Source: Psammoneis japonica
Taxonomy: Eukaryota
Direction: 5' to 3'
Assembly (NCBI GenBank): GCA_008632985.1
Contig: QPGO01000019.1
Coordinates: 310,001 to 374,000 of the forward strand
Length of the DNA: 64,000 nt
Shown: positions 1 through 64,000 of the stretch, one piece after another
Layout of the letters: each line of letters begins with the position of its first letter
How positions within the stretch are numbered: the first letter of the stretch is position 1
Notes under the pieces: model-generated
Seen by the model: the letters and a program-made list of their open reading frames with translations, nothing else
Told to the model about the DNA's origin: nothing
The model's database searches: none
Translations under genes and position numbers: made by a program

Positions 1-434
1 GCCTTTGTCTTGTTCTTCTCAAACTCTGAGAGCTTTCCACGGCACTCGCCCAGTTCCGCCCTGCACTCATGGATCAACTGTCTGTTCTCGAGCTCTCTGT
101 CTGCATCGTCTTTGGCTGCAGATGCCTTCAGCACTGGTTTCTTGCCACTGAAATCCTTGCAGTTCATGTCTTCCAGTGAATGGGTTAAGTGCACGCCCTG
201 TTCGCACTCCTTCTGGATGCAACGCACTGGCTTTGTCTTGACTTGCTTGAATGTTGCGTTGCAAGAGTTGCTGTTCATGGAGGACGGATGGAATTTCATC
301 TCCGTGGTGCAGTTCTTGCTGTTGAATGCCTTCTTCTTTGAGTTGGAAGATTTGTGGCCTTTGCTGCTGTTGCCGCGACCATTGTTGCGGTCTTTTCCTT
401 TTCTGTGCGGGTTGCTCGACCCTCTGTCACTCAT
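1..434 (-). pseudogene. N-terminal gag fragment of a Ty1/copia (CoDi-like) retrotransposon running off the window, TpA-purged
   Basis: Own translation from ATG 434: MSDRGSSNPHRKGKDRNNGRG...EMKFHPSS...ATFKQVKTKPVRCIQKECEQGVHLTHSLEDM...HECRAELGECRGKLSEFEKNKTKA. Open to the window edge, resembles diatom copia gag, has no Tyr. Confidence 0.6.
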
Positions 435-1134
435 TGCACAGGCTGCTGATTGTCTCCTTTTAGACTGCAGACTTTCCAGTTAACAAGCACTTGTTGCTTG
501 TGACTCTTTAGAGTGAATGTTGAACCGACGAGCCAATGGCGGCAAACGGGAATCTTACAAAGAATCCTCCGCTCTCGTCACACTCGTCCTGGTTGCTTGT
601 GCGGCTGTGGTTTGCCTGGAAGATTGCTCAACACAAACTTCGTTCACTTGTCAGACATTTGTTTTAACAGACACTTCCCCAGTGCCGATCGACATGGATG
701 ACAAACCAGATGGTTCACTCTAAAGAGTGAGAATGATGTTGCGTGAACGACAGATTGATGACGAAGAAGACACAGTCATCGGAATGCACAAGTCATCGGA
801 TTGCACACGTGTGGAGCCTCACACATCTTTCACTTCAATTCACACATGTTCGGGTTGCTTTCACCCCGCATTCAAATGCTCCAACACATCCACAGCACAG
901 GAGGTGCAGGGTGAACTTGGTCATGCAGGCGGTGGTTGTTCCCATGGCCATTCTGGTGAGTGTGTTTTGTGGCACTCAACATGTTTTTTGTTTGCTCACG
1001 TGCTTTCTTTCTGTGTTTCATTTGAGTTGCAGGGGTGGAGCTGGGTGTTCAATGTCTTGCACCATGTGGGTGCTCAACATCTTCTTGCACCGTCACACAC
1101 CAGTGTCCATGTTGCTGTGGAGTCAGTGGCGCCA

Positions 1135-1625
1135 GATGCCCTGGTGCACCGGCAAGTGTGTGTTGCTGTTCATGTCAGTTCATCTGTGTTGTGCTCTCAC
1201 AACATTCTCTTTGCTTTTTGGCAATGAATGAGGTGGATCAGAGCAACAGCACTTCTGCTGCAAACTTGCATGCTCCAGAATCAGCAGCGTTGGATGCACT
1301 GGTGAGTCCATGTTGCCATTCCCATGGGTTGTGTTGGTTCATCCATGTCACACTCTCACAACATGATCCACTCTTTTTGGCGCTGAATGAGGTGGAACAA
1401 AGCAGCGGCACTTCAAATCATGGAACATGGAACAGCAGAGCTCCTGCTGCAAACTCGCCTGCTCCAGAATCAGCAGATGCACCGGCAAGTCTACATTGCC
1501 ATTCCTGTTGGTGGTGTCAGTCCATCCACATTGTGCTCTCACAACATGTTCTGCACTTTTTGGCAATGATCAAGGTGGCTGCCAGCAGCAGCACTTCAAG
1601 AAAGCGAGCTGCAACTGCTGCTGCA
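1135..1625. repeat. About three degenerate tandem units of ~150-190 bp
   Basis: Recurring GCACCGGCAAGT/GCACTGGTGAGT...CTCTCACAACAT...TTTTTGGC...GCAGCACTTC blocks. Confidence 0.7.
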
Positions 1626-1721
1626 ATCTCTGGGATGTTGTCTCCATCAGCGCCATCTAAGAATTTAAATGCAAACAACAAAACAAAATGTTTGTGGCAC
1701 AGTGCAAATGATTTTAATTTG

Positions 1722-1985
1722 CAGGTTCTGCAGGGACAGAGGGCGGGCACTCTCACAGGGAAAACGTGCCCCTGTTTCACAGTGAAACAATTTTCCTCAC
1801 AGGGAGGGGGGGTTAGATCCCACAGCATGAAAATGTTCATCTGCCACAGTTGACAGGTTCTGCAGGAACAAGGGTGGGCACTCTCACAGGGAAAATGTGC
1901 CCCTGTTACACAGTGAAACAAGTTTTCCTCACAGGGAGGGGGGGTCAGATCCCCAGCATGAAAATGTTCATCTGCCACAGTTGAC
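1722..1985. repeat. Two-copy tandem duplication of ~132 bp
   Basis: CAGGTTCTGCAGG...CTCTCACAGGGAAAA...GGGAGGGGGGGT(T/C)AGATCCC...CATCTGCCACAGTTGACA occurs twice. Confidence 0.9.
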
Positions 1986-2948
1986 ATGTCATTGCCAGCT
2001 GCACAACTGACAAGGTTTGAACTGCAAAAACGACACCCACAAGAAGAACAAAAATCACTGTGAGAAAGGAGGTGTCGATCACCACATTGCACGCTCTGAT
2101 GTTGTTGTGCTGCACTGGCAGCTCTTGTTTTTGCCAGTGAGCACTTCTTGCAGCACTTGAGGCTGAGGAGATTCAAGGTGTTGTTGAGATTTTGATGTGC
2201 TGTGCCCCTTTGCTTGTCAAAAATGCAGCATTTTGTGGCATTTGGCACAGGCATCAGTGGACTTGGCAGCTTTGGACTGACTGGGGTCATGGGGCCATGC
2301 TTGGCAGCACCAAGGACCTCCAAGAAGCCTTGTGTGCTGAGATGAGAGAATCATGAGACAGCTGGTGTGGTGGGGGTGCAGCTGCTGCCCCAGCTGCTTG
2401 GAGGTGCTCCCCAGGGCAAACATCAAAAACAATGGACAAGGCATGATTTGGTTGGAGTCAACATCTCAAACTGTGTGTGTGGTTTGTTCTGGCACTCTGG
2501 CCAGACTGACACCAGATTGTCACTCACTGCAAGAGAGGGCAATGCAGTGCACTGCTGCAGCGTGGAAGGTCCAACATGCCCCACCTGGTGTGACCCCCAC
2601 TCCACTCGAGCCATCTCTGCCAGGTGATGTGCAGCACGCACGGTGCCGAAAGGTAGCGACACAAGTTATGAACACATTGTACAACATGACATTGTCTTCG
2701 AATTAAAAAAAGTTTTTATAAACGTGCACAAAATTCAGCAACAGCAAGCTCCGATCCACACGTTCCAATGCCTTTCCCAAAAGTTTGGTGCTTCTTCTTG
2801 TCGTCGACATTGGCATTCTTCGCTAACTAAGTGACCACATCTCTGCATATACTTGAGTGACACTGGCTATTTCTTCTATTTCGTGTACAAGAAAATATGG
2901 AGAAGCAAAGGGTGAGTCTGGAACGGATGTATTGAAATATTTGGTTGC

Positions 2949-4655
2949 TTAGACAGACTTACAATAGAAATTCCAAAATCCAGTCGTGTGTCCGTGAGCC
3001 TTTTTACAAGTCTCACAAAAAACAATTTCGCCAGGTTTGGGATGATGATGCTACAGCAACGATTGAAAGAAAAATTGTCGGCGCCTTGCGAAACTGAAAA
3101 AAGATACATTCGAGCATTGTCCCAAACCAGGCTTACCTGTGTAAGGCATCTACCTAGGTCACCCAGGGGCTAATATCGAATCGATAGGACCCAAAAGATC
3201 CCAGTTTAGACACCCACCTTGCGATTCAAGAAAAGAAAGACATTATGAAGAGTGATTTAATCATTCGGCAGCGTCGCATGAACAATGTTGAAAAAATTGT
3301 TACCCACCTCTGCCTAAGTTTTGCTCGTCGCATGGCCTGATGGCAATTGCAGTCGTTCCTATACGTTCGAGGCATTTGCTCGATCCTTTGACGCGAATCA
3401 TACTACCCTGTCCAGGTGCGCTAGAAATGGTCCATCTCGTGTTTCCTCCGCCGCAATTCTGAACCTTGATCTTTGATGATCCATCCATGCAATAAAACCA
3501 CTCCTGCGAAGAGAACATTACAATGATTAAGTCTCGATAGCATCAAGCCAACAGCGCAGAAGATAGCGATCGTTTGCTTACCCTAGTCTTCTCTTGCCAC
3601 CTGTAGAAAACAGTAAAACGGTGATAGAGCATGTTCGTTAGTCTATAAACACATACGTAGAGATTGATCAAGGAAAATATAACTTACGTGTAGCCTTTTT
3701 TCCAGTAGAGTCGAAGGCGACCAGATCTTCCACCAGTTGGAGTTGGAGATGTCGGCTTCGTCGTAGGCTTAATCGTCGGTTTTGGGTTTGGAGGCGGAGA
3801 CGGAGGTGTTGGACCTACTTTGTAACAATAATCTCTACCACTTACTCCCAAGCCGATACAACCCGGGACGCCCTGCCTACCTGTCAAGTTATCCAACATA
3901 TAAGTGAGAAAAAAAGTGAAGTGTTACAGAATCACAAAAAAATAGAATTTGTCAGGTACGTATGGTGAAAGAGGGGAAAAGAAACTGATCTTCTTACCTT
4001 TGCGCTGAAAGCACCTCAAGCCGGGCTGGCAATCCCTGTCTCTGTCGCAGTCACCTTGACACCGCTTCAAAGGAAATGCATATGACGGAATCTTGTTGTT
4101 TCCCGCTATGAAAAGGGTGCCAGGAGGACCTGGTGGCGGGGGTGGAGGTGTAGGACCAGCGTCACGTCTATCATAACAATAGTCTCTCCCACTAATTCCA
4201 GTGCCACTACACCCCGGAACGCGTTGCTTGCCTGTCAAATCAGAAGAAGGAAAAAGCAGAATTAGTAGTGTATGGGATCAGGTGATGCGACAGAAGACTT
4301 CTTCTTACCTTTGCGCTGAAACACCTCAAGCCCGGCCGGCAATCCCTGTCTCTGTCGCACTAAAGCCGAGCAAGGAGATAGAAGGTGAGCCAATGATGCG
4401 AGTAAAACACTGTCGTTCCTACCAGAAGCGCATTCTTGCGTTACGTACGTCGCCTTCACATTTCCTTAACGGAAATCGTGAACTTGGCCTCCCGTTATTT
4501 CCTTGCATTCTCAAACTTTGAAGACTTCTGTGCGCCGAAAATATAGAACTGTTTCTGAATTCAACTACGGTAGTCTGGTTTTCATTAGTGACGCCGCAAT
4601 TATCTTCAGCGATCACAAGAGCAAGAATAGCCACGAGCATCCAAATAAAGTTCAT
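2949..4655 (-). CDS. Frustulin-like secreted cell-wall protein: about two ACR domains, Pro-rich linkers, Trp-rich C-terminal domain; multi-exon, one apparent frameshift near 3166
   Basis: Signal peptide MNFIWMLVAILALVIA; CEGD, CQGDCDRDRDC..GLRCFQR and VPGC.G...RDYC motifs; PTPPPPPP linkers; RLRLYWKKGY; final exon HHHPKPGEIVFCETC..AHGHTTGFW; GT-AG introns. The 3' end is approximate. Confidence 0.8.
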
Positions 4656-5299
4656 CTTTTCAAGGACGTGACTGCAAAAGCTTTGTCCGACACGTAAAAC
4701 AAAGAGTGGCAACAAGACAGTGTTAGTTCGACAAGTAAGGCATTGAAGGAGGCGATGAAAATTGATACGGTGTGTTGGATATTGGACCACCAGTTTCTCC
4801 ATCCGACGGTATGTTTGCTTTTTTCGTTGTTTCTCTGCCCCGAAACTCACCCGTAAGAACGGTATTTATCAACTCAGAGGAATGGAGAAGGAGAGTCGAG
4901 ACTTCCTGAAGCACAAGTTGTGAGGCTTGACGCTTTTACAATACTCCTACCGGTAAGTACGCTGTCTCCTTTGACCTTTGTCGTTTGTCGTGAATTTGGT
5001 AATCGTTCGGATTTTGTGGGTCTGAAAAAACGCGACCGTTGCCGTTTTGTCGGCAAAATAGCATCATTCTGATGTATACAAAACGAATAGTTGCATTCGA
5101 AATTCAAATTTTTTTCCTGGGCTATTTTTTTCAAATTGATGATGCTTCCTACGGTATGACGTCACAGAGCAGCGTCTGTTCATGTCGTTTGTCCGTCCCT
5201 CCGTACAGAGGTGTCTGCTGCGTGGGTGATGTGCCACCGGTGGGACTAGAGACTCAAGGACATGCCATAAAAACTCATAAAATTGGTGTTTCAGGATGT

Positions 5300-8200
5300 G
5301 CAAGCCACTCGACGGGGGTCACCCCCGGTTGCAACCCGCAATTGACATGACATTTTTTGAAGGGGGGGAGGCATTTGCAGCAGCAGCAGTGTTGTTTGTT
5401 CTTGAAGAAGAACACACACAGAAGAGAAAACACCGTGAGCCGCGTCTTCTTGTTCCTGCATGCAAGAAGCCCCCTGTGTCATGTGTCTCTCATGCAAAAA
5501 CATGAAAACACAGTGTCAACCAATTGCTGGGATGACTCTGCAATCAGCCTCACTTTGGTTCTTGCAATCTCGATGCTGCAGCAAACTCTCGACTGCTGCA
5601 CAATGACCTCACAATCGAACTGTTGCGATTGATTGCAAACAAAATTAGAGCTCTTTTTCCAGCTAAATGAGTGGAACAGCTTGATTTCTTTTAGTGGGCT
5701 TTCATGTTGTGGCTCTTGTTCAGGACTCACACTCTGTTGTCAACAAGAATCCTGTGTTCTTGACAAGCCTTGATGATCATGATTGACAAAGGGAGTTTGA
5801 CAATTTTTAGAACCTTCCAAGTGGGATTTAATGGTTGATGGAAATCAGTCACATCATGTGCATGTTCTTGTCAATTTTGTTCATCCACTCATTTCAACAT
5901 CATTTTTGCATCCGTCCATGATTAAACTGCTGACCTTCCAAGCAGGAAATGACAGTTGATGAAACTCGTCACTTGCTCTGTTTCATCTTTAACAACCATG
6001 TTTTTTTGCAACAATGTTCTGACATTGCTCATTTGTGACAATGATGCTGTTCAATTTTCTTGTTAACTTGTTTGTGCATTGGCTCCACACTGTTCATTTT
6101 GTGCTGCGCAGTTGTTCCATTTTGTTGTTTCTGCACTGCACACCAAACAATCCTCCCTTTTTCCCGCTCCAGTTCCTGTTGTCCTTTGCAGTCCCCACAT
6201 GACGGGGTGTGATGTTTTGGTCCTCCTTGTGTCCTCCCTTGCACCCACTCTTGCTCTTTCTGTGATCGTCTGCACCAGGCAACAATTTCATCCTCCAATG
6301 ATCAATTTTACATTCCTTCCATTTGGTTGGCCAAAGCATCACCTGGCAACTGGAGGAGAAAACTTTGTGCCAATGATTGGGTTTTGTGCATGTCTTGTGT
6401 TTCACATGATCTTGCTTCACATGCTGCTTCTGCTCACCTTTTGTGCCCTTCCCCATTGCCCGTCTTCCATTGCAGCTCAGGTTGTGTGTCCAGATGTCTG
6501 TGTGCAAAGATGTGTGCAAGTGTCAGTTGTTTGCACAGTGTGCCTGATCTCCATGCACTTGCCACTTCTTTTTCTCCCATTGTGTCTTGTGTCCTGCATT
6601 TTGTTCCATCCCATCTGCAATGCCATTGCCTGTCCCACTGCTCTCATTGTCAGATGTCAAATGCGACTTGAGTTTGCATTTTTTGTGTCTCATGAGGGAG
6701 CGACAATTTTCATGGTTTTGGCCAAAATGATTCCCATTGGCATTGCTTTTTCAGCAACAACTTTGCTTTTAAAATCAATGATTTCATTGCAACATGATGG
6801 TGTGAATGATTTGAACAACCCCAATGAATCATCCAGTCATTGATGCCACACATGCCATTCAAGAACAAGTTTGATTTTGTCACATCAATGTGTTCTTGTC
6901 AAGATTGCAATTTTCACACTCGTGCTGCACACTCCCAGCTCCAGGGCTTCAATCAACACCTTTTTGCCATTTGGCAATTTCAAAAATTGCTGCTGCCAAC
7001 AAGACAATTGCCTCTCTCCAGGAAGCTCAGAAAGAGTCCCTCAATTCCAGTGAAATGACAACTTGGAGACCAACCTTGTAAAGAAAAAGGGCAACTTGAG
7101 GGTGGGCCAGGCTCTTCTGTTCTCTCTTGGTTTTCTGTCCAAACAAGAGACAGGAGGGAACACCATGAATTTCCATTCAGTGACTCCCTGCACTGGTTGT
7201 TGTCAGCTCCCCTGGGACACGATGGAGGCACCCAAAAGGCCATCCAAAGACAACTGGGCACTTGCACTGTCACGCGGCATGGAAAGCTCCCTTGTCTCTG
7301 CAGGTGAGGCGGCTGGGCCAAAGCAGCAAGCTGGTCACATCAGACAGAAAAGAGGCTGTGTTGGCCCAAGACTGGCTGTTCCTTCCCAACCACCATTGTT
7401 GTTCTTGCCTCCTCAGGGATCCAGCAATGAAGTCTCTTGTCCCCATCCCAAGACAACTGAGTGCTTGTGCTTCCAATCACACAAGACAAAAAGGAGCTGT
7501 GCTGGCCCAAGACCAGGCTTTTCCTTCCCAACCGTTGTTGTTCTTGCCTTCTCAGGGACCCAATGAAGTCTCTTGTGCCCATTCCAAGACAACTGAGCAC
7601 TTGCGCTGTCACACAGATGGCTCCCTTGTCTTTCTTGCAAATTGGTTCTTGGCTGGGCCAAACCCAGAGTCATGTCAGATGGACAAGGTGCTGGCTGCAT
7701 TGACACAAGACAAGGCCTGTGCTTCCCAACCATTGTTGTTGTTGTGTCCTCTGTGATCCACCAATGGAGTCACCAAGAAAAGCCATCCCAAGACAACTGG
7801 GCACACAGATGGTTTTCTCATCTCTGCAGGTGGGGTGGCAGGTCCAAACCCAGTCATGTCAGAGAGACAAAGGGCTGCATTGACACAAGACACTCCTTTG
7901 CTTTCCAACCATTGTTGTCGTTTCATCCTCTGGGACCCATGGAGTCACCCAATGTCACCCCAAGACAATGGAGCACTTGCCCTGTCATGACACAGATGGT
8001 TTTCCTGTCCTTGCAGGGCTGGGCCAAAGAACCCAGTCATGTCAAAGAGACAGGGTGCTGTGTGTTGACACAAGACAAGGCCTTTGCTTCCCAGCACTGT
8101 TGTCATTGCATCCTCTGGGACCCAATGGAGTCATCCAATGTCATCCCAAAATGTTGGAGCACTTGCACTGTCACAGATGTTTCCATTGTCTCTGCAGGTT

Positions 8201-11200
8201 GGCCAGCTGGGCCAAACCAGTCATGTCAGAAAGACAGGGTCTGCATTGACACAAGCCAAGGCATTTGCTCCCCAACCATGGTTGTCGGCATGTCCCTGGC
8301 AACCCACTGGAGTTCTCCAATGCCATCCCAAGACAACTGCACAACACTTCTGTCGGACAACCATTTTCATCATTTTGAGTGCACCCAAACAATGTGCAGT
8401 TTGTCAACGACATGGATTGAAGGCTTTGCAACAGCTCAGAGAGCATCCAATGTGCAGAAGGACATTGAACATGACCAATGGCAAGAGTCAACAAACACAA
8501 TCAGTGATGTTGAAGCCCCAACAGCAGGATTTGTCCGGAACTTGTTGTGCACAGGCAGCTCTCTCTGCAAGGCTCCAAGTGCCAGAAATCATCACACCTG
8601 CTGCAATGATGAGAACAGACTTTTTGATGGGCAATTTGACAAAGCAGAGCACAGACCAGTGCTGTCAACAGCCAATTGTAACTGGGGGCCACATGCCATG
8701 ACCTCGAGTGTGCACAACACACCACAACAGTTTGAGCTGGCAAACTCTGGCATGCCAAGACAGAAAACACATGCATCAATGTCTGTTTCTTCACTGCAAT
8801 GCCCAGTCTAGTTCACCCATCATTGTTGTTGAACAACGCAGTCACTGAAATGGGACAAAACAAACAATGCCCCAAGAGTCCTTGCACCAGTCACAACGAC
8901 AAGTGCAGTCATCATGTGAAACAGCAGATCATGACAAAAACACTCACACAGCAAACCCCCCTCACTGTTGCGCCATGCCCTGTGAGTGTCACTTGCACAC
9001 AAGAGAAGTCCAAGACATCCATGAAAATGGTCGAAGTCCCTGTGTCCTTCGCAAACTTGATCATGCTTTGTCCAGTTGCTCTCCAAAAGGTGGCATCCAA
9101 ATCCAGCTTCCAAAAAGATGTTCCAGACCCACAATTGTCTTTTCAACATCCATGAGCATCGTTCACATTGTTGACAAGATGAATGTGTCACACTGAGGGT
9201 GCGCACATTGTCCGTGCTTTTTTTCTTTTTTGCTCACAAGTGCGGATCTCAACCACCCAAAACTGGGACCCACCCTTTTTCCAAACCAAAGTGAGGCTGC
9301 ACCTGTGTGTGCCACACTGCATGAACAATGCATTGAGTGACATTCACATCATTTTGAAGAGACTGTGGCAACAAGCAATTTGTTCACACTCACCTGGGCC
9401 ATTTGTCTGGGTCTTGCACTCAACAAGCGCACATCACAGAATCGATGATTTCACAGCTGCTGCATTGGTCAAAGAGTGATTTTCACTCTGCAAGTGACAA
9501 ACTCTGCAGCACACAGAGAAAACACTTGTGTGAGCCACAGAGGCAACTTAAGCAAAAGCAGAGATCTGACAAATGGAAGGGAAAAAAAAAACAAAACTGT
9601 TCTTGACAAGTGTTTAAAATGTGGACAGAATGAGCCACACAGGTGGCTTAAAATGAGCAAGAAAAATTTGTTTGTTTGTGTGCTGAGAAACAAAATTGAC
9701 AATTGTCTGTGTTAAAGATCTGCAAATGTGATCAGCACACATGTGAAAATTTCAATCATTGACAAGTTGTGCTTTTGTTGAGCACAGAAACATGTTGCAG
9801 ACTGCAGGGGGCACCCAATTGCTGTGCCATTGCATTCAACCCATTGCTGCTCCACAGTGATGCAATCAAATGACTGCAATCTGATTGCTGCAGAAAACTT
9901 TGCAATTGGTCAATGCTGTGAAAACATCACGCACCATGATCAAAGCACAATGATGAAGGAACTGTCATCAATCTTTTTCTTAAAAACCCACAGCCTGCTG
10001 GCATTCTCCTCAAACACTCACCTTGCAACAACAGCGACTGCCGCCAAGTGCACTGTGGTGTGGTGTGCTGCAAGCCCTGGCAGAGCAATGTCAGCAGCAT
10101 GCATCACCCACAGTGTGTGGTGTCTCTGCACTGCAAACTCAAACTTGTTTTGCTCACACAGCCACAGGGCATGCTCTTGACGGAGCAACCCTTTGAGAGT
10201 GACAAGCTGGTTTGGTTTTCAATTGCTTGAAATGATGACACAGAGACTGGGTGCCTGACGAAGTTGCAGCAGCAGGGGGTGTTCAAGAGACAGACCTTGG
10301 CTCCTGTGCTCCTTGACTGTGCAGCAGCTCTGCCCATCCCTGCCCCTTTCATCTGTCATGTTTCATCCCTTGCCTTTGTAGAATCTGGTGCAACACAGCC
10401 ACTCAACAGTGTTTGCACCATGGCATGCACAGCAACAGGGCAGGCTGTGTTGCATGGGCTCATTCTTGTGTGCACACTCACACCCCTGCTCATGTGCAGA
10501 GATGCACAGAACAATTTTGTTCATTTTCAAATGGACAAATGCCCCCCACCATTGCAAACTTTTGTTCACTCTGGGGGCCTGCAAGAAAGCTGCATGTCCA
10601 TGCTTTGCACTTTCCCACTCTCAACACAGGGAAAAACTTGTAACCTTTGTTTGGCCATGAGGCACACTTGTCATTTCATCCATTTGCACAACTGTTGCAT
10701 CATTTTGTGTTCAGACAAGCCAGCTTCAAGTTTGTCTTAACTCATCCAGAGGGTGTGTTTGTGCCACACTTGTCTTGACACAACACTGGCTGGCCTGTGG
10801 ATCAGCACATGTGTGCGTGCAACTGCTGTCAGTGTCATTTTAATTTCACCTTTGTTGTGAAGCTCAAGGGGTTGCACTCTGCACACTGTCTTGTTCAAAC
10901 ATGACCCATTTTGTGATGAGTTGGCAAGATCACTGTGCTCCTCTCTTTTCCACCTGATCCAGAGCACAGGGGAGTTCAGTCAGCCTGGAGAGCACAGCAG
11001 CTCTTGTTTTGTGTTGTGTGTGGAGCAGCTTTGACAGTCCTTTTTTTGCACTTGCCAAAGCAACTGCCACAGAAATTGTGAGGGGCCAGTGCCAGTTCTT
11101 TTGACATCACTCATTTCATCATCCAGCACCAAGTCACAGGCAAAGTGCACCTGCTCACTTGAGAGCCACTGGATGCCTCTTCTTGCATCCAAATGTAAAA

Positions 11201-11600
11201 GTCTTCCAATGTTTTTGTTCATTTTGTTGCAATGAACATTGTTCAAATGTTGTCACAGCAATGCAGGCACATGATGGTCATCAGTGGTGTCTGCATCCAA
11301 GGATGACAATGCACTGACCCTCTTCATTTTCACAGTCAATTGAACTGGCAGTCCTCCAGAAGACAATTGAGCTGGCACAAGCACTCCTTTGCACATTCCC
11401 ACTGAGAGAATCAAGATGTAAAACTTGAATGGAAATGGCTCACCAAGCTGCCAATGCATTGCCAAAAAGTGACACCAAGTGATGCTCTTGAACAAAATTG
11501 CAGCCGTTGACACCTTTTCTTGGATTGTCAAAAGACTCTGATCTTCCAACACTCTCTTTCAATGGAAAAAGGCGAGAATCCAAGGCAGAAACACTTGATG
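5300..11600. mobile_element. Unclassified, heavily degenerate repeat block lacking both TpA and CpG
   Basis: Near-absence of TA and CG; spurious Cys/His/Met/Trp-rich ORFs in all six frames; contains a tandem array. Confidence 0.65.
7130..8350. repeat. Degenerate tandem array of about 6-7 units of ~125-190 bp
   Basis: Recurring CCCAAGACAACTG(A/G)GCAC, GCTGGGCCAAA...CAGTCATGTCAGA and TTGACACAAGAC...TTCCCAACC motifs. Confidence 0.8.
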
Positions 11601-11984
11601 CCGCTTCCATGCTCCTGCCAGCAGTTCCTAAGACAGAGTCTCACTCTTTGTCTGGCTTCTTATTGCCGATGCAATTCTTTCTTTGTTTCAGTTCTACCTG
11701 GGCGGGTTGTCATCCTTGGGCAGACTTGAGGAGATAAGGACCAACAACTCTGTCTGCACTCCATGTTTTGCACACATCCTCTTGCTGCCGATGTGCACGC
11801 ATAATTCCTCCACAATAATCAGGATACCGTGCTCTATTTTATGCCAAGTGGTTGAAGCTTCTAAAATAAACTTAAGAACATCGCAATTAATTAATGGAGC
11901 GAAACCCCCGCGTATTCGCACCTGACCAGAAGTGGCCTCATTACGCCTCCTTGCTATTGTTCTCGTTCACGAGAGCCCACAGGT

Positions 11985-13692
11985 CTAGTATCGGTTCCAA
12001 TAGCCGGTTGTATGACCATGTGCCTTGTTACATGTTTCAGCATACACGCTTTCGCCGGGCTTTGGGTGATGGTGCTACGAAGAAAAGAAGAGCAGAACAA
12101 TGGAATACCACTGAGACCTCAGCTAGCCCAGAGGTACTCGGACGTTTTGACAAACTCACCTGTGAGAGGCATCTCCCTCTGTTTTTCATGGGCCGAATAT
12201 CGAATCTGCTTCCACGAAAGTCACCCTTGTTAGCCACCCACCTGTTGACGGAACACATGGTGATGCACGCCTGAGAGATCTGTTTGCGCTACGGCCTGAA
12301 CAACGCATTCGTGGTAACAAAAACCTACCTTTGTCGATCCGTCCCTGTTTTGCATCTTTGTAGCTTTATTGAACTGCTCCCCGTGAGTTCAATGCATTCG
12401 TCACTCCCACTTTTCTTTATCATTACGGCGCTGCCAGATAGATATAGGAATTGCCACTTTGTGCTGCTGGACTTGCAAGTTTCGATTTTAATTTTGGAAC
12501 CGGAATTTACCATGCAATAGATCCTTTCTTTCCTACTCTCCTGCCAACGATAACCCTGTTGCCAATAAAGCCTCAACCGATGGCGTCCTCCACTCGAAAC
12601 TGGACCTGGTGACGGCGTTGGATTAGGCGTCGGTCGACTTGATGACGGGGGCGCATTCCCCGTTTTGAAACAGAAGTCCTTCCCCTTCGTTCCTCTTCCA
12701 CTACAATCGAGATGAAGAACCATGTAAAAAGTGACCAAGGAAATTAAGGGGGCAATTTGGAACAAATAGGCAACACATATGAACTCACGAGCAGCCTGGA
12801 ACACTTTCGTATCTCCGGCGGTGAAAACACTTCAATCCTGGGCGGCACTGCCTGTCATTATCGCACTAATTAATAGCAGCAAATTGGTAAGAAAGCGGCA
12901 TTGGCGCCAATGAAAGTCTGCACGACAAGTCGATACTCACATCACCTTCACACTACTCGCAAAAAGAAAAGAAGAAAAGGCCCAAATGAGCGTAACTGCT
13001 TGAAGCGAATGACTACAGACAAGCAATACTTACGAGGCCGAGAGGAAGGCAGGTGAAGGAGAACCGTTGTCACCACGCATTTGAAGGCGAGGCAAACCAT
13101 CGTTGAATGGGGCGGGCACAGGAGAAGGCGTAGGATTCGGGCCGCCACCGCCTTTTTCAATCCGAATATCGTACAAGCTATAGCCGTAGCGAGTCCACGG
13201 CTAATACCTTTCATTCGAACATAGCGAGCTCTTACATTAGGCGAAATGTTGATCCTATCAACCCCACCAATACCGCCTCTCACTTTAACTCTCTCCTCCC
13301 AGTTGCGAGCATCTAGGGAGGTTTCGATATCATATGCCGCTCCAAAAGCAGTTTCCCAAGAAAGCACAACTCGAGAAATATCATAGGAGGCTCCCATATC
13401 CACGTAGATCCACTGATCGTCAGTCCTTTCGCTTGACCAACGTGTCGTGCTGCTTCCATCAATTGCGTATTTGGCGGACAAGAGCTCTTTTCGTCAGAGG
13501 AAGAAACCACTCGCACTCGAGGGAGGACGGCTGAAGACGTCGCTCGCTTTCTTTAACAACGTGAGGTATCTCTGCGATTGGGACCAACTGAGATGATTTT
13601 GCACACACTGTGTAATTTGACAGCATGGTGGAGCAGTTTCCACCCCCGAGCAAGGACCATAAAATGCAAGACAGAAGAAGCTTCAACTTCAT
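11985..13692 (-). CDS. Frustulin-like secreted protein with an N-terminal F5/8 type C (discoidin/CBM32-like) domain, one ACR domain and a Trp-rich domain; several apparent 1-nt frameshifts
   Basis: Signal peptide MKLKLLLSCILWSLLGG; AKYAIDGSSTTRWSS..DDQWIYVDMG..YDISRVVLSWE...ARYVRM (F5/8C); CSGRGTKGKDFC; RLRLYWQQGYRWQE; last exon HHPKPGESVYAETCNKAHGHTTGYWNRY*. Confidence 0.8.
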
Positions 13693-14043
13693 CGTTGGAG
13701 GAGTGAGAGAGAGATGTGAATACAGAAACGACGCCCTTCCCCTTTTGCAGCTATGATCTGCATTAAAAAGGATCAGACATGATGGGGAAGTCCCGGTGTT
13801 TTTTGTGGCCTGCCGAGGATTTGATTTTTTGTAATTCTAATACTGTATTTATGACGTAATACAATAATTCAACGGGTAGTTAATATTATTATTCAAGGCT
13901 TCATACATTGTTTCCGTTGTGGCAAATTCAACGCCTTTATGACGTTTCAATGTCTTTATAGGCGAATATGTAGAATTTTTTCAAAATTTGTCCACTTGAC
14001 GCTTGTCTTTATTTTTTGTTTTTTGCACCAACAGGCATAACAA

Positions 14044-14152
14044 CGCAAATGCATCAAGATGACGCCGTGGGGGATCGGCTTTTCGTTCGTTTTTGGATTG
14101 GTGGCTGGATTTTTTGCCAACATGTGCCGATCAGGTGAACGTCTGCGAGGAC
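14044..14152 (+). repeat. Left copy of a ~110-bp imperfect direct repeat flanking the racemase-like gene
   Basis: TGACGCCGT...TTTTTGGATTGGTGGCTGGATTT...CGATCAGGT..AACGTCTGCGAGGAC, also present at 15314-15424. Confidence 0.85.
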
Positions 14153-14303
14153 CCGTCGAAATCCTGGGCGGAATCAATCGACCATCCCATTCGTGCTTCG
14201 TTGACAAATGCCGAGTCGTGCTCAAGCAAGGGTTACAACTTTACAACCCGATACGTACATCCCCACTCCTTGGCTGGTAAAAGGAAAACAAATGCTTTTC
14301 TTT

Positions 14304-14309
14304 AGGAGA
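14304..14309 (+). promoter_or_regulatory. Shine-Dalgarno-like AGGAGA 7 nt upstream of ATG 14317
   Basis: TTTAGGAGATCAAACCATG; a short motif that could be chance. Confidence 0.5.
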
Positions 14310-14316
14310 TCAAACC

Positions 14317-15129
14317 ATGAATAGTTTGGAGTATGTCAAGTGCTCCCCCAGTGGGAACATCACTGTATTGATCTTTAGCGATGTTGAAAGATCTTTGCAA
14401 GCCCAAGTTGCCCGCTTGATCATTGAAAAACAACCGGATGTCGAGCAGGTTGGATTCGTTGAAACCCCGACAAACCCCGAGGCTTTTGCTCGTCTGCAAA
14501 TGATGGGCGGAGAGTTTTGTGGAAATGCAACGTGTGCGCTGGGATGGGTGCTTTGGAAAAGGTCAGCGTTTCAACATGGCTTGTTGGAAGTCAGCGGAGC
14601 CGGTACACCGATTGAAGTGAGTGTCCATGGTCGCAAAGTCAAAGTGGATATGCCGGTTAAACAAGATGTATGTAGCATCAAAGAATTGGACGAAAATACA
14701 TTCGTTGAAATGGAAGGCATCAGCCATATCATTGTTGATGGCAAGCCGCCGTTAGATGTAGAGGATGAAGTCAATAGGCTGTTGCGGCAAATCAATTTGG
14801 ATGAATTGGAAGCTGCCGGCGTGATGTATGTCGAGGTTAATGTTGATCGCGTCGATATGATGCCAATTGTTTGGGTGCGACAAACCGATACCCTAATATA
14901 TGAGAGTGGATGTGCGTCGGGGAGTTTGTGTGTCGCCTTGTGGCATGCTCAAATGAGCGGTTCAAGTAGTACTCGACTGGCTATACACCAGCCCAGCGGG
15001 AGCGTGATTGATACTTTGATAGAAGTTGAGGAGGGATCAACTTACAAAGCGACGATCGCTGGTGAAGTGGAAATCCTTGAAGAGGGCATTCTGCATCTTG
15101 AATATAGTGCGCTGAACCGACAGTTTTGA
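14317..15129 (+). CDS. DapF-fold PLP-independent amino-acid racemase/epimerase, histidine racemase CntK-like, 270 aa, intronless
   Basis: SPSGNITVL, EQVGFVE, MMGGEFCGNAT (first catalytic Cys) and YESGCASGS (second catalytic Cys). Confidence 0.8.
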   Translation: MNSLEYVKCSPSGNITVLIFSDVERSLQAQVARLIIEKQPDVEQVGFVETPTNPEAFARLQMMGGEFCGNATCALGWVLWKRSAFQHGLLEVSGAGTPIEVSVHGRKVKVDMPVKQDVCSIKELDENTFVEMEGISHIIVDGKPPLDVEDEVNRLLRQINLDELEAAGVMYVEVNVDRVDMMPIVWVRQTDTLIYESGCASGSLCVALWHAQMSGSSSTRLAIHQPSGSVIDTLIEVEEGSTYKATIAGEVEILEEGILHLEYSALNRQF

Positions 15130-15313
15130 GTGCGGTTATCTCGACTGTACCCCAAGTTTGGGTTCAATCATTGGGTAGAGGAACCAAATTCAAATTAGGG
15201 GGTTGAAAACAAAACAAAATATCTATGAATGCATTCGTGGGATACCAATATTTTAATGATTGTCGGTCCGGATTGACCGACAACAGACAGAAGGATCGTT
15301 TCAAACCGATTAT

Positions 15314-15424
15314 CGCAAGATGCAAGCTGACGCCGTCGGGCATCGAGATTGTTGTTCGATTTTTGGATTGGTGGCTGGATTTGTTTCTGTTATCTGTCGA
15401 TCAGGTCGAAACGTCTGCGAGGAC
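15314..15424 (+). repeat. Right copy of the ~110-bp direct repeat
   Basis: Matches 14044-14152, including an identical TTTTTGGATTGGTGGCTGGATTT core. Confidence 0.85.
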
Positions 15425-16012
15425 GACCTTTGCTGTGCGTGGCAGTCACAGACACTATCAACCCATGTACGATAGGGAGCTTGAGTGAACCAAGGGAATC
15501 CTCCAGCAATGGCGGAGCGAGCTACAACATCGTAGTAGGCCTACCATAGTTGGAAGTGAATGTGGATATGGCTGGGATTGCTCTTGAAGTGACTATACTA
15601 CGCCGCAAAAAATTCTTGCTAACAATATGTTTTAATCTCTGTCGTGCAGTCGCCCGCTGACAGACACCTAGTAAAAGGAATGCAATGGGTTCTTCGCAAT
15701 GCAATGTCAATGCAAAACAAAGGACCGATGACAACTTTGTGATTAGCGATATGACACGCCGCTTTCAAGCACGAGGCAACACTGGAGACGTCAATCTCTT
15801 GGTCCATACTGGACGCGTTACTAGAGATCGAGAGATGGATTTATTTACAACTGTTCGTTGGCATCGATCGAGCTAAACACAAGCCGTACTATGGATCATC
15901 TTCTATTGCTTTCTATGGTATTATGTTCCTATTGCCCTGATAACAATCTGAACTCAGGGTTTCCCCAGTTGGATGGTTTTCTTTTTCGTTGGTGTATTCT
16001 GTAGAGCATCTT

Positions 16013-16954
16013 TCAAAAGCGCTCCCAGTAGCCCGTGTCTGTATGATGTGCCACCTCGCAGTCTACAACATAAACGATTTCGCCACTCTTTGGGTGGTGA
16101 TGTTGAGACAAGCAGCCTTGTCCTTGACCAGACGGTCTCATGTCGAATCGACGTCCAAGCCAATTACCCATCCAACGTTGTCTAGGGTTGGAAGAATCGC
16201 AGTCCTCGTATGTAACTTTTCTTAACCTGTTCGTTCGAGGCATCTGTCGCGGTCGTCAACCTTAATCATGTCTCCTTCGCCTGGTAAGTACACAATCTCG
16301 AACTTTGTTGAGCTTGATCTGCATGTCCTAATGGCGGTTTCTTGTCCGTCTCCAGTGTATGCATGCACCAGAATGTCTCTCGAAACGTCTCTTGCCAAAA
16401 GTATTCTTCGTGCCAAAATAGACTACATCAATGGGGAGTAGAGTAGAGAAAATAGGTAAGACTCGGGTCGTTGAGACAACAATGCTCAAGCAACAGATGG
16501 TTTTCACGACTTACCGCAATCGAAAAGAACCTGTAGGTAGTTCCGGCAGTGTGACAGATATGGTTGGTGTTGTTACAGATTGGTCATTTTGGGGCGTTGC
16601 TGGCTCTACTCTTGGTTCTAGTAACGTCAAAGTACTAGTGGTTGACTCGTGCCTTGGTCGGTAGCAATAATTCATGCCGGGTTCACCGACGCCACTGCAT
16701 CCAAGCACTGGCTCTGTATCGCCGCGAAAATAGCATCTCAAATCATCTTTACAGTGATCGTTGCTGTAGCAGCTTCCTTGACAAATATCGAGCAATTGGT
16801 TAGAGCTGACTCTGACTACATGTTCCAGTTCTGGATAGTCGTGGTGCGGAAGTTCATTGTTTTCAACGTGTCTCAGAAATTGTGAAGCCACGCCAATGTT
16901 TGACCAAATTCCTGCTGTGAGGATGATTGCGTTGGAAATATGAAATATTCTCAT
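16013..16954 (-). CDS. Third frustulin-like gene: one ACR-like domain, Thr/Pro linker, Trp-rich domain; possibly frameshifted
   Basis: MRIFHISNAIILTAGIW signal; CQGSCYSNDHCKDDLRCYFRG..EPVLGCSGVGEPGMNYC; GSFRLR followed by an intron; CLSQHHHPKSGEIVYV.DC..AH.TDTGYWERF*. Confidence 0.75.
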
Positions 16955-17873
16955 TGTTAATCCACAAGTGGATTTGATTTTGTGTTGTTGTTGTTGGATT
17001 GAGGAACCAGGATTGTAAAATGCGAAAGATGGGACCGCGTTTCGTCGGCCGTGACTGATCTGAGTTGGATGGTCGCGTTTCCTGAACATGGTTGCAATAT
17101 CGATTATTAAGATCTTTCGAAAATTTATTATAATCATTCACGAACGCGAGTCGTGACTTCACAAAGAAGACTGGGAATCGCGCTTTTTCTGCTCGAGCAG
17201 AGACCACGAACAGCATTCGGGAAAAGCTCTCTACTCTACCGGTACAGAGTACCTCTAGAGGATTGAGTACCAAAAACGCAACGAAACGATTTTGCTTTAG
17301 GACCTTACTCAACTATGTCGACGAAGACAGCATGGTGCACGCGTACTCTGACAGCAAAAAGATGAAACAACAAGAACAAGAAGAGAAGGCAACCACAGCC
17401 AGGAGAACCCGCTGCAAGCTCATCCTCTCTAGAGCATGATATTACATGAACTTAACCTTGGTCACCAGAGCTTCAAACCTGTAATTCATGGGTTTGACCG
17501 GCCTTTTCGGACACACTCTCAGCAAAGTGAAAATCTCTACCGGTACTGTATTATCTACCGGTATGGCAATGCTGTGTGCACGCGTGGGACCAAAAACCGC
17601 GCCGGTTTTCATGACGTCAATCACGCGTCAGCGTACTTAGACTTTCTGTATATTTCTACATACTTTTGTTTCTCCGTAGATTTCTAGTACGAATCGTGGG
17701 ATGACTTCAACCGCACGCTTCGCTTGTGTCCTCATCGCCAAATCTCACGACATCACCATTTTTTCTCACTCATCACAACATAATAGTCAGCTCCCACAAG
17801 TAAACAACAGGTCAAGTTGCTCCGTATTTTTGTGGCGTTGGGTTTGACAGGTTCTTTACAGTCAAGTTATACC

Positions 17874-20800
17874 ATGAGATTTTGGGTTGCTCTTGCGGCT
17901 CTGTTGGGGAATGAATCGTTGAGAAGAACAGATGCGTTTTTTGCTCCAGCTACAATAAGAAAACGACTAGTAGTTGTCGTTGCAGCCAATGGGGAAATAA
18001 CTCCCGGATTCCATGGTCAAAACAACAATGAATATGATTATGGCTATGAACGTAAGGAGAACCCTCCAAAGGGTGCGTTTTCGAGATGATCCGTCTCATT
18101 TGCGCACCTGAACTTTTCCTGATCCTCTCTATCGATGATGTTCTCTCACGTTGTCTTTTCTTGTTTTCTTGCTATTTGTACATGATGCTAAACTGGTAAC
18201 TTAACAGACCCATTCGAAGATGCAATACCTAGAAAAATTGTTGGTGGACAAGCGAAGCCAAGCAGTCCTTTTGGTATGTATCTCGTGCATTCGAGGAAAT
18301 TATTCTCGTGCAATACAATTTTCTGACGCCCGTTGTTTCAAATATTTCGCCAGGTCCAAACGCTGGTTTTAATAATCCAAATCCAGACCAACCCGATGGA
18401 GAGCAATTTCCTTCCATTCCAGGTGCGTAGAAAAGAGCTTGGCAATTTTCTAGGCTTTTCAAATTGTAGAATATACGGGGATCGTCGTTACTCATTCCCG
18501 CCTTTTTTTTCGATTGATGTAGCCACGAGTCTAGGAACCGTACCACCAAGAGGACAGCAATTTCCCGGTATGTATTGCTCAACTCTGTTTGTTTAGCTCT
18601 TTTTTTTAATTTCTTTTGTTCCTCAAAAAATACCCATGATTGACTATTCAGAGGCTAGTAGTGAAGGTTTTCCTGGACAAGCAAGTCGTGAACAACAACA
18701 GTTTGGCGCAAGTAGTAGTAGCTTTGGCAGCAACAATAGTCCTGGTGGTGCGTAAACATTGGAGGATGGTTAGCACGTGGTCTTTGTGAACTACAATCCC
18801 TTACCACCGCTTGTTGTATTCAAATCCTGTATTGTTTATAGCCTCGAGCTTTCCCGGACAAGGTAGCAACAATGATCAACCACAGCAGTTTGGTCCTACA
18901 TCGGGTGCCGGTAGCCCGGGTGCGTGAAAGTCAACAATTTCGCTGTATTTCCTCCTGTGCCGAAAAAGTCTGTTACTGACACAATCTCTTTGAATACTAT
19001 AATTTTGATTCAGATCCTGGCGCAAGATCGTTTCCTGGGCAACCGCCTGGTGGTGGACAACAACAATTTGGAGGTGGTAGCTTTGGATCTGCAGGTCCTG
19101 GTGCGTACATTTGCTCATGCAGGACTGTCGCCGCGTACCTATTCTTTGTTTTGGTTCTCAAACGATTCATCTCAATTTTGTGGCGTCCTCTTTTTCTTGA
19201 ATCGATTTTATTCGCTTAGCCACGGGTGGACCACCTTCTCCTCCTGGACAACAGCAGTTTGGAACATCGTTTGGAGCAGGCAGTCCTCCTGGTGCGGGCG
19301 CTAGTAATCCCGGTATGTTTTGAAATGACCGAGTTGATGTCTTGCAGTATTATCCTTTTGTCTTGCCATCCAATTGCTCACTTTGAAGCTCTTGCGCCTG
19401 ACTTGATACCTCTCCTTTGTAGCCTCAGGTGGTCCCGGTTCCAAGTTTCAAAGTTTTGGGGCAGGTGGGCCTAGTGCGTTATCTCGTGTGGCTGCATTGA
19501 TTTGTTCACTTCTCGTCCATCCCTTCCCCGTCCGCCCAAAGATCTAACCCTTCAATGCTTGCTTTGTGAATCGACGCTTTCCTTCAGCAACACGTACGCC
19601 AGGAGCTCCTGGAGAGTCAGCGGGTCAACAGTCTTTTGGCCCTAGTTTTGGTGCTGGTAGCCCTACTGGTACGTTGGAATTTTTCTTATTGTAGCTGTTG
19701 CGTGTTCTGATTATTGGAGTATTTCTCATTTTTTTCAAACGTCCGATTGTTTAGCACCGACGCAAAGCTCGTTTCCTGGTCAAGGATTCAATGCTCGTCC
19801 CGGTAAGTTGGTTCATGTTGTGCTTGTGTTTACGTGTGAGCACCGAGTTAGGCTTGTTGCTTTTCGTATTCAAAAGAAATCTGACGTGCTTGCTTTTTCT
19901 TGTGAATAATGTGTCGTAGCCTCGACTCCAGGCGGTAAGATCGATTCAGACCAACCGACATTCGCTTCGCCTGGCGGTGAGTACAATTATCAAAGTTGCG
20001 TGAAACGAGAATTGCCACGACCCAGTTTCTGAAGCAGAACTTTCTATTCCCTCTATCAGCCATAGGAGCGCCTCCAATGCCTAATACGAACCGCGGGAAT
20101 AGCTTTCAGGGGAACCAACCTCCTTCGCCTCTACAAGGACCAGGTTCCAGCTCTTTTCAGGGAACGTTCCAGGATCCCTCTACAGCGGCTTTTCAGGAAT
20201 CTCCAACATCCTATCAGGAATCGCCTCCTCTTCCTTTAAATATGCCTCCTGTATCACCTCATTCCACGCGGCCTCGTCCCGGTTTATCAAATGTGATTGA
20301 CAAGGACATTAGAAATATTTTTGCAAAGAATCAACTCTGGATAGAAACCAAAAAGACGGAGGATCCTGAATTCTTTGAGAAACTCGGAAGTGGTCATAGC
20401 CCTGCATACATGTGGATTGGGTGTGCCGATGCTCGGGTTCCAGCAAACGAAATCATGGGGGAAGATGCAGGCTCGGTGTTTGTGGTGCGAAATGTTGCAA
20501 ATTTGGTGGTGGGCACAGATTTCAATCTCATGGCAGCCCTTCAGTTTGCGGTTGATGTTTTGAAAGTCCCTCACATTATCGTGTGTGGGCATTATGATTG
20601 CGGGGGTGTTCGGGCCTCGATGCAGAACGAGGACCACGTTCCGCCACTTGAAAATTGGCTCAGAAACATTCGTGATGTGTACGTTTCGCCGCGCCTCATA
20701 TCGTTTCCTCTTTACCATGCGTTTGTCTGATCTTGCTGTACTGTCACTCTCTTCCATAGATACCGACTTCATCGGAGGGAGTTGGACAGAATCCGCAACC

Positions 20801-21248
20801 CTGAAAAGCGACATCGGCGACTGGTGGAGCTCAATGTAATTGAACAATGCATAAATCTGTTCAAGACTGGAGCCGTACAGCGACGACGAGTTCAAACATT
20901 CAAGGAGGGGGCTGAGTATACCACACCGCGCATTCATGCTTGCGTGTTCGACCCCGGTACAGGAGAGATGAAGAACCTCAAGGTAAGTACAAGACACGTG
21001 TCTGAATAGCGGTTTGTGAAAAAGTCGCTAACCTTTTGCTATTGTGGATTTTCCCCATCTTTAGGTTAATTTCAAGAAGTACATCAAGGAGCTTCACAAG
21101 TAAGTTGAAGTTCACGGTTTCGCCTTTCCCTTTCTGTTGAAAGCATTGCTCACTTTATCCTTCCATACGTTTGTTGCACAGCATTTATGACTTGTACACA
21201 GTCGAAGACGAAATCAAGGACAAGACACCGCATGCGCCAGGACACTAG
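17874..21248 (+). CDS. Beta-class carbonic anhydrase with probable bipartite plastid targeting peptide and long G/P/Q/S/F-rich multi-exon N-terminal extension
   Basis: Zn-ligand motifs WIGCADARVP and CGHYDCGG, plus VRNVAN and ELNVIEQCINL; start MRFWVALAALL...TDAFFAP; stop TAG at 21246-21248 after further introns. Linkage of the upstream exons is inferred. Confidence 0.85.
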
Positions 21249-21336
21249 AGGGCATCACGGTATATAGAAATTCTTCTGCTATCTATTTTGAGACAGCCAG
21301 CGCACGGGGGGCGGTGCGGTTGGCTGTTTCACCTCG

Positions 21337-21595
21337 TTGGATTCGAAAGAGCACTCATCCACAAAATCTCTAGAACTTCAGAAAAATAAATTCATAGAGA
21401 TAGTTTCAAAGGTCTATTATATTTCACTACTCTCTAGAGTCTTCGGGTGGAGATGCTGTTTCAATATTGGACTCGAAAGAGCACTAATCCACAAAATCTC
21501 TAGAACTTCAGAAAAATAAATTCATAGAGATAGTTTCAAAGGTCTATTATATTTCACTACTCTCTAGTCTTCGGGTGGATATGCTGTTTCAATAT
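21337..21595. repeat. Near-identical two-copy tandem duplication of ~130 bp, TA-rich
   Basis: TTGGA(T/C)TCGAAAGAGCACT...GGTCTATTATATTTCACTACTCTCTAG...GCTGTTTCAATA occurs twice. Confidence 0.95.
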
Positions 21596-21701
21596 CCACC
21601 ATGCGTGTTTTCCCTAACACACTAACTACTTGAAGCCCCCAAGAATGCCCAAGAGAATTCCATTTTCTTTACCCGTATATTACTTTTTTCGCTAATTGAC
21701 A

Positions 21702-23028
21702 TCAAATAAGCTCCATTCTAAGCTTCTTTGCCGGACTAGCGTTGAAAACTGCCTCATAATCGTCTTGCACACATTGCTTACACCACGTGCCCGAGAAGAA
21801 TGCTCCAGCGCATGCACAATTGCTGCAAATGTCGGAACCACAAAGTCCACAGACCAACAATAGATCGCACGAGTTGCAATAGGTTTCACAGCAGAACTCG
21901 CAAGCCATGGAATTGCCACTAGTGCATGAGGAGCAAAAGGTTGTCCCACAAACGGCACAATAGGCGATACAATCCGTGCAAAGCTCGCAGAAATCTAGCT
22001 CACATATATTGCACGTTGCAGCTGGACACTTGCTACAAATGGCTCCTTCACAAGAACCGCACAACGCAAGGAGCTCGCATGACTTGCAATAAGTATCGTA
22101 GCAAACATCGCATGTCTCGTCATCCCGGCACGTGGCGCAAGCGCTAATCCCACAAGCAGCGCACTTTTTGACATCCATGCAATTCATGCAGAAATCGTCT
22201 TGACAAACATCACAATGGCCAATCCACATGCACCACGGTAGTTTGCGATTCATTCGATCTTGACAAAAGGTTCCGTTGCACATGGAGCAATTCTTGGGGA
22301 CTTTGCATTCAAGGCAATAGTGTTCATGGCAATTCGTGCACCGAAACAGAGGGGGGCAGCAGCTTTTGTTATTCTCTCGGCATGTGACTTTGCCACATCC
22401 CGCACATTCAAAGCAGGAAAGCGTGGATCCTTATGTTCCGTCACGACCTGAATCTTGCACGTGTCACATACCTGTTGGTTCTGCTTAAGCCTCTGGATCT
22501 TGCAAGCGTCAAGTTCATGCATAAACTCGATTTGCATTTCTTCATCGTCTTCATCAAGACAACTGCCCGGAATTTGAACACGATTCAACTTGTAGGGTAG
22601 CATGGACCGTAAAGTATCAATCAGCATGCTCTTGTTGTCTACAGAATCACCATTATAATACCACGTTCGAAAATGTACGTGCTCCAACACGCGTGATCCC
22701 CGAAGCACCGATAGACAACCCAGTCCTGAAAGGTTGTGTAAATAGATTGACATTTTTTCGTCACTTCTATTGCATTGACTCGTAGAAAAAGACTTTGCAA
22801 TACATCATCCGTAAGTTTGGCTTTCAAATGCTTGGGTACTAGTTTTGGAAAATCCATCTCTTCCCACAACCACGAGCACTCGCGATAAATGTGGGTCCGT
22901 GCATAGCGATTGCACGATGCCAATAAAGTCAATGCTGCGATATCCAAAAAACCAAGCACAAATCTGGATAACTCGGACGGTAAGCCGTCAAAGAGCTTGT
23001 TACGACAGGGTGGTTCCGCATCGTCCAT
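21702..23028 (-). CDS. F-box-like protein with C-terminal CxxC-rich region, copy A (apparent frameshifts)
   Basis: FDGLPSELSRFVLGFLDIAAL..LASCNR....W; many CxxC pairs; ends SPAKKLRMELI (NLS-like). Split over ORFs 22639-23028, 22250-22753 and 21702-22283. Confidence 0.7.
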
Positions 23029-23430
23029 GGTCGCAGAGCGCTAGCCCTATCTCCTCTGAATTTTGGCTGAACAAGATCCTGTGAGTACGGTACCGTAGTA
23101 TTGGGTACGGAAGGATATTTGTTAGTATCTTCTCTGAATTGAAAAGGATATTTGTTTATTGAATAAGCATTTTGGTTTTTTCTGGAGGTCTAAGTAGTAG
23201 TTTCGCTGTTTGCACTCGTGACTCGTGATTCAATTCAATCTTAAAATTTACACCGCTTCTTAGAGCGGCCACCTAAGGCTTACGCCCGATTTTCCCTTTC
23301 AATCCACAACCATAGATGGGGACAGAACGTCAATTTACAAAACAAGTGCACTTCTCGCATGCAGTTGTGGGGCGATGGTTGCTGCTCTTCATCGTCAGGA
23401 GAGGGCCTGCAGTCTTTTGGTGGCCGCTGG

Positions 23431-23706
23431 TGACAGGATTTGAACAGGATTTAGGTGCGCGCGAAATGTCGCGCGCTGTTTAGTTTACCGCGCACAGTTT
23501 TGTGTGCTTTAGTTCCGCGCGCTCGCGCGCGATGTAGTTTGCTTTCGAGCCACAAGGCTCACAAGAATAACAACAGCAGCCCGATCATACCGACTTACAC
23601 GTCTTTCGGCTCCTGTGACGGTCTCTGAGTGGAGACTCATCTGCTGTTTAGACAGCAGTAAGGAGTCATTGTTTGAATTCTTGCCACTTGCCTTCAATTT
23701 CTGTCA
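23431..23706 (+). repeat. 5' LTR
   Basis: Aligns without gaps to 30292-30567 with 17 differences, all transitions. Confidence 0.97.
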
Positions 23707-24646
23707 GATTGACAGTCTTGCTCATTGTCAACCCATTGAGCAACCGCCATCGTCGTCGTTGATTTACCAACGACGCTGTTTCAATTCTACGTGGACCTCC
23801 GTGTGTGTTCTACATACATCGGCAAGTCTACGCGCATTCAATGCCAGGGCATCGGCAGGAAGTTAACGTCACCGTCAAGTCTCCTTGCCGCTGGACATCT
23901 GGATTGATTGTGCCACCTTTGGTCGCTGAAGACATGCATTCAACGGTCACATCCAAGTCTGTCCTTGATCCTCATCCCTTGACACACCTGTTCATCGGTC
24001 AACGGTCAAGAACCCCACATGTTCAAGGATCTTCGTCGCTGAAGACATGTGTGTGTGTGCATGTCTTCACGGCCAAGAACCTGCACCCACTCTTCGGACT
24101 GCGGTTTTGCTGCCACTCTACAAGCACACCGAGTCCATTGCACCTGATCTACCCCGGACTGCTGGTGCTCTGCAGTTCTGCCAGGTCCACGAGGACGACT
24201 GTGAGAGCAAGTGGCCGTGACCACAGCCTGCGTTGGGGCGAGGGTGCTTTCCCGCGTTTGTTCGTTCGTCCACAGCGCCTGACGCCTGCGTCAACTGGCC
24301 AGCCTGATCGGGAAATCCAACCGATGTAAAACAAGAACGGTTCGGGGGTCTTGTCCACCTCCAGTCAGCTCACCTGCAGGGGTTTGCAACCCGCTGCTCT
24401 GCTCGCAAGCAACCCAAAGCGCCACCAGCTGCGGGTTTTCTACGTGCCGGCACAACTCTGCGGACCGGATGGGAAGTTTAGCACTTGACAACGAACGGGA
24501 TGGCAAAGCCCGGCGACTTCTGATTTCAAGATAGATCAAGATTTCAAGTCAAGTCCATTTCAAGCCAAGTCCATTCTCACCCAAGTTTCAAGTCCACCTT
24601 CGCTTCCCAACAAGAATTGATTGTCCTGACACCACTTTTGTCTGCC

Positions 24647-25795
24647 ATGGTTCTCACTCGTCAGCAACAAACCGATGGTTTCGAGCACGTTGTTGGAACC
24701 GTGCTTGCCCAAGGTGCTGGGAGCCCTCTTCGTTTGGCTTTGGCCCAAGACGGCACGGACTCGCATCAACAACTGTTCACGTTCACACCGTCCCAAATCG
24801 ACTCGCTTGAGTGCGACAACGGCACCAATGTCATCCCTTTGCCCCGTGGTTGTGAGAACATGTTAGCAGCTCTGGTTGGTCTGCACATTGTCAAAGCACA
24901 CAAAGGTCTTGACGTTGCCAATGACTTCTCGTTGTTCGCGCATGACGAGTTCCTTGCCTGCCGCCTCAGCCCCGACTGCATGTCTTCTGTGTCCATCGGC
25001 AGCTCACCCCTCGCACCTCCGCATGTCACCAACCCGACCAAGGCACGCGACCCGGTGCGGGACTTCAAACGAGGCATCAAGCGTGATCCCACCGCTTTCA
25101 CGGCTCTCAAATCCAACAAGCAGTGGCACACTTGGCACACCTCACTTGTGGCACAAGCCCGTGCCCAAGACGTCGAGTGCACTCTAGACTCGTCGTACAA
25201 ACCGACCAGCCCCGAAGACAAACTGCTCTTTGCTGAACAGCAAAAGTGCGTGTTCGCCGTCTTCGAACGCATCCTTCTCACCGACAAGGGCAAGGCTCTC
25301 ATCCGCGAAAATGTGGGGTCTTCTGACGCACAGACCGTCTGCTGAGCCTTGTCTGAGTGCGCGCTCGCCTCCACCCGTGCATCTGTCGAGTCCTCCACCC
25401 TGCCAACGTGCCTTGCCACCGCACGTCTTGGTGATGGTGCTTGGAAAGGTCCGACCCACGGGTTCATCCTTCATTGGCAAGATCAGTTGCGCAAGTGCGA
25501 GGCACTCATCCCGGCCAGTGACCACTTCTCTGAAGGACAGAAGCGCGTCATGCTCGAGAATGCCGTGCACCCTGTCGAGGAACTCCGTGCTGTCAAGAAC
25601 CAAGCTGATCAGCATCGTACGCAGAGTGGCAAGAGCCTCACATGCGATCAATGCTGTGGCTTGCTCCTCTCCGCGGCAGCCCAATGCGACAGCACGTTTC
25701 AACCCAAAGACGACACCTCGAGCTCCCCGCCGCGCCATGTGCACACACGACGTCTGCTCCGAGGAACCGTCCGACGATGTGTTCTACGACATTGA
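24647..25795 (+). pseudogene. copia gag, interrupted by TGA at 25343-25345 (probably CGA->TGA)
   Basis: MVLTRQQQ...DFKRGIKRDP.AF..LK...W..W...AQARAQDV...FAEQQKCVFAVF...FILHWQDQLRKCE. Confidence 0.85.
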
Positions 25796-28700
25796 CAGTG
25801 ACATTGACGTCCTTCAGGCCAGTGCTGCCTGCACCCGTGGTCCCAGCCTCACCGGTGACCAATGGAAACGTCTCCCTCCCGACCACCAACGGATTTGGGA
25901 TTCGTTGCCCCATTCCTCCAAGGCGATCATCCTTGAGCATTCTCGTCCGCCTCCCCGCAACCCGCGAGACAGCAACTGCCATGAGTCCGTTACGGCCAAC
26001 CTTCATGACCAACGCCTTGGGAGTGACGGTGATGTCAACTTGTCCAACACGACTCCTGCTGACTCTGGTGACTCCGCTCCAAATGTGGGTGCCACTTCGG
26101 ACAATCCCATCCTGGCGCACCTCACCAAGCACAAGCCACTGCCACCCGGTGATCTGCACTGTCTGTTGTCTCCTGACCAAGCCCCCAATGCCAGTCGACC
26201 GGGGCCATCCGCCGCTCCCTCTACCCCGCCAGCTTCTGCCGATGACATGGAACTTAACGGCCGCACTTGCTGCCACGTCAATGACCACAATGTCATTTGC
26301 TCTGCCTCTGCTCATCGCTCCACATGCACTGGTGCTCTGGTCGATCGTGGGACCAACGGTGGCATTGCTGGCGACGACGTTTGCGTCATTGCACGCACCT
26401 CTCGCCAAGTCGACGTTCAGGGCATTGACGACCATCAATTGGTGGACATCCCCATTGTCACCGCTGGTGCCGTCATTGAGACCCAGCGTGGTCCCGTCAT
26501 CGCCATCCTCCATCAGCACGCATGCACGGGAAAGGGCAAGACCATCCATTCCTGCGGCCAGCTCGAATGGCACAAACAGGATGTCAACGATCGCTCTGTC
26601 AAGGTGCCCAACGGCTTGCAACGTGTTGCCACTCCTGATGGCTGTGTCATCCCCATTGACATCAAGGCTGGCCTGCCTTGTGTTGCCATGCGACCTTGCA
26701 CTGACGCCGAGCGGGACACCCTGCCCCATGTCATCCTCACTGGTGATGACACATGGGATCCTTCCGTCCTCGATCACTCTGTCACTGACGACGACCAGTG
26801 GTGCGACGCGATCTCTGACCTGCAGGACGATCCCACTGCCAACCTGTTTGACGAATGCGGCAACTGCCGTCATCGTGTTGTTGTCAACGAGACCATCTTG
26901 TCCGCTTCCTTGTCTGCCGATCACGCGTCCGCCCCAGATGATCACCTCATTCCGAATGACGGCGTGTTCTGCAAGTGTCATCTACACGCGATTGACCCCA
27001 AGGACGATGACGTCCCGCCCCCGGAGCGCACTGTGCAGCCCAAGGATCCACCCTTCGAGTCTCTTTGGCCTCACTTTGGCTTCCCACCTGCTGATGCGGT
27101 CCGTCACACTTTTGACTGCACCACGCAGTGCGCCCGCATGCCCGCCGGTGCACACCTTAGGAAGGCCTGCAAATCACCCAACCCCGCCCTTAATGTGCAC
27201 CGCCGCAACGAGCCTGTCGCCACTGACACCGTTTGTGCCGACACCCCGGCCGTTGACTCTGGTTGCACCAGTGCCCAACTGTTTGTTGGCACCGAATCTA
27301 CTGTCACTGACATCTGCGGCACCAAGACGGACAAAGAGTTTGTCAACACACTCGAGGATCAGATCCGTGAGCGTGGTGCCCCACCCAAACTCATTGGCGA
27401 CCGTGCTCAAGTTGAGATCAGCAACAAAGTGCTCGGGATCCTACGGGCCCTCTTCATCTCCAGCTGGCAAAGTGAGCCTCACCAGCAACACCAAAACTTT
27501 GCCGAGCGTCGACACCAGACCGTGAAGCGCATGGCGAATGCTGTCATGGATCGTTTTGGTTCGCCCGCCCACACATGGCTGCTGGCGCTCATGTGTGTGT
27601 GCTTCACACTCAACCACACAGCGTCCCCACGTCTCCACTGGCGCACGCCCCTCGAGACTCTCACTGGCTCCACCCCGGACACCAGCCCATTGCTTCGCTT
27701 TCACTGGTGGGAACCCGTGCACTTCCACCTCGATGACTCCGATTGGCCGTCCGAATCCCGTGAGTTGCGTGGACGCTTCGTTGGCATTGCTGAGCACGTC
27801 GGCCACCAGATGACCTTCAAGATTCTCTCTGACGAGACTCAGAAGATCCTCTGCCGGTCCAACGTCCGCTCCGCTGCCACCGATCCTGCCGTTCGAAACC
27901 TGCATCTTGATCCTCCTGATGGGGAGCCACCTGAACCCATCATCAAATCTCACCATGACGACAACCCCGTCGATTCTTGCCATGGCAACAACCCCGTCGA
28001 TTCTCCTGATGGGGAGATCAGGACACCCAAGATGCCAGTTTTCGATCCGCAAGACATCATTGGACGTACCTTCCTCATGCAGCCACAAGAGGACAGACAA
28101 CGCCACAGAGCTCGCATCGTCAAGGCCATTGAAGACCACGAATGGAAAGTGAACGGCAATCCCGAGCTCACTAAATTCGTCTGCTCTGTCAACAACGACG
28201 AATGCGAGGAAGTCCTTGCCTGCAATGACATCATGAATCACATTGAGCAAGAAGACGAAGACACTGCTGTTTGGAAATTTCGACGCATCGTGTCACACGA
28301 AGGACCTCTGAAGCCTCACGACCCAACCTGGAAAGGCTCAAGCTACAACATCATGCTTGAATGGGAAAGTGGGGAGATCACGTCTGAGCCTCTTGCCATC
28401 ATCGCCAAGGACGACCCCGTCACCTGCGCCATCTGTGCACGAGAGAACGGACTCCTCGACACGGATGGCTGGAAGCGGTTCCGCACCATCGCGAGGCGCC
28501 AAAAGAAGCCATTTCGCATGGCCAACCAAGCCAAGCTTTGCTCCTTCCGCACTGCACCTCGCTGCAAGTACGGATGCGAAGTTCCCCGGAACTACAAACA
28601 TGCCATGTCACTAGACGAACGCAACGGCAACCGCAAATGGGGAGACGCAACTAATCTCGAGATGGACCAACTCGACGAATACGAAGTCTTCCATGACTGC

Positions 28701-30344
28701 GGGCCCTTCGAGTCTTCCACTCCTCCTGCGGGACACAAGAAGATCCGAGTGCACCCAGTGTGCGACGTGAAACACGACGGTCGCCACAAGGCACGACTCG
28801 CAGCCGACGGGCACCTCACGGACGTACCCATCGATGGTGTCTGCTCTGGAGCAGTCTCCCTCCGTGGCCTTCGGCTGATGATTTTCCTGGCCGAACTCAA
28901 CGAGTTGGAGACATGGGCCACCGACATTGGCAATGCCCACCTTGAAGCCACCACCAAGGAGAAGCTTTGCATTGTGGCCGGACCCGAATTTGGCAAACTC
29001 GAAGGACACATCCTTGTCATCCACAAGGCCCTGCATGGACTGCGCAGCTCCGGTCTCCGCTGGCATGAGCGCTTCGCCGACTGCCCACGAGCTGAAGGCT
29101 TCTTCCCCTGCCGCGCCGAACCCGACATTTGGATGCGCAGGAACGGCGACCACTGTGAATGCGTTGCCGTTTGTGTGGATGACCTCGCCATTGCCATGAA
29201 GGACCCTCAATCTTTCGTTGACACTCTCACGGAAAAGCACAAGTTCAAGCTCAAGGGTGTGGGACCCATTGAGTTCCATCTGGGTTGCGACTTTTCCCGG
29301 GATCCTGACGGAACCTTGTGCCTGTCTCCGCGCAAGTACATCGAGCGCATGGTCGACAGCTGCACCCGACTGTTTGGGGAGAAACCTGCCACCAACGCCC
29401 TGTCACCTCTGGAGAAGGGTGACCACCCCGAACTGGACACTTCTGAACTGCTGGGACCCGATGGCATTCACAAGTTCCAGTCTCTTGTTGGTTCACTCCA
29501 ATGGGCAGTGTCCCTTGGTCGAATTGACACCACCACGGCCGTCATGTCACTCTCTAGCTTCCGAGCTGCGCCCCGTCAAGGCCACCTGGATCGTGCCAAA
29601 CGCGTCTGTGGGTGCCTCTCCAAGATGCGACACGGTGCTCTCCGCGTTCGCACGGAAGAGCCCGACCATTCGGATCTCCCTGCTCCGGCCTGTGAGTGGA
29701 TGCATTCCGTGTGCGGCGAAGCAGAAGAGATGATCCCGAAGGACGCTCCACCGCCCCTTGGCAAGTTCGTCACTGCCACCCACCACGTCGATGCAAACTT
29801 GCACCATTGCGTGCTCACCGGACGCTCTGTCATGGGAATGCTCCACTTCCTCAACAAATTCCCTTCTGATTGGTTCTCTAAGAAGCAAGCCACCGTGGAG
29901 ACTGCGACCTGCGGGTCTGAATTTGTTGCCGCAAGGACTTGTGTCGAGCAGATTGTTGACCTGCGCATCACCCTGCGCCACCTTGGCGTCCCGATCCGTA
30001 ATGTCAGTTGCATGTTCGGTGACAACAAGTCGGTTGTAGACAGTGCCACCATCCCGCACTCCAAGTTACACAAGCGACACACCGCACTGTCGTTCCACCG
30101 TGTGCGTGAGGCAATTGCCTCTGGTTGCCTTGAGTTCCACTTCATCGAAGGCTCCCGCAACCCTGCTGACATCCTCAGCAAGCATTGGGGTCACTCCCAA
30201 ATCTGGGACCTTCTCCGCCCCCTCATGTTCTGGAACTTCATTTCATCCGAAGTCGAATCTGTTTCTGTGGCTCCTCAAGCAAACTGGGGAGTGACAGGAT
30301 TTGAACAGGATTCAGGTGCGCGCGAAATGTCGCGCGCTGTTTAG
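25740..30344 (+). pseudogene. copia pol (protease, integrase, reverse transcriptase, RNase H) with mutated catalytic and conserved motifs
   Basis: LVDRGTNGG (PR); ATDT..SEPHQQHQNFAERR (IN); HKARL, TDIGNAHL, ALHGLRSSG, CVDDL (RT); HVDANL, TCGSEFVAAR, GDNKSVV, NPADILSK (RH). Only 6 Tyr in the 1704-aa ORF. Confidence 0.95.
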
Positions 30345-30567
30345 TTTGCCGCGCACAGTTTTGTGTGCTTTAGTTCCGTGCGCTCGCGCACGATGCAGTT
30401 TGCTTTCGAGCCACAAGGCTCACAAGAATGACAACAGCAGCCCGATTGTGCCGACTTGCATGTCTTTCGGCTCCTGTGACGGTCTCTGAGCGGAGACTCA
30501 TCTGCCATTTAGACAGCAGCAAGGAGCCATTGTTTGAATTCTTGCCATTTGCCTTCAATTTCTGTCA
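30292..30567 (+). repeat. 3' LTR
   Basis: Preceded by AAACTGGGGAG and followed by the TSD GCTGG. Confidence 0.97.
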
Positions 30568-30572
30568 GCTGG

Positions 30573-31975
30573 CGGCCGAGTTGCAGCTTTCTTTGCAACC
30601 TCTGCCACTTCCAGCCAGCATCATTTGAAGTCAATGTCTTCAGCTTGAACTTCTTCCATTGTCCTGTCAAACCACCTGGCATGTTGGGGAAGGGAGTGCT
30701 GCTGGAATTTGGCCTCGTCTCGGGTGCTGGTTTCTCGGCCGCCCTCTCCCACATGCGGTGCTGCCACATGTCGTCCCATGCTGTGCTCCGCAACTGTTCA
30801 ATGAGTCTGGATGCCCACTGCAGTCCCATGTTCCTTTGTTCAAGAAATTTGCAGCATGCCTGTTGGGTTGTGCCACCCACTTTGCAGTCAAGAATCCTTT
30901 GACAAGAGCGCCATCTTGCCCAAGGTTTCTCTTGTGAGTCGAGTGCAGCCTGCACATGAGGATGGTCAGACACTGGGATCTTGTTGTGTTGCCCCTCACA
31001 CCAGGATTGCATCAGCCTGAGGATGCTGGCTTGCAAGTCTGGGCAAGCCAGTTGTTCTGTTGGCCATTTCTTGAGATTCTCCATCTTCTTGGTCCAAAGC
31101 CCTGCATCTCAAAACATGATCTGTCCCATCGTCTCCATCCTCTCTGCATTGTGAGCAGGTGGAACTTTCCAGTTTTTTTGACAGCAAAGATTTCTGTTCA
31201 TTGACAATGAACCAGTCTTCCATCTTGGTTGCCACAGTTGATGGAAAGTGGGGCATCTGCAAATTGCAACCCACAGCTTCCCTGTCAATTTTGGCATGAG
31301 TGGGCTCCGGATCAAGTCTCTTCTGTGCCAGCACAACTCTGCCGGCAGACCATGCACATGTTCTGGAACCATGCTTGGCTGCCACAATGTCAGTGTCTTG
31401 TCCTGGAGTTTGATTGGCCAGATGGGTTGCAGCACTTTGCGCGGCATTGCGTCAGATGATCTCGCAATGCTCCCCAGCAAAAGAAGCCTTGGCCAGCAAG
31501 CCCATCTCCACATTGAGCTGTTCTGCATGAGTCAGTTCATGCAGTGGCTTGTGTTTGTTCTTGTGTCTGTCAACTTCTTCTGCCCCAATGACAATTGGCA
31601 GCTCTTGCACCATCAATCGCATTGGATGTGTTTGACCACAATTTGTCAGCTTGGGATCATCACAGGATTTGAAGAAGCAAGTCCACAAACTGACATCACA
31701 GCAGTCACAGGCCAACACCACCTTTCCATGTGCAATGTTGCAGTGTTTGCATGGCCTCCTGATGAAGGCAATTGGGCCAAAGATGACACTCAACTCCTTT
31801 CTGTAAAGTGTCAAATCTGTGCTGTCACCTGGAGTTTGGTTGACTCCTCGACAGCGGTGAGTGTGTGCTTTGCTTGGCAGCAATGTCATGCCTGCTGTTG
31901 CCAATCCTTCTTTGTAAGAGCCATCCGCAACACAGATGGCAGTGCCTTCTTTGACTCCTTTGACTGGAGCCTCTA
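30573..31975 (-). mobile_element. Degenerate 3' part (RNase H and Cys/Trp-rich tail) of a diatom non-LTR (Ambal-like) retrotransposon, into which the copia element inserted
   Basis: Fragments PGDSTDLTLYRKELSVIFG, VVLACD, EVDRHKN...LTHAEQLNVEMGLLAK, CSQCREDGDDGTDHVLRC and WASRLIEQLRSTAWDDMWQHR. Confidence 0.65.
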
Positions 31976-32335
31976 AATCCAGCTGGAACCCATGGGGAAT
32001 GAATGACCACTCTGCATTGCTGAGAGGTCGTTCTAGGTTCTAGTGCACTCGGTGGAAGAACAGGCGAAGTGTAATCCGAGTTGGAAGTGCATCTGGAGGT
32101 AACTGTGAGACGCAACCGTTTGGTTGATGGCAAGCGCTGTGACTCCTTCGTCTTTGGGGTAGTCTTGTGTGCATGACTCAACCCGAGTGTTGATCCGCTT
32201 AAATGCTCTATTTTCTTGGGGTGAATACATCCACGGTGTGCTAGAATGTCATTACCATATCTACTTTCAGCACCCAAGATTCCCCAAGAGAACTCTTTTA
32301 CGCTGCCCATATATTACTTCTTCCGCTCAATGGCC

Positions 32336-33692
32336 TCAACTAAGCTCCATCCTGAGCTTTTTCGCCGGACTGCCATTGAGAACTGCCTCGTAATTGTCTT
32401 GTACACATTGCTTACACCACGAGCCCGAGAAGAATGCTCCAGCGCATGCACAGTTGCTGCAAATGTCTGCCCCACAAAATCCGCAGACCAAGAATGGATC
32501 GCACGAGTTGCAGTACGTTTCACCGCAGCACTCGCAAGCCATGTTGGAGTTGTTGCGACCACTACATGAGGAGCAAAAGGTTGCTTTACAAGCGGCACAA
32601 TCCGCGATGCAATTCGTGCAAAGCTCGCAGAAATCTAGATCACATGTATTGCACGTTGCCGCTGGGCAATCGCTGCACATGGCTCCTCCACAGACCCACA
32701 CAACGCAAGGATTTGGCATGTCTTGCAATAACTACGGCAGCAGGTATTGCACGTTTCGTCATCTCCGCAAGTGGCGCATGCACGAATTCCACAAGCAGCG
32801 CACCTTTTGACATGCATGCAATGCATGCAGAAATCGTCGTGACAAACATCACAATGAACTACCCATGAACACGATGGTGGTTTCGTGGGATTTTTCATTG
32901 TGGGATCATGTTGACAAAAGGTTTCGTTGCACATGGAGCAATTCTTGGGGACTTTGCAACCAAGACAAAAGTGTGCTTGGCAAAGCGAGCACCGAAACAG
33001 AGGGGGGCAGCTTTTGTTTTGTCTCGACGGCATGACACTTTACCGCATTCCACACATTCAAAAGCGGGAAACCGTAGATGATCTTCATCCGTCACGAGCT
33101 GAACCTTGCACGTGTCACATACCTGTTGGTTCTGCCGGAGTCTCTGTATCTTGCAAGCGTCAAGATCACGCAAAAACGCACATTGCATTTCTTCATCGTC
33201 CTCATCAATACCGATTCTCGGAAATTGAACACGATTCAATTTGAAGGGTAGCATCGATCGTAAAATATCAAATAGCATCCTGCTCTTGTTGTTGTTGTCT
33301 ATAGAATCATCATTATGATGGTACCACGTTCGAAATTGTACGTGCTCCAAAACGCGTGATCCCCTTAGCACCGATAGAGCCCGTAGTCCTGAAAGTTGAT
33401 GTAAATAGATTGCCAATTTTTTCGTAACTTGGAGAGCATTGACTCGTAAGAACAGACTCTGCAATGCATCATCCGTAAGTTGTTTTTGCGACTTGACGGA
33501 AAGTTTGAAAATGTCAATTTCTTCCCACAACCACGAGCACTCGCGATAAATGTGGGTCCGTGCATAGCGATTGCACGATGCCAATAACATCAATGCTGCA
33601 ATATCTAAAAATCCAAGCACAAATCTGGATAACTCGGACGGTAAGCCGTCAATGAGCTTTCGGGGTGGTGGTGATTCCGCATCGTCGTCCAT
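32336..33692 (-). CDS. F-box-like protein with CxxC-rich C-terminus, copy B (paralogue of 21702-23028; apparent frameshifts)
   Basis: LIDGLPSELSRFVLGFLDIAALMLLASCNRYARTHIYRECSWLWEE is almost identical to copy A; ends SPAKKLRMELS. Confidence 0.75.
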
Positions 33693-33971
33693 GGTCACAG
33701 AGCTCTCCTTCTTGAAAAAAATGCCGTTGGCTGCGAGATCCGGTGAGTTTCCAACCAATAATTGCTAATTGAATATATAATAATTATAGTATCATCTCTG
33801 AATTATATTAGAAAATTGATTCATTGAATTAGCAATTTTGATTTCATGTTCCAAGTCGATGTCGGTGCCAATTGCAATGGCGTCTCGTTTTGTGATTTTC
33901 TCACCAGTTCCTGTTTACATCCTTGCGATTTCTGCTGGAAGGATTACTAGTGTACTCTTATTTGAAGCACC

Positions 33972-34538
33972 ATGATGGAGCCGAAAAAGTTTGTCGTGCG
34001 GCAGTTACCAAACGAAAAGTCTGGTTTTTCTCAGTCAAAGATTCTATTGTTGCTAATGCTGTTTTGTTGTGCTGTGGCTGTTGTAGTACGCAACAACAAA
34101 ACGCAACAACCATTGGCTACAATAAGCTCTCTTGTAATTGGAACGTTTCTTATGCTTGTTTTAGGATCGCGGTTGTTTCCTAGCAGCAGCAGCACTGACT
34201 CGAGCAAAATAGCAGCATCCGTCACGGTGTATCCACTGGGAGTTCAAATTTGGAATCAAGCCAACAACAACTCGACTCCACTCTTTATTCCAATCGATGC
34301 CATTTTGGATGTCATAATATTGGAAATGGTACACGCGTACAAGGTGACAAATTCCGTCATGTTTCGTGTTGTAAAGTCGTCGTCTACTACTACTGCTAGT
34401 ACCAGCAACAGCACAGCACTATTACTCCAAGAGGACAAGGTCGTCTTGGTTCCAGCCTTTGCGGGTGTTGACACCATGAGCTATACTGATTGTCAAACCA
34501 TGTGGCAAGCACTATCCAAGTCTCTCGGTAAAATGTGA
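33972..34538 (+). CDS. GPI-GlcNAc transferase subunit H (PIG-H)-like membrane protein
   Basis: Two N-terminal hydrophobic helices, then SVTVYPLGVQI...FIPIDAILDVIILE.V..YKV...LVPAF. Confidence 0.65.
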   Translation: MMEPKKFVVRQLPNEKSGFSQSKILLLLMLFCCAVAVVVRNNKTQQPLATISSLVIGTFLMLVLGSRLFPSSSSTDSSKIAASVTVYPLGVQIWNQANNNSTPLFIPIDAILDVIILEMVHAYKVTNSVMFRVVKSSSTTTASTSNSTALLLQEDKVVLVPAFAGVDTMSYTDCQTMWQALSKSLGKM

Positions 34539-34838
34539 AAGCAAAAACTAAACAATATCATTCCTGCGCAAATCCTCCTAGTAGCTACACGGCTGCCAAC
34601 ACGCCGGCTTGTGGGTATAGGCATGGCATTTTGCCGCCCGCAGACTATACAATTCACACGCTATACACCAATTCAGTCGGAAGCAATACAGCGGACATTA
34701 CGTAATCACCCTTCGGAAATTCTGTGCTTCTTTCACAAGAGTCTTGCAGCGGATACAGAACTCGGACAATACAAAACAAAAGCTGTACAAAATATAAAGC
34801 ATATATTTAGAATGTTTTTCTTCTTGATCCGGTTATTA

Positions 34839-35693
34839 TCAGCGGTGTCTTGAGTTTCGTTGTACCATTTCAATATTCTTGGATCCATTGGGTTTTGCAT
34901 CGCTGTAAGTATCAGAAGCCCGAAACATGTTTTTCTCTTCTAGTTTCATGTTGAACTCCCCGTATTCGTCTTCTAGCGAATGATGATGATGCACAACATA
35001 TCCTCCTTCCTGACTATAATCATCATCTTCGCTGCTGGCCGAATCCCAAACATCTTCATCCATGGCATCCGTCAATGGCATGAAGGCACCTCGTCCATCA
35101 TTTCGTCGTAGCCGAAAATCCCGTGGTGCTTCAAAATAATAATCTTCACATATCCCACACGGCACCAAACAATATCGATAACAACACCACGAAACAGAGC
35201 CCACCACTCCAAACAAGACTACCAAGACACAAAAGACTCGAATCAAATCGTACGCAATCGACGACTTGTCGTGTGCCAATTCATACCATTTTGTTGTTGA
35301 TGATTCTTCCTGGTTATTATTATCTTTGGTGGTTGGTACTTTTTCTTGTTGTGTATTATCATTATTTGTTTCATCTTGTTGTTCGTCGCTCGCTTGAGGT
35401 GCACGTTTGTTGTGTCCCTGTTCGGGTCCCGGTTTTGATTTTTTACGAATGTTGTTGTTGGAAGCATCTGCATGATTTCCATGCATCTGTTGTTGTGTTG
35501 CTGATGCCATTGTTTTTCGATTATACAAACCACCACGACCACGCAACAGTGGTGTCGAAGAGCAGCCAAATTGTAGTAGTATGCAAAACATCATGACTAA
35601 AAGTTGGAATGACCGCTGCTGCTGCTGCTGGACGACCACCACCCGTGACGACGACCGCCGTCGTCGAGGGCATTTTGTACTAGAAACAGACAT
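34839..35693 (-). CDS. Hypothetical membrane protein with N-terminal hydrophobic segment, one TM helix and acidic tail
   Basis: Open frame of normal composition; LIRVFCVLVVLFGVVGSVSWCCYRYC helix. The start codon is uncertain. Confidence 0.6.
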   Translation of the reverse strand: MSVSSTKCPRRRRSSSRVVVVQQQQQRSFQLLVMMFCILLQFGCSSTPLLRGRGGLYNRKTMASATQQQMHGNHADASNNNIRKKSKPGPEQGHNKRAPQASDEQQDETNNDNTQQEKVPTTKDNNNQEESSTTKWYELAHDKSSIAYDLIRVFCVLVVLFGVVGSVSWCCYRYCLVPCGICEDYYFEAPRDFRLRRNDGRGAFMPLTDAMDEDVWDSASSEDDDYSQEGGYVVHHHHSLEDEYGEFNMKLEEKNMFRASDTYSDAKPNGSKNIEMVQRNSRHR

Positions 35694-36549
35694 GTGTGCT
35701 TGTCTATATTCCACAATAGTATGAAAATAATGATATAGAATCAAGAGAGAGGCAAAACAACTTGAATGCCTGTATTGCTCTATAATGCTTTCAACAGAGA
35801 CAATAGAGGTACGTAGCCAAGGATTTATAAGTCTATCAGGATGTACCGGTACAAGCTGCGTAGAACGCGTGTTGCCAACCGCGGTCACACGTCCCTAAGT
35901 AATCTTGACGGTGCGAACTCCGCCGTTAAAGTATATTAAATATATTCGTGTTATACATTTTTTATCGCCGTCTGTTATCCCCCCTCCATCACGTTTCGCA
36001 CCCGTCTGTCTTCCCCCCTCCATCACGTTTCGTCTTCAAGGTATGTATTATAAAAGTATATTTATATTTATAAGAGCAAGGTTCTTTCCGTCAGAAGCCC
36101 AACGTAGACCTACGTAATACTCAGTACAAAAAATAACGGTGTTCGTACCACGCATGGCAACAGGCTCGCACGTAGATTTGTACCGGAGCTTGTACATCCT
36201 GAGAGACTTATAAATCCTTGTACTTGGCGGCGTTGAGAGTGGAACGATCGTTTGGTCTTGGCGCCAGCAAACCAGGCCTGCGGGGAGCATTGACCACTTG
36301 TCTTTCTTTGTGGGTGTGGGTGTGTGCCGTTGCATGCTGTATTGTCTGTACGTACGTAGGGGCGGCTGAGTGGCGTGGCCACCGCACCGGTGACGCGGAT
36401 GACCGTTATATTTGATGTCTCATGCCATTTTTGGGGCTGTAGCGAGGTGCACGGACACTCTTTTTTTTCCAATTTATCGCCATAATAGCGCATCGCACAA
36501 ACTCACTTATTGTTCGATATGTTTTCCCAAATATGACTGGGCGATCCAG

Positions 36550-37600
36550 AAAACTTCGAAGACTTCGAAAGATTCCATATTCCATGACATTTCTGCAAAT
36601 TATTCTACGTGCAGAGCTCGTAGGTTGTTGGTACTTTATAAACAAGGGGCAATAGATAAAAGTTCGAACAAATATGTTGTGTGTTCGAAGCTTTCGAATA
36701 TTGTTCGAAGTGTTCGAAGTTTTGTCGCAAAAATATTGCCCTCCAAAGATTTTGATTTGAGTCACTTATTCTTCGAACTTTTCATATTGCCCTTTTGGTC
36801 ACTTCGAACTTATTCGAACAAAGTTCGAACTTATTCGAACAAGTTCGAAGTGTTCGAACAAGTTGAATTTTAATTATTTATTTAGTCATTTACACATCAT
36901 TACGAATTGACAACCACCGATTTTTGGCACGCGACACCACCACGATGACACGTTCCGTCGAACGAGTTCGGGCCCACCCGGAACAGTTACCAAGCCATTT
37001 GGGTACAGCTATGTCAATGAGGTACTTGCGGATCATATATGTCTCATTGGATTGGCAATTCTTCGTGGTTGACAAATGAACGACGGCAAAGGATTCACGT
37101 GTTGTTTTGTCGTGCTTTGGCGCAGAAAACCTGCGCAGGCCTGCTCTGAGCCACAAGCGCGCGCAACAAGCTTGTAGCACATCATCTCATAGCTGCCTGC
37201 ACTTGTCGCTTCGATTGTATGCACCGTATCTCATCATCTCATTGACACCGGCAGATGCTCGAGACTCGAGCAGAAGAGAGCACAAAACAACAACGTGAGA
37301 TGTCATGCCGGTGCCGCATCGCGCGTGTTGCACCACCAGCAGCACGCACATCATTCGGCTGCAGATGTCATCATGACATTGTCATTTGTCTCCCTGCCTT
37401 GCTTTTATTTATGAATTATAAACTTCGAACTTCGAACAACTTCGAACACTTCGAACTTTCTTTGGGGCAGCACAAAGGGCAACAGAGAAAGAAATTTCAC
37501 AATGTTTGAAGCTTTTGTCCATCCTGCACGAGGTCCACGTAGAGACACATTGACAGGAATTAGGAATCTCTCAAATGTTTTTCGAAACTTCGAAGTTTCC
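36550..37600. repeat. Two clusters of TTCGAA palindrome repeats in opposite orientation
   Basis: GTTCGAAGTGTTCGAAGTTT at ~36703, TTCGAACTTATTCGAACAA twice at ~36803-36860, and AACTTCGAACTTCGAACAACTTCGAACACTTCGAAC at ~37421-37456. Confidence 0.8.
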
Positions 37601-37965
37601 TGGATCGCCCTGTTTCGTGTAGAGTTCACGACCAATTGTCTTTGTTCACAACTGAGTGCATTTTTCAACATGCCACGCCGGCAATCCCAATTTTACAGCA
37701 CTTTCGAGCTCTCCTGAAAAACCGTGCCACGCACCCGTCGCAGGGAATTTGTCGATTTTTTAGGATGTCCCCACGACCTCTCATGTCCTCAATGATCATT
37801 CTGCGAATCCGAAGAATTCATCTGTGCTGAACAACCCACCCCGTTCCAAAATCCGAGGGACACACTTTCCGACCCCCCGACCCCCCGACTGCCCGACTGC
37901 CCGACTGCCCAACTGCCGGACCGACATGAAAAAGTCTGCAATCACCAACCACTGAGTGGTCAATG

Positions 37966-40900
37966 AAAACCCGGGTGTGGCACCCGGGTTTTCACATTGG
38001 CGACAGCCGTTAGACCAAAAAAACAAATGTGCATTGACAACGGACTAAATCCCTTTTAGCCCTCTCTTCATCACTGTTGATCCATGGCGCGCGCAGCAGC
38101 AACCGCCACAAACCGATTGCCAGCTGCTGTGCCAAAGATTGTGGGCGCCACACCCCAGTTTCTGGGGCGATTGTCCTGGGTTTTCGTGCGCGATCTGTGC
38201 GCCGTAACCTGCCGGCATGTTTGTACGAAAAAATGAGCGGCAGTGCAGCATCAAGCTCGGCATGAAACGAACGTTGCTGCTGCAACAACAAAAGACGAAT
38301 TGAAGAAGAGTGCTGTGGCGGCGCTTTTCAACCAAGGTGCTGTTGATGCAGCGGCGGTGGCTGGACCAAGCTTGCCATCTTGTGTGAGACGAGTTGGCCG
38401 TGATGAACCATCTGGTGAGCTCAATCTAGAAGAAGCGCTGGAGGAGGCCAATGAAGAAGGTGATGGAGGTGACTCCGATGAGGAGCATGAAATTGCCGAC
38501 ACGCACGATGACACAAGGGCTGACGCCTTTGCTGATCGGCAAAGAGCCGTGGTCAATGGCGAGTCTGATGAACAGACAGTTGAAGTGAATGACACCACTT
38601 CGTTGCTGCTTCACCGCGGGGATGTCGAGCACCCCCACAATCTTCACATCCCAGTGCCGCCAACTGACTGGGTTCCTTCAGCTCAAAAGGTGCAACAAGG
38701 CGAGCCTGAGTTCACGGATGCAGACAATCCAGGCGGCTGGAGTCAGTTCACCTTCCGCCCTGAATTTGATGCCAAGGGCGCCAAACAATGCTTGCGCCAT
38801 TTGCTCCCAACAGGTGCCGCTCCTGTTCCCGAAGATGAAGAAGGGAGACGTCTGGTCAACAATTGGGAATTTTTTTGTGATGGGTGGACACGTGAAAGAT
38901 CATCCCATTTTGTTCCTGATGATGCTGGAGTGACGCCATCCCTGTCAAACAGGAGTGGAGCATCAAAGGACAATCTGTTCCCAGAATGCAGGAAGGGCCA
39001 CTTGGATCTGGCAATGCTGAAAGCGCTTGGCATGACGAAGGAAGGAATCAGCAATCATGATGCTCTCTTTTTTTATCAGTTGATTTTACCAGTTTGCGAC
39101 ATTTCAAAGTCGGGTGTCGACAATGATCCACGAAAGCCGTTTTACACAGAGGTTGAAAGGTTCTCTAACTTGCACGCTTTGAGAGACCCAAATCTGTTCA
39201 GCTCGCATGGGCACAGTGCCAACATGGTTGCTGCAACAGAGTTGGTGCATTTTGATGGTGGTGTGGTGGTTCGTGATGGGGTGAGAGGTGGCAGTGATGG
39301 CGCCATTCATCGACGGTGGCAGAGCGGATCAGACTGTGATTCAACAATGTCAACGGCGATGCACCACACCCGCTGGCTCCAAATGAAGCATCTGATCAAG
39401 CTTTGCGACAACAGTGCGGCGCCACAACGTGGAGAGGATGGGTGTGACCCAGCACGCAAGCATTCCATGCTGTGTGATGTCATCACACACAATGTGAATG
39501 CGATCACTGGAGTTGAAGACCTCGACATTTGTGGTGACGAAACAACGTGGGGGCGTGCAGGTTACGGAGAGGCTGGCAGCGGATTGACTGGTAGAATCGC
39601 TGGGAAGCCGGGCATCACAAAGGGGGGGCAAACAGTCATTGTCAGTGACGTGCACCGCATTCGACCGCAAGCGTGTCTACATCGTCACAAGCTTCATCTG
39701 AAGCCTCAAGGTTGGGGAGCAATGGGCCCGCTTGAAGTGCGAATGATGATGGAGCAAACAGCACCCATGGTGCAAACTGTCGGGAGCAATGATGATGATG
39801 GAGGGCCGAAGAAGATGTTCATGGGCAAGCCTCATGGCACTTGGGACAACTGCTTCTCAGGCGACCAGATTGTGGACTGGCTTGGCCAAAATGGATTTTC
39901 TGCAACTGTGACATGTCGTTGAGATCGCCTCCCATCCGGAATCTCTGCAAAGCATTTTCACAAGAAGGCGACGCGGGTGGATGACAGGTCACGCAGTGAA
40001 GACGGTCCCCAGATCGGATGCGAACAGGGAGTGCCAACGGCTTCATTGTTCATTTCAATCTACCTCCTCCTGCAACATTGCAACGGTGAACGCTCTCAAC
40101 AAATGCTCAAAATTTGCAACACATCGTGAACAAGGCCAGGGAAGAAGCAAGCGCCATTGGGGCATTGAAATGAACGAAGCAAGAATGACGCACCTCAGCA
40201 CCTGCTCACGAATTGATTCTGTTGATCATTTGATGAAGAATGCACACATGTTTTGTCGATCGTGGAAGTGCTGGCACTCAGCAATGCTGCATGGTAAGAA
40301 GCTTGCCGCAACAGTCGTGTGTGACATCTGTCTTGAATGTTGTGAAGGGAATGTCGATCCTGAGTGGCGCGATGACAATCCCACATCATTCTGGTCGTTT
40401 CGAGACAGGTGTTTGGAGCAAATGTTGGAGTGCAAGCCGGAGCGTCGCATGTGTCCTGGAGACTCAGCAATGAGAGTGTCAACCCAACAAAACCAGCAAC
40501 GCCATGACCGTTCGGTCGACAGCGCACCTCGCTTGACTGCCACAACGGGTGAGGTCGTCACAACAACTCAATGCCGGGAGGCAAAACGTGGTGGCCATTC
40601 ATCCCGCTTGTGTGGTGACCTGACACAATTGCGGAGGCACATTGATGGAGTGGAGACGGGTTTGAAGCACCCGTGTCTTTGTGTTTGGTGTGGCAAAGAT
40701 GCACACACGCGATGCAACGTCTGTGGGAAATTCGTGCATTGTTCAGCGTCCCACCATGGGAAACATGGTGATGAGAATTGTTTTTTTCTCTGCCATGATG
40801 AAGGATTGTTTGGTCTTGCACGAGATGACACCAAACTTTTTGTTTGCAAGCGCAAGTCAGATTGGAAAGAGCCGTCGCAAGCAAGAAAGCGGGTGAACGC

Positions 40901-41285
40901 GACTCACATTCAAGACATTCGTCAAGGATGCAGCAACCCTGAATGGCAAGTGTCTGGTTAATTGGCATCACACATAAATCACATTTCTGTCAAACTGCTG
41001 CTGGCAAAGCAGAAAAATGAGCATGACTGATGCATTGACAAAGCAACAATGCCGGGTGCAGGAACCACAATTTTGATGTGGGCGTTGCACCCGCATGAAC
41101 AAACCGGGTGTGGCACCCTCTTTTCAAATGAGGGCACCACACCCACATTAAAAACCCGGGTGTGACACCTGCTTTTCAAGTCGGTGCACCACACCCGCAT
41201 AAAAAACCCGGGTGTGACACCCGCTTTTCAAGTGGGTGCACCACACCCACGTGAAAAAAACCGGGTGCAGCGCCCTGGGTTTTGG
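37966..41285 (+). mobile_element. piggyBac-like DDE DNA transposon with imperfect terminal inverted repeats; transposase pseudogene ~38084-40961
   Basis: RWLQMKHLIKLCDN, GCDPARKH, DICGDETTWG, TWDNCFSG, IDSVDH and C-terminal CVWCGK..CNVCGK.VHC...CF..CHD; in-frame TGA at ~38234 and 39920. Left AAAACCCGGGTGTGGCACCCGGGTTTTCAC resembles the reverse complement of 41250-41284; ~50-bp subterminal repeats at 41095-41280. Confidence 0.75.
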
Positions 41286-42059
41286 CACCAAGACTAAACG
41301 ATGAGAGCAGGTCACAAAATGCGTCTGCTTCATGTCTTTTGTGTGTGGGATTTGCATCGTCATTGGTTGTTGGAGAAACGCGGAGGAGGCTTGTAGAATT
41401 TGTGCACATTTCTGCACAACACCCCAAAATAAATTGCATGTCCATCCGGCCGTTGGACATTCGTGCCGGCATGTGGGTCAGCCGATGCGTTGGCCGGGCA
41501 AAGCACAGACAGAATGTGTGCATCATGGGGCGGGGCGGGGGGTCCAAACAAACACAAACATCATGTTGTGCCAGCACCTTTTTAAGTTTTTGTAATGGAA
41601 ACAAAAGGAGGAATCACACACTGAAAACAAAAAGAGGAGAAAGGACAGGAGGGAGGGAGATGCGCACCTGCCAGGAGAGGAGCGAGAGAGCACACTTGGG
41701 AGCCCGGCATGGCGGAGTTCTTTTGCTCGTGCCATTTACAAAAAGAAGGGGGGGGGGGGGGGGGGGGCAGAGGATGTGCACAGAGAGTTGTGGAGAGGCA
41801 AACAATGAAAATTTCAAACAGGTTTTCCAAACAATGAGAAGCAAAAACCCTCAAAAACTCTCAAACAAGCGATGCAGCGCACCACTGTTGTTGCCAGCAC
41901 ACACACACACAAGACAGCAGCAGAGAAAACACTGGGGTGGAAAAAGAAGGGGGGGGTTGGGGGGGGGGGGACAAACAGTGGTGCAGGAGGGTGCTGCACA
42001 GAGACTTGCGCACACCATCCATGACACTGTGTTGGTCTTGTTGTCACATGCGCAAGACT

Positions 42060-42900
42060 CTGTTCCAGTTTTTGCAAGAAGAAATCTTCCTCATCTCTCT
42101 GCCAAAGTCTCCCCGCTGGAGGACAACAAGGAGGTTCCAGACCTGGGAGCAGCCCCAGTGCTTGCTGAGAATGTCAGCCAGGTTGTGGGGACCTTTGATG
42201 AAATGAAACTGGAGGCAATTGCCTTGCACACATGGTGGAATGAGAGGGCGGTGTGTTGCTTGTGCAACTTGGAGTGTGAGGGATTGTGGCACTGTCCACA
42301 ACCAACTTGTTGTCCCCAAACACACAACATTTTTCATGAGTGGGGGTGCCAAGGTGATGCAGAGTGATTTTCAGATCAATGATCTGCTCAACGCATGTCC
42401 TTGTGGCAAAACAAACTCAGATCCATGCATTGCAGTCTCAACTGTTGCTTGTTTCTTGGAGAACCAATTGGCTGGAAACTTGTTGAGGAAATGAAGGATG
42501 CCAGTGACAGAGCATCTGACAAGCATGCAATCATGGAACAAGTTTGCATCAACGCAGTGAGTTGTGGTGACAAACTTGCCAAGTGGCTTGGGCACATCTT
42601 GTGGGAGCAGCTCTTCTACCTCCCTGCACATGGATTGGGCCCAGTCACACCACACGGGCTTGGGAAGGTCCAAATGGTCGGGTCACTTGGTGCTCACTCG
42701 GAGGGCACCATGTCGCATCTTGGACAGGAATCTGCAGACATGTTTTGCATGGTCTGGATGGCCTTGACGGGGTGCTGCATGGAAGCCAGACAGGGACATG
42801 ATGGCCGCAGTGATGTCAACATGGCCAAGGGACACAGCCCACTGCAGGGAGCCAATCAAGGATTGGAGCTGGTGGATGCCATCTGGTCCAAGTGATTCGG
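42060..42900 (-). mobile_element. Older copia RT/RNase H fragment related to the 23431-30567 element
   Basis: PKPLGKFVTTTHCVDANLFHD...RCSVTGILHFLNKFPANWFSKKQATVETAMHGSEFV, HSKLHKQHTALSFHHV and NLADILSKHWGCSQVW. Confidence 0.85.
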
Positions 42901-45450
42901 AGGTGTCAAGCTCAGGGCTGTCTCCTCATTTTGTGATGCATTCTGGGCGCAGGTGGGAATCCGTGTGACACGCGATGCAAACCATTTTTGCCACAAGCAG
43001 CATGTCATGCACGTGCACATTTCTGAGTGTGCTCTTCCACAGAATTGTTTCATGCCACATGTTTTGCAAAACCAGAGGTTTTCTGTTTTTTTTGTCCAGT
43101 TTTGTAAGAGAACAAAAATGAGCCAGCTGCACTCTTCAGTGTCTGAAGAGCGCAGCTGGGCAAACAAGAAATGGCACAGATTTCAAGCACACATGAGTTT
43201 GAGCATTCAAAAAATTGCCTCTTTTTCTGTTTGCAGTCATCACCACATTCATTGCCTGCCAATTTTGCTGCAGAACTCACACATGCAGAATTCTGTGACC
43301 CAGTGTCATGCACAGATCCCCCCACCTGTGGCTGGAGAGCACACCAGGATGGATCCAGCTGGAGAGCCACTCTGCCCAATGACAAATGTTGAATTTGAAC
43401 TGTGCCACACCCAGCGCATCCATGTCAGACAGAAGCAAGACATGGCCCACAGTGAACATGCTGATCAGTGCACATGTGGTGCACATGATGCAGCGGTGCT
43501 CTCATGATGAGATGCACACATGTGGGCTGACTGTGGGACACTCTCCACCATGAGCCCACATGTTTGTTTGACCACATCACGTGCCCTTCACACACCACCA
43601 GTTCACCACAAAAATTCTCACAGAGCTGGAATGGACAGCACACCAGAGGGGGGAGGTCATGCTGTGTGAGCACTGCGTGTCAAAGTGGAGTTCCAGAAGT
43701 GGCCAAACCCTCTGCAACACCACCAAGGCATTCCACACAAAACACAAATGAGGTGCCAATCACATGATGGTTGTTTGTGCCATCTTGTCAATGCCACAGA
43801 CTTTGACACTGCACAACAAGAACAACTGTTGTCAAAAAACTTGTCACAGAAGAAGTGAGCCATGGCACTGCTTGGAGTGGAAAAAATTGGTGGCCACTTC
43901 ACTCAACTTTGTGTCTGAGACTGAACAAGTGTGCAAAATCATTCACTTTTTTGTCATTGGTTGTTGTCATGTGCTCCACTCTGTTGCACCTTGAAAGCAA
44001 TGGCAAGGAAATGTGTTCGTCTTTTTGTCATCATTTTGTCGCAGCAGCACTGTCTTTCTTGCAGCTGATCTGTCATTTTGGCATTTGTCACAAAATGGCT
44101 TTTTGCAAAAAACAGCATGCTTGCCAACAGACTCCAAAAGCTTTTTCTTGTTGTCATCCAGGTTCTCCCAGTCTGCTCACCAAAACCTTGTGACGCCATT
44201 GTTTGTTGGTGTGTCTGTGCAAGAGAGTTGGCAGGGTTGGACCACATCTCTGAGGTTTGAGGTGCACGCAGCCCGCAGCCAGTCTGGGGCCTCATTCACA
44301 GTTGGGTGGTGTCATGGTTTCCAGAGCTTCTTGGGGAAGATTTCTGCAAGCTGGTTGCAGCATTGGTTTTTTCACACAGAAGCAAGTTGCCAGCAACGTT
44401 GCTGTGACAGCAACAAAATTGCTGGAAATGCCTTTGTGATGGCAGCCACATGATTTTGCCATCTCATTCATTGTGAGAGTGCACAGTGAGACATGAATGC
44501 ACTGTTGAGCAGAGAGCCAAAAGTCAACAAGCCAAGGAAGGGGAAGCAGCAAGAGGAGGCATGGAGAGAGCTGCAGGGGTGGGAGCAAAGAAGGGGCATG
44601 CAAAACAGCATGAAGGGTTTAAGAAGGGATGGGAGATGCATCAGTGCATGGCTTGGAGAGGAATTGGAGGACGTGGGCAGATGAGTGGTGAACAACATTG
44701 CAGCTGAGAGTTTGGTTGGCCCATTGAGATGGGGCAGAGGAGTGGTGAGAGGAGCCAAAGTGGTCAGCAGTGAGTCAACACCCCAGCCGAAGTCAGCTCA
44801 GGATAAAAGCACAGATGGCAAGGTGAGCACATGGGAAAAGGCAAAACAGGAAGGGCCAGAGCCTTGAAGAGCAGTGGCATCAGACCAAGGTGGCTTGAGC
44901 TGAGAGCAGTGGGTGGGAAAGGAAGTGCCAAAGAGGATGAAGCAATGGAAGAAGCAGCCAAGACCAGCCACCTGGGTGATCAACAGCAAAAGCAAAAAGG
45001 AAGACCCATCATCTTGTTTGAGGGATTGAATGGAGAGGGAGCTGCCGGAGAAGGGCAAAGTGGGTCCAAGAAACTTTGACCATGCACTTGCATGGTGTGC
45101 CTCAGTTGAAACTGGAGAAGAAGAAGCGCGCAGACTGGGAGGAGGGCGAGGGGAGTTTTGGGAATGGCTGCATCAACAGCGAGGATGCAGTGACACAACG
45201 ATGAGAAGGGGCAGCAACAGATGCAGGAGGAGGGATGGCAATGCCAATGTTGGCTGGGCGAAGAAGGGGGTGGGTTAAGAGAAGATTCGCAAGCTCGAGA
45301 CAAACATCGTTGGGCGTGTTGCACAGCTTGGCAATGTCACCCAAAGTTTGAGCAATGGTGAAGGCTGCAGCATCTCGGGTGCCACCCGTTCGATGGTTTG
45401 GATTTGTGATTGCCAGCACAGGTGAAGGCATGAGCCTGATGTGGCATTTT
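42900..45450. mobile_element. Unclassified degenerate repeat, TpA- and CpG-depleted; partly an inverted copy of ~52900-53340
   Basis: 43190-43300 (AAAATTGCCTCTTTTTCTGTT...TGCAGAACTCACAC..CAGAATTCTG) matches the reverse complement of 53070-53175. Confidence 0.65.
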
Positions 45451-46006
45451 GAGCTGTTTTACACACGGTGATGGACGGATGGCTGGAACGGAACGTCGAA
45501 CCTCTGTTGGACTGGACGGACCGATTCTATCTTTCTTCGCCATTGACCGACCGTCCGTCCTGCGTAGCGCGAGTGATTGTCGCGCAGAGTGCGCTCACGG
45601 ACGGACGGTGCAGAGTGCGCGCAGGGCTGAGCGGGGGGGGGGCTCACGCCAGGTGCATGACATTTCATGTGCAAGACCGCCATATTCTGTACGGCATGGC
45701 AATCTGGTGAGTGACTAAAAAACACTTGTGACCTGCATCTTTGGTCCATTTGTCCGTGTTCTTTTCTAGAGACATCAAGGGGGGACACAAATCATCCGCC
45801 CCGATCAGACCAAAGCGCCACGCGCCGCTTTTTCGAGGAGCGCGTACGTGACAGCTCTGTTCAGAGTCGTCACAACACACTGGACAACACGGCCGCACTG
45901 TACGCACAGTGCTGTAAAAAAGCGGAAACCAAACTTTCTCAACGACGCATTGTTGCCTTGGATCTTCGATTGTATCCGTCACACTTGCAATACCGCATCT
46001 CATTCA

Positions 46007-48457
46007 ATGATGGAAGACGACGGCAAGAAACGCAGTCACGTGGAGGACGGCGAAACAACCGGCGAAGAGACCGGTACGTAGAAATCAGCGTACATGCGTA
46101 CGATTTCTCCTGCATGATTAATGTGCTGAAAAGCTTTTGTCTCTTACTCCTAATTTGTAGAACCATCTTCAAAACAACAAAGAATTGAAATTTATCAGGA
46201 CGATGGACATCCGACCAGCTCGGACGACGACACCTTCATCGGAAACTCCGCGAGCGATGAAGAAGCGATCGAGAGATCCGAATCTGCCCCGAGTACTCCT
46301 ACCTTTGCGACCCCGACAACGGCTCCCGCAAACAGCAATCAAGAGTGGGTTCGCAAGCGACTTGAAGAGCTCTACGCAGAACAAGCAGCCCGTGCAGAAG
46401 AACTCAGAGCGTTGGAAGCGCAACTGACGAGGAGCCCGCATCATTTTCGGGATCGAGATGTGAAAACGGCATTTGAAGATCACATTGAAAAACACAAGAG
46501 GGACGGACCATGCGTCGCCTGCTGTGGAATGGTGGACGCAACGATCTCCTCATTTCCAGAAGATTATCCTGAATTTTTTCACTCGTTTTGTGAGAAAAAT
46601 AAGGAGGAAATCGATTTGGAAAAGGAGAAGTATGGGGAATTCTTTCCTGCGAACGTGAATCTGCTTATAGAAGATGACAATGAAAGCGACGCCCCCCAAA
46701 AGCTGTCCCTGATCAGAAAACAGGCGGCCGCATTGAAACTCGAAGTGACGGAAATAAAGAAGGAACTGAAGATCAAGAACGAAGTCTACTTTGACTTTAT
46801 GTACCTCAACTTTCTCCGCGTTTGCCTTGAGGCGCTTGGATTGTCCGTGAATTTTCGTGAAGTCGGTTTGAAGTCAAAAAAGATCCAAGATCGCATAACT
46901 GGTGCTACGAAACGCAGTGCTGATTTGGTTGGGTCCTGTGGATCGAGAAACCGCCTGATAGTTGAGAGTGCGATGGGAAGACACGCAGACGGGACGAAAG
47001 TCCTATCCAATTCGGCGAAGCTTGCAATGGAAATTGCAAACGAAGGGAAAAAGGAAGAAGGAAATCGTTTCCCTCTTGGGATACTCATGTATCAACAAAA
47101 GAAGAAACGGGGGGACGATATCGGCCTGTGTTGCTTTTCTGTAAGAACCTTGTGCTATTGCAGCAACGTTGCAACTTTGGTTGAACTTGACAAAATCGTT
47201 ACGCCATTCATGGATGTGCCGACAAATAACGTTTCTGTTGACGAGGATGAATTCCATGACGCTCTGAAGAAGATTCTGCAGATCGCGTTGGTTTGTGCTG
47301 CATCTTGTCTAAAGGACGACAAGAATAGTGGCATTAACCGAGATCTGATGGACGTGTTGCTACCCACCAATAATGACAGAGATGAAATCCCAGGAGGGAT
47401 TTTCAGGCCTGGGAGTAGTGCCGTTGTGCCCAACACAGCTAATAGGAATCCCTCTGGAGGCCGTGTTGGTGCAGAGGGAGCAGATTTGCATTCGAACTGC
47501 CCTTGCGCCTCATACGCGTTCTGCCACCGAATTGCGCTTTCGGACCTTTCATCTGTTGAAGAAGTTATTCACGTTTCGTCTCGGCAACGATATGTGCGAA
47601 AAGAAGACAAGGATGCGAGCGAAGGCTGCTTCAACTCATTCAACATTGAGGCCGCTATTGCAACGAGAATGAGGTCTTCGACCGATACGCTTGAGTGCAA
47701 GTCGCTTGTCCGCTTCGTTGACATGTGTTTGACTCACCGTCGGTTGTATATGGAAAAGCTAGTGCCTTGTGATTGGCATCATATTCGTTCCGATCCGAAT
47801 ATCTACTTCAATGCAGCGATCGATATTACGAAAGCTATCTGCGCTCTGCACCATGCAAATATGTCGCACAGTGATCTAAAGCCAGAGGCCGTCATGATTC
47901 GGCCGCGATCGATTCCAGACGATCACAAATGTGTAGATGAGCATGTGTTGTGTGACTTCAATCTTGGCACGGTGAATGCTGACGAGTTTCCGGCAAATAG
48001 GGTTCACTTTGGAACGACTGGATGGTCCCACCAAGGTTATTTCGGTCGTCAGCTCCCCGCAAAGATGAATGACTGCAGAAGTCTCGGTCTTCTTTTGGCA
48101 TACTGTTGCTCGGAAAACGTGGATGATCTAGTATGCTCTGAAGAAGAGCATTTTGGTGTGTCGAAGTCTTTTGAACGTCACGCATGCGACGCCAGTGCAA
48201 GTGTCGAGCAACGAGCGTTGCTACAAGTTGCGTTGGGTCTGTATCGGCAAGACCACAATGCTGCAGAAGCAGTAGATCTGTTGATCGAGGCGAAGCAAAG
48301 CCTGATAAATGGTAAGCACCGTCACCACGAAGTGCACTCCTTCACGAAAACGAAGGAATCTCCTTCCGTTTTTGATGGCAAGAAAACCACCTTAGGTGCT
48401 GTGGCTGGCGCAGCGTCGATGCCACTCAGAATGTTCGATCAAAATATTTTGAAGTAG
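46007..48457 (+). CDS. Two-exon gene with a central alpha/beta domain (possible restriction-endonuclease-like fold) and a divergent C-terminal protein kinase-like domain
   Basis: ATG 46007; intron GTACGT...TTTGTAG at ~46074-46160 joins in frame to ORF 46412-48457; LYMEKL, ALHHANMSHSDLKPEAVMI, VLCDFNLG, FGTTGW and NDCRSLG. Confidence 0.75.
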
Positions 48458-48799
48458 ATACCAGGTAGTTGTTTCGAAAGGCAGTTCTTATGTGGTCTGT
48501 TGAGACTCCCATAGAGAGTAAGAGTGTCACAGCTGCTCGAGTGGGGCTATTTCAAAAAACAGAATAGTCGTAATTTTTTTCTAATGCCTTTTGCTTGGAT
48601 TGCGGAACGATCTTGTCAAATCTCATTTTGTCCTTGCCGCAGTTACTCCTGACGCAGCATCGCTCGGGAAAGATGCAAGACAACTCACAAAACAGCACCG
48701 ACACAAGCACTGACAAGGGCTCAGTAAGCACTCTAGCGAGACTGCTTTCTGTCACCACAAGCTTGTTCATCCCACTGCTGCTGCCACGTCTTTTACCAC

Positions 48800-51700
48800 C
48801 AAACTTTCGATCGAAACACCACAGGAACCACAGCATTGCAGCCACAGACAGGCCTTCTGCTGCAGACTGCCAGCACTCAGCACTTGTTGATTCTCAGCTT
48901 GCAGGGTCAATCTTTGGTGAGCAGGACTTGCCTGTGTTGTGTGTGCAAACTGCCACGCAGCTGCTTTTGTGCTTTTGTGTGGAGTCATGCCAATCAGAAA
49001 ACAAAAACTGGCTCCAGCACAGCACTCAAAGGGGTTGTTTGTCATGTGCAGCTTCAAGCTGCCCCCCTCCACACATGATCATGTCAACAAATCATGTGGA
49101 TGGAGTGGCAGATGGTGATGGGAATGGTTGGCAAAAGTGAGTGACACAGCATGGAAACAGTGGCAGCTTGGTGTGGTGAAGGCAAGGCACACGACTGAGA
49201 CCAGTCAAGTTGCTTTCAGTGAATGTCAGGCAGAGCCTGATCTGCAAGCCGCACTGGTTGGTGGCATGACTGGTGCTCTGAAGGCCTGACCAAGACAGAG
49301 CAGTGAAGCAGTGCACAGCAGTGAAGCAGTGCACAGCACTGAAGCTGGGAGGGGTGATTGATGATGCATTTCAGTTCTGCAGCAGGAGGGAACCCATGGG
49401 ACAAAAGGCTGCAGAAGTCTGCACACCAAAAAAGAAAGAGGCAATTTGTTTTTGACACATGGCAAGCCTTCAAACTGGATGTCAAAACAACAGACAAGCT
49501 TGGGAGAACTTTGCCAACTCTCCAAAATGCAGCAGAAGCTGTGCATGTTCAAAAATGCCACAGGGGGGGGGGGTGCACGCAACTGCACCTTGCAAAAAAG
49601 ATGGCATGAGAGAAAGCTCACATGAGCACAGATTTGTGTGAGCTGCAAGTGTGCATGGACCATGTCACACAAGGGTGCAGCAAGCTCTTGCCGAAAGCTA
49701 AAAACTTGCCTGACTTCCAAACAGCCAAAGCCCCCAATGAGACAAAGCTTTGAAGTTTCTTTGCAACAATTTGACACAAAGCAAATGCATTGTCTGGTCT
49801 TGTTGCAGTTCCAAAACTTTGCACAAGGACAATGTTTGACTGGCAATCTGCAAAGAATTGGAGTTGACAGCAGATCACCCAGATGGGTTAACCTCTCACA
49901 TCTGAACAACCACAAAGTTCACAAAGCATGTCTGAATGATGTCAAGGTGTGACAATTGCTGCATTGAGCAGAGTTGATGCAAATGTGTTAAAAGCATTGG
50001 AGAACCTTGTTTGTGCATGAGAGTGCAAACAGCAGGGATGACCAACAAAGGAGCAGTGTCAGCATCTGATGCTGACAAGGCACATTGACACAAAGTCATG
50101 GCAGCAGAAGCTTTTCATCTTGTTGGGTGACTTTCAATTTTTTGTGTTTTGACACCTGGCTTTCAGTGGGTTGATTTTTAACAGAAAAATGTTGAAAAAA
50201 GCTGCAACTTTCATTGGGTTGAATGTCACAATTGGATTTCTGGAAATCCATTGAAAGTTTGTCAGAAGTGTGATGCAGAAGATCCAAGTCATCATGCTGT
50301 CATCAATTCATTGCGGCAAATTTTCAATTGGTGCTCCAAAAACAGCAGTTTGAAGCTGGCCTGTTGCTTCTGTTTTGTTGCTAGAACCATTTGGTTTGTT
50401 TTCTTGGTGCCAATGGTGTCAAATTTTGAGACAGTGGGCTCACTGTCACCATGGCAAAACTGTCACACTCCAAGTCTTTCAGTGGTTTGCAGTTGGCAAC
50501 AAGAAAAACTGCCCTTGGTTTTGGGTGTTGTGTGCTTTGTGATGCAACACGCACCCTGCTTGAGTTTGCTTTGCCATTGATTGAGGTGCCAATGACACCA
50601 GCTCTGACAGCCTCTGACTTTCTCAAAAAAATCTTTCAACAAAAATCCATGGAAAGATGTGGCTTTTGGCTTCAATGTTCAAAAGAAATTCACAGAAAGT
50701 CATGACTTTAAATGGACAAACTTTCAACAATTTTGGGCAGTGCTCATTGGCCTGAATCATGAGCACATGCGTGCTGCACACTGCACACACCTGCCTGCTC
50801 AAGCATCACAGAACAGAGGCAACAAGTTTGCATTTCCCATGAGCCATTCCTCTGTGCACAGAGTTTGTGAATTGCACACATGTCATCATGCATTTTCAAG
50901 TGTGCTGCATGACTGTGCACACAATTGATGCCTGCACTGCATTTGTGCGCAGTTTCACAACATTTTTGAAGCAGCTCCCAGCCAGGGGGCAGAGAGAACA
51001 GAAAATGCCTGGGCTTGCCTTGCACTGCATTTCATGTTTTTCCAGCCAGGCCTTAAAACATGCCTCTGGACAATGCGAAAGAAAGAGAGTGCACAAGAAT
51101 TTCCCAGCACTGAAACTTTTTCATTGACAATGTGTGTGCTGTCCAACACAACCTTCAAATTTTTTTGAAAATCTCAACAATCCAGCACACAGCACAGAGG
51201 CAGTTGTGAAGAAGTTGAGTCTGTGCCAGCACCTCATGATGTGTGTGACTGTGAGTGCAAAGCTCTGAGGATGATGGCACAAGCCAAAAATCACCATCTC
51301 TTTTTTTGTCACATCAACAGGAAGCAAGCAAAGCCACAGAACACATGTGCTGACACTTCCTTGAAAGTCAAGTGCAAAAGCAAGCACTTGCCAGAGGAGA
51401 GGCAGCACAGTGGTGCCACACAACCTGGGCCCAGTGCTGGATGGCTGAGCCAAAGTTGGGCACCCGTTGCTCTTGTGTGTGCTGTGGATTTTTTTGTTGC
51501 TGAGTGGGGTGGTGCCTTGTGACCATGCCACAACATTGTGGCTGGGTGCTGCTGCCAACTTTTGTGCCACTTCCCGCTGCTGCACTCACAGCAGCAAATG
51601 GCCATTGCAAAACTCTCCCATGTGGTGGAGAAAGCTCTCATTGGCAGAAAAGATGTGTGGACACACCTTGCCAGCAACACACGAGAGAGATCAAGGAGTC

Positions 51701-54700
51701 TTTTTTGCGTGAGACAAAAAAAACAAATTGGTTGCCACAGCTCTTGCCACTGCAACAACAGCTGCTTGCATCTCTTGAGATCTCTCACCTGGCTCATGTT
51801 GATGGAGTGGCAGATGTGTGTGTGGCAACATGGCATGGCAACAGCTGCAGCTTGGTGGAGCAAGGGCAAGGCATGCTGTGATGCCAGCCAAATTTCATTG
51901 AATGTTTGGCAGCCTGGGCTGCAAGGCTTCATCAGTTGATGGCTTGACTGATGACACTTTTTAAAAAGCCTGACCAAGAGGGAGCAGTGGAGTGGTGTGT
52001 GGCATTAAAGCCAGCAGGGGTGACAGATGATGCACTGACTCCAGCTCTGCAGCAGACAGCAAATCCACAGGACAAAGGGCCGCAGAAGTCCACGCCAACA
52101 GAGAGAGCCTTTAGACTTGAAAATCAAAATGACTTGTGAAGGCACACAGACTCATGTTCAGAAATGCTGAGTGTGCACAAAATTGCACCTTGCAAAAAAG
52201 AGGGCATGAGAGAAAATTCATGTGCAATGGCACAAATGTGTGCAGACCACATCACACACCACTGCTGGTGGTGCTGTGCATTTTAAGCAGCCAAAGCCAA
52301 AAGAAAACAAGCTTTTGGGGGAGGTCACCAAGAGCAAGACAAAGGCATCAAATGCAGACATGGTGGGTGGGTGGGGGGTTGGGGGCAAGGGGGTGGAGGA
52401 AGCAAAGGCTCATGGCAGAGTGGGAGGTGCTGCTGCCATGAGAGAGTGAAAGGAGTGAGGGGTTGGAAGAGGAGTTGGTTGGCCAATGGAGCCAAAGTGG
52501 TTGACAGTGAGCAAAACAATGCAGATGGCTGCTGTTTTGAAGTGGGCTGTCATGTTGGGTCCATGTGATGTTTGCTGTCATTGTGGCAATTGTCACACAT
52601 TCTGAGTCTCTGGGTTGTTTGCAGCTGGCATTAAGAATGGCTGCCTTTGGCTCAAGGTGGTCCTCAGTGTCACAAAATGCTGCAACACCTTCTTGAGTTT
52701 GGCTTGCCTCTCTTCAAGGTGCAAACAATGTCACATTGAAAGTCTCTGACTTTCAACAAAAGTCTGTTGAAAGATGACTTTCAGTGTCCCAACTTTCAAC
52801 AGAAATCCATTGAAAGATGTGGGCTTCATTGTTTCAACTTCCAACGGAAATCTGTGGAAAGTCACATCTTTCAATGGACCAAGAACTTCAAACTCTTTTG
52901 AGAGGTGTTTGTTGGCCTGAATCATGGCCACACATGTGTTGTGGGCAGAGCCACCTGTCTGTGCTCAAGCATTGCAGAACAGAGGCAATGGAACAGTTCA
53001 TGTCAGCCACTCCTCTACAATGCACTCTGGCAGACATGAGCTGGAATCCATGCAAAGCTTCTGGGCCAGCAGAATTCTGTGTGTGAGCTCTGCAGTGAAA
53101 TTGTCAGGTGACAAGCATGTTGATGATCGACAACAGAAAAAGAGGCAATTTTGCAAATGCACAAACTCATCCATGCTTGAAGTGCACCAGCTCTTGTTCA
53201 CCCCCCAGTGCACTCTTTAAACATCAAAGAACATGTGTTTGAGCCAAGCCAACACATTTGTGCATGTTGCAAAACAGGGAGCATGACACAATTTTGCATG
53301 AGAGCACACGAAGAAATGCACATGCATGCATGACGTGCAGTGCATGATCAAACAATGTTCATTTCACAGCCATGCTGGCACTGCAAGCTCCTGCCTGGAG
53401 GGCTGACATGGGAGTGCATGCCACACACAAAGTTTGTGAACTGAAAATGTGAAAATGATGCATCTTCAAGTGTGTTGGCGGTGCATGGCTGGTGTGTGCA
53501 CAATGACTGCCTGCATTGCATGTGCAGCAAAAACTCCCACCAGCCAGGCAGAAAAAAATGTCAGGCTTGCACCTTGCACATTGTCTCATTTCATGTTTTT
53601 CCAACCAAGCCGTTGAAACATGCATCTGGACAATGTGGAAAAGAGCACATGGCAGCTGTGTGGTGCCAAAATGTTGTCATTGACAATGTGCCAGAGCCAG
53701 CTGGTGCACCCTGCAATTCTTTGGGCCAGTGCACAACACAAACAGCCAAGGAGAAATTGTCCAGTCTGTGCTGCCAGAGCACCTCTCACATGTGTGGCTG
53801 TTGGTGCAAAGAAGCTGAGAATCTTGCAAGCAAACCCAAGTGAAAACAAAAGAACACTCCTTGTGCTGCCACAGCTCTCATCCCAATGGTGCTTGCTGGT
53901 TGTTGCATTGGCACCAGGCAGCAGGATGGAGAACTTTGAGTTGCTTTTTGAGCAAACCACAGATTTTGCTGTTGCAGCAAGTCTGGCATGCTGGAGAGAA
54001 CACAGAGCTGTTGGATCAACCTGAGGGACAGCCAATCACTTTTTGTGCCACTGCAGAGACCACACAACACCATGTGTGTTGGCAAAAGGGGCTTCTTGAA
54101 AAGGAAAATGCAAGGGGCAATGCTGAGGAGAGTGGTGCCAAGTCAGAGCCTTGGAGATGATTGATTGCACAAATCTGGTTGTTGCTCCATGGGTGATGGA
54201 GAACTCCAAACATGTCCAGAACAAACAAACAGAGAGGATGTGAAATGCAGAGTTCATTGTGCTTGATGATGTGGCCTCAGTTTCCCCACAAAAAAGAAAG
54301 CATGACAAAAAGCAAGAAAAGTGCAGTTTGACATTGTCTGCAACAAAAGGTCTTGGTGCTGTGGTTTCACAAAAACAGTCTGGCACCACCAGCTGGCTTC
54401 TCCTTTGAGCAAGAAAAGTGATTTCTGGACATTTTGGTTGCAACAGCAGGTCAGCTGTGGCCTCACTTGAGTTGCTCTGCCAATGTCACCAGAATTTCTG
54501 GTGAATCAGGAATGTTCACCCAAGCCACCAGCAATTCTCCAATGTCTGTCTCTTGTCTTTGCACATGTCTGGAGAGGAGACAGGAGGGGGGGTGGTCTGA
54601 GGCAACACTCTGAGCTGACCCATCTTGCTCAGTGGAACTTGACTGAAATGTGGCCCCTCAATGTCTGTGGTCTGCTGTGAACAAGGGACAGACCAGCGTG

Positions 54701-56250
54701 CCGCCCTCCCACTGGGGATGCCTGGAGCTGATCTGGGACAAAAGGATGCAAGATCCCCCCCAGCGCAGCAATGGGTTGCCCGCACCACTGAGATGCTCAT
54801 TCTCACATCAATGCAGCCACATGCATCTGAGCACAGCTTTTGCCACTTGCCAAGCCAGTCTTGATGAGATCCCACAGAGCATCACTTTGGCTTCTTTTCT
54901 TTGCCAGCCAGCCTGTTGTGTGAAAATGATGACATTGCCAAAGGCAAGGCTTGAGATGCTTGCACTTTTTCTCATGTTTGTGGTTCTGGCATCTTGGATG
55001 GGCGTGACTTCATGCCCGCATCTGGGGTCATCATGCAGCAAGCCACATCTGCCACCAAGCCCCTCCTTCTCCCCAAAATCTCATGGCTGGAACATCTCTC
55101 CATGGCTGCCATTCTTGGGCTTGTTGGTGTTTGTGTTGCCCAAGGAACTGTTGGAATTGCTTGGGCTTTCCAAGATGTGACTGGCAGGGTTGACAAGAGG
55201 TTCGCTGCGTGTGCAGAAAGGCCTGCAAGCCTTTCTCCAGCTGCTGGGTCATCATTGGGTTGGCCATTGCGCAGCACACTTTGTCATGTCATGAGACAAC
55301 TGGGCCACCCTTCTTGCACTGAAGAGCACGGTTGATGATGAAGAATTTACACCTGCGCCCATCACAGCACTTGCTGAGGTCTGGTGGAGCATCATCGTGC
55401 CACAAGTGAAGAACGTCTCGCAGAATTGTTGGGACAAGAGCTCTGTGCTGTTCAGCAGTGCCATTGGTGTGCTGACAGCCAAGCTCCAGCTTTGGTGCCA
55501 TGCTTGACAGCTCTGGCCATGAGGTTGGGTGGAGTCCTGAGAATTGTTTTGAGGGTCTCCTGATCTGCTTTTGCTTTCTGCTCAGCTGCTTCTCATTTCA
55601 CTTTGGGTGAGGTGCATGCAGACCTTGGCATTTTGTGCACACAAAGCTTGTCAGTGTCTGAGCATTTCCTTTGCTTTGAATGCTGGGGAGTGGTCATGCG
55701 GCACATGAAGAGTCGTCATGTCCAGTGTCATTTCACAAAACAAGCTCTTGGGGGGGGGCACTGACCATCGTGGCCGTGTTGCAAGCAAAAAATTTGGTGG
55801 TTGTCAGTTTGCAATGACGTGTTTGTGGCTGCACAAGTGAGTGAAAGTTCTGGCATGTGACACAGCACGCTGCAGTGTGGACACTGGTGTTGGTCTGGCG
55901 CCGTCTGGTTGGCTCTGTCAGATTGGCCATCAGTCCAAGATGCATGTGCACCACTCAACTCATGCAAAAGGGCAGTGAGTCATCATGTGTGACAGTCAAA
56001 TTGATGCAAACTCACCATTTGTTGCACACGCAAGATCTGCGAACTCATGTTGCATCCGAATGCTCTGTGACAAGTTGCAAATCGATGCAGGCTCATCATG
56101 CAACGCACATGTGACTTTGACAGACGGGCCACTTCCGTCACAGACTTGTGGCTTGGATGTGAAGCACGGTGAAATTCAGAACAAATCATGCAAATCACGA
56201 GCCATTCGGCCGAATTCGAGCTAAAAAAGTAGCAAATGACCCCCCTTAAC
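48800..56250. mobile_element. Stacked copies of an unclassified degenerate repeat family, TpA- and CpG-depleted
   Basis: Direct similarity between 49090-49640 and 51795-52230, and between 50600-51450 and 52740-54150. Confidence 0.65.
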
Positions 56251-56649
56251 AGTCACACACACACACACACTCAGTCAGTCACTCACTCAGTCACAAATGC
56301 CGGTGGTCAGTGAAATCAATCATCGAGGACATGCATTGATTGTGTGTAGGGCTCTATGAAATATAAGTTGGTACCGGCATTTATTGCTGAATATTCTCTA
56401 TTTTCCAATTTTTGCACCATAGCTACACTACTGTATGTACTGTACTTGTACTACCGTACACCTGCGTACGGTATGTACGTACTGATTCGTATGGTAGCCC
56501 CCCATACGTGCGAGTTCTTAGCCTAAAAATGTCTTGTCTGAGATGCGATGCTTGTTTCGTTTTTGCGATTTGCGAGGAGACTTCTTGTCACCCTCACTCG
56601 CCCCACATGGAACATTGATCATTACATTGTCTGTTTTTGCATCGCTGAA

Positions 56650-59600
56650 ATGAGTGCAGTCTTTGAAGCGATCAGCTTGACTATCCGGGTATGCACCGAT
56701 ATCTACCAGTCTTATGAAACAGTCAAAATTCTGCCGGATTTGGCCAAGAGTCTCGCGGATCGGGTACAACTTTTTAAGCCACGACTCCACCAACTATTGG
56801 AACGCAAGCCCCGGTCAGACCATGTCGATCCTCTTCCACACATCCGCGCACTGCAGAAGATATTGGGTGAGATCAAGATATACATGGAGAAGCTCAAAGA
56901 TGATTCGGCATTGAGAAAGGCGAAGAATCACATCTTTTATCGCGGTCTCCTCAAGGACTATGAAAACCTCAACTTCAAACTCGATCGATGTCGTGGAGAT
57001 CTCAAATTTGACTTCGAGTTTGACCAGGACGCAGAAAGGGGTGCGTTTGAGGATGAGACTAAAGGTCTTCTCCAGTGCATCGTCGAGCAGCATGAAGAGC
57101 AAGGTGTAGAGCAGCGTTTCATGCGCGAGATGCTGACAGAAATCCTTCAATTCATCAGACACCACAGCAATCTCGGTCTCACACGACGCAGTAGCCCGTC
57201 CATTGAGGCGGCGACTGCATTTCTTTTTGACGATAGTGACAGTGGAGATCTCACTTCTGTCGTCAACGACCAGATCGCTCGTGAGTACGAAATAGCGGCG
57301 TCGGCGATCGAGGTCCAAGATTGGGTCATCGGGCGAGGCACCTTCGGTCTCGTTTACAAGGCGATATACAAGAATCAATATGTCGCCGTTAAGAGGCCGC
57401 ATATGCAAGATGCAGATATTGTGGAGGAGCTCATAAGCCAAGCAAGATGTCGCAGCTCAATCTTTGTTGCCACAGTTTATGGCTTCAGCAACATCAACGG
57501 GACTCTCTCCATTGTTATGGAGTACGCACCATGTGGTTCGCTGACAAGCCTGCTACGTGCATCATCTGGTAATGATGGACACTTATCCGCCAAAACCGTC
57601 TCAGGAAGCCTTCAGGCTACACTTCCTTCCAGCGTAGTGATCCAACTTCTTCACAAGGTAGCTCTTGGAATAGAGTTTATTCATCAACGGAGGATCATCC
57701 ATAGGGACGTGAAGCCAGACAACATTCTTTTGGGACGCGATCTCAACCCCAAGCTAACGGATTTTGGATCTGCTCGAGAGCTCACGGAAAGTGCAACTCA
57801 CGTGACGGGATCCGCTGCAGGATCCATCTACTACATGGCGCCTGAAGCATTGATTATCCTTCAACGCGGCGAAGGTCGGTATACGTACACTGTCGACCAG
57901 TACAGTTTTGGTGCTGTCATTGTTGTATCCTGCCATCGATTATTTGGTGGCCCTCAGACTCGTCGTCGCTCGCCATTCAAGGACGACCCTCTCCCTAATG
58001 CATTTCCAAGACTTCTTTCTGAAATTAAGGATAGGTGCATGTCGGAAAATCCTCGTGATCGCTATGGCCGTGGCAGCACCTCCGAGGCTCTTGTGTCAAG
58101 AGCAATGGAGGATATGATATCAGGGGGGAACAGCAACATATCTTCTCCAATCCATGATGGCTTTCATGGTATGGATGTTACGGCCGTCGCCAATGTGGCC
58201 AGGTTTTCGTTTGAGAATCGGACACAACAAGGAAAGCCCAGCAGCACTAGTGTGTCCACACCACTTCGTCCGATAGCTCCCAAAGAATCAACGAATGAGG
58301 GACTTCCTAGTCTCGCTACTGCTTCGTCGTTATCGCTGTCCTCATCAATGGGCAAGACGGCCTTTGAGAATCATACACAGCAAGGAATGCTCAGTAGCAC
58401 TAGTGTGTCCACACCACTTCGCCCGACAGCTCCCAGAGAATCAACGAATGACGGACTGCCCAGTCTCGCTATTGCTTCTTCGTTACCGCCGTCCTCATCA
58501 ATGGACAAGACGGCTTTTGAGAATCAGACGCAACAAGGAGTGGTCAGTAGCACCAGTGTGTCCACACCACTTCGTCCGACAGCTCCTAGAGATTCAACGA
58601 ATGAGGGATTGCCTAGCCTCGCTAATGCTTCGCCGCTACCGCCGTCCTCATCAATGGGCCCGACAGCTACTTCCGTATTGCCACTGGCACGTGCACCCAC
58701 GCAAAACATGGAATCAACAAACGCCTCATCTGCTTATTTTGGGGCTGCCCAAGATGAAGAAGAAAGGAATGGAAACAAGTGCATCTCGTTTCTATCCGCA
58801 AGAAAGAAATATGTCGGCATGATCATTGCAGCGTTGGTTGTAATCGTCGCGGCTGTTGTAGTCGTTGTTAGGGTCAGCCAGAACAATGAGCCGGCCTCCT
58901 CATCCTTCGTGTCTTCTCCCACCCCGCTTCCCACCGAAATGCAGTTTTCAATGTCGTTTCCTTTCCGGCGGTTGGAAACTGACAATATTCGTAGTGAAAA
59001 GGCTCATGGAGCCTGTCTCAAAACTGTGCACACCAATGAGACTCTTTGGATAGCGCTACCTGTTTGGCAAAGTAAGTCGGGCCTCTATCGCTCTCTGAGG
59101 TCGATTTTAACACAGCGTGACGCTGGGTACAACGCGATTCATATCATCATCTTTGGAGGCAACTTGGCACAGGAGCTGTCAGATGAAGAAAAGAAGGATG
59201 TCGAAAATGAAATGAATAATTCTGCAGAATTTGTGTTGGCCGCGCATCTGACGTTTCTCAAAGATTCTAATCCCGCATTATCTAGAGGGGGGGCCTATGG
59301 GATTTGGTTTATGCTTTCATGGATTCGACAACGGGCACTTCCCCATGATTACGTCCTCATGCTCTCTGAAGGAGATTCACTGGTAGATGAAAAGGGTCTA
59401 AGCCGGATTCGGCTCCGTCTTCTTCGCGAAAAGCCTTGGTTTGCGAGCGAACAAAGCAACACAAGAAACTCGAGAAGGTGCCGAAAAATTATCCCTAGCG
59501 ATGCGAACCAGTTTCTACGTTGCCATCCACGAACCATTTTCATGTCACACCTGCTGAGCCACCTTGGCCGACAAGATTTTCAGGATGGTAATGGTTCGTG

Positions 59601-62600
59601 GCTCCAAATGGATGCAGACCAGCCATTTTTGCGAAAGATAATGGATCTTGCCGGCCCCAGTCACTCGTCATATTTTGGTGAACACCTATCTGATACTGCA
59701 TCTGCTGCTTTACAGTTTTCCACGCCTGCCGTCAATAGTAAAGATACCGGTTGGCACGAAATGAGCCCGGGTCCCCACTTCCCTGAGATTATCCATGTTG
59801 TGTCGTGCGTGTTCGACAGAATTAACACACGCGAGTTTTTGAGTCGTTTATTGCAGTCCGAGTTGGAATCAGGTTTTGTGTTGCATATCCATATTTGCAA
59901 CAACAAGAGTGATAGGCAAACTGAGCTAGAGCAACTGGCGGCGGCATCGAAAAAAGAAAACGATAGTTCACACGAAGTTTTTGTGCATAATATGGAACAC
60001 GATCTCGGTGGGTATTCTCGTTTTCTCCTGGCACGTCGCATTCAACGAAAGGAGTTTGTCGACTATGTAATAATGATCGACGATGACCAGTATGTCACCA
60101 AAACCACGATAGCCGAGATATTTAGCCATCGTGAACCACAAACGTACAAGGCATGGTATGGCAAGAACTGGAAACGTTTTGAAACATCCTATTGGATTCC
60201 AGAAGCAGAAGTTGTGAATACAGACGACCCAGAATATCCATTTAACCATTATCCGGACGTTACTACCTGGCAGTATGGCGCAGCAGGAATGTCCATCATA
60301 GACGCCGCAATCTTCATGAGCACTGAGCTTTTCGAGATAGAGCGGAAATACGTCTTCCTTGAAGATATGTGGTTATCCCATGTTGTGCAGGTTTCAGGAT
60401 GGTCGATTGAACGCCTCTTTGTCGTGTTTGAAGTCTACTCTGCCAGTTCTCAAATGAACCAGTGGAAGGACGTGGAAGACTTGAAAGATGAGTTTTTTGC
60501 AAAGTTAGGCTTTCTTGCTTGTAGCAAATCGCAGTCGTCATCACGAATTGACCGCCGGAAAGCGAGTCCGACCCAAAACGCAGTTTCACCCACTACCTGC
60601 TGTCCGGTCCTCTCAACGTGTACGGTGTGCGGTGGCGTTGGAGCGGTTCCAATTAAAAAGCCAGAAAGGTGTGACATATGCCCCGACGGCCAGTACATTT
60701 CGTACAAGGAACCGAACGAAACCGGTTGTGCCCTGTGCCCAAAAGCCGCGCCAAAGGAACCATGTGGCTCAGCTCAAGATCTGACGGACTGGTTGGTGTT
60801 GGAAGGTGGTCGAAATGGAGTCTCGAGGTCTCATCCCGTCTGCCCCCAAGCCGTCCGCAATCGCATTCACGTGGTGATTCCCTTTTACAATGTCGACGCT
60901 GAAACATTGGACGCGGCTTTTCGCTCGGTTGAGAAACAGAATTATCCAGCTGAAAAGGCGGCCATTTGGCTGTTTGATGATGCTTCAACGAGATACGATA
61001 GTTTCATTGGTCTCTGTGGGCGGGATACCCTTGTTGAGTTCACACCACCATCCAACGGCGGAGACAAGTCTGATCGGCAATTTGCGTCAAAGACTCTAGA
61101 AGGGGTTGTGGCACCTGGTGGCATGCCGTTGCCCGTTTGTTTGCGCTCCACGTCACATCTTGGTCCTGGAGGTGCAAAATACTGGGCATTTGTGTTTGTG
61201 GATGCAATAGCCGAGCCAAACGACCTGGTGATGGTTCTTGACGGAGATGATGAACTTCATGTGGTGAATGCGCTGCAGATCATAAACAACAAATACATTG
61301 ATGACGGTGTTTGGTGTACCTACGGCTCTTCTGTCGGGAAATACTCTGCCCAGACCAAGCCAATACCTGGAATATTCAGAAGCGGTCACGAGCCGTTTCT
61401 GCCTCGCCAGGAGATGCCAACCAATTCGTGGCGATACGGCCATCCTCACACTTTCAAGGCGCATTTGCTAAGACATATACTTCGAAAGGACTTCACCTAT
61501 AGTGACGGTAGCTGGTTGCTCAAGGCGACCGATCGCGGTTACGTGTACCGGATGCTTGAGCTGTCGGGAGCCGACCGCGTCGGATACATACCAGAACGGA
61601 TCTACAAGTACAAGTACTCGAAACTCACCTCCACATTGGCTTCCGTCCCACCAGAGACAAGGGCGTCACATCTACAGCATGTCTTGGATCTTGCTCCCTC
61701 CAGCAGACTCGTCCTGACGCTCCACATTGTTTTGGTTTGTTGGGGACGCATATTTCTACTCAAGGATCAGTTGATCTTTTTGCAGGATCAAACAGGACTC
61801 TTTGGACGGCAACTTGAGGTTCATGTAGTCAACAACAACATTGAGAAAAGAAATGAGGTTGAAGAAATGGTTATGAGCTTCAGACGTTGGCAGCAGTCGG
61901 CCTCCCTAAAGCCAGGTTTCCTGCCTTTATCAGTAGTGCTCGTTCACAATGAAGTGAATTGGCATGCCTTTTCCCGATTTGTGTATGTGGACGAACTGCG
62001 AAAAAGAGAGCCACTGGACTACGTGGTTTTTGTAGATGATGATCAATACTGGATGCCGCACTTCGTCTCGTCTCTTGTTGGCAAACACAAACCCAAAGGA
62101 ATGACAACCTGGTACGGGAAGAAATTTGAATTTCGGGACAATAACGGTCTTGCTGACTACTGGAAGTCAGCCATTACTTGGACCGACATTTTGAAGTCGG
62201 ACAAGCCGTCAGTGTCAACGTTTACGTACGGTGGACCAGGAGGATCAATTATTGATGGTAATTTGTGGCTTCTGGACAACCAGTTACTACGTCTCAAGAC
62301 GGATCTTTCGATGTTTCACAAGTACGATGACATCTGGGTATCGTACATTATGGATGGCCTTTTAGGATGGGAAGTTCGGCGCCTCTTGACTCCAGTGTGC
62401 GTCGATATTGCTAACGTTCACACAAGCTTTTATGCTAAAAATGTTCTCATGCTCGTGGAAGAAAAGCCGCTCGCACGTCTCATGGAAATCAATGCACAAC
62501 TGCGGAATGAGATTAAGGCCGTGGCCACATGGGAGTCGGCCAAGATCGACAAGAAGCACATGTTTCAGGTGATGCAACTGCGCTTTGCCTGGGATGTAAC

Positions 62601-64000
62601 ATACGATCCCAAGGTACCCTCCCCCAGAAGAGGTAAAATGCAAGAGAAAGCATTGGATCGATTGTGTATCAGCAGCAATGACACCGATATTAAGTCACAC
62701 CCGCTGTATGCCAAGGCTGAGTTTCTCGCGAAAGCTCAACCCATGAATGAGGAAATTCGGCACCAGTATCGCAACGTTCTACTCTTTCTGCAGCAACAAA
62801 ATCTGACTCGAATCATTGTCTACGGCCTGCGTGTCTCCGACTTGACGCATCAATGGATTCACTTTGGTTGGTTCCGATCTTGGCTAGACATCATACTCCA
62901 ATCAAACGAAGAAATGCAGCTGGAACTATGCTGGATTGACAAGAATGAGCTCGAGTCGGTTCCGCAAGACGCTTGGGAACATGCCCTAGTCATGTCATCG
63001 TATGGGACTGGTATTTATGGGTTTGATGACATTGAGCCCTTGTTTGTAAACTCGTCCATTTATATTTTGCACGTGCACGATGCGGGGGATCGAAAGGATC
63101 TTTCCTCTATTAAGAATGCCTTTCACTGGTATCGATACGAATACACCAACAGTTTCAAAGAGAAGTACAATGATGGGCTGTTTCTCGAGTGGGCGACAGA
63201 CCTCAATCCATTCGAAATTGAGCACAACCGACCAACAGCAGATAACTTGACTTTTGCTGACAAGAACAAGGGAATTGTCCTAGTTGGTACGATTTGGTAT
63301 CGAAACAAGGCGGAATGGGAGCACATTACACACATTGCGAGTAGCCACTCACTTGTCTTTCACCAATATGGCCGAGTCTCGACTGACATTGACGACATGG
63401 AGGGACCATCCTTTGTTCGTCACTCGGGTTATCTTGGCCATAAGGCGCAATACGAGACGATGCGCGACGCCTACTTGACACCTGCAATTCAAGGAGACGG
63501 ACATTTAGTTCGTGGATATGTACCCTGTCGTATTTTCAAAACTGTTTCTGCCGGCAATCTGGGTGTTTCCAACAACAGGGCGGTCGGCGATCTCTTTCCT
63601 CCGGAATCCATTGTCGTGAGGCACGGGACTTCTCGTGATGATTTGAACTTACTCATTGCAAACGCAATCGAGGCGCTCAAAAACAGTTCGCAGCTGGTTG
63701 CCAGAATCAACGCTGCAATGACCTATGTTCAGCAGGAGCACACCTATCTTGCTCGTTTCAACAGTTTTGCAAATTTCGTCAAAAGCACCCAACGAGAAAG
63801 AGAGGCGGAATGTCACGACACCTTGGATGACATTGCCATGGTAGACTTGGAAACCGGCACTCCTCGATGCATGAGGTACGAAGATAATCACTATCATATC
63901 ATCATGGCATTGTTGGGAGGAGTTCCTATGAAATTTGACAACATGACTGCGATTCCACCCCTGCAGCGCGGCATGCTGCGGCTGCTGGGCCCGGTTGTCA
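56650..64000 (+). CDS. >=2450-aa intronless ORF: MLKL/HeLo-like helical N-terminus, TKL-type protein kinase, Ser/Thr/Pro repeats, TM helix, four GT-A-like domains and a GT-B-like domain; continues beyond the window
   Basis: Frame +1 from ATG 56650 with no stop found to the window end. IGRGTFGLVYKA, VAVK, HRDVKPDNILL, DFG, YMAPE; TM KKYVGMIIAALVVIVAAVVVVVR at ~58804-58872; WIALPVW, DYVIMIDDDQY, IHVVIPFYNV..WLFDDAS..VLDGDDEL, DYVVFVDDDQYW and PAIQG...YVPCRIFK...HTYLAR. Confidence 0.88.
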   Translation, partial: MSAVFEAISLTIRVCTDIYQSYETVKILPDLAKSLADRVQLFKPRLHQLLERKPRSDHVDPLPHIRALQKILGEIKIYMEKLKDDSALRKAKNHIFYRGLLKDYENLNFKLDRCRGDLKFDFEFDQDAERGAFEDETKGLLQCIVEQHEEQGVEQRFMREMLTEILQFIRHHSNLGLTRRSSPSIEAATAFLFDDSDSGDLTSVVNDQIAREYEIAASAIEVQDWVIGRGTFGLVYKAIYKNQYVAVKRPHMQDADIVEELISQARCRSSIFVATVYGFSNINGTLSIVMEYAPCGSLTSLLRASSGNDGHLSAKTVSGSLQATLPSSVVIQLLHKVALGIEFIHQRRIIHRDVKPDNILLGRDLNPKLTDFGSARELTESATHVTGSAAGSIYYMAPEALIILQRGEGRYTYTVDQYSFGAVIVVSCHRLFGGPQTRRRSPFKDDPLPNAFPRLLSEIKDRCMSENPRDRYGRGSTSEALVSRAMEDMISGGNSNISSPIHDGFHGMDVTAVANVARFSFENRTQQGKPSSTSVSTPLRPIAPKESTNEGLPSLATASSLSLSSSMGKTAFENHTQQGMLSSTSVSTPLRPTAPRESTNDGLPSLAIASSLPPSSSMDKTAFENQTQQGVVSSTSVSTPLRPTAPRDSTNEGLPSLANASPLPPSSSMGPTATSVLPLARAPTQNMESTNASSAYFGAAQDEEERNGNKCISFLSARKKYVGMIIAALVVIVAAVVVVVRVSQNNEPASSSFVSSPTPLPTEMQFSMSFPFRRLETDNIRSEKAHGACLKTVHTNETLWIALPVWQSKSGLYRSLRSILTQRDAGYNAIHIIIFGGNLAQELSDEEKKDVENEMNNSAEFVLAAHLTFLKDSNPALSRGGAYGIWFMLSWIRQRALPHDYVLMLSEGDSLVDEKGLSRIRLRLLREKPWFASEQSNTRNSRRCRKIIPSDANQFLRCHPRTIFMSHLLSHLGRQDFQDGNGSWLQMDADQPFLRKIMDLAGPSHSSYFGEHLSDTASAALQFSTPAVNSKDTGWHEMSPGPHFPEIIHVVSCVFDRINTREFLSRLLQSELESGFVLHIHICNNKSDRQTELEQLAAASKKENDSSHEVFVHNMEHDLGGYSRFLLARRIQRKEFVDYVIMIDDDQYVTKTTIAEIFSHREPQTYKAWYGKNWKRFETSYWIPEAEVVNTDDPEYPFNHYPDVTTWQYGAAGMSIIDAAIFMSTELFEIERKYVFLEDMWLSHVVQVSGWSIERLFVVFEVYSASSQMNQWKDVEDLKDEFFAKLGFLACSKSQSSSRIDRRKASPTQNAVSPTTCCPVLSTCTVCGGVGAVPIKKPERCDICPDGQYISYKEPNETGCALCPKAAPKEPCGSAQDLTDWLVLEGGRNGVSRSHPVCPQAVRNRIHVVIPFYNVDAETLDAAFRSVEKQNYPAEKAAIWLFDDASTRYDSFIGLCGRDTLVEFTPPSNGGDKSDRQFASKTLEGVVAPGGMPLPVCLRSTSHLGPGGAKYWAFVFVDAIAEPNDLVMVLDGDDELHVVNALQIINNKYIDDGVWCTYGSSVGKYSAQTKPIPGIFRSGHEPFLPRQEMPTNSWRYGHPHTFKAHLLRHILRKDFTYSDGSWLLKATDRGYVYRMLELSGADRVGYIPERIYKYKYSKLTSTLASVPPETRASHLQHVLDLAPSSRLVLTLHIVLVCWGRIFLLKDQLIFLQDQTGLFGRQLEVHVVNNNIEKRNEVEEMVMSFRRWQQSASLKPGFLPLSVVLVHNEVNWHAFSRFVYVDELRKREPLDYVVFVDDDQYWMPHFVSSLVGKHKPKGMTTWYGKKFEFRDNNGLADYWKSAITWTDILKSDKPSVSTFTYGGPGGSIIDGNLWLLDNQLLRLKTDLSMFHKYDDIWVSYIMDGLLGWEVRRLLTPVCVDIANVHTSFYAKNVLMLVEEKPLARLMEINAQLRNEIKAVATWESAKIDKKHMFQVMQLRFAWDVTYDPKVPSPRRGKMQEKALDRLCISSNDTDIKSHPLYAKAEFLAKAQPMNEEIRHQYRNVLLFLQQQNLTRIIVYGLRVSDLTHQWIHFGWFRSWLDIILQSNEEMQLELCWIDKNELESVPQDAWEHALVMSSYGTGIYGFDDIEPLFVNSSIYILHVHDAGDRKDLSSIKNAFHWYRYEYTNSFKEKYNDGLFLEWATDLNPFEIEHNRPTADNLTFADKNKGIVLVGTIWYRNKAEWEHITHIASSHSLVFHQYGRVSTDIDDMEGPSFVRHSGYLGHKAQYETMRDAYLTPAIQGDGHLVRGYVPCRIFKTVSAGNLGVSNNRAVGDLFPPESIVVRHGTSRDDLNLLIANAIEALKNSSQLVARINAAMTYVQQEHTYLARFNSFANFVKSTQREREAECHDTLDDIAMVDLETGTPRCMRYEDNHYHIIMALLGGVPMKFDNMTAIPPLQRGMLRLLGPVV
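58210..58668 (+). repeat. Three coding tandem repeats of 153 bp (51 aa)
   Basis: FEN.TQQG..SSTSVSTPLRP.AP..STN.GLPSLA.AS.L..SSSM starting at 58210, 58363 and 58516. Confidence 0.92.

Follow-up and report, generated by a model that had tools for sequence, protein, structure and literature searches.

The window, the whole 64-kb stretch of Psammoneis japonica DNA analysed here, contains gene islands, a copia element and blocks from which the dinucleotide TpA (hereafter TA) has been nearly purged (Table 1). The observed/expected ratio of TA is 0.00‒0.16 in the purged blocks versus about 0.4‒1.0 in the islands. CpG is also almost absent from the purged blocks, apart from the younger, CpG-intact blocks E and G, and TG/CA is approximately doubled. 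The block borders are abrupt, with 0 TA across 1908 to 2653 and 6 TA within the next 70 bases. The purge is limited to particular regions, including the mobile DNA of the copia element, and the neighbouring genes are spared. Copia coding sequence extends over about 24647‒30344 with an RVT_2 domain and one frame shift near 25700. A distant relative of its protein was found at one metagenome locus (L001, 48% identity), and a search of viral contigs with this protein found no related locus. Since the process removes TAA and TAG and makes no stops, long open frames in the purged DNA are meaningless.

Table 1 Copia repeats and TA-purged blocks of the 64-kb window.
Feature	Position	Strand	Description
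Copia 5′ LTR	23430..23707	+	Almost unmutated, 10 TA; the "before" state in the LTR comparison
Copia 3′ LTR	30291..30568	+	Mutated; 3 TA left, all TTAG; 7 TA of the 5′ LTR converted
Purged block A	1..2640	.	TA and CpG nearly gone, TG/CA about twofold; 13 residual TA: 10 YTAR, 3 YTAY
Purged block B	5300..11600	.	24 residual TA: 17 YTAR (12 TTAA), 1 YTAY, 6 RTAR, 0 RTAY
Purged block C	42900..45450	.	4 residual TA: TTAA ×2, GTAA ×1, ATAA ×1
Purged block D	48800..56250	.	18 residual TA: 15 YTAR (11 TTAA), 0 RTAY
Block E	24000..30500	+	Copia internal region and most of the 3′ LTR; TA-purged, CpG-intact, 36 TA left
Purged block F	30500..32000	.	Starts inside the 3′ end of the copia 3′ LTR; 4 residual TA, 0 RTAY
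Block G	37500..41500	.	TA-purged, CpG-intact, no family match; 27 residual TA, TAT/ATA-containing classes nearly gone
Purged block H	41500..42900	.	4 residual TA; contains an old inverted copia-family fragment (42128‒42925, minus strand)

A full listing of block A gives TTAA ×5, TTAG ×3 and CTAA ×2 (YTAR), TTAC ×2 and CTAC ×1 (YTAY) and no RTAR or RTAY site, exactly the tally of 13 TA reported in an earlier, sequence-only reading of this DNA. Ten or more YTAR among 13 TA are expected with a probability of 6.5e-4 at a YTAR share of 0.30, the first-order expectation from the NT and AN dinucleotides of the block itself, and of 1.2e-6 at the island share of 0.151. Blocks A‒D together retain 59 TA (44 YTAR, 6 YTAY, 9 RTAR and 0 RTAY), versus 1334 TA in five gene islands (202, 364, 344 and 424, respectively). 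The comparison of NTAN tetramers between blocks and islands proposed in that reading thus does not give equal proportions (Fisher p = 9e-23), and the probability of finding no RTAY among 59 sites is 1.6e-10.

The copia element provides the states before and after the change. Its two LTRs show 17 differences, seven of which are TA in the 5′ LTR and TG or CA in the 3′ LTR, and most of the others are CpG-type (five). Two TG-versus-CA columns (four positions) are ambiguous in origin, one of them being TTAT in other family copies; at site 23586, the two LTRs were hit in opposite directions, the 5′ copy reading TCAT and the 3′ copy TTGT. Comparison of the window copy with other family copies, taken from assembled contigs of one sample, assigns 21 of the 40 differences listed (of 870) to TA>TG/CA, and all events scored in the LTR pair and among these listed differences fall on TpA. 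The changes are A>G or T>C on TpA, namely a TA-specific hypermutation, in which sequence alone cannot tell whether the A or its partner T was attacked. In the copia protein, the top changes at 904 conserved columns are Tyr to Cys (26) and Tyr to His (10), among 143 in total, which account for 36 of the 47 conserved Tyr codons in block E. The protein contains 0.35% Tyr and 3.9% Cys, versus 3.87% Tyr (minimum 2.86%) and 0.97% Cys in 120 homologs, and a transposon "protein" low in Tyr and high in Cys and His can be taken as a sign of the process. Six conserved Tyr codons of block E are retained (GTAC ×3, CTAC ×2 and ATAC ×1), and RTAY is therefore able to survive in a less saturated tract.

These pairs of states bear on two explanations that dispense with selective survival. 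If the repeats had been TTAA-rich and RTAY-free from the start, the residual TA would simply reflect ancestral composition. TTAA is indeed denser in noncoding DNA than in ORFs (1.75 versus 1.09 per kb), and TTAG makes up four of the 10 TA in the unmutated 5′ LTR. However, RTAY is plentiful in all the unmutated sequence examined (32% of island TA; ATAC in the 5′ LTR), at sites that are TG or CA in the window copy, other family copies show ATAT, GTAT and ATAC (among the differences listed), and 17 conserved Tyr codons following a purine existed and were converted. An ancestral origin of the pattern is scarcely credible. Alternatively, the purge may have been complete and context-blind, and the residual TA may have arisen later, through ordinary mutation, from TG/CA or other dinucleotides. 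The TG/CA-rich old blocks must gain some TA through C>T and G>A, and the ages of single survivors in blocks A‒D are unreadable from this window, but new TA drawn from the NTGN/NCAN pool would be approximately 21% YTAR and 25% RTAY, as against the observed 70% and 0%. In the LTR pair, TTAG was kept at three of four sites and other TA at none of six (Fisher p = 0.033). Since the three TTAG of the young 3′ LTR occupy the same places as in the 5′ LTR, they are retained sites and not new ones. The flank pattern is a survival bias, not regrowth, and a later origin of the residual TA seems very unlikely.

Survival was evaluated class by class by comparing the 67 TA of six purged blocks with island-scaled expectations; the ancestral expectations are proxies throughout, and the sample is 67 surviving sites in one 64-kb window. 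TTAA was nearly all kept (31 of 33.1 expected), followed by CTAA/TTAG (14 of 64.9), GTAA/TTAC (14 of 104.9), CTAG (2 of 41.4), CTAC/GTAG (5 of 129) and ATAA/TTAT (1 of 138.7), and the classes ATAT, GTAC, ATAC/GTAT and ATAG/CTAT together left 0 of 408.5. TTA or TAA is present in 60 of the 67 survivors, TTAA alone accounts for 31, and RTAY for none. Only seven of the approximately 579 expected TA without a TTA/TAA flank survive (1.2%), which agrees with the suggestion of the sequence-only reading that the process runs close to saturation. The class order was the same with two alternative ancestral proxies, a flank-matched YR proxy and the part of the island sequence that lies outside long ORFs (TTAA survival of 0.81). 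Blocks E and G also show the ranking of the old blocks, with TAT-containing classes surviving at 2 of about 102 in E and 4 of about 83 in G and the TAA, TAG and TAC classes at 0.13‒0.57. Beyond the tetramer, TAA in survivors is followed 47 times by A, 19 by C, 17 by G and 8 by T, where 27, 17, 18 and 28 are expected (p = 2e-6).

Uniform survival across the flank classes was rejected (likelihood ratio, p about 1e-27). Over the 10 site classes, the negative log-likelihood was -85.5 for a Y/R model, -100.1 for an A-versus-non-A model, -121.1 for an additive model with four rates and -122.8 for the saturated model. The four-rate model reproduces all 10 classes (deviance about 3.4, 6 degrees of freedom), and the fitted products of rate and time for the letter after TA are 5.2 for T, 2.1 for C, 1.5 for G and 0.03 for A (T > C ≥ G >> A). 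TA-specific loss, its flank dependence and the before and after states in one young copia element are all directly supported by these data.

The same fits address the literal TAY motif of the sequence-only reading, under which A is edited before a pyrimidine on either strand, YTAR is the sole immune context and RTAY is doubly exposed. This motif accounts for the absence of RTAY among the 59 and the 67 survivors and for the dominance of YTAR, and the Y/R model is better than uniform survival at p about 1e-27. Furthermore, of the 36 converted Tyr codons, 26 went from TAY to TGY (Cys) and 10 to CAY (His) (p = 0.011), about 70% TAY>TGY is suggested by the old-block composition, and TTAC/GTAA changed to TTGC/GCAA in eight of nine cases. 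However, the Y/R fit is far worse than those of the A-versus-non-A and four-rate models, the rates for TAG (1.5) and TAC (2.1) are close, and CTAG, a YTAR site, is lost as fully as CTAC/GTAG (survival of 0.048 and 0.039). YTAR sites were converted too: across the LTR pair, the repeat pairs and the family-copy differences listed, TTAG>TCAG occurred twice, TTAA>TCAA twice and TTAA>TTGA once, and with at least two TTAA>TCAA events between the window copy and other copies, TTAA is not immune. The ratio of Cys to His at conserved Tyr codons is 12:5 after a purine, where the motif predicts 1:1 for RTAY, and 14:5 after a pyrimidine, so that this ratio is independent of the preceding base. The codon-based origin of the motif was itself forced by the genetic code: since in-frame sense codons beginning with TA are always TAY, the copia codons are unable to reveal a preference for Y. 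The survivors are context-selected, as that reading held, but the two-class TAY motif describes them only approximately, and YTAR is a coarse proxy for the TTA/TAA-flanked rule. We consider the literal TAY motif unlikely.

The direction of the change, to TG or to CA, is less regular than survival. Where one strand of the site reads TAA, the other half-site was edited 12 times and the TAA half-site six times, in a tally that pools the LTR pair, repeat pairs, family contigs (40 of 870 differences listed) and Tyr codons after T. The survival-fitted rates predict about 98% versus 2% for this choice of half-site; the flank is a far better guide to whether a site survives than to which of its bases changes. 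The idea that the edited base is the A beside the permissive flank is thus only weakly borne out. TTAT/ATAA sites are split 3:3. The 21 listed TA>TG/CA family-copy differences form seven same-strand runs where 11.5 are expected (z = -2.0), indicating same-strand patches. Estimates of direction from composition gave 0.70 for TAY>TGY versus 0.15 for TAR>TGR in the old blocks and the reverse in E and G (0.35 versus 0.59). Since these answers conflict, the island proxy is rough, and the composition-based estimates were dropped as evidence. Internal repeats yielded 32 discordant TG-versus-CA columns (RR 9, YY 9, RY 10 and YR 4), in which ancestral TA and CG are inseparable, and Ile codons, as a second two-way reporter, yielded three usable columns. 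The segments 21623‒23042 and 32258‒33706 (1.4 kb), considered as a mutated and unmutated pair, proved to be two paralogs that have diverged in the ordinary way, with differences of every type.

The loose coupling between flank and direction (12:6 and 3:3), the same-strand runs and the opposite directions of the two LTR copies at site 23586 are also what an effect of the duplex site would produce. In such a case, protection might come from differences between TTAA and ATAT in how the TpA step is shaped or deforms, or from binding or modification of TTAA, and the strand would be chosen by some other factor, such as replication, transcription or exposure in patches. The data are compatible with a multiplicative site model, whose fit is only moderately poorer than that of the additive half-site model (-117.2 versus -121.1), although the latter is better by 4 log-likelihood units. 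Simple duplex stability fails to explain the ranking of the classes: in nearest-neighbour terms, stability is highest for GTAC and low for TTAA, and yet GTAC is fully lost and TTAA kept. A factor that binds or modifies TTAA is without support here. A duplex-site effect appears rather improbable, if less so than the literal TAY motif.

Dense mutagenesis of repeats is familiar from RIP in Neurospora and other ascomycetes, which changes C:G to T:A at CpA and thereby raises TpA. The present process resembles RIP in being a region-limited transition mutagenesis in a dinucleotide context that inactivates mobile elements. Its direction differs, as the LTR pair and the Tyr codons show: A:T changes to G:C at TpA, TpA is erased (falling to 0.0‒0.16 as TG/CA rises to about 2), TAA and TAG are removed, and stop codons are never created. 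A closer counterpart is described for Bigelowiella natans, in which the integrated DNA of giant viruses and virophages undergoes A:T>G:C hypermutation restricted to TpA, with an adenine deaminase proposed as the agent (Mettrop et al., bioRxiv 10.64898/2026.01.13.699255). There, the process is seen as de novo mutation at a raised rate in living lines, with 231 TpA mutations from mutation-accumulation lines (Table S2 of the preprint). As described in the main text of that preprint, the changes there are likewise from TpA only to TpG or CpA, are limited to regions of foreign or mobile origin and leave a long-term signature of low TpA and high CpA and TpG. On the other hand, the target here is retrotransposon and other repeat DNA, the observed/expected ratio of TA is 0.0‒0.16, near saturation, versus 0.45 in their NCLDV region, and CpG loss accompanies the purge in the older blocks.

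The editing enzymes with described neighbour preferences were compared at the positions before (-1) and after (+1) the edited A. Bacterial TadA, with its motif UACG (PMC13170351), and the fungal Tad2-Tad3-Ame1 system of mRNA editing (PMC9600606; PMC11156358) are described as strongly requiring U/T at -1, as found here, and TadA also accepts a pyrimidine (C) at +1, which is the only overlap of its +1 preference with the order in the window. Their described substrates are RNA hairpin loops, however, and their +1 preferences differ from the order of rates in the window: TadA wants C and then G where T is best here, and in fungal editing A/G are enriched and C/U depleted at +1 (PMC9600606), opposite to T > C ≥ G >> A. 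For ADAR, the described influence of neighbouring bases is only weak, with G/A slightly enriched at +1 (PMC9600606; Mettrop preprint). Hyper-editing of double-stranded RNA by ADAR shares the clustered A>G changes and a 5′ bias against G and favouring U, whereas here T at -1 is obligate and A at +1 strongly disfavoured. Editing of retroelement RNA would pass the same changes to both LTRs. Instead, one LTR of the pair and adjacent non-retroelement DNA were altered in place, and since seven TA sites differ between the LTRs of a single insertion, the changes arose in integrated DNA.

We therefore favour, with a probability of roughly 0.78, the reading that the residual-TA pattern is the footprint of a neighbour preference in a TpA to TpG/CpA (A:T to G:C) hypermutation. 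In the silent repeats of the genome, this hypermutation would be almost complete. Loss would be fastest at ATA/TAT, intermediate with G or C flanks and slowest if T precedes the T or A follows the A, so that after saturation almost only TTA/TAA-flanked sites, half of them TTAA, would be left; an extra A at +2 would give additional protection. The CpG loss of the older blocks would be a second, slower process, presumably the decay of methylated CpG. The agent is probably a DNA-editing enzyme, most simply an adenine deaminase such as the one proposed for Bigelowiella. Such a putative enzyme would require T at -1, disfavour A at +1 and +2 and possibly T at -2, and target either strand in short same-strand patches. 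More tentatively, the pattern may betray a naturally occurring editor of adenine in DNA whose footprint would cover 4‒5 bases, for which T at -1 would be obligate, A at +1 and +2 rejected and T at -2 perhaps rejected, acting in same-strand patches on silenced DNA with a profile unlike those of ADAR, fungal Tad2/3 and TadA; this specific profile is possible but doubtful.

TpA-erasing hypermutation has so far been documented in one 2026 preprint, the only relevant report among the titles and abstracts listed on TpA hypermutation, which contain no diatom case and no flank rule. The main text of that preprint gives no neighbour rule, and the words "trinucleotide", "tetranucleotide", "flanking" and "context" are absent from it. 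The neighbour rule is a constraint that narrows the search for the responsible agent and speaks against a specificity like that of ADAR or fungal Tad2/3. TTAA and TTTAAA-like sites are predicted to be refractory, and the rule can be tested directly with the mutations published for Bigelowiella and, in vitro, with candidate enzymes. If true, the editor profile would be a concrete biochemical signature for finding the enzyme in diatoms and Bigelowiella.

TA dinucleotides are scarce in the purged blocks of the window (observed/expected 0.00-0.16), where CpG is almost absent and TG/CA stands at about twice expectation; the five gene islands between them have TA at about 0.4-1.0 and normal CpG. Block 1-2640 retains 13 TA (five TTAA, three TTAG, two CTAA, two TTAC and one CTAC), exactly as tallied in the sequence-only reading: 10 YTAR, 3 YTAY and neither RTAR nor RTAY. 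At least 10 YTAR among 13 has p = 6.5e-4 at the share of 0.30 expected from the block's own dinucleotides and p = 1.2e-6 at the island share of 0.151. The NTAN proportions in the four blocks singled out by that reading (1-2640, 5300-11600, 42900-45450 and 48800-56250) do differ from those of the islands, with 44 YTAR, 6 YTAY, 9 RTAR and 0 RTAY among 59 TA, 30 of them TTAA, against 202, 364, 344 and 424 among 1334 (Fisher p = 9e-23). With the islands as reference, the chance of finding no RTAY among 59 is 1.6e-10, and RTAY is still absent when 30500-32000 and 41500-42900 are added (67 TA, 47 YTAR). The YTAR bias of residual TA is thus confirmed and replicated inside the window. Block 1-2640 also contains tandem repeats at 1173-1600 and 1722-1989, with three units, each about 185 bases long and 74-78% alike, and a pair of about 135 bases that are 93% alike; TTAG is kept in one unit where its twin has TCAG.

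Sorting the survivors of these six blocks into strand-symmetric classes, with island counts scaled to the length of purged DNA as a proxy for the ancestral state, gives a better description than YTAR: sites flanked as TTA or TAA, above all TTAA, are refractory, and those flanked as ATA or TAT are lost first.

Survival of TA in six purged blocks by flanking class
Class	Survival	Observed	Expected
TTAA	0.94	31	33.1
CTAA/TTAG	0.22	14	64.9
GTAA/TTAC	0.13	14	104.9
CTAG	0.05	2	41.4
CTAC/GTAG	0.04	5	129
ATAA/TTAT	0.007	1	138.7
ATAT, GTAC, ATAC/GTAT, ATAG/CTAT	0	0	408.5

TTA or TAA is present in 60 of the 67 survivors. The picture is unchanged with a flank-matched proxy, and TTAA survival is 0.81 when the proxy is island DNA outside long ORFs. 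The base following TAA in survivors is also skewed (A 47, C 19, G 17, T 8; expected 27, 17, 18, 28; p = 2e-6). In the younger blocks 24000-30500 and 37500-41500, TAT-containing classes retain 2 of about 102 sites in the first and 4 of about 83 in the second, and the other classes survive at 0.13-0.57, in the same ranking as in the old blocks.

In Poisson fits that add up a loss rate for each half-site (5'-TA-N, one per strand), the negative log-likelihood is -26.2 for a uniform model, -85.5 for Y versus R, -100.1 for A versus not-A, -117.2 for a multiplicative model, -121.1 for four rates and -122.8 for the saturated model. The fitted products of rate and time for the letter after TA are A 0.03, G 1.5, C 2.1 and T 5.2. 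The YTAR/TAY wording of the sequence-only reading serves as a usable approximation but fails for CTAG, which, though YTAR, is lost as completely as CTAC/GTAG, and the Y/R model fits worse than the four-rate model. On average, residual sites show greater loss next to a pyrimidine than next to a purine because loss is quickest beside T and slowest beside A, C and G being similar to each other. The copia codons from which TAY had been inferred are not evidence for it, since TAA and TAG are stops, so that TAY is the only kind of TA-initial codon an ORF can carry in frame.

The copia element in the window has few TA and normal CpG, and its protein contains 0.35% Tyr, whereas 120 homologs average 3.87% and none falls below 2.86%; the Cys content is 3.9% versus 0.97% and that of His 5.06% versus 3.52%. 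When the protein was aligned with the 70 of the 120 listed homologs that exceed 1600 residues, 143 residues deviated at 904 conserved columns, most often as Y>C (26) and Y>H (10) from 47 conserved Tyr, every other substitution occurring at most five times. This copy therefore changed TA>TG and TA>CA after diverging from its family. In contigs of the sequencing run that includes the window DNA, the family (23400-30700) reaches a summed depth of 60,000-150,000, versus about 65 in flanking single-copy DNA, and at 21 of the 40 differences listed, out of 870, TG/CA in the window copy corresponds to TA in other copies. The unmutated letter takes from about a sixth to nearly all of the summed depth at listed sites, and the majority at only about half of those of TA type. 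The mutated tract starts just within the element (23430-24100): the 5' LTR keeps its 10 TA and has one or two changes (23586, perhaps also 23645), the 3' LTR is heavily changed, and from about 23800 on other family copies have TA against TG/CA.

The LTR pair argues that residual TA is survival, not regrowth. Of the 10 TA in the 5' LTR (four TTAG, two TTAC, and one each of GTAG, ATAA, ATAC and GTAA), three are kept in the 3' LTR, all TTAG; the conversions are TTAG>TCAG, TTAC>TTGC (twice), GTAG>GCAG, ATAA>ATGA, ATAC>ATGC and GTAA>GCAA. Retention is 3/4 for YTAR and 0/6 for the others (p = 0.033). By calculation, new TA arising from the TG/CA pool of purged DNA would be about 21% YTAR and 25% RTAY, against 70% and 0% observed.

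If recognition of each A depends on the base 3' of it, the base beside the permissive flank should change, and the evidence on this prediction is mixed. In its support, Tyr codons became TGY in 26 cases and CAY in 10 (p = 0.011), TTAC/GTAA became TTGC/GCAA in 8 of 9, and composition arithmetic in the old blocks suggests about 70% TAY>TGY and 15% TAR>TGR. On the other hand, Cys:His is 12:5 after purine and 14:5 after pyrimidine; sites with TAA on one strand changed 12 times at the other half-site and 6 times at the TAA half-site, compared with a ratio of about 98:2 expected from the fitted rates; TTAT/ATAA sites divide 3:3; and the composition arithmetic is reversed in the two younger blocks. 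Outcomes along copia form same-strand runs (7 runs over 21 sites, 11.5 expected; z = -2.0), and site 23586 changed in opposite directions in the two LTRs (5' TCAT, 3' TTGT, other copies TTAT). Direction may be blurred by patch-wise strand exposure, possibly also by a second contact at -2. Runs of TG-type or CA-type outcomes at 23571-26935 span roughly 100-300 bases, and within the first 1.1 kb of coding sequence each of the seven converted conserved Tyr codons is TGC despite following a purine.

Two grades of purging are seen: the younger blocks have lost TA with CpG intact, and blocks 1-2640, 5300-11600, 42900-45450 and 48800-56250 have lost both, which suggests that the TA purge came first and slow CpG decay followed. 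Since the younger blocks retain their CpG and the two LTRs, once TA, CpG and TG-versus-CA columns are set aside, show only about 2 differences over 278 positions, the purge was fast relative to CpG decay and background mutation. For the old blocks, the earlier description of a process close to saturation holds, as TA without a TTA/TAA flank survives at 7 of about 579 sites (1.2%).

TA>TG/CA turns TAA/TAG into TGA, CAA, CAG or TGG without ever creating a new stop, which leaves TGA as the sole stop codon. The seven long ORFs in purged DNA, which gave no family match, are a by-product, not genes.

Coordinates of ORFs and copia parts in the window
Feature	Position	Strand	Remarks
ORF in purged DNA	1026-1853		200-400 codons
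ORF in purged DNA	1517-2350	-	200-400 codons
ORF in purged DNA	6067-6843		200-400 codons
ORF in purged DNA	7597-8811		200-400 codons
copia 5' LTR	23430-23707
copia coding sequence	~24647-30344		RVT_2 domain
copia 3' LTR	30291-30568
ORF in purged DNA	42896-43507		200-400 codons
ORF	46154-48457		767 codons; weak kinase match
ORF in purged DNA	49226-49918	-	200-400 codons
ORF in purged DNA	51309-52004	-	200-400 codons
ORF	56542-63999	+	at least 2486 codons, past window end; protein kinase domain, short glycosyltransferase family 2 match

Summed contig depth of 1,700-7,600 at 36073-38073 and 42076-43399 indicates further repeat families, and 36001-36500, with normal TA (observed/expected 1.04), is a repeat without hypermutation. 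A 1.4-kb paralogous pair within islands (21623-23042 and 32258-33706, 81.6% identical) shows substitutions of all kinds and no TA-specific pattern.

Among known systems, the closest match is TpA hypermutation in Bigelowiella natans, which shares the dinucleotide, products and regional confinement (Mettrop et al., bioRxiv 10.64898/2026.01.13.699255); the main text of that preprint does not use the words trinucleotide, tetranucleotide, flanking or context. RIP works by the opposite chemistry. Bacterial TadA recognizes UACG (PMC13170351), fungal Tad2-Tad3 mRNA editing requires U at -1 with A/G enriched and C/U depleted at +1 (PMC9600606), and ADAR slightly enriches G/A at +1 (PMC9600606, introduction). 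The order in the window, T > C >= G >> A, fully fits none of these systems, and ADAR-type RNA editing is excluded because the two LTRs of a single insertion differ. The flank rule, drawn from one window and proxy expectations, is the new element, and the pattern of residual TA reflects which neighbours are preferred by a TpA-erasing process close to saturation.

Follow-up and report, generated by a model that had tools for sequence, protein, structure and literature searches.

Can a retrotransposon lose nearly all of its TpA dinucleotides while keeping its overall architecture, and which process would remove them? The question is raised by a copia element within a stretch of 64,000 nucleotides of the Psammoneis japonica genome (contig QPGO01000019.1; hereafter the window), whose 1704-residue open frame contains only 6 tyrosines. 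A sequence-only reading of the window had proposed a genome defence that mutates TpA to TpG or CpA in transposons and spares the neighbouring genes.

The copia element and its loss of TpA and tyrosine

The copia element lies on the forward strand at positions 23431-30567. The LTR alignment defines a 5′ LTR (23431-23707) and a 3′ LTR (30291-30567) of about 278 nt each, which are 94% identical, have TG..CA ends, and are flanked on both sides by the 5-bp target-site duplication GCTGG (23426-23430 and 30568-30572). The 1704-residue frame (25230-30344), comprising the integrase, reverse transcriptase, and RNase H part, matches the Pfam domain RVT_2 at residues 1166-1377 (E = 4.9e-20), and the element is colinear with residues 337-1843 of its closest relative, P0002, as found by tblastn. 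At E ≤ 0.01, neither an integrase nor a protease domain was matched separately in the copia by Pfam. The LTR pair with its target-site duplication, together with the RVT_2 match and the colinearity, identifies the element as a Ty1/copia LTR retrotransposon. It has a GC fraction of 0.566, and its relatives in marine metagenomes share 65-73% identity. By architecture, it is an ordinary member of the diatom CoDi LTR retrotransposons; the accessible text of the paper on these elements contains no mention of hypermutation, dinucleotide, deamination, or TpA (PMC2806351).

The earlier description of the element as structurally intact holds for both LTRs, the target-site duplication, and the long open frame, but not for its coding state. 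The gag-like part of the polyprotein (24647-25768, forward strand; located by tblastn with residues 1-376 of P0002 and by translation) is interrupted by a single in-frame TGA (25343-25345) and lies in a different frame from pol. One base at 25706 is absent from 58% of the read depth of the copia family in run X1, a public read set that is possibly the window's own assembly data and for which the library type is not recorded.

Tyrosine makes up 0.35% of the 1704-residue frame, whereas 120 relatives average 3.86% and none has less than 2.86%, which bears out the scarcity reported previously. Cysteine is raised to 3.87% (0.99% in the same relatives) and histidine to 5.10% (3.58%). At the 72 tyrosine positions of P0002, the copia carries 7 tyrosines, 34 cysteines, 12 histidines, and 19 other residues. 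The altered motifs NAHL, ALHGL, CVDD, TCGSEF, LRHLGVP, HHVDANL, HPV, DCP, RLA, and SGA, already noticed by the sequence-only reading, were all seen against the aligned relatives. The cysteine in KLCIVAGPEFG, which had been counted among them, need not be a lesion because relative P0001 likewise has cysteine there. Among 731 conserved columns, the copia deviates at 122, including 24 changes from tyrosine to cysteine or histidine. A single TA loss could account for 34 of the 122 deviations, a CG loss for 12, and other transitions for 8, while 28 are transversions only and 40 take several steps.

At the DNA level, the observed/expected ratio (O/E) of TpA is 0.16 in the copia element and 0.11 in its open frame. 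The neighbouring genes are indeed spared, with a TpA O/E of 0.59 over 28,034 pooled genic bases and sharp edges to the depleted DNA. The left flank holds 27 TA in 500 bases; past its first 435 bases, the element holds 37 in 6,702. With 654 CA and 589 TG in the copia, both strands are affected.

Depleted blocks, transposons, and spared repeats in the window

TpA-depleted DNA extends over 32,074 bases, half of the 64-kb window, in seven sharply bounded blocks with TpA O/E values of 0.00-0.16 each. In the pooled blocks, TpA O/E is 0.07, CA and TG are raised to 1.70 and 1.72, and AT, AA, and TT lie at 0.84-1.21. Besides the copia, these are block A (1-2500), which by composition is TpA-free with CpG partly lost; block B (5500-11500), virtually TpA- and CpG-free (24 TA and 43 CG in 6001 bases) and built of internal repeats of ~190 bases; the TpA- and CpG-poor block D (30568-32000; 3 TA and 22 CG), which is present once in the reads; block E (37500-41500, forward strand), TpA-poor with CpG kept; block F (41500-45200), TpA- and CpG-free by composition; and block G (48700-56000), virtually free of both dinucleotides (18 TA and 48 CG in 7301 bases). 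The copia adjoins the left edge of block D.

Block E is a piggyBac-like DNA transposon, as judged from its frames (38237-39919 and 39912-40958) and a palindromic subterminal motif at 37967-37992, of which three more copies lie in 41151-41282. At 22 conserved tyrosine columns, this element has 2 tyrosines, 12 cysteines, and 6 histidines. Because a DNA transposon shows the same tyrosine loss, no RNA step is needed. Sequence comparison further revealed an older copia RNase H fragment on the reverse strand inside block F (42128-42925). Every mobile element in the locus large enough to judge has lost almost all TA.

A Pfam search with 40 long frames from the six blocks other than the copia gave nothing credible at E ≤ 0.05, and, apart from the copia fragment in block F, these frames yielded no mobile-element match for blocks A, B, D, F, and G. 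TpA-free DNA thus hides transposons from domain searches. Such DNA also has neither TAA nor TAG and hence gives rise to long spurious open frames in each of the six reading frames, and the previous claim that the process cannot create new in-frame stops is supported for TpA changing to TpG or CpA. Another 12 frames in the window contain only kinase and GT2 Pfam domains, which belong to host genes; a protein atlas search with the host kinase returned generic kinase clusters alone.

Blocks B, D, F, and G, the older ones, have CpG O/E values of 0.00-0.32, compared with 0.89 in the copia, where CpG loss is weak. As judged from this composition, the CpG decay in the four blocks appears to be the loss of methylated CpG, a second, slower, and ordinary process.

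Two repeats in the window are spared. TpA loss is absent from a multi-copy MITE-like element of ~400 bases (35818-36220), and a 1.4-kb gene duplication with 82% identity is unaffected, its copies differing by 116 transitions and 127 transversions.

Direction, timing, and sequence context of the loss

We determined the direction of change by aligning the copia with the DNA of its closest relative, the healthy L003, and used the comparison of two healthy relatives with each other as a control. The 250 aligned TA of L003 correspond to 13 TA, 138 CA or TG, and 99 other dinucleotides in the window, and the reverse case, TA in the window and CA or TG in L003, occurs 3 times. The control is nearly balanced (59 versus 56). 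The direction from TA to TG or CA proposed earlier is therefore confirmed, and so is its specificity for TpA, since the ratio at other A/T dinucleotides in the same alignment is only 1.4-1.6 to 1 (AT to GT or AC, 104 versus 66; AA/TT, 186 versus 137). These two ratios also represent a mild A:T>G:C excess beyond TpA, which TpA targeting does not explain.

The LTR pair dates the loss. Of the differences between the two LTRs, 17 are transitions and 0 are transversions; at 7 of the 17 the 5′ LTR has TA and the 3′ LTR has CA or TG, with 0 cases of the reverse (p = 0.016), and 4 differences are of the CG type. TpA loss came after integration because the LTRs, identical at integration, now differ in this way. 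Hints of a raised mutation rate come from the low divergence outside YpR sites (2/276), alongside 7 of 10 TA lost from the 3′ LTR, and from the unequal load of the two LTRs. Since 15 of the 17 differences sit at TA or CG sites, insertion dates taken from raw LTR divergence would be far off in genomes of this kind. The TA load is unequal between the LTRs of this one element, as the 5′ LTR has kept 10 TA and 21 CG and the 3′ LTR 3 TA and 19 CG; a less mutated copy could also have produced this inequality by converting the 5′ end.

Other copies of the family were compared through run X1. Contigs from X1 covering the unique flanks (23231-23456 and 30541-32954) are letter-for-letter identical to the window at a depth of about 46-118, as against a summed depth of 59,984-177,945 for the highly repeated copia family. 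Among the best-supported 40 of 409 variant rows, 35 are inside the copia. In 18 of these 35, the window has CA or TG where other copies have TA; 4 rows make up two CA-versus-TG double sites, and 1 is the reverse. Over all of X1, 340 of 394 variable places among the copies are transitions. The CA and TG alleles of the window are thus upheld by reads, with the exact flank match and with TA present in other copies at those sites, in a run that may be the source data: X1 excludes an assembly error and is not an independent sample. The changes are private to copies, and each inserted copy was probably mutated independently. Runs X2-X4 are from the sample of X1, contain only pieces of the repeat, and give no independent evidence.

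The TA that survive reveal a wider sequence context. Among 145 surviving TA, ATAT, ATAG, ATAC, and ATAA occur 0, 1, 3, and 6 times, compared with 121, 147, 165, and 177 times in genic DNA, and TTAA occurs 34 times (40 in genic DNA). A T 3′ of the A is found in 10 of 290 surviving cases versus 731 of 2334 genic ones (chi-square p = 2e-34). The loss has a preference in the order TAT > TAC, TAG > TAA. A bias toward A on the sense strand was considered for the excess of tyrosine changes to cysteine over histidine (34 versus 12, p = 0.0016) and was rejected, as none of the blocks has an imbalance between raw CA and TG counts. The preference for the 3′ neighbour explains the 34:12 skew better because in TAY the A is followed by a pyrimidine in every case. 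A dependence of the cysteine-histidine ratio on the preceding base is a trend only (23:6 versus 11:6, Fisher p = 0.31).

Candidate mechanisms and comparison with known systems

A DNA-level, TpA-specific hypermutation of integrated mobile DNA, regionally targeted and putatively caused by adenine deamination, is probably the best explanation. We are largely confident that TpA-directed hypermutation is real, and an adenine deaminase, proposed by analogy, is the likeliest of the causes weighed, though we would stop short of calling it probable. TpA in integrated mobile DNA would become TpG on one strand, equal to CpA on the other. The adenine would be deaminated to hypoxanthine, which the next round of replication would take for G; the enzyme might be a polynucleotide adenine deaminase of the ADAT2/TadA kind that requires a 5′ T, as proposed for Bigelowiella natans. 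Every inserted copy would be mutated separately once integrated, until hardly any TpA is left, with adjacent genes untouched, and the target would be picked by region or chromatin state rather than by sequence homology. The repeat-targeted option in the earlier suggestion finds no support in the unaffected multi-copy MITE-like element and 82% gene duplicate, or in the very unequal mutation of the two LTRs. Because of the spared repeats and the unequal LTRs (10 versus 3 TA), a regional or chromatin-type target fits better than a homology trigger.

The mutated base could instead be thymine: TpA is self-complementary, which makes A>G and T>C indistinguishable in the sequence. A TET/JBP-type enzyme would oxidise thymine in silenced TpA to 5-hydroxymethyluracil or 5-formyluracil, and mispairing with G would lead to T>C changes, seen as A>G on the opposite strand. 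5-Formyluracil mispairs with G, and 5-hydroxymethyluracil in dinoflagellates prefers TpA; we know of no such oxidised thymine base in diatoms. In dinoflagellates, 5-hydroxymethyluracil is made enzymatically and has been linked to transposon silencing (PMC11572971). We consider this route improbable, with the B. natans authors favouring adenine deamination and the window carrying nothing that bears on the choice. That modified transposon bases were merely miscalled, the true sequence still being TA, is a caveat already raised with the sequence-only reading and might be suspected from blocks without TpA often being without CpG, a known methylation site. Such an artefact is extremely unlikely, given that the exact-word contigs of X1 reproduce the TpA- and CpG-free flank in the same run that contains TA copies, that two LTRs with the same local sequence differ at 7 TA sites, that three contigs from other projects carry the TpA signature, and that the B. 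natans data are from Illumina sequencing (Mettrop et al., bioRxiv 10.64898/2026.01.13.699255, 2026).

Editing before integration deserves equally little credence, be it of the cDNA or, in ADAR-like A-to-I fashion, of retrotransposon RNA that is then reverse-transcribed. ADARs do change A to G with a 5′ U preference (cited in 10.64898/2026.01.13.699255), and edited retroelements are known in vertebrates (PMC4866542), but the piggyBac-like DNA transposon is equally hit, the LTRs differ at TA sites, both strands have been mutated, and single-copy blocks without element assignment are TpA-depleted as well. A highly repeated family with this GC content and a mild general A:T>G:C excess would suit GC-biased gene conversion among copies, or else a TA-poor composition native to the family through selection or a TA-poor donor. 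We find either very hard to reconcile with the 138:3 ratio at TpA. Furthermore, 47 of the 50 related loci have a TpA O/E of 0.52-1.02, the single-copy blocks are TpA-free too, and selection is ruled out because the tyrosines of conserved catalytic motifs were destroyed.

The closest known counterpart of the preferred hypermutation is found in B. natans, a chlorarachniophyte (Rhizaria) and an unrelated alga, for which the signature was first described in 2026. Mutation accumulation lines yielded 231 mutations in integrated viral regions; 230 of them were A>G or T>C, every one of these at TpA, and adenine deamination was favoured as the cause (10.64898/2026.01.13.699255). In the part of the preprint available to us, the likeness covers A>G and T>C changes at TpA giving TpG and CpA, their restriction to foreign or mobile DNA with normal host genes, and the long-term clustering of low TpA with high CpA and TpG; TpA-poor coding sequences of B. 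natans are also enriched for reverse transcriptase and DDE domains. Whereas the rate, raised by orders of magnitude and only in some lineages, was measured in real time in B. natans, it is the footprint that is observed here. The viral regions of B. natans have a TpA rho of 0.45, compared with an O/E of 0.00-0.16 over half of the window, and the targets there are integrated viruses, in contrast to the copia, the piggyBac-like element, and blocks without an assigned element here. Unlike in B. natans, CpG-type C>T decay is superimposed here; the preprint text mentions neither CpG nor diatoms or stramenopiles, and its main text, supplements apart, gives no wider context such as TAT > TAC, TAG > TAA.

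RIP of ascomycetes is likewise a dinucleotide-specific, irreversible transition mutation that disables mobile DNA and leaves genes intact. It runs in the opposite direction, CpA to TpA, enriching TpA and stops, and the C:G>T:A changes at CpA that characterise it are not what is found here. RIP is triggered by duplication, while here the MITE-like repeat and the 82% duplicate are spared, both being near or below the length and identity limits of RIP, and single-copy blocks, though possibly former repeats, are affected. Diatom DNMT4 enzymes are related to RID (PMC9998398). Decay of methylated CpG would account for the lowered CpG of blocks B, D, F, and G and for the 4 CG-type LTR differences, but it is unable to remove TpA, which is nearly gone from the copia at a CpG O/E of 0.89. 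The earlier view of a process opposite to RIP and distinct from CpG deamination, removing TpA and raising CA and TG, is therefore sustained. Vertebrate APOBEC and ADAR footprints are also deaminase hypermutation fossilised in integrated retroelements (PMC4866542), but they arise before integration, on one strand, and in retroelements only, in contrast to the post-integration mutation of both strands and of a DNA transposon here.

Regarding novelty, we found no report of TpA loss in diatom transposons in the literature, subscription journals and bioRxiv supplements aside, but the signature itself has already been measured directly in B. natans. A second distant lineage with a TpA-only signature would turn a single-species curiosity into a candidate for a widespread eukaryotic defence mirroring RIP, and the far stronger diatom footprint, on both transposon classes and with a trinucleotide preference, provides a specification for the enzyme. 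We tentatively raise the rather doubtful possibility that stramenopiles and rhizarians have in common a putative, dedicated TpA-directed adenine deaminase defence, old in SAR, which here would be complete on every mobile class, guided by chromatin region instead of homology, and ordered TAT > TAC, TAG > TAA. If so, the enzyme would be the first natural eukaryotic adenine editor of a double-stranded genome, and a natural deaminase of adenine in chromosomal DNA, if found, would be of interest to base editing. Its patchy presence would then let phylogenetic profiling find the enzyme: 3 of 50 environmental copia relatives (L034, L030, and L015) carry the TpA signature, with a TpA O/E of 0.13-0.31 and 15, 14, and 15 cysteines plus histidines at tyrosine sites, respectively. 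Eight environmental relatives have a CpG O/E of 0.13-0.30 with normal TpA.

TpA loss in seven blocks and tyrosine loss in two elements

The copia-type LTR retrotransposon at 23431-30567 is bounded by two LTRs of 278 nt with a mutual identity of 94%; their alignment shows TG..CA ends flanked on both sides by the target duplication GCTGG. Its 1704-residue frame contains an RVT_2 domain and is colinear with polyproteins of ~1900 residues, which are frequent in marine metagenomes. We found 1413 protein relatives at E ≤ 1e-10, the best 120 of which share 50–73% identity. Compared with these 120, the frame is poor in Tyr (0.35% vs. a mean of 3.86% and a minimum of 2.86%) and rich in Cys (3.87% vs. 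0.99%) and His (5.10% vs. 3.58%). The observed/expected ratio (O/E) of TpA is 0.16 in copia and 0.59 in the pooled genes of the window, with a median of 0.72 over 50 related metagenome loci. The Tyr- and TpA-poor element described by the sequence-only reading is thus confirmed, but it is not coding-intact: the gag-like frame carries one TGA and is shifted relative to pol. Among 731 conserved columns, with the same residue in at least 80% of 45 copia relatives, copia departs at 122, including 24 changes from Tyr to Cys or His. Where the closest relative has Tyr (72 positions), copia has kept it at 7, with Cys at 34, His at 12, and another residue at 19.

TpA-free DNA covers 32,074 of the 64,000 bases in seven sharply edged blocks with a pooled O/E of 0.07, namely copia and blocks A (1-2500), B (5500-11500), D (30568-32000), E (37500-41500), F (41500-45200), and G (48700-56000). 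A piggyBac-like DNA transposon makes up block E. Its relatives comprise ~900 residues on ~3.4-kb contigs; ten of them contain PF13843, and the named ones are from Nitzschia and Pseudo-nitzschia. Of the 22 conserved Tyr columns, 2 still have Tyr in this transposon, 12 have Cys, and 6 have His, and this equal loss in a DNA transposon makes an RNA intermediate unnecessary. An older copia fragment lies inside block F. A Pfam search of the long frames found no domain match for blocks A, B, D, and G, so that we infer their transposon label.

CpG is kept in copia (O/E 0.89) and the piggyBac-like element (about 0.75), whereas blocks B, D, F, and G also lack CpG (0.00–0.32), with CA/TG near 2.0. In our reading, TpA was lost first in a fast process, and methylated CpG then decayed in the slow, ordinary way. 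Eight of the 50 metagenome loci (L014, L024, L033, L043, and L046-L049) have a CpG O/E of 0.13–0.30 with normal TpA; the two processes are therefore separable, and these sequences point to methylation decay without the TpA process in those organisms.

Direction and timing of the change

When we aligned the copia DNA with its closest relative, the healthy metagenome locus L003, 138 TA of L003 faced CA or TG in the window, against 3 cases of the reverse, whereas a control pair of healthy relatives gave 59 vs. 56. The other A/T dinucleotides were imbalanced by only 1.4–1.6 to 1, and in the pooled depleted blocks CA and TG are up to 1.7 while AT, AA, and TT remain close to 1. The substitution is therefore TpA to TpG/CpA, as the earlier reading held, rather than a general drift toward GC.

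The two LTRs of such an element are identical at the time of integration. Those of copia now differ by 17 transitions and 0 transversions, seven of which are TA in the 5′ LTR vs. CA/TG in the 3′ LTR, with no opposite case; the rest are 4 CG-type differences, 4 in two CA-versus-TG double sites, and 2 other transitions. A control gene duplication (21623-23042 / 32258-33706) showed 116 transitions and 127 transversions, a ratio near 1, with normal TpA. This direct 1.4-kb repeat, 82% identical and carrying Cys-rich open frames, brackets copia and block D. CA and TG counts are even in each depleted block. The hypermutation occurs at the DNA level, later than insertion, and on both strands.

Reads covering the stretch came from one public sample. 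In contigs of its run X1, the unique copia flanks (depth ~46–118) matched the window exactly, including the TpA/CpG-free stretch 30541-32954, which excludes an assembly error, although X1 may be the assembly's own source and hence is not an independent sample. The summed depth over copia bins (59,984–177,945) is not a copy number and shows only high repetition of the family. Transitions make up 340 of the 394 variable places among its copies. We classed 35 variant rows inside copia, taken from the best supported of 409 rows in total. In 18, other copies carry TA against CA/TG in the window, and 1 row shows the opposite. Two CA-versus-TG double sites account for 4 rows, CG is involved in 2, and the remaining 10 are other changes. 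Many TA losses are thus private to the window copy, and TA-bearing members persist in the family.

Context, targeting, and precedent

T follows either strand's A in 10 of 290 A-contexts at the 145 surviving TA vs. 731 of 2334 in genes, and TTAA is enriched (34 of 145 survivors vs. 40 of 1167 genic TA). By our own arithmetic, tetranucleotide survival fits a product of two per-strand factors in the order T < C < G < A, which would be the expected outcome of a single-strand preference of a hypothetical enzyme. As Tyr is TAY, the preference for the base after A accounts for the excess of Tyr to Cys over Tyr to His (34:12).

Within copia, 16 of 53 surviving TA sit in the first 435 bases, adjoining the gene-side flank, and the 5′ LTR keeps 10 TA vs. 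3 in the 3′ LTR. A MITE-like element at 35818-36220, whose 29-nt terminal inverted repeats are 97% complementary, is multi-copy (depth ~1100 vs. 60 at 35886), yet TA-rich (O/E about 1.0) and spared. The previously proposed repeat targeting is therefore probably wrong, and these single cases speak more for targeting by region or chromatin than for triggering by homology.

Three of the 50 related metagenome loci share a low TpA O/E (0.13–0.31) and Cys/His at Tyr sites. The main text of a recent preprint reports that integrated giant-virus and virophage regions of Bigelowiella natans mutate ~1000x faster than the rest in a mutation-accumulation experiment, with 230 of 231 changes A>G or T>C, all 230 at TpA; clusters there are poor in TpA and rich in CpA and TpG, reverse transcriptase and DDE domains are enriched in TpA-poor coding sequences, and an ADAT2-like DNA adenine deaminase is suggested by the authors as the cause (Mettrop et al., bioRxiv 10.64898/2026.01.13.699255). 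That main text mentions neither diatoms nor CpG nor the wider context. We found no report of TpA loss in diatom transposons in a search of the openly accessible literature, and relevant terms are absent from the available text of the CoDi paper (PMC2806351) and a 2025 diatom transposon preprint. Diatom DNMT4 genes are described in the available text as RID-related, with unknown function (PMC9998398). The signature is of the same kind as that first described in 2026 in B. natans, but a new and much stronger instance in another lineage.

Other repeats and open frames

The piggyBac-like element has a 26-nt near-palindromic motif (AAACCCGGGTG...CACCCGGGTTTT type) with one copy close to its left end (37967-37992) and three copies close to its right end (41151-41282), probably as subterminal repeats. 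Just upstream of block E, the palindrome-containing word TTCGAAC and close variants form dense arrays (36520-36870 and 37420-37600), possibly subterminal repeats of another element. Block B contains diverged ~190-base tandem repeats (7184-8340, 70–83% identical) in TpA/CpG-free sequence.

Because TAA and TAG are absent, 23800-30567 and all TpA-free blocks show spurious long open frames, in several frames and on both strands, with 12 frames of at least 150 residues within copia and 19 in 22000-32000, a gene-prediction hazard for such genomes. Beside the blocks, an open frame exceeding 2484 residues (56548-63999, running off the window) combines a protein kinase domain (residues 260-461) with a GT2 glycosyltransferase part. 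The host is a diatom, and the best named relatives of the GT2 part are Seminavis robusta proteins (47% identity) of only ~1588 residues, so that the fusion may be lineage-specific. The frame also contains an internal 153-base tandem repeat (58210-58668).

Follow-up and report, generated by a model that had tools for sequence, protein, structure and literature searches.

How a retrotransposon can lose nearly all of its tyrosine codons and still be read for 1718 aa without a stop is the question raised by a Ty1/copia element within the 64,000-nucleotide stretch of DNA analysed here (the window). The features of this element, together with a related fragment located elsewhere in the window, are as follows.

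23426..23430: target-site duplication, left copy (5 bp, GCTGG), identical to the five bases after the 3′ LTR
23431..23706, + strand: 5′ LTR with TG...CA ends; direct repeat with light mutation (10 TA left)
24524..25345, + strand: gag-like open frame, its translation containing the N-terminal block seen in the consensus of homologues
25188..30344, + strand: stop-free frame of 1718 aa in the protease-integrase-RT-RNase H order of Ty1/copia, with Tyr nearly absent
28300..28900: less mutated patch within the element (intermediate state at 28451-28850 by segmentation)
28725..29360, + strand: RVT_2 reverse-transcriptase domain (residues 1180-1391; Pfam PF07727, E=5e-20)
30292..30567, + strand: 3′ LTR; direct repeat with heavy mutation (3 TA left)
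30568..30572: target-site duplication, right copy, matching the GCTGG of the left copy
42062..42925, − strand: fragment (RNase H end) of a second, related copia element (tblastn 54 % aa identity; blastn 74 %)

The LTRs form a direct repeat (23430-23707 and 30291-30568) of 94 % identity, and the perfect 5 bp target duplication indicates a normal insertion. As the gag-like frame and the pol frame are out of register, the element harbours at least one frameshift. Its nearest named protein cluster is eukaryotic, most commonly from Bacillariophyta, a weak pointer to the host.

Within the pol frame (25188-30344), Tyr accounts for only 6 of 1718 aa (0.35 %), with Cys at 3.9 % and His at 5.1 %, compared with homologue medians (n=120) of 3.8, 0.97 and 3.6 %, respectively; the observed/expected ratio (o/e) for TA in the same frame is 0.12. 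Alignment of 47 full-length homologues reveals 53 columns with Tyr in at least 50 % of rows (consensus-Tyr columns), at which the element displays Cys 25 times, His 12 times, Phe 6 times, Tyr 5 times and other residues 5 times. The conserved family Tyr preceding VDD in the RVT_2 domain is likewise Cys here (column 1329), and four of the five retained conserved Tyr codons (28344, 28569, 28593 and 28680) lie inside the less mutated patch. When a further 169 homologues are pooled, Cys occupies just 4 of 4431 positions in consensus-Tyr columns, the corresponding counts for the element being 14/25 for Cys and 6/25 for His. With the Tyr codons divided by their 5′ base, Cys:His is 7:7 after a purine and 18:5 after a pyrimidine, and these 37 codons reproduce the proportions of an earlier note on this DNA, which had counted 11:8 and 20:5 amongst 44 codons. 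The pyrimidine class departs from an even split (18/23 versus 0.5, p=0.011), whilst the contrast between purine and pyrimidine is weak (Fisher p=0.15).

The changes are specific to TA beyond the Tyr codons as well. Of 725 columns conserved in at least 80 % of the 47 homologues, 121 have a changed residue in the element, and these include 34 single A>G/T>C changes within TA, as opposed to 7 outside TA. Two paralogous genes located in normal DNA (21623-23042 and 32258-33706) differ by 216 mismatches, made up of 101 transitions and 115 transversions, with TA-touching transitions contributing 25 of the 216. Chance or codon bias as the source of the pattern is ruled out by this paralogue control together with the homologue controls for the Tyr columns. 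Since A:T>G:C changes are unable to create a stop codon under the genetic code, the long open frames of TpA-mutated elements are explained by the process itself, and are no evidence of activity.

The LTRs place this process in time. They differ at 17 positions, 100 % of which are transitions; seven of these sites have TA in the 5′ LTR and TG or CA in the 3′ LTR, and in five of the seven the TA belongs to a TAC when one of the two strands is read, in full agreement with the earlier note. At two further sites one LTR has CA and the other TG, each representing an original TA that the two LTRs lost independently. TA-site changes therefore comprise 11 of the 17 differences, at 9 TA sites, and as LTRs are identical at integration, the process acted after integration. 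Both strands were struck about equally: with 24 unmutated loci of the family as reference, TA density drops from 51.7/kb to 5.0/kb, with gains of 16.5/kb for TG and 18.9/kb for CA. There is hence no strict strand asymmetry, an outcome that the earlier note had named as counting against its proposal. As TA is its own reverse complement, an effect on 'A in TAY' and one on 'T in RTA' are a single observation, and the sequence cannot name the altered base.

The copia family to which the element belongs is high-copy, with 13781 contig pieces in one sample. Among the 40 variant rows listed out of 506 there are 26 in which the element carries TG or CA and other copies have TA, and 3122 separately built contig pieces match its letters at ≥99 % identity, again within one sample. 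The four sequencing-run rows behind these counts represent that one sample, which is probably the source of the window assembly, and are hence not independent. Amongst 68 metagenomic relative loci, only one (L054) is somewhat low in TA (o/e 0.31); one search pattern held a Tyr and was thereby biased against mutated copies, and these loci served as a baseline only.

The mutated DNA is not confined to the element, but forms five blocks across the window.

1..2550: mutated block; TA and CG depleted, TG/CA enriched
5351..11650: mutated block, old; TA o/e 0.02-0.28, CG 0.08-0.34
23900..31900: mutated domain around the element, from per-100-bp counts and segmentation; TA near zero from about 23900
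37651..45450: mutated block; CG kept in the left part and lost in the right part
48801..56200: old mutated block of 7.4 kb with 15 TA, of which 13 are YTAR

Across the five, TA o/e is 0.00-0.28 and that for TG and CA is mostly 1.5-2.3, with GC at 55-59 % in mutated DNA versus 43-49 % in the flanks; CG is also gone from the older blocks. The ten longest frames tested from mutated blocks include none with a Pfam family above cut-off. Around the element, the borders of the domain differ from those of the element, and the domain extends 1.3 kb beyond the 3′ LTR into older DNA in which TA is zero and CG near zero. These borders, alongside the co-depletion of CG, suggest a process linked to silenced chromatin and not to the length of repeats, and simple repeat-length targeting is also a poor fit to the high-copy 5′ LTR being the least mutated part. 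There are similarities here to fungal RIP, which is likewise a regional transition hypermutation of repeats with a dinucleotide preference, affects both DNA strands and disables transposons where they lie. Despite this, ascomycete RIP proceeds by C:G>T:A, mostly CpA>TpA, and generates both TA and stop codons, whereas in the element TA is destroyed, GC is raised and no stop can arise, so that the RIP signature is absent.

The speed at which TA is lost depends strongly on the neighbouring base. In mutated blocks (30.5 kb, whole window) 107 TA survive, as YTAR (62), YTAY (22), RTAR (19) and RTAY (4), and the corresponding numbers for the 1212 TA of normal blocks are 184, 328, 316 and 384 (chi-square p=3e-28); these survivor tests presuppose an ancestral NTAN make-up like that of normal window DNA or of the 68 metagenomic relatives. 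TAR and TAY rates are unequal, as the earlier proposal had needed: the TAR/TAY ratio over the whole window is 0.26-0.33, the focal element taken by itself gives 0.46-0.53 (p=0.001-0.003), block 38251-41300 gives 0.35-0.42 and the old blocks give 0.21-0.27. A preference for TAY on both strands, as claimed in the earlier note, thus stands as an average, although the bases at +1 actually rank T > C ≥ G >> A, and a four-rate model far exceeds the Y-versus-R model in fit (p=1e-15 to 1e-18). With TAC set to 1, the whole-window rates are 2.4-2.5 for TAT, 0.7-0.77 for TAG and 0.1-0.2 for TAA. The gap between TAG and TAC is small (0.71-0.77, log SE 0.15), and TAT rises to 3.8-4.2 in the focal element alone. 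The TAA rate relative to TAC is unstable: the focal element gives ~1, block 38251-41300 gives 0.2-0.3 and the old blocks lie near 0, and so the TTAA excess of old blocks may partly reflect TAs regenerated by ordinary G:C>A:T changes, or an ill-fitting baseline. At +2, survivors are enriched in A and scarce in T, with G close to baseline.

Hypermutation of TpA to TpG/CpA is a newly reported eukaryotic genome defence whose mechanism is unexplained, and in literature searches for this signature the sole match was a preprint on Bigelowiella natans, with searches on hypermutation of diatom LTR-retrotransposons returning fungal RIP or nothing relevant. That preprint describes hypermutation at TpA in integrated DNA of viral and transposon origin, which consists almost only of A>G/T>C, all on TpA, yielding TpG or CpA (Mettrop et al., bioRxiv 10.64898/2026.01.13.699255, 2026). 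It also gives a rate ~1000-fold over background, silent foreign DNA as the target, a de novo rate of about 1e-7 to 1e-6 per site per generation, still ongoing, with 231 de novo TpA mutations in mutation-accumulation lines, and clusters of windows whose o/e is ≤0.43 for TpA and ≥1.52 for CpA+TpG (bioRxiv 10.64898/2026.01.13.699255). Four of these hallmarks recur here: near-exclusive A>G/T>C on TpA (34 versus 7 at conserved columns; 11/17 in the LTRs), production of both TpG and CpA (as seen in the gains per kb and in 25 Cys and 12 His), clustered TpA-poor and CpA+TpG-rich windows in five blocks, and a mobile target, since the focal block contains a copia element recognisable by its LTRs, its target duplication and an RVT_2 domain. 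New beyond the main text of the preprint are the flank hierarchy, the proof from LTRs of post-integration action, the finding that the domain and the element end at different places, and the co-depletion of CG; that text is without a treatment of flanking bases or CpG (bioRxiv 10.64898/2026.01.13.699255).

The window very probably contains, therefore, a dead Ty1/copia element within a chromosomal domain on whose integrated DNA a TpA-specific, flank-graded mutator of the Bigelowiella natans type acts. Such a mutator would convert TA to TG or CA, i.e. A:T>G:C at either pair of the TA step, at a rate some two orders of magnitude above that of other changes. The outer neighbour would decide both which pair changes and how quickly, the change being quickest where A is followed by T, slower with C, slower again with G and slowest with A; a TA within an alternating purine-pyrimidine run would consequently be lost first, whilst TTAA would survive longest. 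The agent would presumably be an enzyme acting on silenced chromatin, and its chemistry might, as a first guess, be deamination of adenine to inosine and, as a second, oxidation or other modification of thymine.

Enzymatic deamination of deoxyadenosine, as proposed in the earlier note, is a hypothesis here, and is also put forward as one in the Bigelowiella preprint, where an ADAT2 homologue is the candidate enzyme (bioRxiv 10.64898/2026.01.13.699255). A deaminase of the TadA/ADAT family, able to convert A into inosine in either strand of the DNA at a TadA-like TAY motif, is a possible but doubtful agent. In its favour, the 5′ T is strict and A before Y is changed faster on average; deaminase specificity is usually strict at −1 and graded at +1. 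Resemblance to the TadA motif itself is not supported, however, the required 5′ T being the only common point of the motif. TadA reads U33-A34-C35-G36, a UACG within a hairpin loop (PMC10586758, PMC10027721), and TadA, ADAT2-ADAT3 and TadA-derived base editors share with the element an A>G outcome and a required 5′ U/T, found here as T at −1. TadA nevertheless calls for C in the +1 position and G in the +2 position, whereas over the whole window TAT is mutated ~2.4× as fast as TAC, with TAG at 0.7, in the order T > C ≥ G. There is also no early loss of TACG, which makes up 12 of 28 surviving TAC in the element versus 2012/7286 (28 %) in the family baseline, so the resemblance to UACG is weak. 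Furthermore, both strands of chromosomal DNA are mutated, and with TA almost wholly lost over kilobases a requirement for hairpin loops seems unlikely. Fungal editing credited to ADAT2/3 prefers A/G at +1, the opposite of the order here (PMC10586758/PMC10027721). Hypermutation of retroelements by ADAR or APOBEC has in common with the present process the theme of editing as mobile-element defence. One such route would be editing of the transcript by an ADAR- or ADAT-like enzyme, with A-to-I changes fixed by reverse transcription before integration. A-to-G hypermutation of viral and retroelement RNA is a known type of event, yet this route predicts A>G on the coding strand only, and the roughly equal gains of TG and CA, the 11 TA-site changes between LTRs once identical, and a mutated domain reaching past the element all oppose it. 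The LTR and strand data thus already contradict RNA editing, which is highly improbable. ADAR works on dsRNA, on one strand, with G or A preferred at +1 (PMC10586758/PMC10027721), and APOBEC gives C>T/G>A; neither produces symmetric, post-integration TA>TG/CA, and a one-strand, pre-integration signature of the ADAR type is absent from the element.

An altogether different possibility is that the thymine of TpA is the target, being changed in silenced chromatin by a TET/JBP-type oxidase or other modifier into a base that mispairs with G, giving T>C. The preference would then be restated as ATA > GTA ≥ CTA >> TTA, and, TA being palindromic, all counts fit equally well; a symmetric dinucleotide within CG-losing regional domains is also more like an epigenetic mark than stray deamination. 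Natural examples of thymine modified at TpA include 5-hydroxymethyluracil in dinoflagellates and base J in trypanosome telomere repeats. The pair of 5-hydroxymethyluracil with A is, however, weakly mutagenic, we know of no report of a modified thymine in an organism with a TpA-loss signature, and literature searches combining 5-hydroxymethyluracil with TpA and transposable elements found nothing relevant, leaving this proposal improbable, albeit less so than RNA editing. On some platforms, modified bases can also shift the consensus systematically from A to G, and every supporting read comes from one sample, such that a fault of base calling or assembly at TA sites bearing a modification could be suspected. 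This is most unlikely: the separately built contigs carry the same letters, and the pattern is graded with age and accompanied by CG decay, conserved-Tyr replacement and copy-to-copy variation. Illumina mutation-accumulation data from one alga also show that a process of such kind is real.

Returning to a TpA mutator acting on integrated DNA, the flank hierarchy (T > C ≥ G >> A at +1, with an added +2 effect) provides a fingerprint that any candidate enzyme would have to reproduce in vitro; it speaks against a simple TadA-like or ADAR-like specificity, and the strength with which the neighbouring base sets the speed of TA loss narrows the kind of enzyme possible. Tentatively, this could be a dsDNA editor directed to chromatin domains, recognising symmetric TpA, in the way that CpG is recognised by methylation systems, with a preference for alternating purine-pyrimidine runs and operating alongside CpG decay, for which the altered base may be thymine. 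If so, transposons would be erased without stop codons ever arising. Should the organism of the window not be Bigelowiella natans (the nearest named relatives of the element being of the diatom copia type), such 'reverse RIP' would protect genomes widely among marine algae.

Some smaller observations concern the surroundings of individual TAs. Of the 37 TAs that survive in the element, 11 are adjacent to CG, compared with baselines of 17 % in the family (p=0.045) and 12 % in the window (p=0.003); CpG adjacency as a shield for TA is unproven, as TACG in Tyr codons is still mutated in 7/9 cases versus 19/22 for other TAC (hand tally). Strand inference from the excess of NTGN/NCAN four-mers was dropped, as young and all blocks disagree, the sums do not equal TA loss and the baseline is unfit. 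The outcomes at Tyr codons match the faster strand, as given by the survivor-derived rates, at 22 of 29 informative sites (p=0.008), and the same test is weaker beyond Tyr codons, with 4/7 in the LTRs and 6/12 at other-copy sites, for 32/48 across all sites (p=0.03).

The hypermutation of TA to TG or CA sits within a Ty1/copia LTR retrotransposon, which comprises the following features.

23426–23430 and 30568–30572: perfect 5-bp target duplication (GCTGG) flanking the LTRs
23430–23707 and 30291–30568: LTR direct repeats, 94 % identical, with ends TG...CA
24524–25345: gag-like part, in a frame other than that of 25188–30344
25188–30344 (+): open frame of 1718 codons, Pfam RVT_2 E=5e-20

The open frame matches more than 1500 copia polyproteins from public metagenomes at 62–73 % identity, and the named protein cluster closest to the element is eukaryotic, with diatoms as its most common source. 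As the gag-like part is out of frame with pol, at least one frameshift has occurred, and this copy is dead. Nor does the length of its open frame point to activity, because a change of A:T to G:C within a sense codon never generates TAA, TAG or TGA.

When the frame is aligned with 47 full-length homologues, the element departs from them at 121 of 725 conserved columns (residue kept in ≥80 % of homologues). Of these changed residues, 34 trace to one A>G or T>C change within TA and 7 to one such change outside it, the remainder being 13 G>A/C>T, 28 transversions and 39 that need more than one change. The family is present at high copy number in the one sample carrying this stretch (13781 contig pieces), and at 26 of 40 variants listed, from a total of 506, a TA in other copies is TG or CA in the element. 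The control, a pair of paralogous gene segments lying next to the element in normal DNA, displays an ordinary spectrum, with 101 transitions and 115 transversions amongst 216 mismatches, and only 25 transitions touching TA. The pattern described in the earlier note is real, and beyond chance. The control segments themselves (21623–23042 and 32258–33706; 1.4 kb, 81.6 % identical) lie either side of the element, about 10.6 kb apart, and their minus strand carries F-box-like and Cys-rich frames.

With regard to timing, the two LTRs differ at 17 positions, every one a transition. At seven of these the 5′ LTR has TA where the 3′ LTR has TG or CA; five of the seven are TAC when read on one of the two strands, exactly as had been reported from the sequence. 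At two more sites CA in one LTR faces TG in its partner, and each of these thus represents independent hits upon a single ancestral TA. Since LTRs are identical at integration, at least 11 TA-site changes arose later, in place; 10 TAs remain in the 5′ LTR and 3 in the 3′ LTR. Compared with 24 unmutated family loci, TA in the element falls from 51.7 to 5.0 per kb, with gains of 16.5 for TG and 18.9 for CA, so that both strands are affected about equally. Given these near-equal gains, transcript editing, or editing of a single cDNA strand, is excluded as the main source.

Across the whole window, mutated and genic blocks form a mosaic with sharp borders.

1–2550, 5351–11650, about 23900–31900, 37651–45450 and 48801–56200: mutated blocks
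1–2550, 5351–11650, 30573–31900, 41351–45450 and 48801–56200: TA-free and CG-depleted, TG and CA up to 1.7–2.3

Observed/expected TA is 0.00–0.28 in the mutated blocks, with TG and CA mostly at 1.5–2.3, and 0.45–0.76 in the intervening genic blocks. CG is also depleted in most mutated blocks (0.05–0.3), and is kept (0.74–0.96) in the two youngest, the focal element and 38251–41300; as these have lost TA already, TA must disappear much faster than CG. Both are symmetric YpR steps (Y, pyrimidine; R, purine) that end up as TG/CA within shared domains, TA first, which suggests that CpG methylation may operate in the same silenced chromatin as TA loss. The focal domain begins about 470 bp inside the element, leaving the 5′ LTR lightly touched, and extends 1.3 kb beyond the 3′ LTR, where the DNA is old, lacks TA altogether and has hardly any CG. 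Insertion seems to have taken place at the border of an older, mutated block, whose state then seems to have spread over the element, and the target looks regional and of a chromatin type rather than dependent on recognition of repeat length. Degenerate tandem arrays occur within old mutated blocks at 1173–1989 and 7196–8339 (units of roughly 140–200 bp, 67–93 % identity). Normal, unmutated DNA at 56542–63999 (+) holds a multi-domain gene of unusual length, whose uninterrupted frame spans 2486 codons or more and continues off the window end; it has a protein kinase domain (E=1e-34) as well as a match to glycosyltransferase family 2 (E=7e-10).

The effect of flanking bases was assessed from the contexts of the TAs that remain, for which ancestral states are not required, by comparing 107 TAs in 30.5 kb of mutated blocks with 1212 in 26.25 kb of normal blocks.

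Contexts of surviving and normal TAs
YTAR: 62 survivors, 184 normal
YTAY: 22 survivors, 328 normal
RTAR: 19 survivors, 316 normal
RTAY: 4 survivors, 384 normal

The four classes differ strongly (chi-square p=3e-28), and the survivors are scattered rather than being copies of a single repeat unit. Survival per adenine is 0.007 for TAT, 0.056 for TAC, 0.084 for TAG and 0.199 for TAA, reaching 0.645 for TTAA; at the second base 3′ of the adenine (+2), A is enriched and T depleted among survivors. A Poisson model that gave each block a single age and each 3′ base a single rate was fitted against two baselines, one from normal DNA of the window and the other from 68 metagenomic relatives; the resulting rates are 2.4–2.5 for TAT, 1 for TAC, 0.71–0.77 for TAG and 0.11–0.24 for TAA. 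Distinguishing pyrimidine from purine improves on a model lacking context (p=1e-24 to 1e-27), TAR/TAY then coming to 0.26–0.33 across the window, and four rates improve on this again (p=1e-15 to 1e-18). On average, the proposed preference for TAY on either strand is right; a better statement of the rule is that bases at +1 rank T > C ≥ G >> A. The TAR/TAY ratio is 0.46–0.53 in the focal element alone (p=0.001–0.003), 0.35–0.42 in block 38251–41300 (p=0.004–0.007) and 0.21–0.27 in old blocks (p=1e-22 or less); in all three TAT is fastest and TAG slightly under TAC. The TAA rate is unstable (about 1, 0.2–0.3 and near 0, respectively), to which TA regenerated by ordinary mutation in old blocks, or a baseline overstating TTAA for the element's family, may contribute.

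Outcomes agree in direction with these rates. Tyr sites changed on the strand predicted to be faster in 22 of 29 informative cases (p=0.008), and all informative sites pooled in 32 of 48 (p=0.03); the small sets of LTR sites (4/7) and other-copy sites (6/12) add nothing. Two short (TG)n runs, at 23802–23807 and 24048–24059, stand where other family copies have (TA)n, and all 8 listed changes are on the same strand. A processive one-strand event may have made them; some such coordination is also predicted by the context model, because a TG product slows change at the following step on the other strand.

In the protein, Tyr accounts for 6 of 1718 residues (0.35 %), Cys for 3.9 % and His for 5.1 %, against medians over 120 homologues of 3.8, 0.97 and 3.6 %. 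At the 53 columns of the 47-homologue alignment with Tyr as majority residue, the element has Cys at 25, His at 12, Phe at 6, Tyr at 5 and others at 5. Against 169 further homologues, which pooled carry Cys at 4 of 4431 consensus-Tyr positions, it has Cys at 14 and His at 6 of 25. Cys:His is 7:7 after a 5′ purine and 18:5 after a 5′ pyrimidine, in proportions that agree with the hand tally of the earlier note (11:8 and 20:5). The 18 of 23 differ from one half (p=0.011) and the contrast between classes gives Fisher p=0.15, such that Tyr codons by themselves are modest evidence for flank bias. Five conserved Tyr codons are retained, four of them in a far less mutated patch, 28300–28900 (9 TA per kb vs 3–5 elsewhere in the element). 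A milder form of the replacement is seen in P0072, a full-length metagenomic protein of 1888 aa from an environmental assembly, in which 33 consensus-Tyr columns read Cys at 4 and His at 3, one of the seven changed being the Tyr ahead of the VDD motif of RT.

TpA hypermutation has already been described for a single alga, Bigelowiella natans, in the only report of the signature found in a literature search, which otherwise returned fungal RIP papers or nothing relevant. According to the main text of that preprint (2026 bioRxiv 10.64898/2026.01.13.699255), two integrated viral regions took 231 of the 302 new mutations in mutation-accumulation lines; almost all of these were A>G/T>C, every such change lay on TpA, and the rate was about 6e-7 per site per generation. 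In the genome there are 124 clusters of windows poor in TpA and rich in CpA+TpG, and TpA-poor genes are enriched in reverse-transcriptase and DDE domains. The terms 'trinucleotide', 'context', 'flanking' and 'CpG' are absent from this main text, whilst its figures or supplements may hold flank data. To the published phenomenon the window adds a flank hierarchy, proof of post-integration action, a domain-like extent independent of element borders, and co-location of TA loss with CG decay.

As to the cause, adenine deamination may be hypothesised, as it also is by the B. natans authors, who propose an ADAT2-type DNA adenine deaminase (10.64898/2026.01.13.699255). Because TA is its own reverse complement, 'A then Y' and 'T after R' are one observation, and sequence counts would look the same whether A or T were the chemically altered base. 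Fungal RIP runs in the reverse direction, as TA is here destroyed, not made. The order of bases at +1 is also unlike that of fungal editing attributed to ADAT2/3, which prefers A/G, and of ADAR, which prefers G or A (passages in PMC10586758 or PMC10027721). The suggested resemblance to TadA, described in passages of PMC10586758 and PMC10027721 as recognising U-A-C-G within a loop, is weak: the 5′ T is the only shared feature, T is here favoured over C at +1 with G almost equal to C, and TACG is not lost first, making up 12 of the 28 surviving TACs in the element vs a 28 % baseline.

Follow-up and report, generated by a model that had tools for sequence, protein, structure and literature searches.

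A Psammoneis japonica reading frame joining a putative MLKL_N-like bundle and a protein kinase to a membrane anchor and a glycosyltransferase-like array

Helical bundles of the MLKL/HeLo class execute necroptosis in animals as well as the related forms of immune cell death known from plants and fungi. They are usually described as soluble proteins or as fusions with NLRs or kinases. In the plant proteins MCA1/2 and CNR13, an MCAfunc bundle is carried on an integral membrane protein. Tandem GT-A domains are found in the bifunctional LARGE-type enzymes, which are type II membrane proteins with an N-terminal anchor.

Wheat/Aegilops Pm13 consists of an MLKL_NTD bundle, a brace and a Ser/Thr kinase with all catalytic residues, and the accessible text of its report describes no further parts (PMC10951266). 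Animal MLKL and Arabidopsis AtMLKL1-3 are presented, in the text available, as a bundle and brace followed by a pseudokinase (bioRxiv 10.1101/681015, PMC8433767). For the transmembrane LRR kinases of diatoms, another paper reports that receptor-like kinases arose there independently (PMC3019232, which refers to Montsant et al. and Bowler et al.). Among the results listed by a literature search that covered few subscription journals, no paper deals with MLKL-like bundles of diatoms or stramenopiles, or with a kinase-glycosyltransferase fusion.

Here, we report the analysis of a long protein, P0001, encoded in a 64,000-nucleotide stretch of the Psammoneis japonica genome (GenBank assembly GCA_008632985.1, contig QPGO01000019.1, positions 310,001 to 374,000; hereafter the window). 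The reading that we favour, at a probability of roughly 0.55, is that P0001 is a single-pass type II glycan synthase with a cytosolic bundle-brace-kinase cassette and a lumenal array of five glycosyltransferase (GT)-like domains, encoded by a mosaic gene.

The uninterrupted frame runs on the forward strand from 56548 to 63999 (2,484 codons) and is still open at the 3' edge of the window; the gene extends past that edge. A first-pass annotation of the same DNA had proposed a single frame of at least 2450 aa from position 56650, and this agrees with the 2,450 codons counted from that position, which is Met35 of the frame; the N-terminal strings that it quoted also occur in the translation. Counted in bins of 300 codons, the P0001 frame has no stop in any of its eight bins, compared to 7-12 and 14-22 stops per bin in the other forward frames. 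When both halves of P0001 were searched against the window using tblastn, there were no matches besides the gene itself. A kinase-like ORF at 46412-48457 was considered and set aside as showing no kinship to P0001 (BLASTP best E 0.43). Pfam matches to Sema, Aminotran_4, the KIB1-4 propeller, RIN1, MitMem_reg and Pfc11 were all below their cut-offs and were judged to be chance. The features assigned along the frame, each with its basis, are as follows.

56650..56652, forward strand: probable start codon, Met35 (P0015 and P0016 start at the aligned Met)
56650..57018, forward strand: MLKL_N-like four-helix bundle, residues 35-157, net charge +5 (profile, bridge relative, model)
57019..57177, forward strand: acidic brace-like helices, residues 158-210, net charge -7 (AF2 helices, charge)
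57310..58107, forward strand: Ser/Thr protein kinase, approximately residues 255-520 (Pkinase profile, catalytic motifs)
58210..58668, forward strand: S/T/P-rich repeat with a 153-bp (51-aa) unit, three copies in tandem and in frame (TRF)
58813..58881, forward strand: single membrane-spanning segment, residues 756-778 (Kyte-Doolittle 19-residue mean 3.36)
59050..59727, forward strand: first half of module A, degenerate GT2-like (BLASTP against module B)
59770..60447, forward strand: second half of module A, GT-A-like, DDDQY at 1178 (internal alignment)
60520..60765, forward strand: Cys-rich spacer, 11 Cys within residues 1325-1406 (composition)
60859..61647, forward strand: first half of module B, GT2, DGDDEL at 1565 (Glycos_transf_2 profile)
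61705..62442, forward strand: second half of module B, GT-A-like, DDDQY at 1830 (homology, weak profiles)
62665..63759, forward strand: GT-B-like (Glyco_trans_1_2-type) domain, residues 2040-2404 (44%-identical relatives P0019/P0020)
63760..63999, forward strand: 80 further residues, 3' of the GT-B homology (frame open at the window edge)

The N-terminus had been likened to the MLKL/HeLo-type bundles, and several lines of evidence support that likeness. The direct Pfam match of P0001 to MLKL_N (PF22215) has an E-value of 0.0034 and 17.4 bits, under the cut-off of 27. A bridge is provided by P0018, which matched the P0001 N-terminus at E 8.2e-5 in a phmmer search of 1.84 billion proteins and itself scores 38.3 bits on the MLKL_N profile, above the cut-off, in a consistent register (query residue 12 corresponds to P0018 residue 8 and profile position 5). 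P0015 scores 14.2 bits on the same profile (cut-off 27), and P0016 gave no MLKL_N match in the Pfam profile search; overall, MLKL_N is the first or near-first family in three of the four members of the bundle family, one of the four also matching HeLo. The feature-based neighbours of the N-terminus in the ESM-Atlas are MLKL_N, RPW8 and MCAfunc clusters (scores 0.89-0.92). A further match, P0017 (3,883 aa, E 2.4e-8), covers only query residues 124-155 and is repeat-rich; it was taken to be compositional and kept out of the alignments.

In an AF2 model from the single sequence, the N-terminal 120 or so residues form an up-down four-helix bundle at moderate confidence (pLDDT 64.7), and the model from a four-sequence alignment was poorer (pLDDT 49). 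Foldseek of the single-sequence model against the PDB returned no matches at E ≤ 0.001, and the N-terminal alignment profile returned none against PDB sequences at E ≤ 10. The structural neighbours found by VIA-align, in a wide search and a second look, were all generic bundles among the best 50 of each; entries for MLKL, RPW8 and CC-R were absent among those best 50, an absence that by this method excludes no match. We consider that the P0001 bundle may be related to MLKL_N indirectly, through the intermediate sequence P0018. Its occurrence within an integral membrane protein is like that in MCA1/2 and CNR13, a lead that comes from feature similarity in the Atlas; those proteins differ from P0001 in having neither a kinase nor GT domains, and their membrane part is another.

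The AF2 model places the brace helices at residues 126-151 and 155-174 in bundle-domain numbering, between the bundle and the kinase. Prediction of a three-copy complex of domain residues 1-176 gave a score of 0.49 against a best control of 0.00, with contact agreement of at least 85% and partner pLDDT of at least 79 across runs; the predicted trimer interface spans P0001 residues 146-203 (domain residues 112-169). Of the proteins solved as one-chain pairs, 21 of 30 attain the mark for this score, and of those solved as single chains, none of 23 (17 of 29 and none of 30, respectively, for eukaryotes), a calibration made on two copies to which a three-copy run is here compared. The brace-like helices thus probably drive self-association, and oligomerisation through helices in this position, as in MLKL, is predicted for P0001.

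The kinase had been credited with all catalytic motifs, and GRGTFG (262), VAVK (279), HRDVKPDN (385), DFG (405) and APE (431) were indeed found; the Pkinase (PF00069) match covers residues 260-461 with an E-value of 1.1e-34 and 120.5 bits against a cut-off of 31.7. At E ≤ 0.01, 2,519 PDB sequences match and the best 60 of these 2,519 are all kinases, led by MST1/2, Pto, IRAK4, TAK1 and ASK1 (E 1.8e-17 to 1e-14). STE and TKL kinases match about equally well. Judged by its motifs, the P0001 kinase is catalytically competent. The pseudokinase of MLKL is therefore not what P0001 carries, and it is no MLKL orthologue; by domain content it resembles the class in which an MLKL_NTD is joined to an active kinase rather than MLKL proper. 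P0001 shares with MLKL and AtMLKL1-3 a bundle, brace and kinase fold, with a basic bundle and predicted oligomerisation of the brace, but those proteins, as far as the text available describes them (bioRxiv 10.1101/681015, PMC8433767), have a pseudokinase and need an upstream kinase or other trigger, whereas in P0001 HRD, DFG and VAVK are intact and the protein would be membrane-anchored from the outset. The order of an N-terminal MLKL_N-type bundle, helical brace and catalytically complete Ser/Thr kinase is that of Pm13 in its accessible description (PMC10951266); unlike Pm13 as described there, P0001 goes on with a 230-residue repeat linker, a membrane anchor and a stretch of GT-like domains that exceeds 1,700 residues.

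Between the kinase and the anchor lies a linker (residues 525-750, 39% S+T+P) in which TRF detected a period of 153 with 2.9 copies, 87% matches and no indels. Differences among the copies are distributed over the three codon positions as 14/19/30, an excess at the third position (30 of 63), and the repeats bear NxT sequons at 557, 608 and 659. Sequon-bearing S/T/P stalks are commoner outside cells, which is a point against the cytosolic linker of the favoured reading. The proposed transmembrane helix after RKK was recovered as one strong hydrophobic segment at 756-778, with RKK at 752 immediately N-terminal of it and Met722 lying 34 residues upstream. The proposed absence of a signal peptide is consistent with weak N-terminal hydropathy, the best value in the Kyte-Doolittle scan being 1.81 at 27-45. 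The anchor is flanked by K, R, K and K on the N-side and by one R on the C-side. Topology was assigned on hydropathy and charge: there is one anchor, a positive N-side and GT domains C-terminal of it, as in a type II signal anchor. P0001 does not have the layout of a type I receptor kinase (signal peptide, N-terminal ectodomain, anchor, C-terminal kinase); its order is the reverse, with the kinase at the N-terminus and a large part, predicted to be non-cytosolic, at the C-terminus. The 'inverted topology' of the first-pass annotation is thus better described as ordinary type II, which is normal for Golgi glycosyltransferases, and the GT relatives of P0001 are likewise anchored near the N-terminus. 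By the positive-inside rule, and by where kinases work, the bundle and kinase would be cytosolic and the C-terminal array lumenal.

About five GT-like domains had been proposed for that array, and five are supported by evidence of unequal strength. The Glycos_transf_2 (PF00535) profile matches the whole protein at E 7.2e-10 and 39.5 bits (cut-off 23.3) and the module B segment at 23.8 bits; module B thus has both the above-cut-off profile match and the DxD-type motif of a GT2-like GT-A domain. Its second half has weak Pfam matches (GT2 E 0.061, Fringe E 0.12), and the equivalent segment of P0003 (residues 1058-1101, DDDQF at 1067) reaches 26.9 bits on GT2 (cut-off 23.3); in the alignment of this half the DDDQ, WYGK and G..S columns are invariant. 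Module A aligns with module B by internal BLASTP at E 1e-33, with 24% identity over 454 columns. Its first half has SEGDS where DGDDE is expected, together with a large deletion, and is therefore probably inactive. For the GT-B-like segment, a direct match of P0001 to PF13524 is absent; of its 44%-identical relatives, P0019 scores 28.1 bits on that profile (above the cut-off of 25) and P0020 22.4 (below it). The segment also has cyanophage tblastn matches at E 9e-9 and an Atlas score of 0.95. The GT alignment profile gave no matches against PDB sequences at E ≤ 1.

The relatives of P0001 fall on either side of the anchor. P0002-P0005, an uncharacterised type II multi-GT family, are 43-47% identical to module B over about 650 residues and, like P0001, have an anchor followed by tandem GT-A domains. 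Their cytosolic tail is short, their first domain is GT8-like by a weak Pfam match, and they end in another type of C-terminal domain; P0001 lacks their GT8-like and C-terminal domains and has instead the duplicated module, the GT-B domain and the kinase cassette. In P0002-P0005 and P0019/P0020 the best hydrophobic segment lies within the first 76 residues, and there is no kinase. On the other side, P0022/P0026 (786 aa) comprise bundle, kinase, anchor, a P-rich stretch and an LRR-like C-terminus, and where the bundle-kinase-anchor cassette has long relatives, these all have an LRR-type ectodomain in place of the GT array. P0016/P0022, which combine a kinase, an anchor and an LRR-like part, may belong among the reported diatom transmembrane LRR kinases (PMC3019232). 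P0001 differs from these kinases, as described there (PMC3019232), in having GT domains and no LRRs. The GT parts are akin to kinase-less type II proteins and the cassette to the LRR forms; on this kinship, the P0001 gene is a mosaic to which two lineage-restricted families have contributed. Homology searches with 13, 4 and 1 matches turned up no second protein with the whole fusion, an architecture that the first-pass annotation had not recognised; the combination is absent elsewhere in the databases searched. Scans of metagenome contigs with alignment A2 and with P0016 gave 436 and 171 pattern matches, respectively, of which none was confirmed by tblastn. With no second full fusion found, the fusion may be recent, private to this lineage or a product of assembly.

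In the favoured reading, the four-helix bundle, self-associating brace, competent kinase and long S/T/P linker would lie on the cytosolic side, and the tandem five-domain GT-like array, at least one domain of which is degenerate, on the lumenal side of the Golgi or secretory pathway, the array having been taken over from ordinary type II glycosyltransferase families. The cassette would couple oligomeric state with phosphorylation and either control the activity or trafficking of the glycan synthase or report the status of glycan synthesis to the cytosol. The bundle would serve as a membrane-proximal lipid-binding or oligomerisation module, membrane permeabilisation being only a possibility.

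Permeabilisation is central to another reading, in which P0001 is a membrane-tethered MLKL-like executioner and the array beyond the membrane, lumenal or extracellular, a sensor that is GT-like in P0001 and LRR in relatives. Clustering would lead to trans-phosphorylation by the kinase, the brace would free the basic bundle, and membrane insertion would cause ion flux or death. The bundle-brace-kinase order is that of MLKL and, in its accessible description, of wheat Pm13 (PMC10951266), and the basic bundle (+5), the acidic brace (-7) and the trimerisation predicted for the brace region, on a two-copy calibration, would suit such a mechanism. The cassette is also found joined to an LRR-type ectodomain, which is typical of sensors, and the DxD-type motif is lost in the first GT-like domain, as for a binding and not a catalytic module. 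Nevertheless, the death-effector and glycan-sensing roles raised in the first-pass annotation are putative only, and the assignment to MLKL_N is indirect. Of the five GT-like domains, four still have acidic motifs or are closely homologous to enzymes that look ordinary; about 600 residues separate bundle and anchor, and permanent tethering demands a tight restraint, of which none is seen. We regard this reading as unlikely. Equally tentative is the wider proposal that the cassette marks a lineage-restricted family of type II 'receptor-executioners' in this microalga, with an exchangeable ectodomain (LRR in P0022, GT in P0001).

The indirect assignment also bears on a reading in which the N-terminus has no relation to MLKL_N and is a regulatory domain of a generic helical or coiled-coil kind, and P0001 just a kinase-tailed glycosyltransferase. 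The sub-cut-off MLKL_N score and the generic bundles among the structural neighbours listed would fit this, and a biased helical sequence draws weak profile matches such as those to RIN1, MitMem_reg and Pfc11. The P0018 bridge (38.3 against 27 bits, linked at E 8.2e-5), the family-wide tendency towards MLKL_N (3/4) and HeLo (1/4) and the independent feature-based Atlas search, with its MLKL_N, RPW8 and MCAfunc clusters, make it doubtful. We hold it to be very improbable that the locus yields two products in vivo (a bundle-kinase and a GT from Met722), that the join is an artefact of assembly or of recent read-through, or that the fusion is decaying. Met722 with its 34-residue charged tail and anchor does resemble the N-termini of P0002-P0005, and homology searches found the full fusion nowhere else; yet the kinase part has no stop of its own, some 200 linker codons are open where other frames have 7-22 stops per 300 codons, and the repeat has a unit length divisible by three and is free of indels. 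Moreover, the kinase cassette normally precedes an anchor (P0016/P0022), and an internal start would add an isoform and leave the long form.

To return to the favoured reading, P0001 would link an active kinase and its bundle, through a membrane anchor, with a lumenal glycan-synthesis array, in a sister form of which LRRs take the array's place. If true, this would carry the MLKL_N-kinase theme into a further eukaryotic lineage and a receptor-like type II format. It would offer an entry point to regulated cell death and defence signalling in microalgae and to the control of complex glycan synthesis, both of which are poorly understood, and a natural, compact test of whether a competent kinase can control an MLKL-type bundle in cis. 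Should the receptor-executioner proposal prove true, one membrane-tethered polypeptide would contain both an active kinase and a pore- or channel-forming bundle of the MLKL class, sensing or cell-wall/glycan status would be tied directly to regulated death or ion signalling, and a necroptosis-like module would exist beyond animals, plants and fungi.

The protein under study, P0001, is read from a single frame that was first noticed as an uninterrupted stretch of at least 2450 aa, and the ORF listing and translation bore this out with 2,484 codons. When counted in 300-codon bins, the frame had no stops in any of eight bins, as against 7-12 and 14-22 stops per bin in the other forward frames. 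The start codon originally proposed, 56650, is Met35 of this frame, and it is the likely start because the two closest N-terminal relatives, P0015 and P0016, begin at a Met aligned with it. The features discussed here are as follows (residue numbers are those of P0001):

25230-30344, forward strand: ORF of 1,704 codons encoding a reverse transcriptase of copia type (RVT_2, E 4.9e-20)
56548-63999, forward strand: P0001 frame, without stops and still open at the window end
About residues 255-520, forward strand: protein kinase domain (Pkinase, E 1.1e-34)
Within residues 525-750: tandem Ser/Thr/Pro repeat, three units of 51 residues (153 bp, 2.9 copies, 87% matches, no indels, in frame)
Residues 756-778: membrane anchor, the sole strong hydrophobic segment (Kyte-Doolittle 3.36)
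Residues about 907-1320: module A, a GT2-like domain and a second GT-A-like domain
Residues 1325-1406: Cys-rich spacer between modules A and B
Residues 1534-1964: module B, a GT2 domain and a second GT-A-like domain
Residues 2040-2404: GT-B domain, 44% identical to P0019 and P0020 (450-465 aa)

The window is eukaryote-like nuclear DNA, in which the copia-type ORF is probably a Ty1/copia retroelement; it lies in a GC-rich region (24001-30000, 57-59% GC) with surroundings of about 46-48%. Three successive ORFs of 326-559 codons on the forward strand at 38243-42367, with positive GC skew and 51-53% GC, matched no Pfam family (E up to 0.001) and could belong, as exons, to a single uncharacterised gene. 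A further ORF of 681 codons (46412-48457, forward strand), perhaps encoding a pseudokinase, matched Pkinase below threshold (25 bits against a cut-off of 31.7, E 1.4e-5), aligns HSD in place of HRD and has no relation to the P0001 kinase (best BLASTP E 0.43).

The kinase of P0001 is unambiguous from its sequence. GRGTFG, VAVK, HRDVKPDN, DFG and APE are all kept, in agreement with the first-pass annotation, and the solved proteins closest in sequence are MST1/2, Pto, IRAK4, TAK1 and ASK1 (E 1.8e-17 to about 1e-14). Since the catalytic motifs are kept, this is not a pseudokinase and P0001 is not an MLKL orthologue.

Relatives of the N-terminus were sought by an exhaustive phmmer search of residues 35-250 against 1.84 billion representatives (E up to 0.001), which returned only four proteins, P0015 to P0018. 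P0017, a repeat protein matched over 32 residues, was dropped as compositional. The others are:

P0015: 310-aa fragment from a 1,153-bp contig, 56% identical to the P0001 N-terminus
P0016: 46% identical
P0018: 27% identical (E 8.2e-5)

P0015 tracks P0001 as far as VFVASV, within the N-lobe of the kinase, and loses all similarity thereafter (its residues about 284-310), as if the reading had run on into an intron or a contig end.

The assignment of the N-terminus to the MLKL-like bundles is indirect. Residues 35-157 match Pfam MLKL_N weakly (E 0.0034, 17.4 bits, curated cut-off 27), Foldseek with the domain model gave no match at E up to 0.001, and a profile search of PDB sequences with the N-terminal alignment gave none at E up to 10; the four-sequence alignment produced a worse structure model (pLDDT 49). 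P0018 serves as a bridge, as it scores above the curated cut-off (38.3 bits, E 1.2e-9) and both MLKL_N alignments begin at profile position 5, which falls on query residue 12 and P0018 residue 8, themselves mutually aligned. MLKL_N is matched by three of the four members of this small family, and HeLo too by one. As an independent lead, in a language-model feature search domain residues 1-170 (counted from Met35) adjoined clusters carrying MLKL_N, RPW8 and MCAfunc (scores 0.89-0.92), the top match being an unnamed fungal cluster (0.93).

The bundle is basic (net charge +5) and the helices that follow (residues 158-210) are acidic (-7). A three-copy complex prediction of domain residues 1-176 scored 0.49 (best control 0.00), above a mark, calibrated on two copies, that 21 of 30 solved homomers pass and none of 23 solved monomers does (eukaryotes, 17 of 29 and none of 30); contact agreement between runs was at least 85% and partner pLDDT at least 79. 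The contacts show heptad spacing over domain residues 112-169, i.e. the end of helix 4 and the brace-like helices, and self-association of the brace region is a model prediction.

The linker (residues 525-750) is 39% Ser, Thr and Pro, and differences among its repeat copies at codon positions 1, 2 and 3 number 14, 19 and 30, a third-position excess that mildly suggests coding constraint. The helix reported after RKK proved to be the single strong segment, flanked by K, R, K and K on its N-side and one R on its C-side; of the other hydropathy peaks, 26-46 lies partly upstream of Met35 and 1712-1745 corresponds to a GT core strand conserved among the relatives. We infer that the N-terminal 720 residues are cytosolic and that everything after the anchor is lumenal or outside. 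Every linker repeat carries an NxT sequon (ENRT, ENHT and ENQT at 557, 608 and 659; window 58216-58530) on the predicted cytosolic side, which is odd; either these sequons have no relevance or the real topology is more complicated than the one supposed here. The orientation would be type II, as in Golgi glycosyltransferases, so that the 'inverted topology' of the first-pass annotation is not exotic. What that annotation observed is confirmed, and its interpretation is supported in part: kinase, anchor and roughly five GT-like domains stood, as did the bundle by the indirect assignment above.

That number is reached on sequence with two domains in each module plus the GT-B domain. Modules A and B are homologous (BLASTP E 1e-33, 24% identity, 454 columns), with DDDQ invariant in the second, GT-A-like half of both. 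Module B reaches 39.5 bits against Pfam Glycos_transf_2 with the whole protein and 23.8 bits with the segment (cut-off 23.3), with DGDDEL retained at residue 1565. The second half of this module has weak matches only (GT2 E 0.061, Fringe E 0.12), and the counterpart in P0003 (1058-1101, around DDDQF 1067) scores 26.9 bits for GT2, above the cut-off. The first half of module A is probably non-catalytic because SEGDS replaces DGDDE and there is a large deletion; the second half retains DDDQY. One relative of the GT-B domain matches Pfam Glyco_trans_1_2 at 28.1 bits (cut-off 25) and the other falls slightly below at 22.4. By tblastn the domain matched seven records from Synechococcus phages at 25-27% identity (best E 9e-9); in two of them a DNA beta-glucosyltransferase is annotated at the match. 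The Atlas neighbours of the domain were concordant (score 0.95). The GT-family profile found no relatives by sequence among solved proteins. The frame continues open for 80 residues beyond this domain.

A word-seeded search with full-length P0001 gave 13 proteins, nine matching the kinase alone and four (P0002-P0005, 1,524-1,704 aa) related to the GT modules, with 43-47% identity to module B over about 650 residues and 24-26% to module A. None of the four has a kinase; their strongest hydrophobic segment lies within the first 76 residues, and they otherwise carry a weak GT8-like domain, a module of GT2 plus DDD, and another type of domain at the C-terminus. P0019 and P0020 have an N-terminal hydrophobic segment as well. 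Two members of the P0016 cluster, P0022 and P0026 (786 aa), run in the order bundle, kinase (HCD replacing HRD), anchor, Pro-rich stretch and LRR-like C-terminus; by eye, residues about 690-786 resemble the beginning of an LRR ectodomain, with its N-terminal cap and initial repeats, and both proteins appear truncated by their 3.1-kb contigs. Judged by these relatives, the P0001 gene is a mosaic: a bundle-kinase cassette that in other proteins precedes an LRR-like part is joined to GT domains that occur elsewhere as type II enzymes in their own right. When the N-terminal alignment was used as a profile to look for longer proteins, it recovered P0016 only (one match in 8,000 scored candidates), and no second complete fusion was present in the databases searched; since these contain few nuclear genomes of algae and consist mostly of short contigs, the absence is weak evidence.

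An additional, shorter GT-only isoform starting at Met722 (58711-58713), 34 residues before the anchor, is conceivable because its N-terminus would resemble those of the kinase-less GT relatives. The kinase part, however, has no stop codon after it, about 200 linker codons stay open where the other frames are closed, the linker repeat is in frame, and in the cassette relatives the anchor normally comes after the kinase.

Domain order, catalytic motifs and an anchor with charge asymmetry are established for P0001; topology, localisation and function are inferential. We favour, at a probability of about 0.55, a secretory-pathway glycan synthase with a cytosolic, self-associating MLKL_N-brace-kinase cassette through which oligomeric state and phosphorylation are coupled to the enzyme. 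Such coupling might serve enzyme regulation or trafficking, or outward signalling from the enzyme. A bolder alternative, which we consider unlikely, would make the cassette an executioner tethered to the membrane, its LRR or GT ectodomains acting as sensors. What makes it attractive is the order of bundle, brace and kinase, the pairing of a basic bundle with an acidic brace, the trimer predicted for the brace and the degeneracy of the first GT domain.

The closest described architecture is wheat Pm13, a plant fusion of MLKL_NTD, brace and active kinase which, according to its authors, retains all key kinase residues in contrast to animal MLKL and AtMLKLs (PMC10951266). Receptor-like kinases are reported to have arisen independently in diatoms, in the form of transmembrane LRR kinases (PMC3019232). 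The literature searched, with most subscription journals outside it, yielded nothing on an MLKL-class bundle in a diatom or stramenopile and nothing on a kinase-glycosyltransferase fusion. P0001, as a single instance, would extend the MLKL_N-kinase fusions to a membrane-anchored, type II form bearing a five-domain GT-like array.
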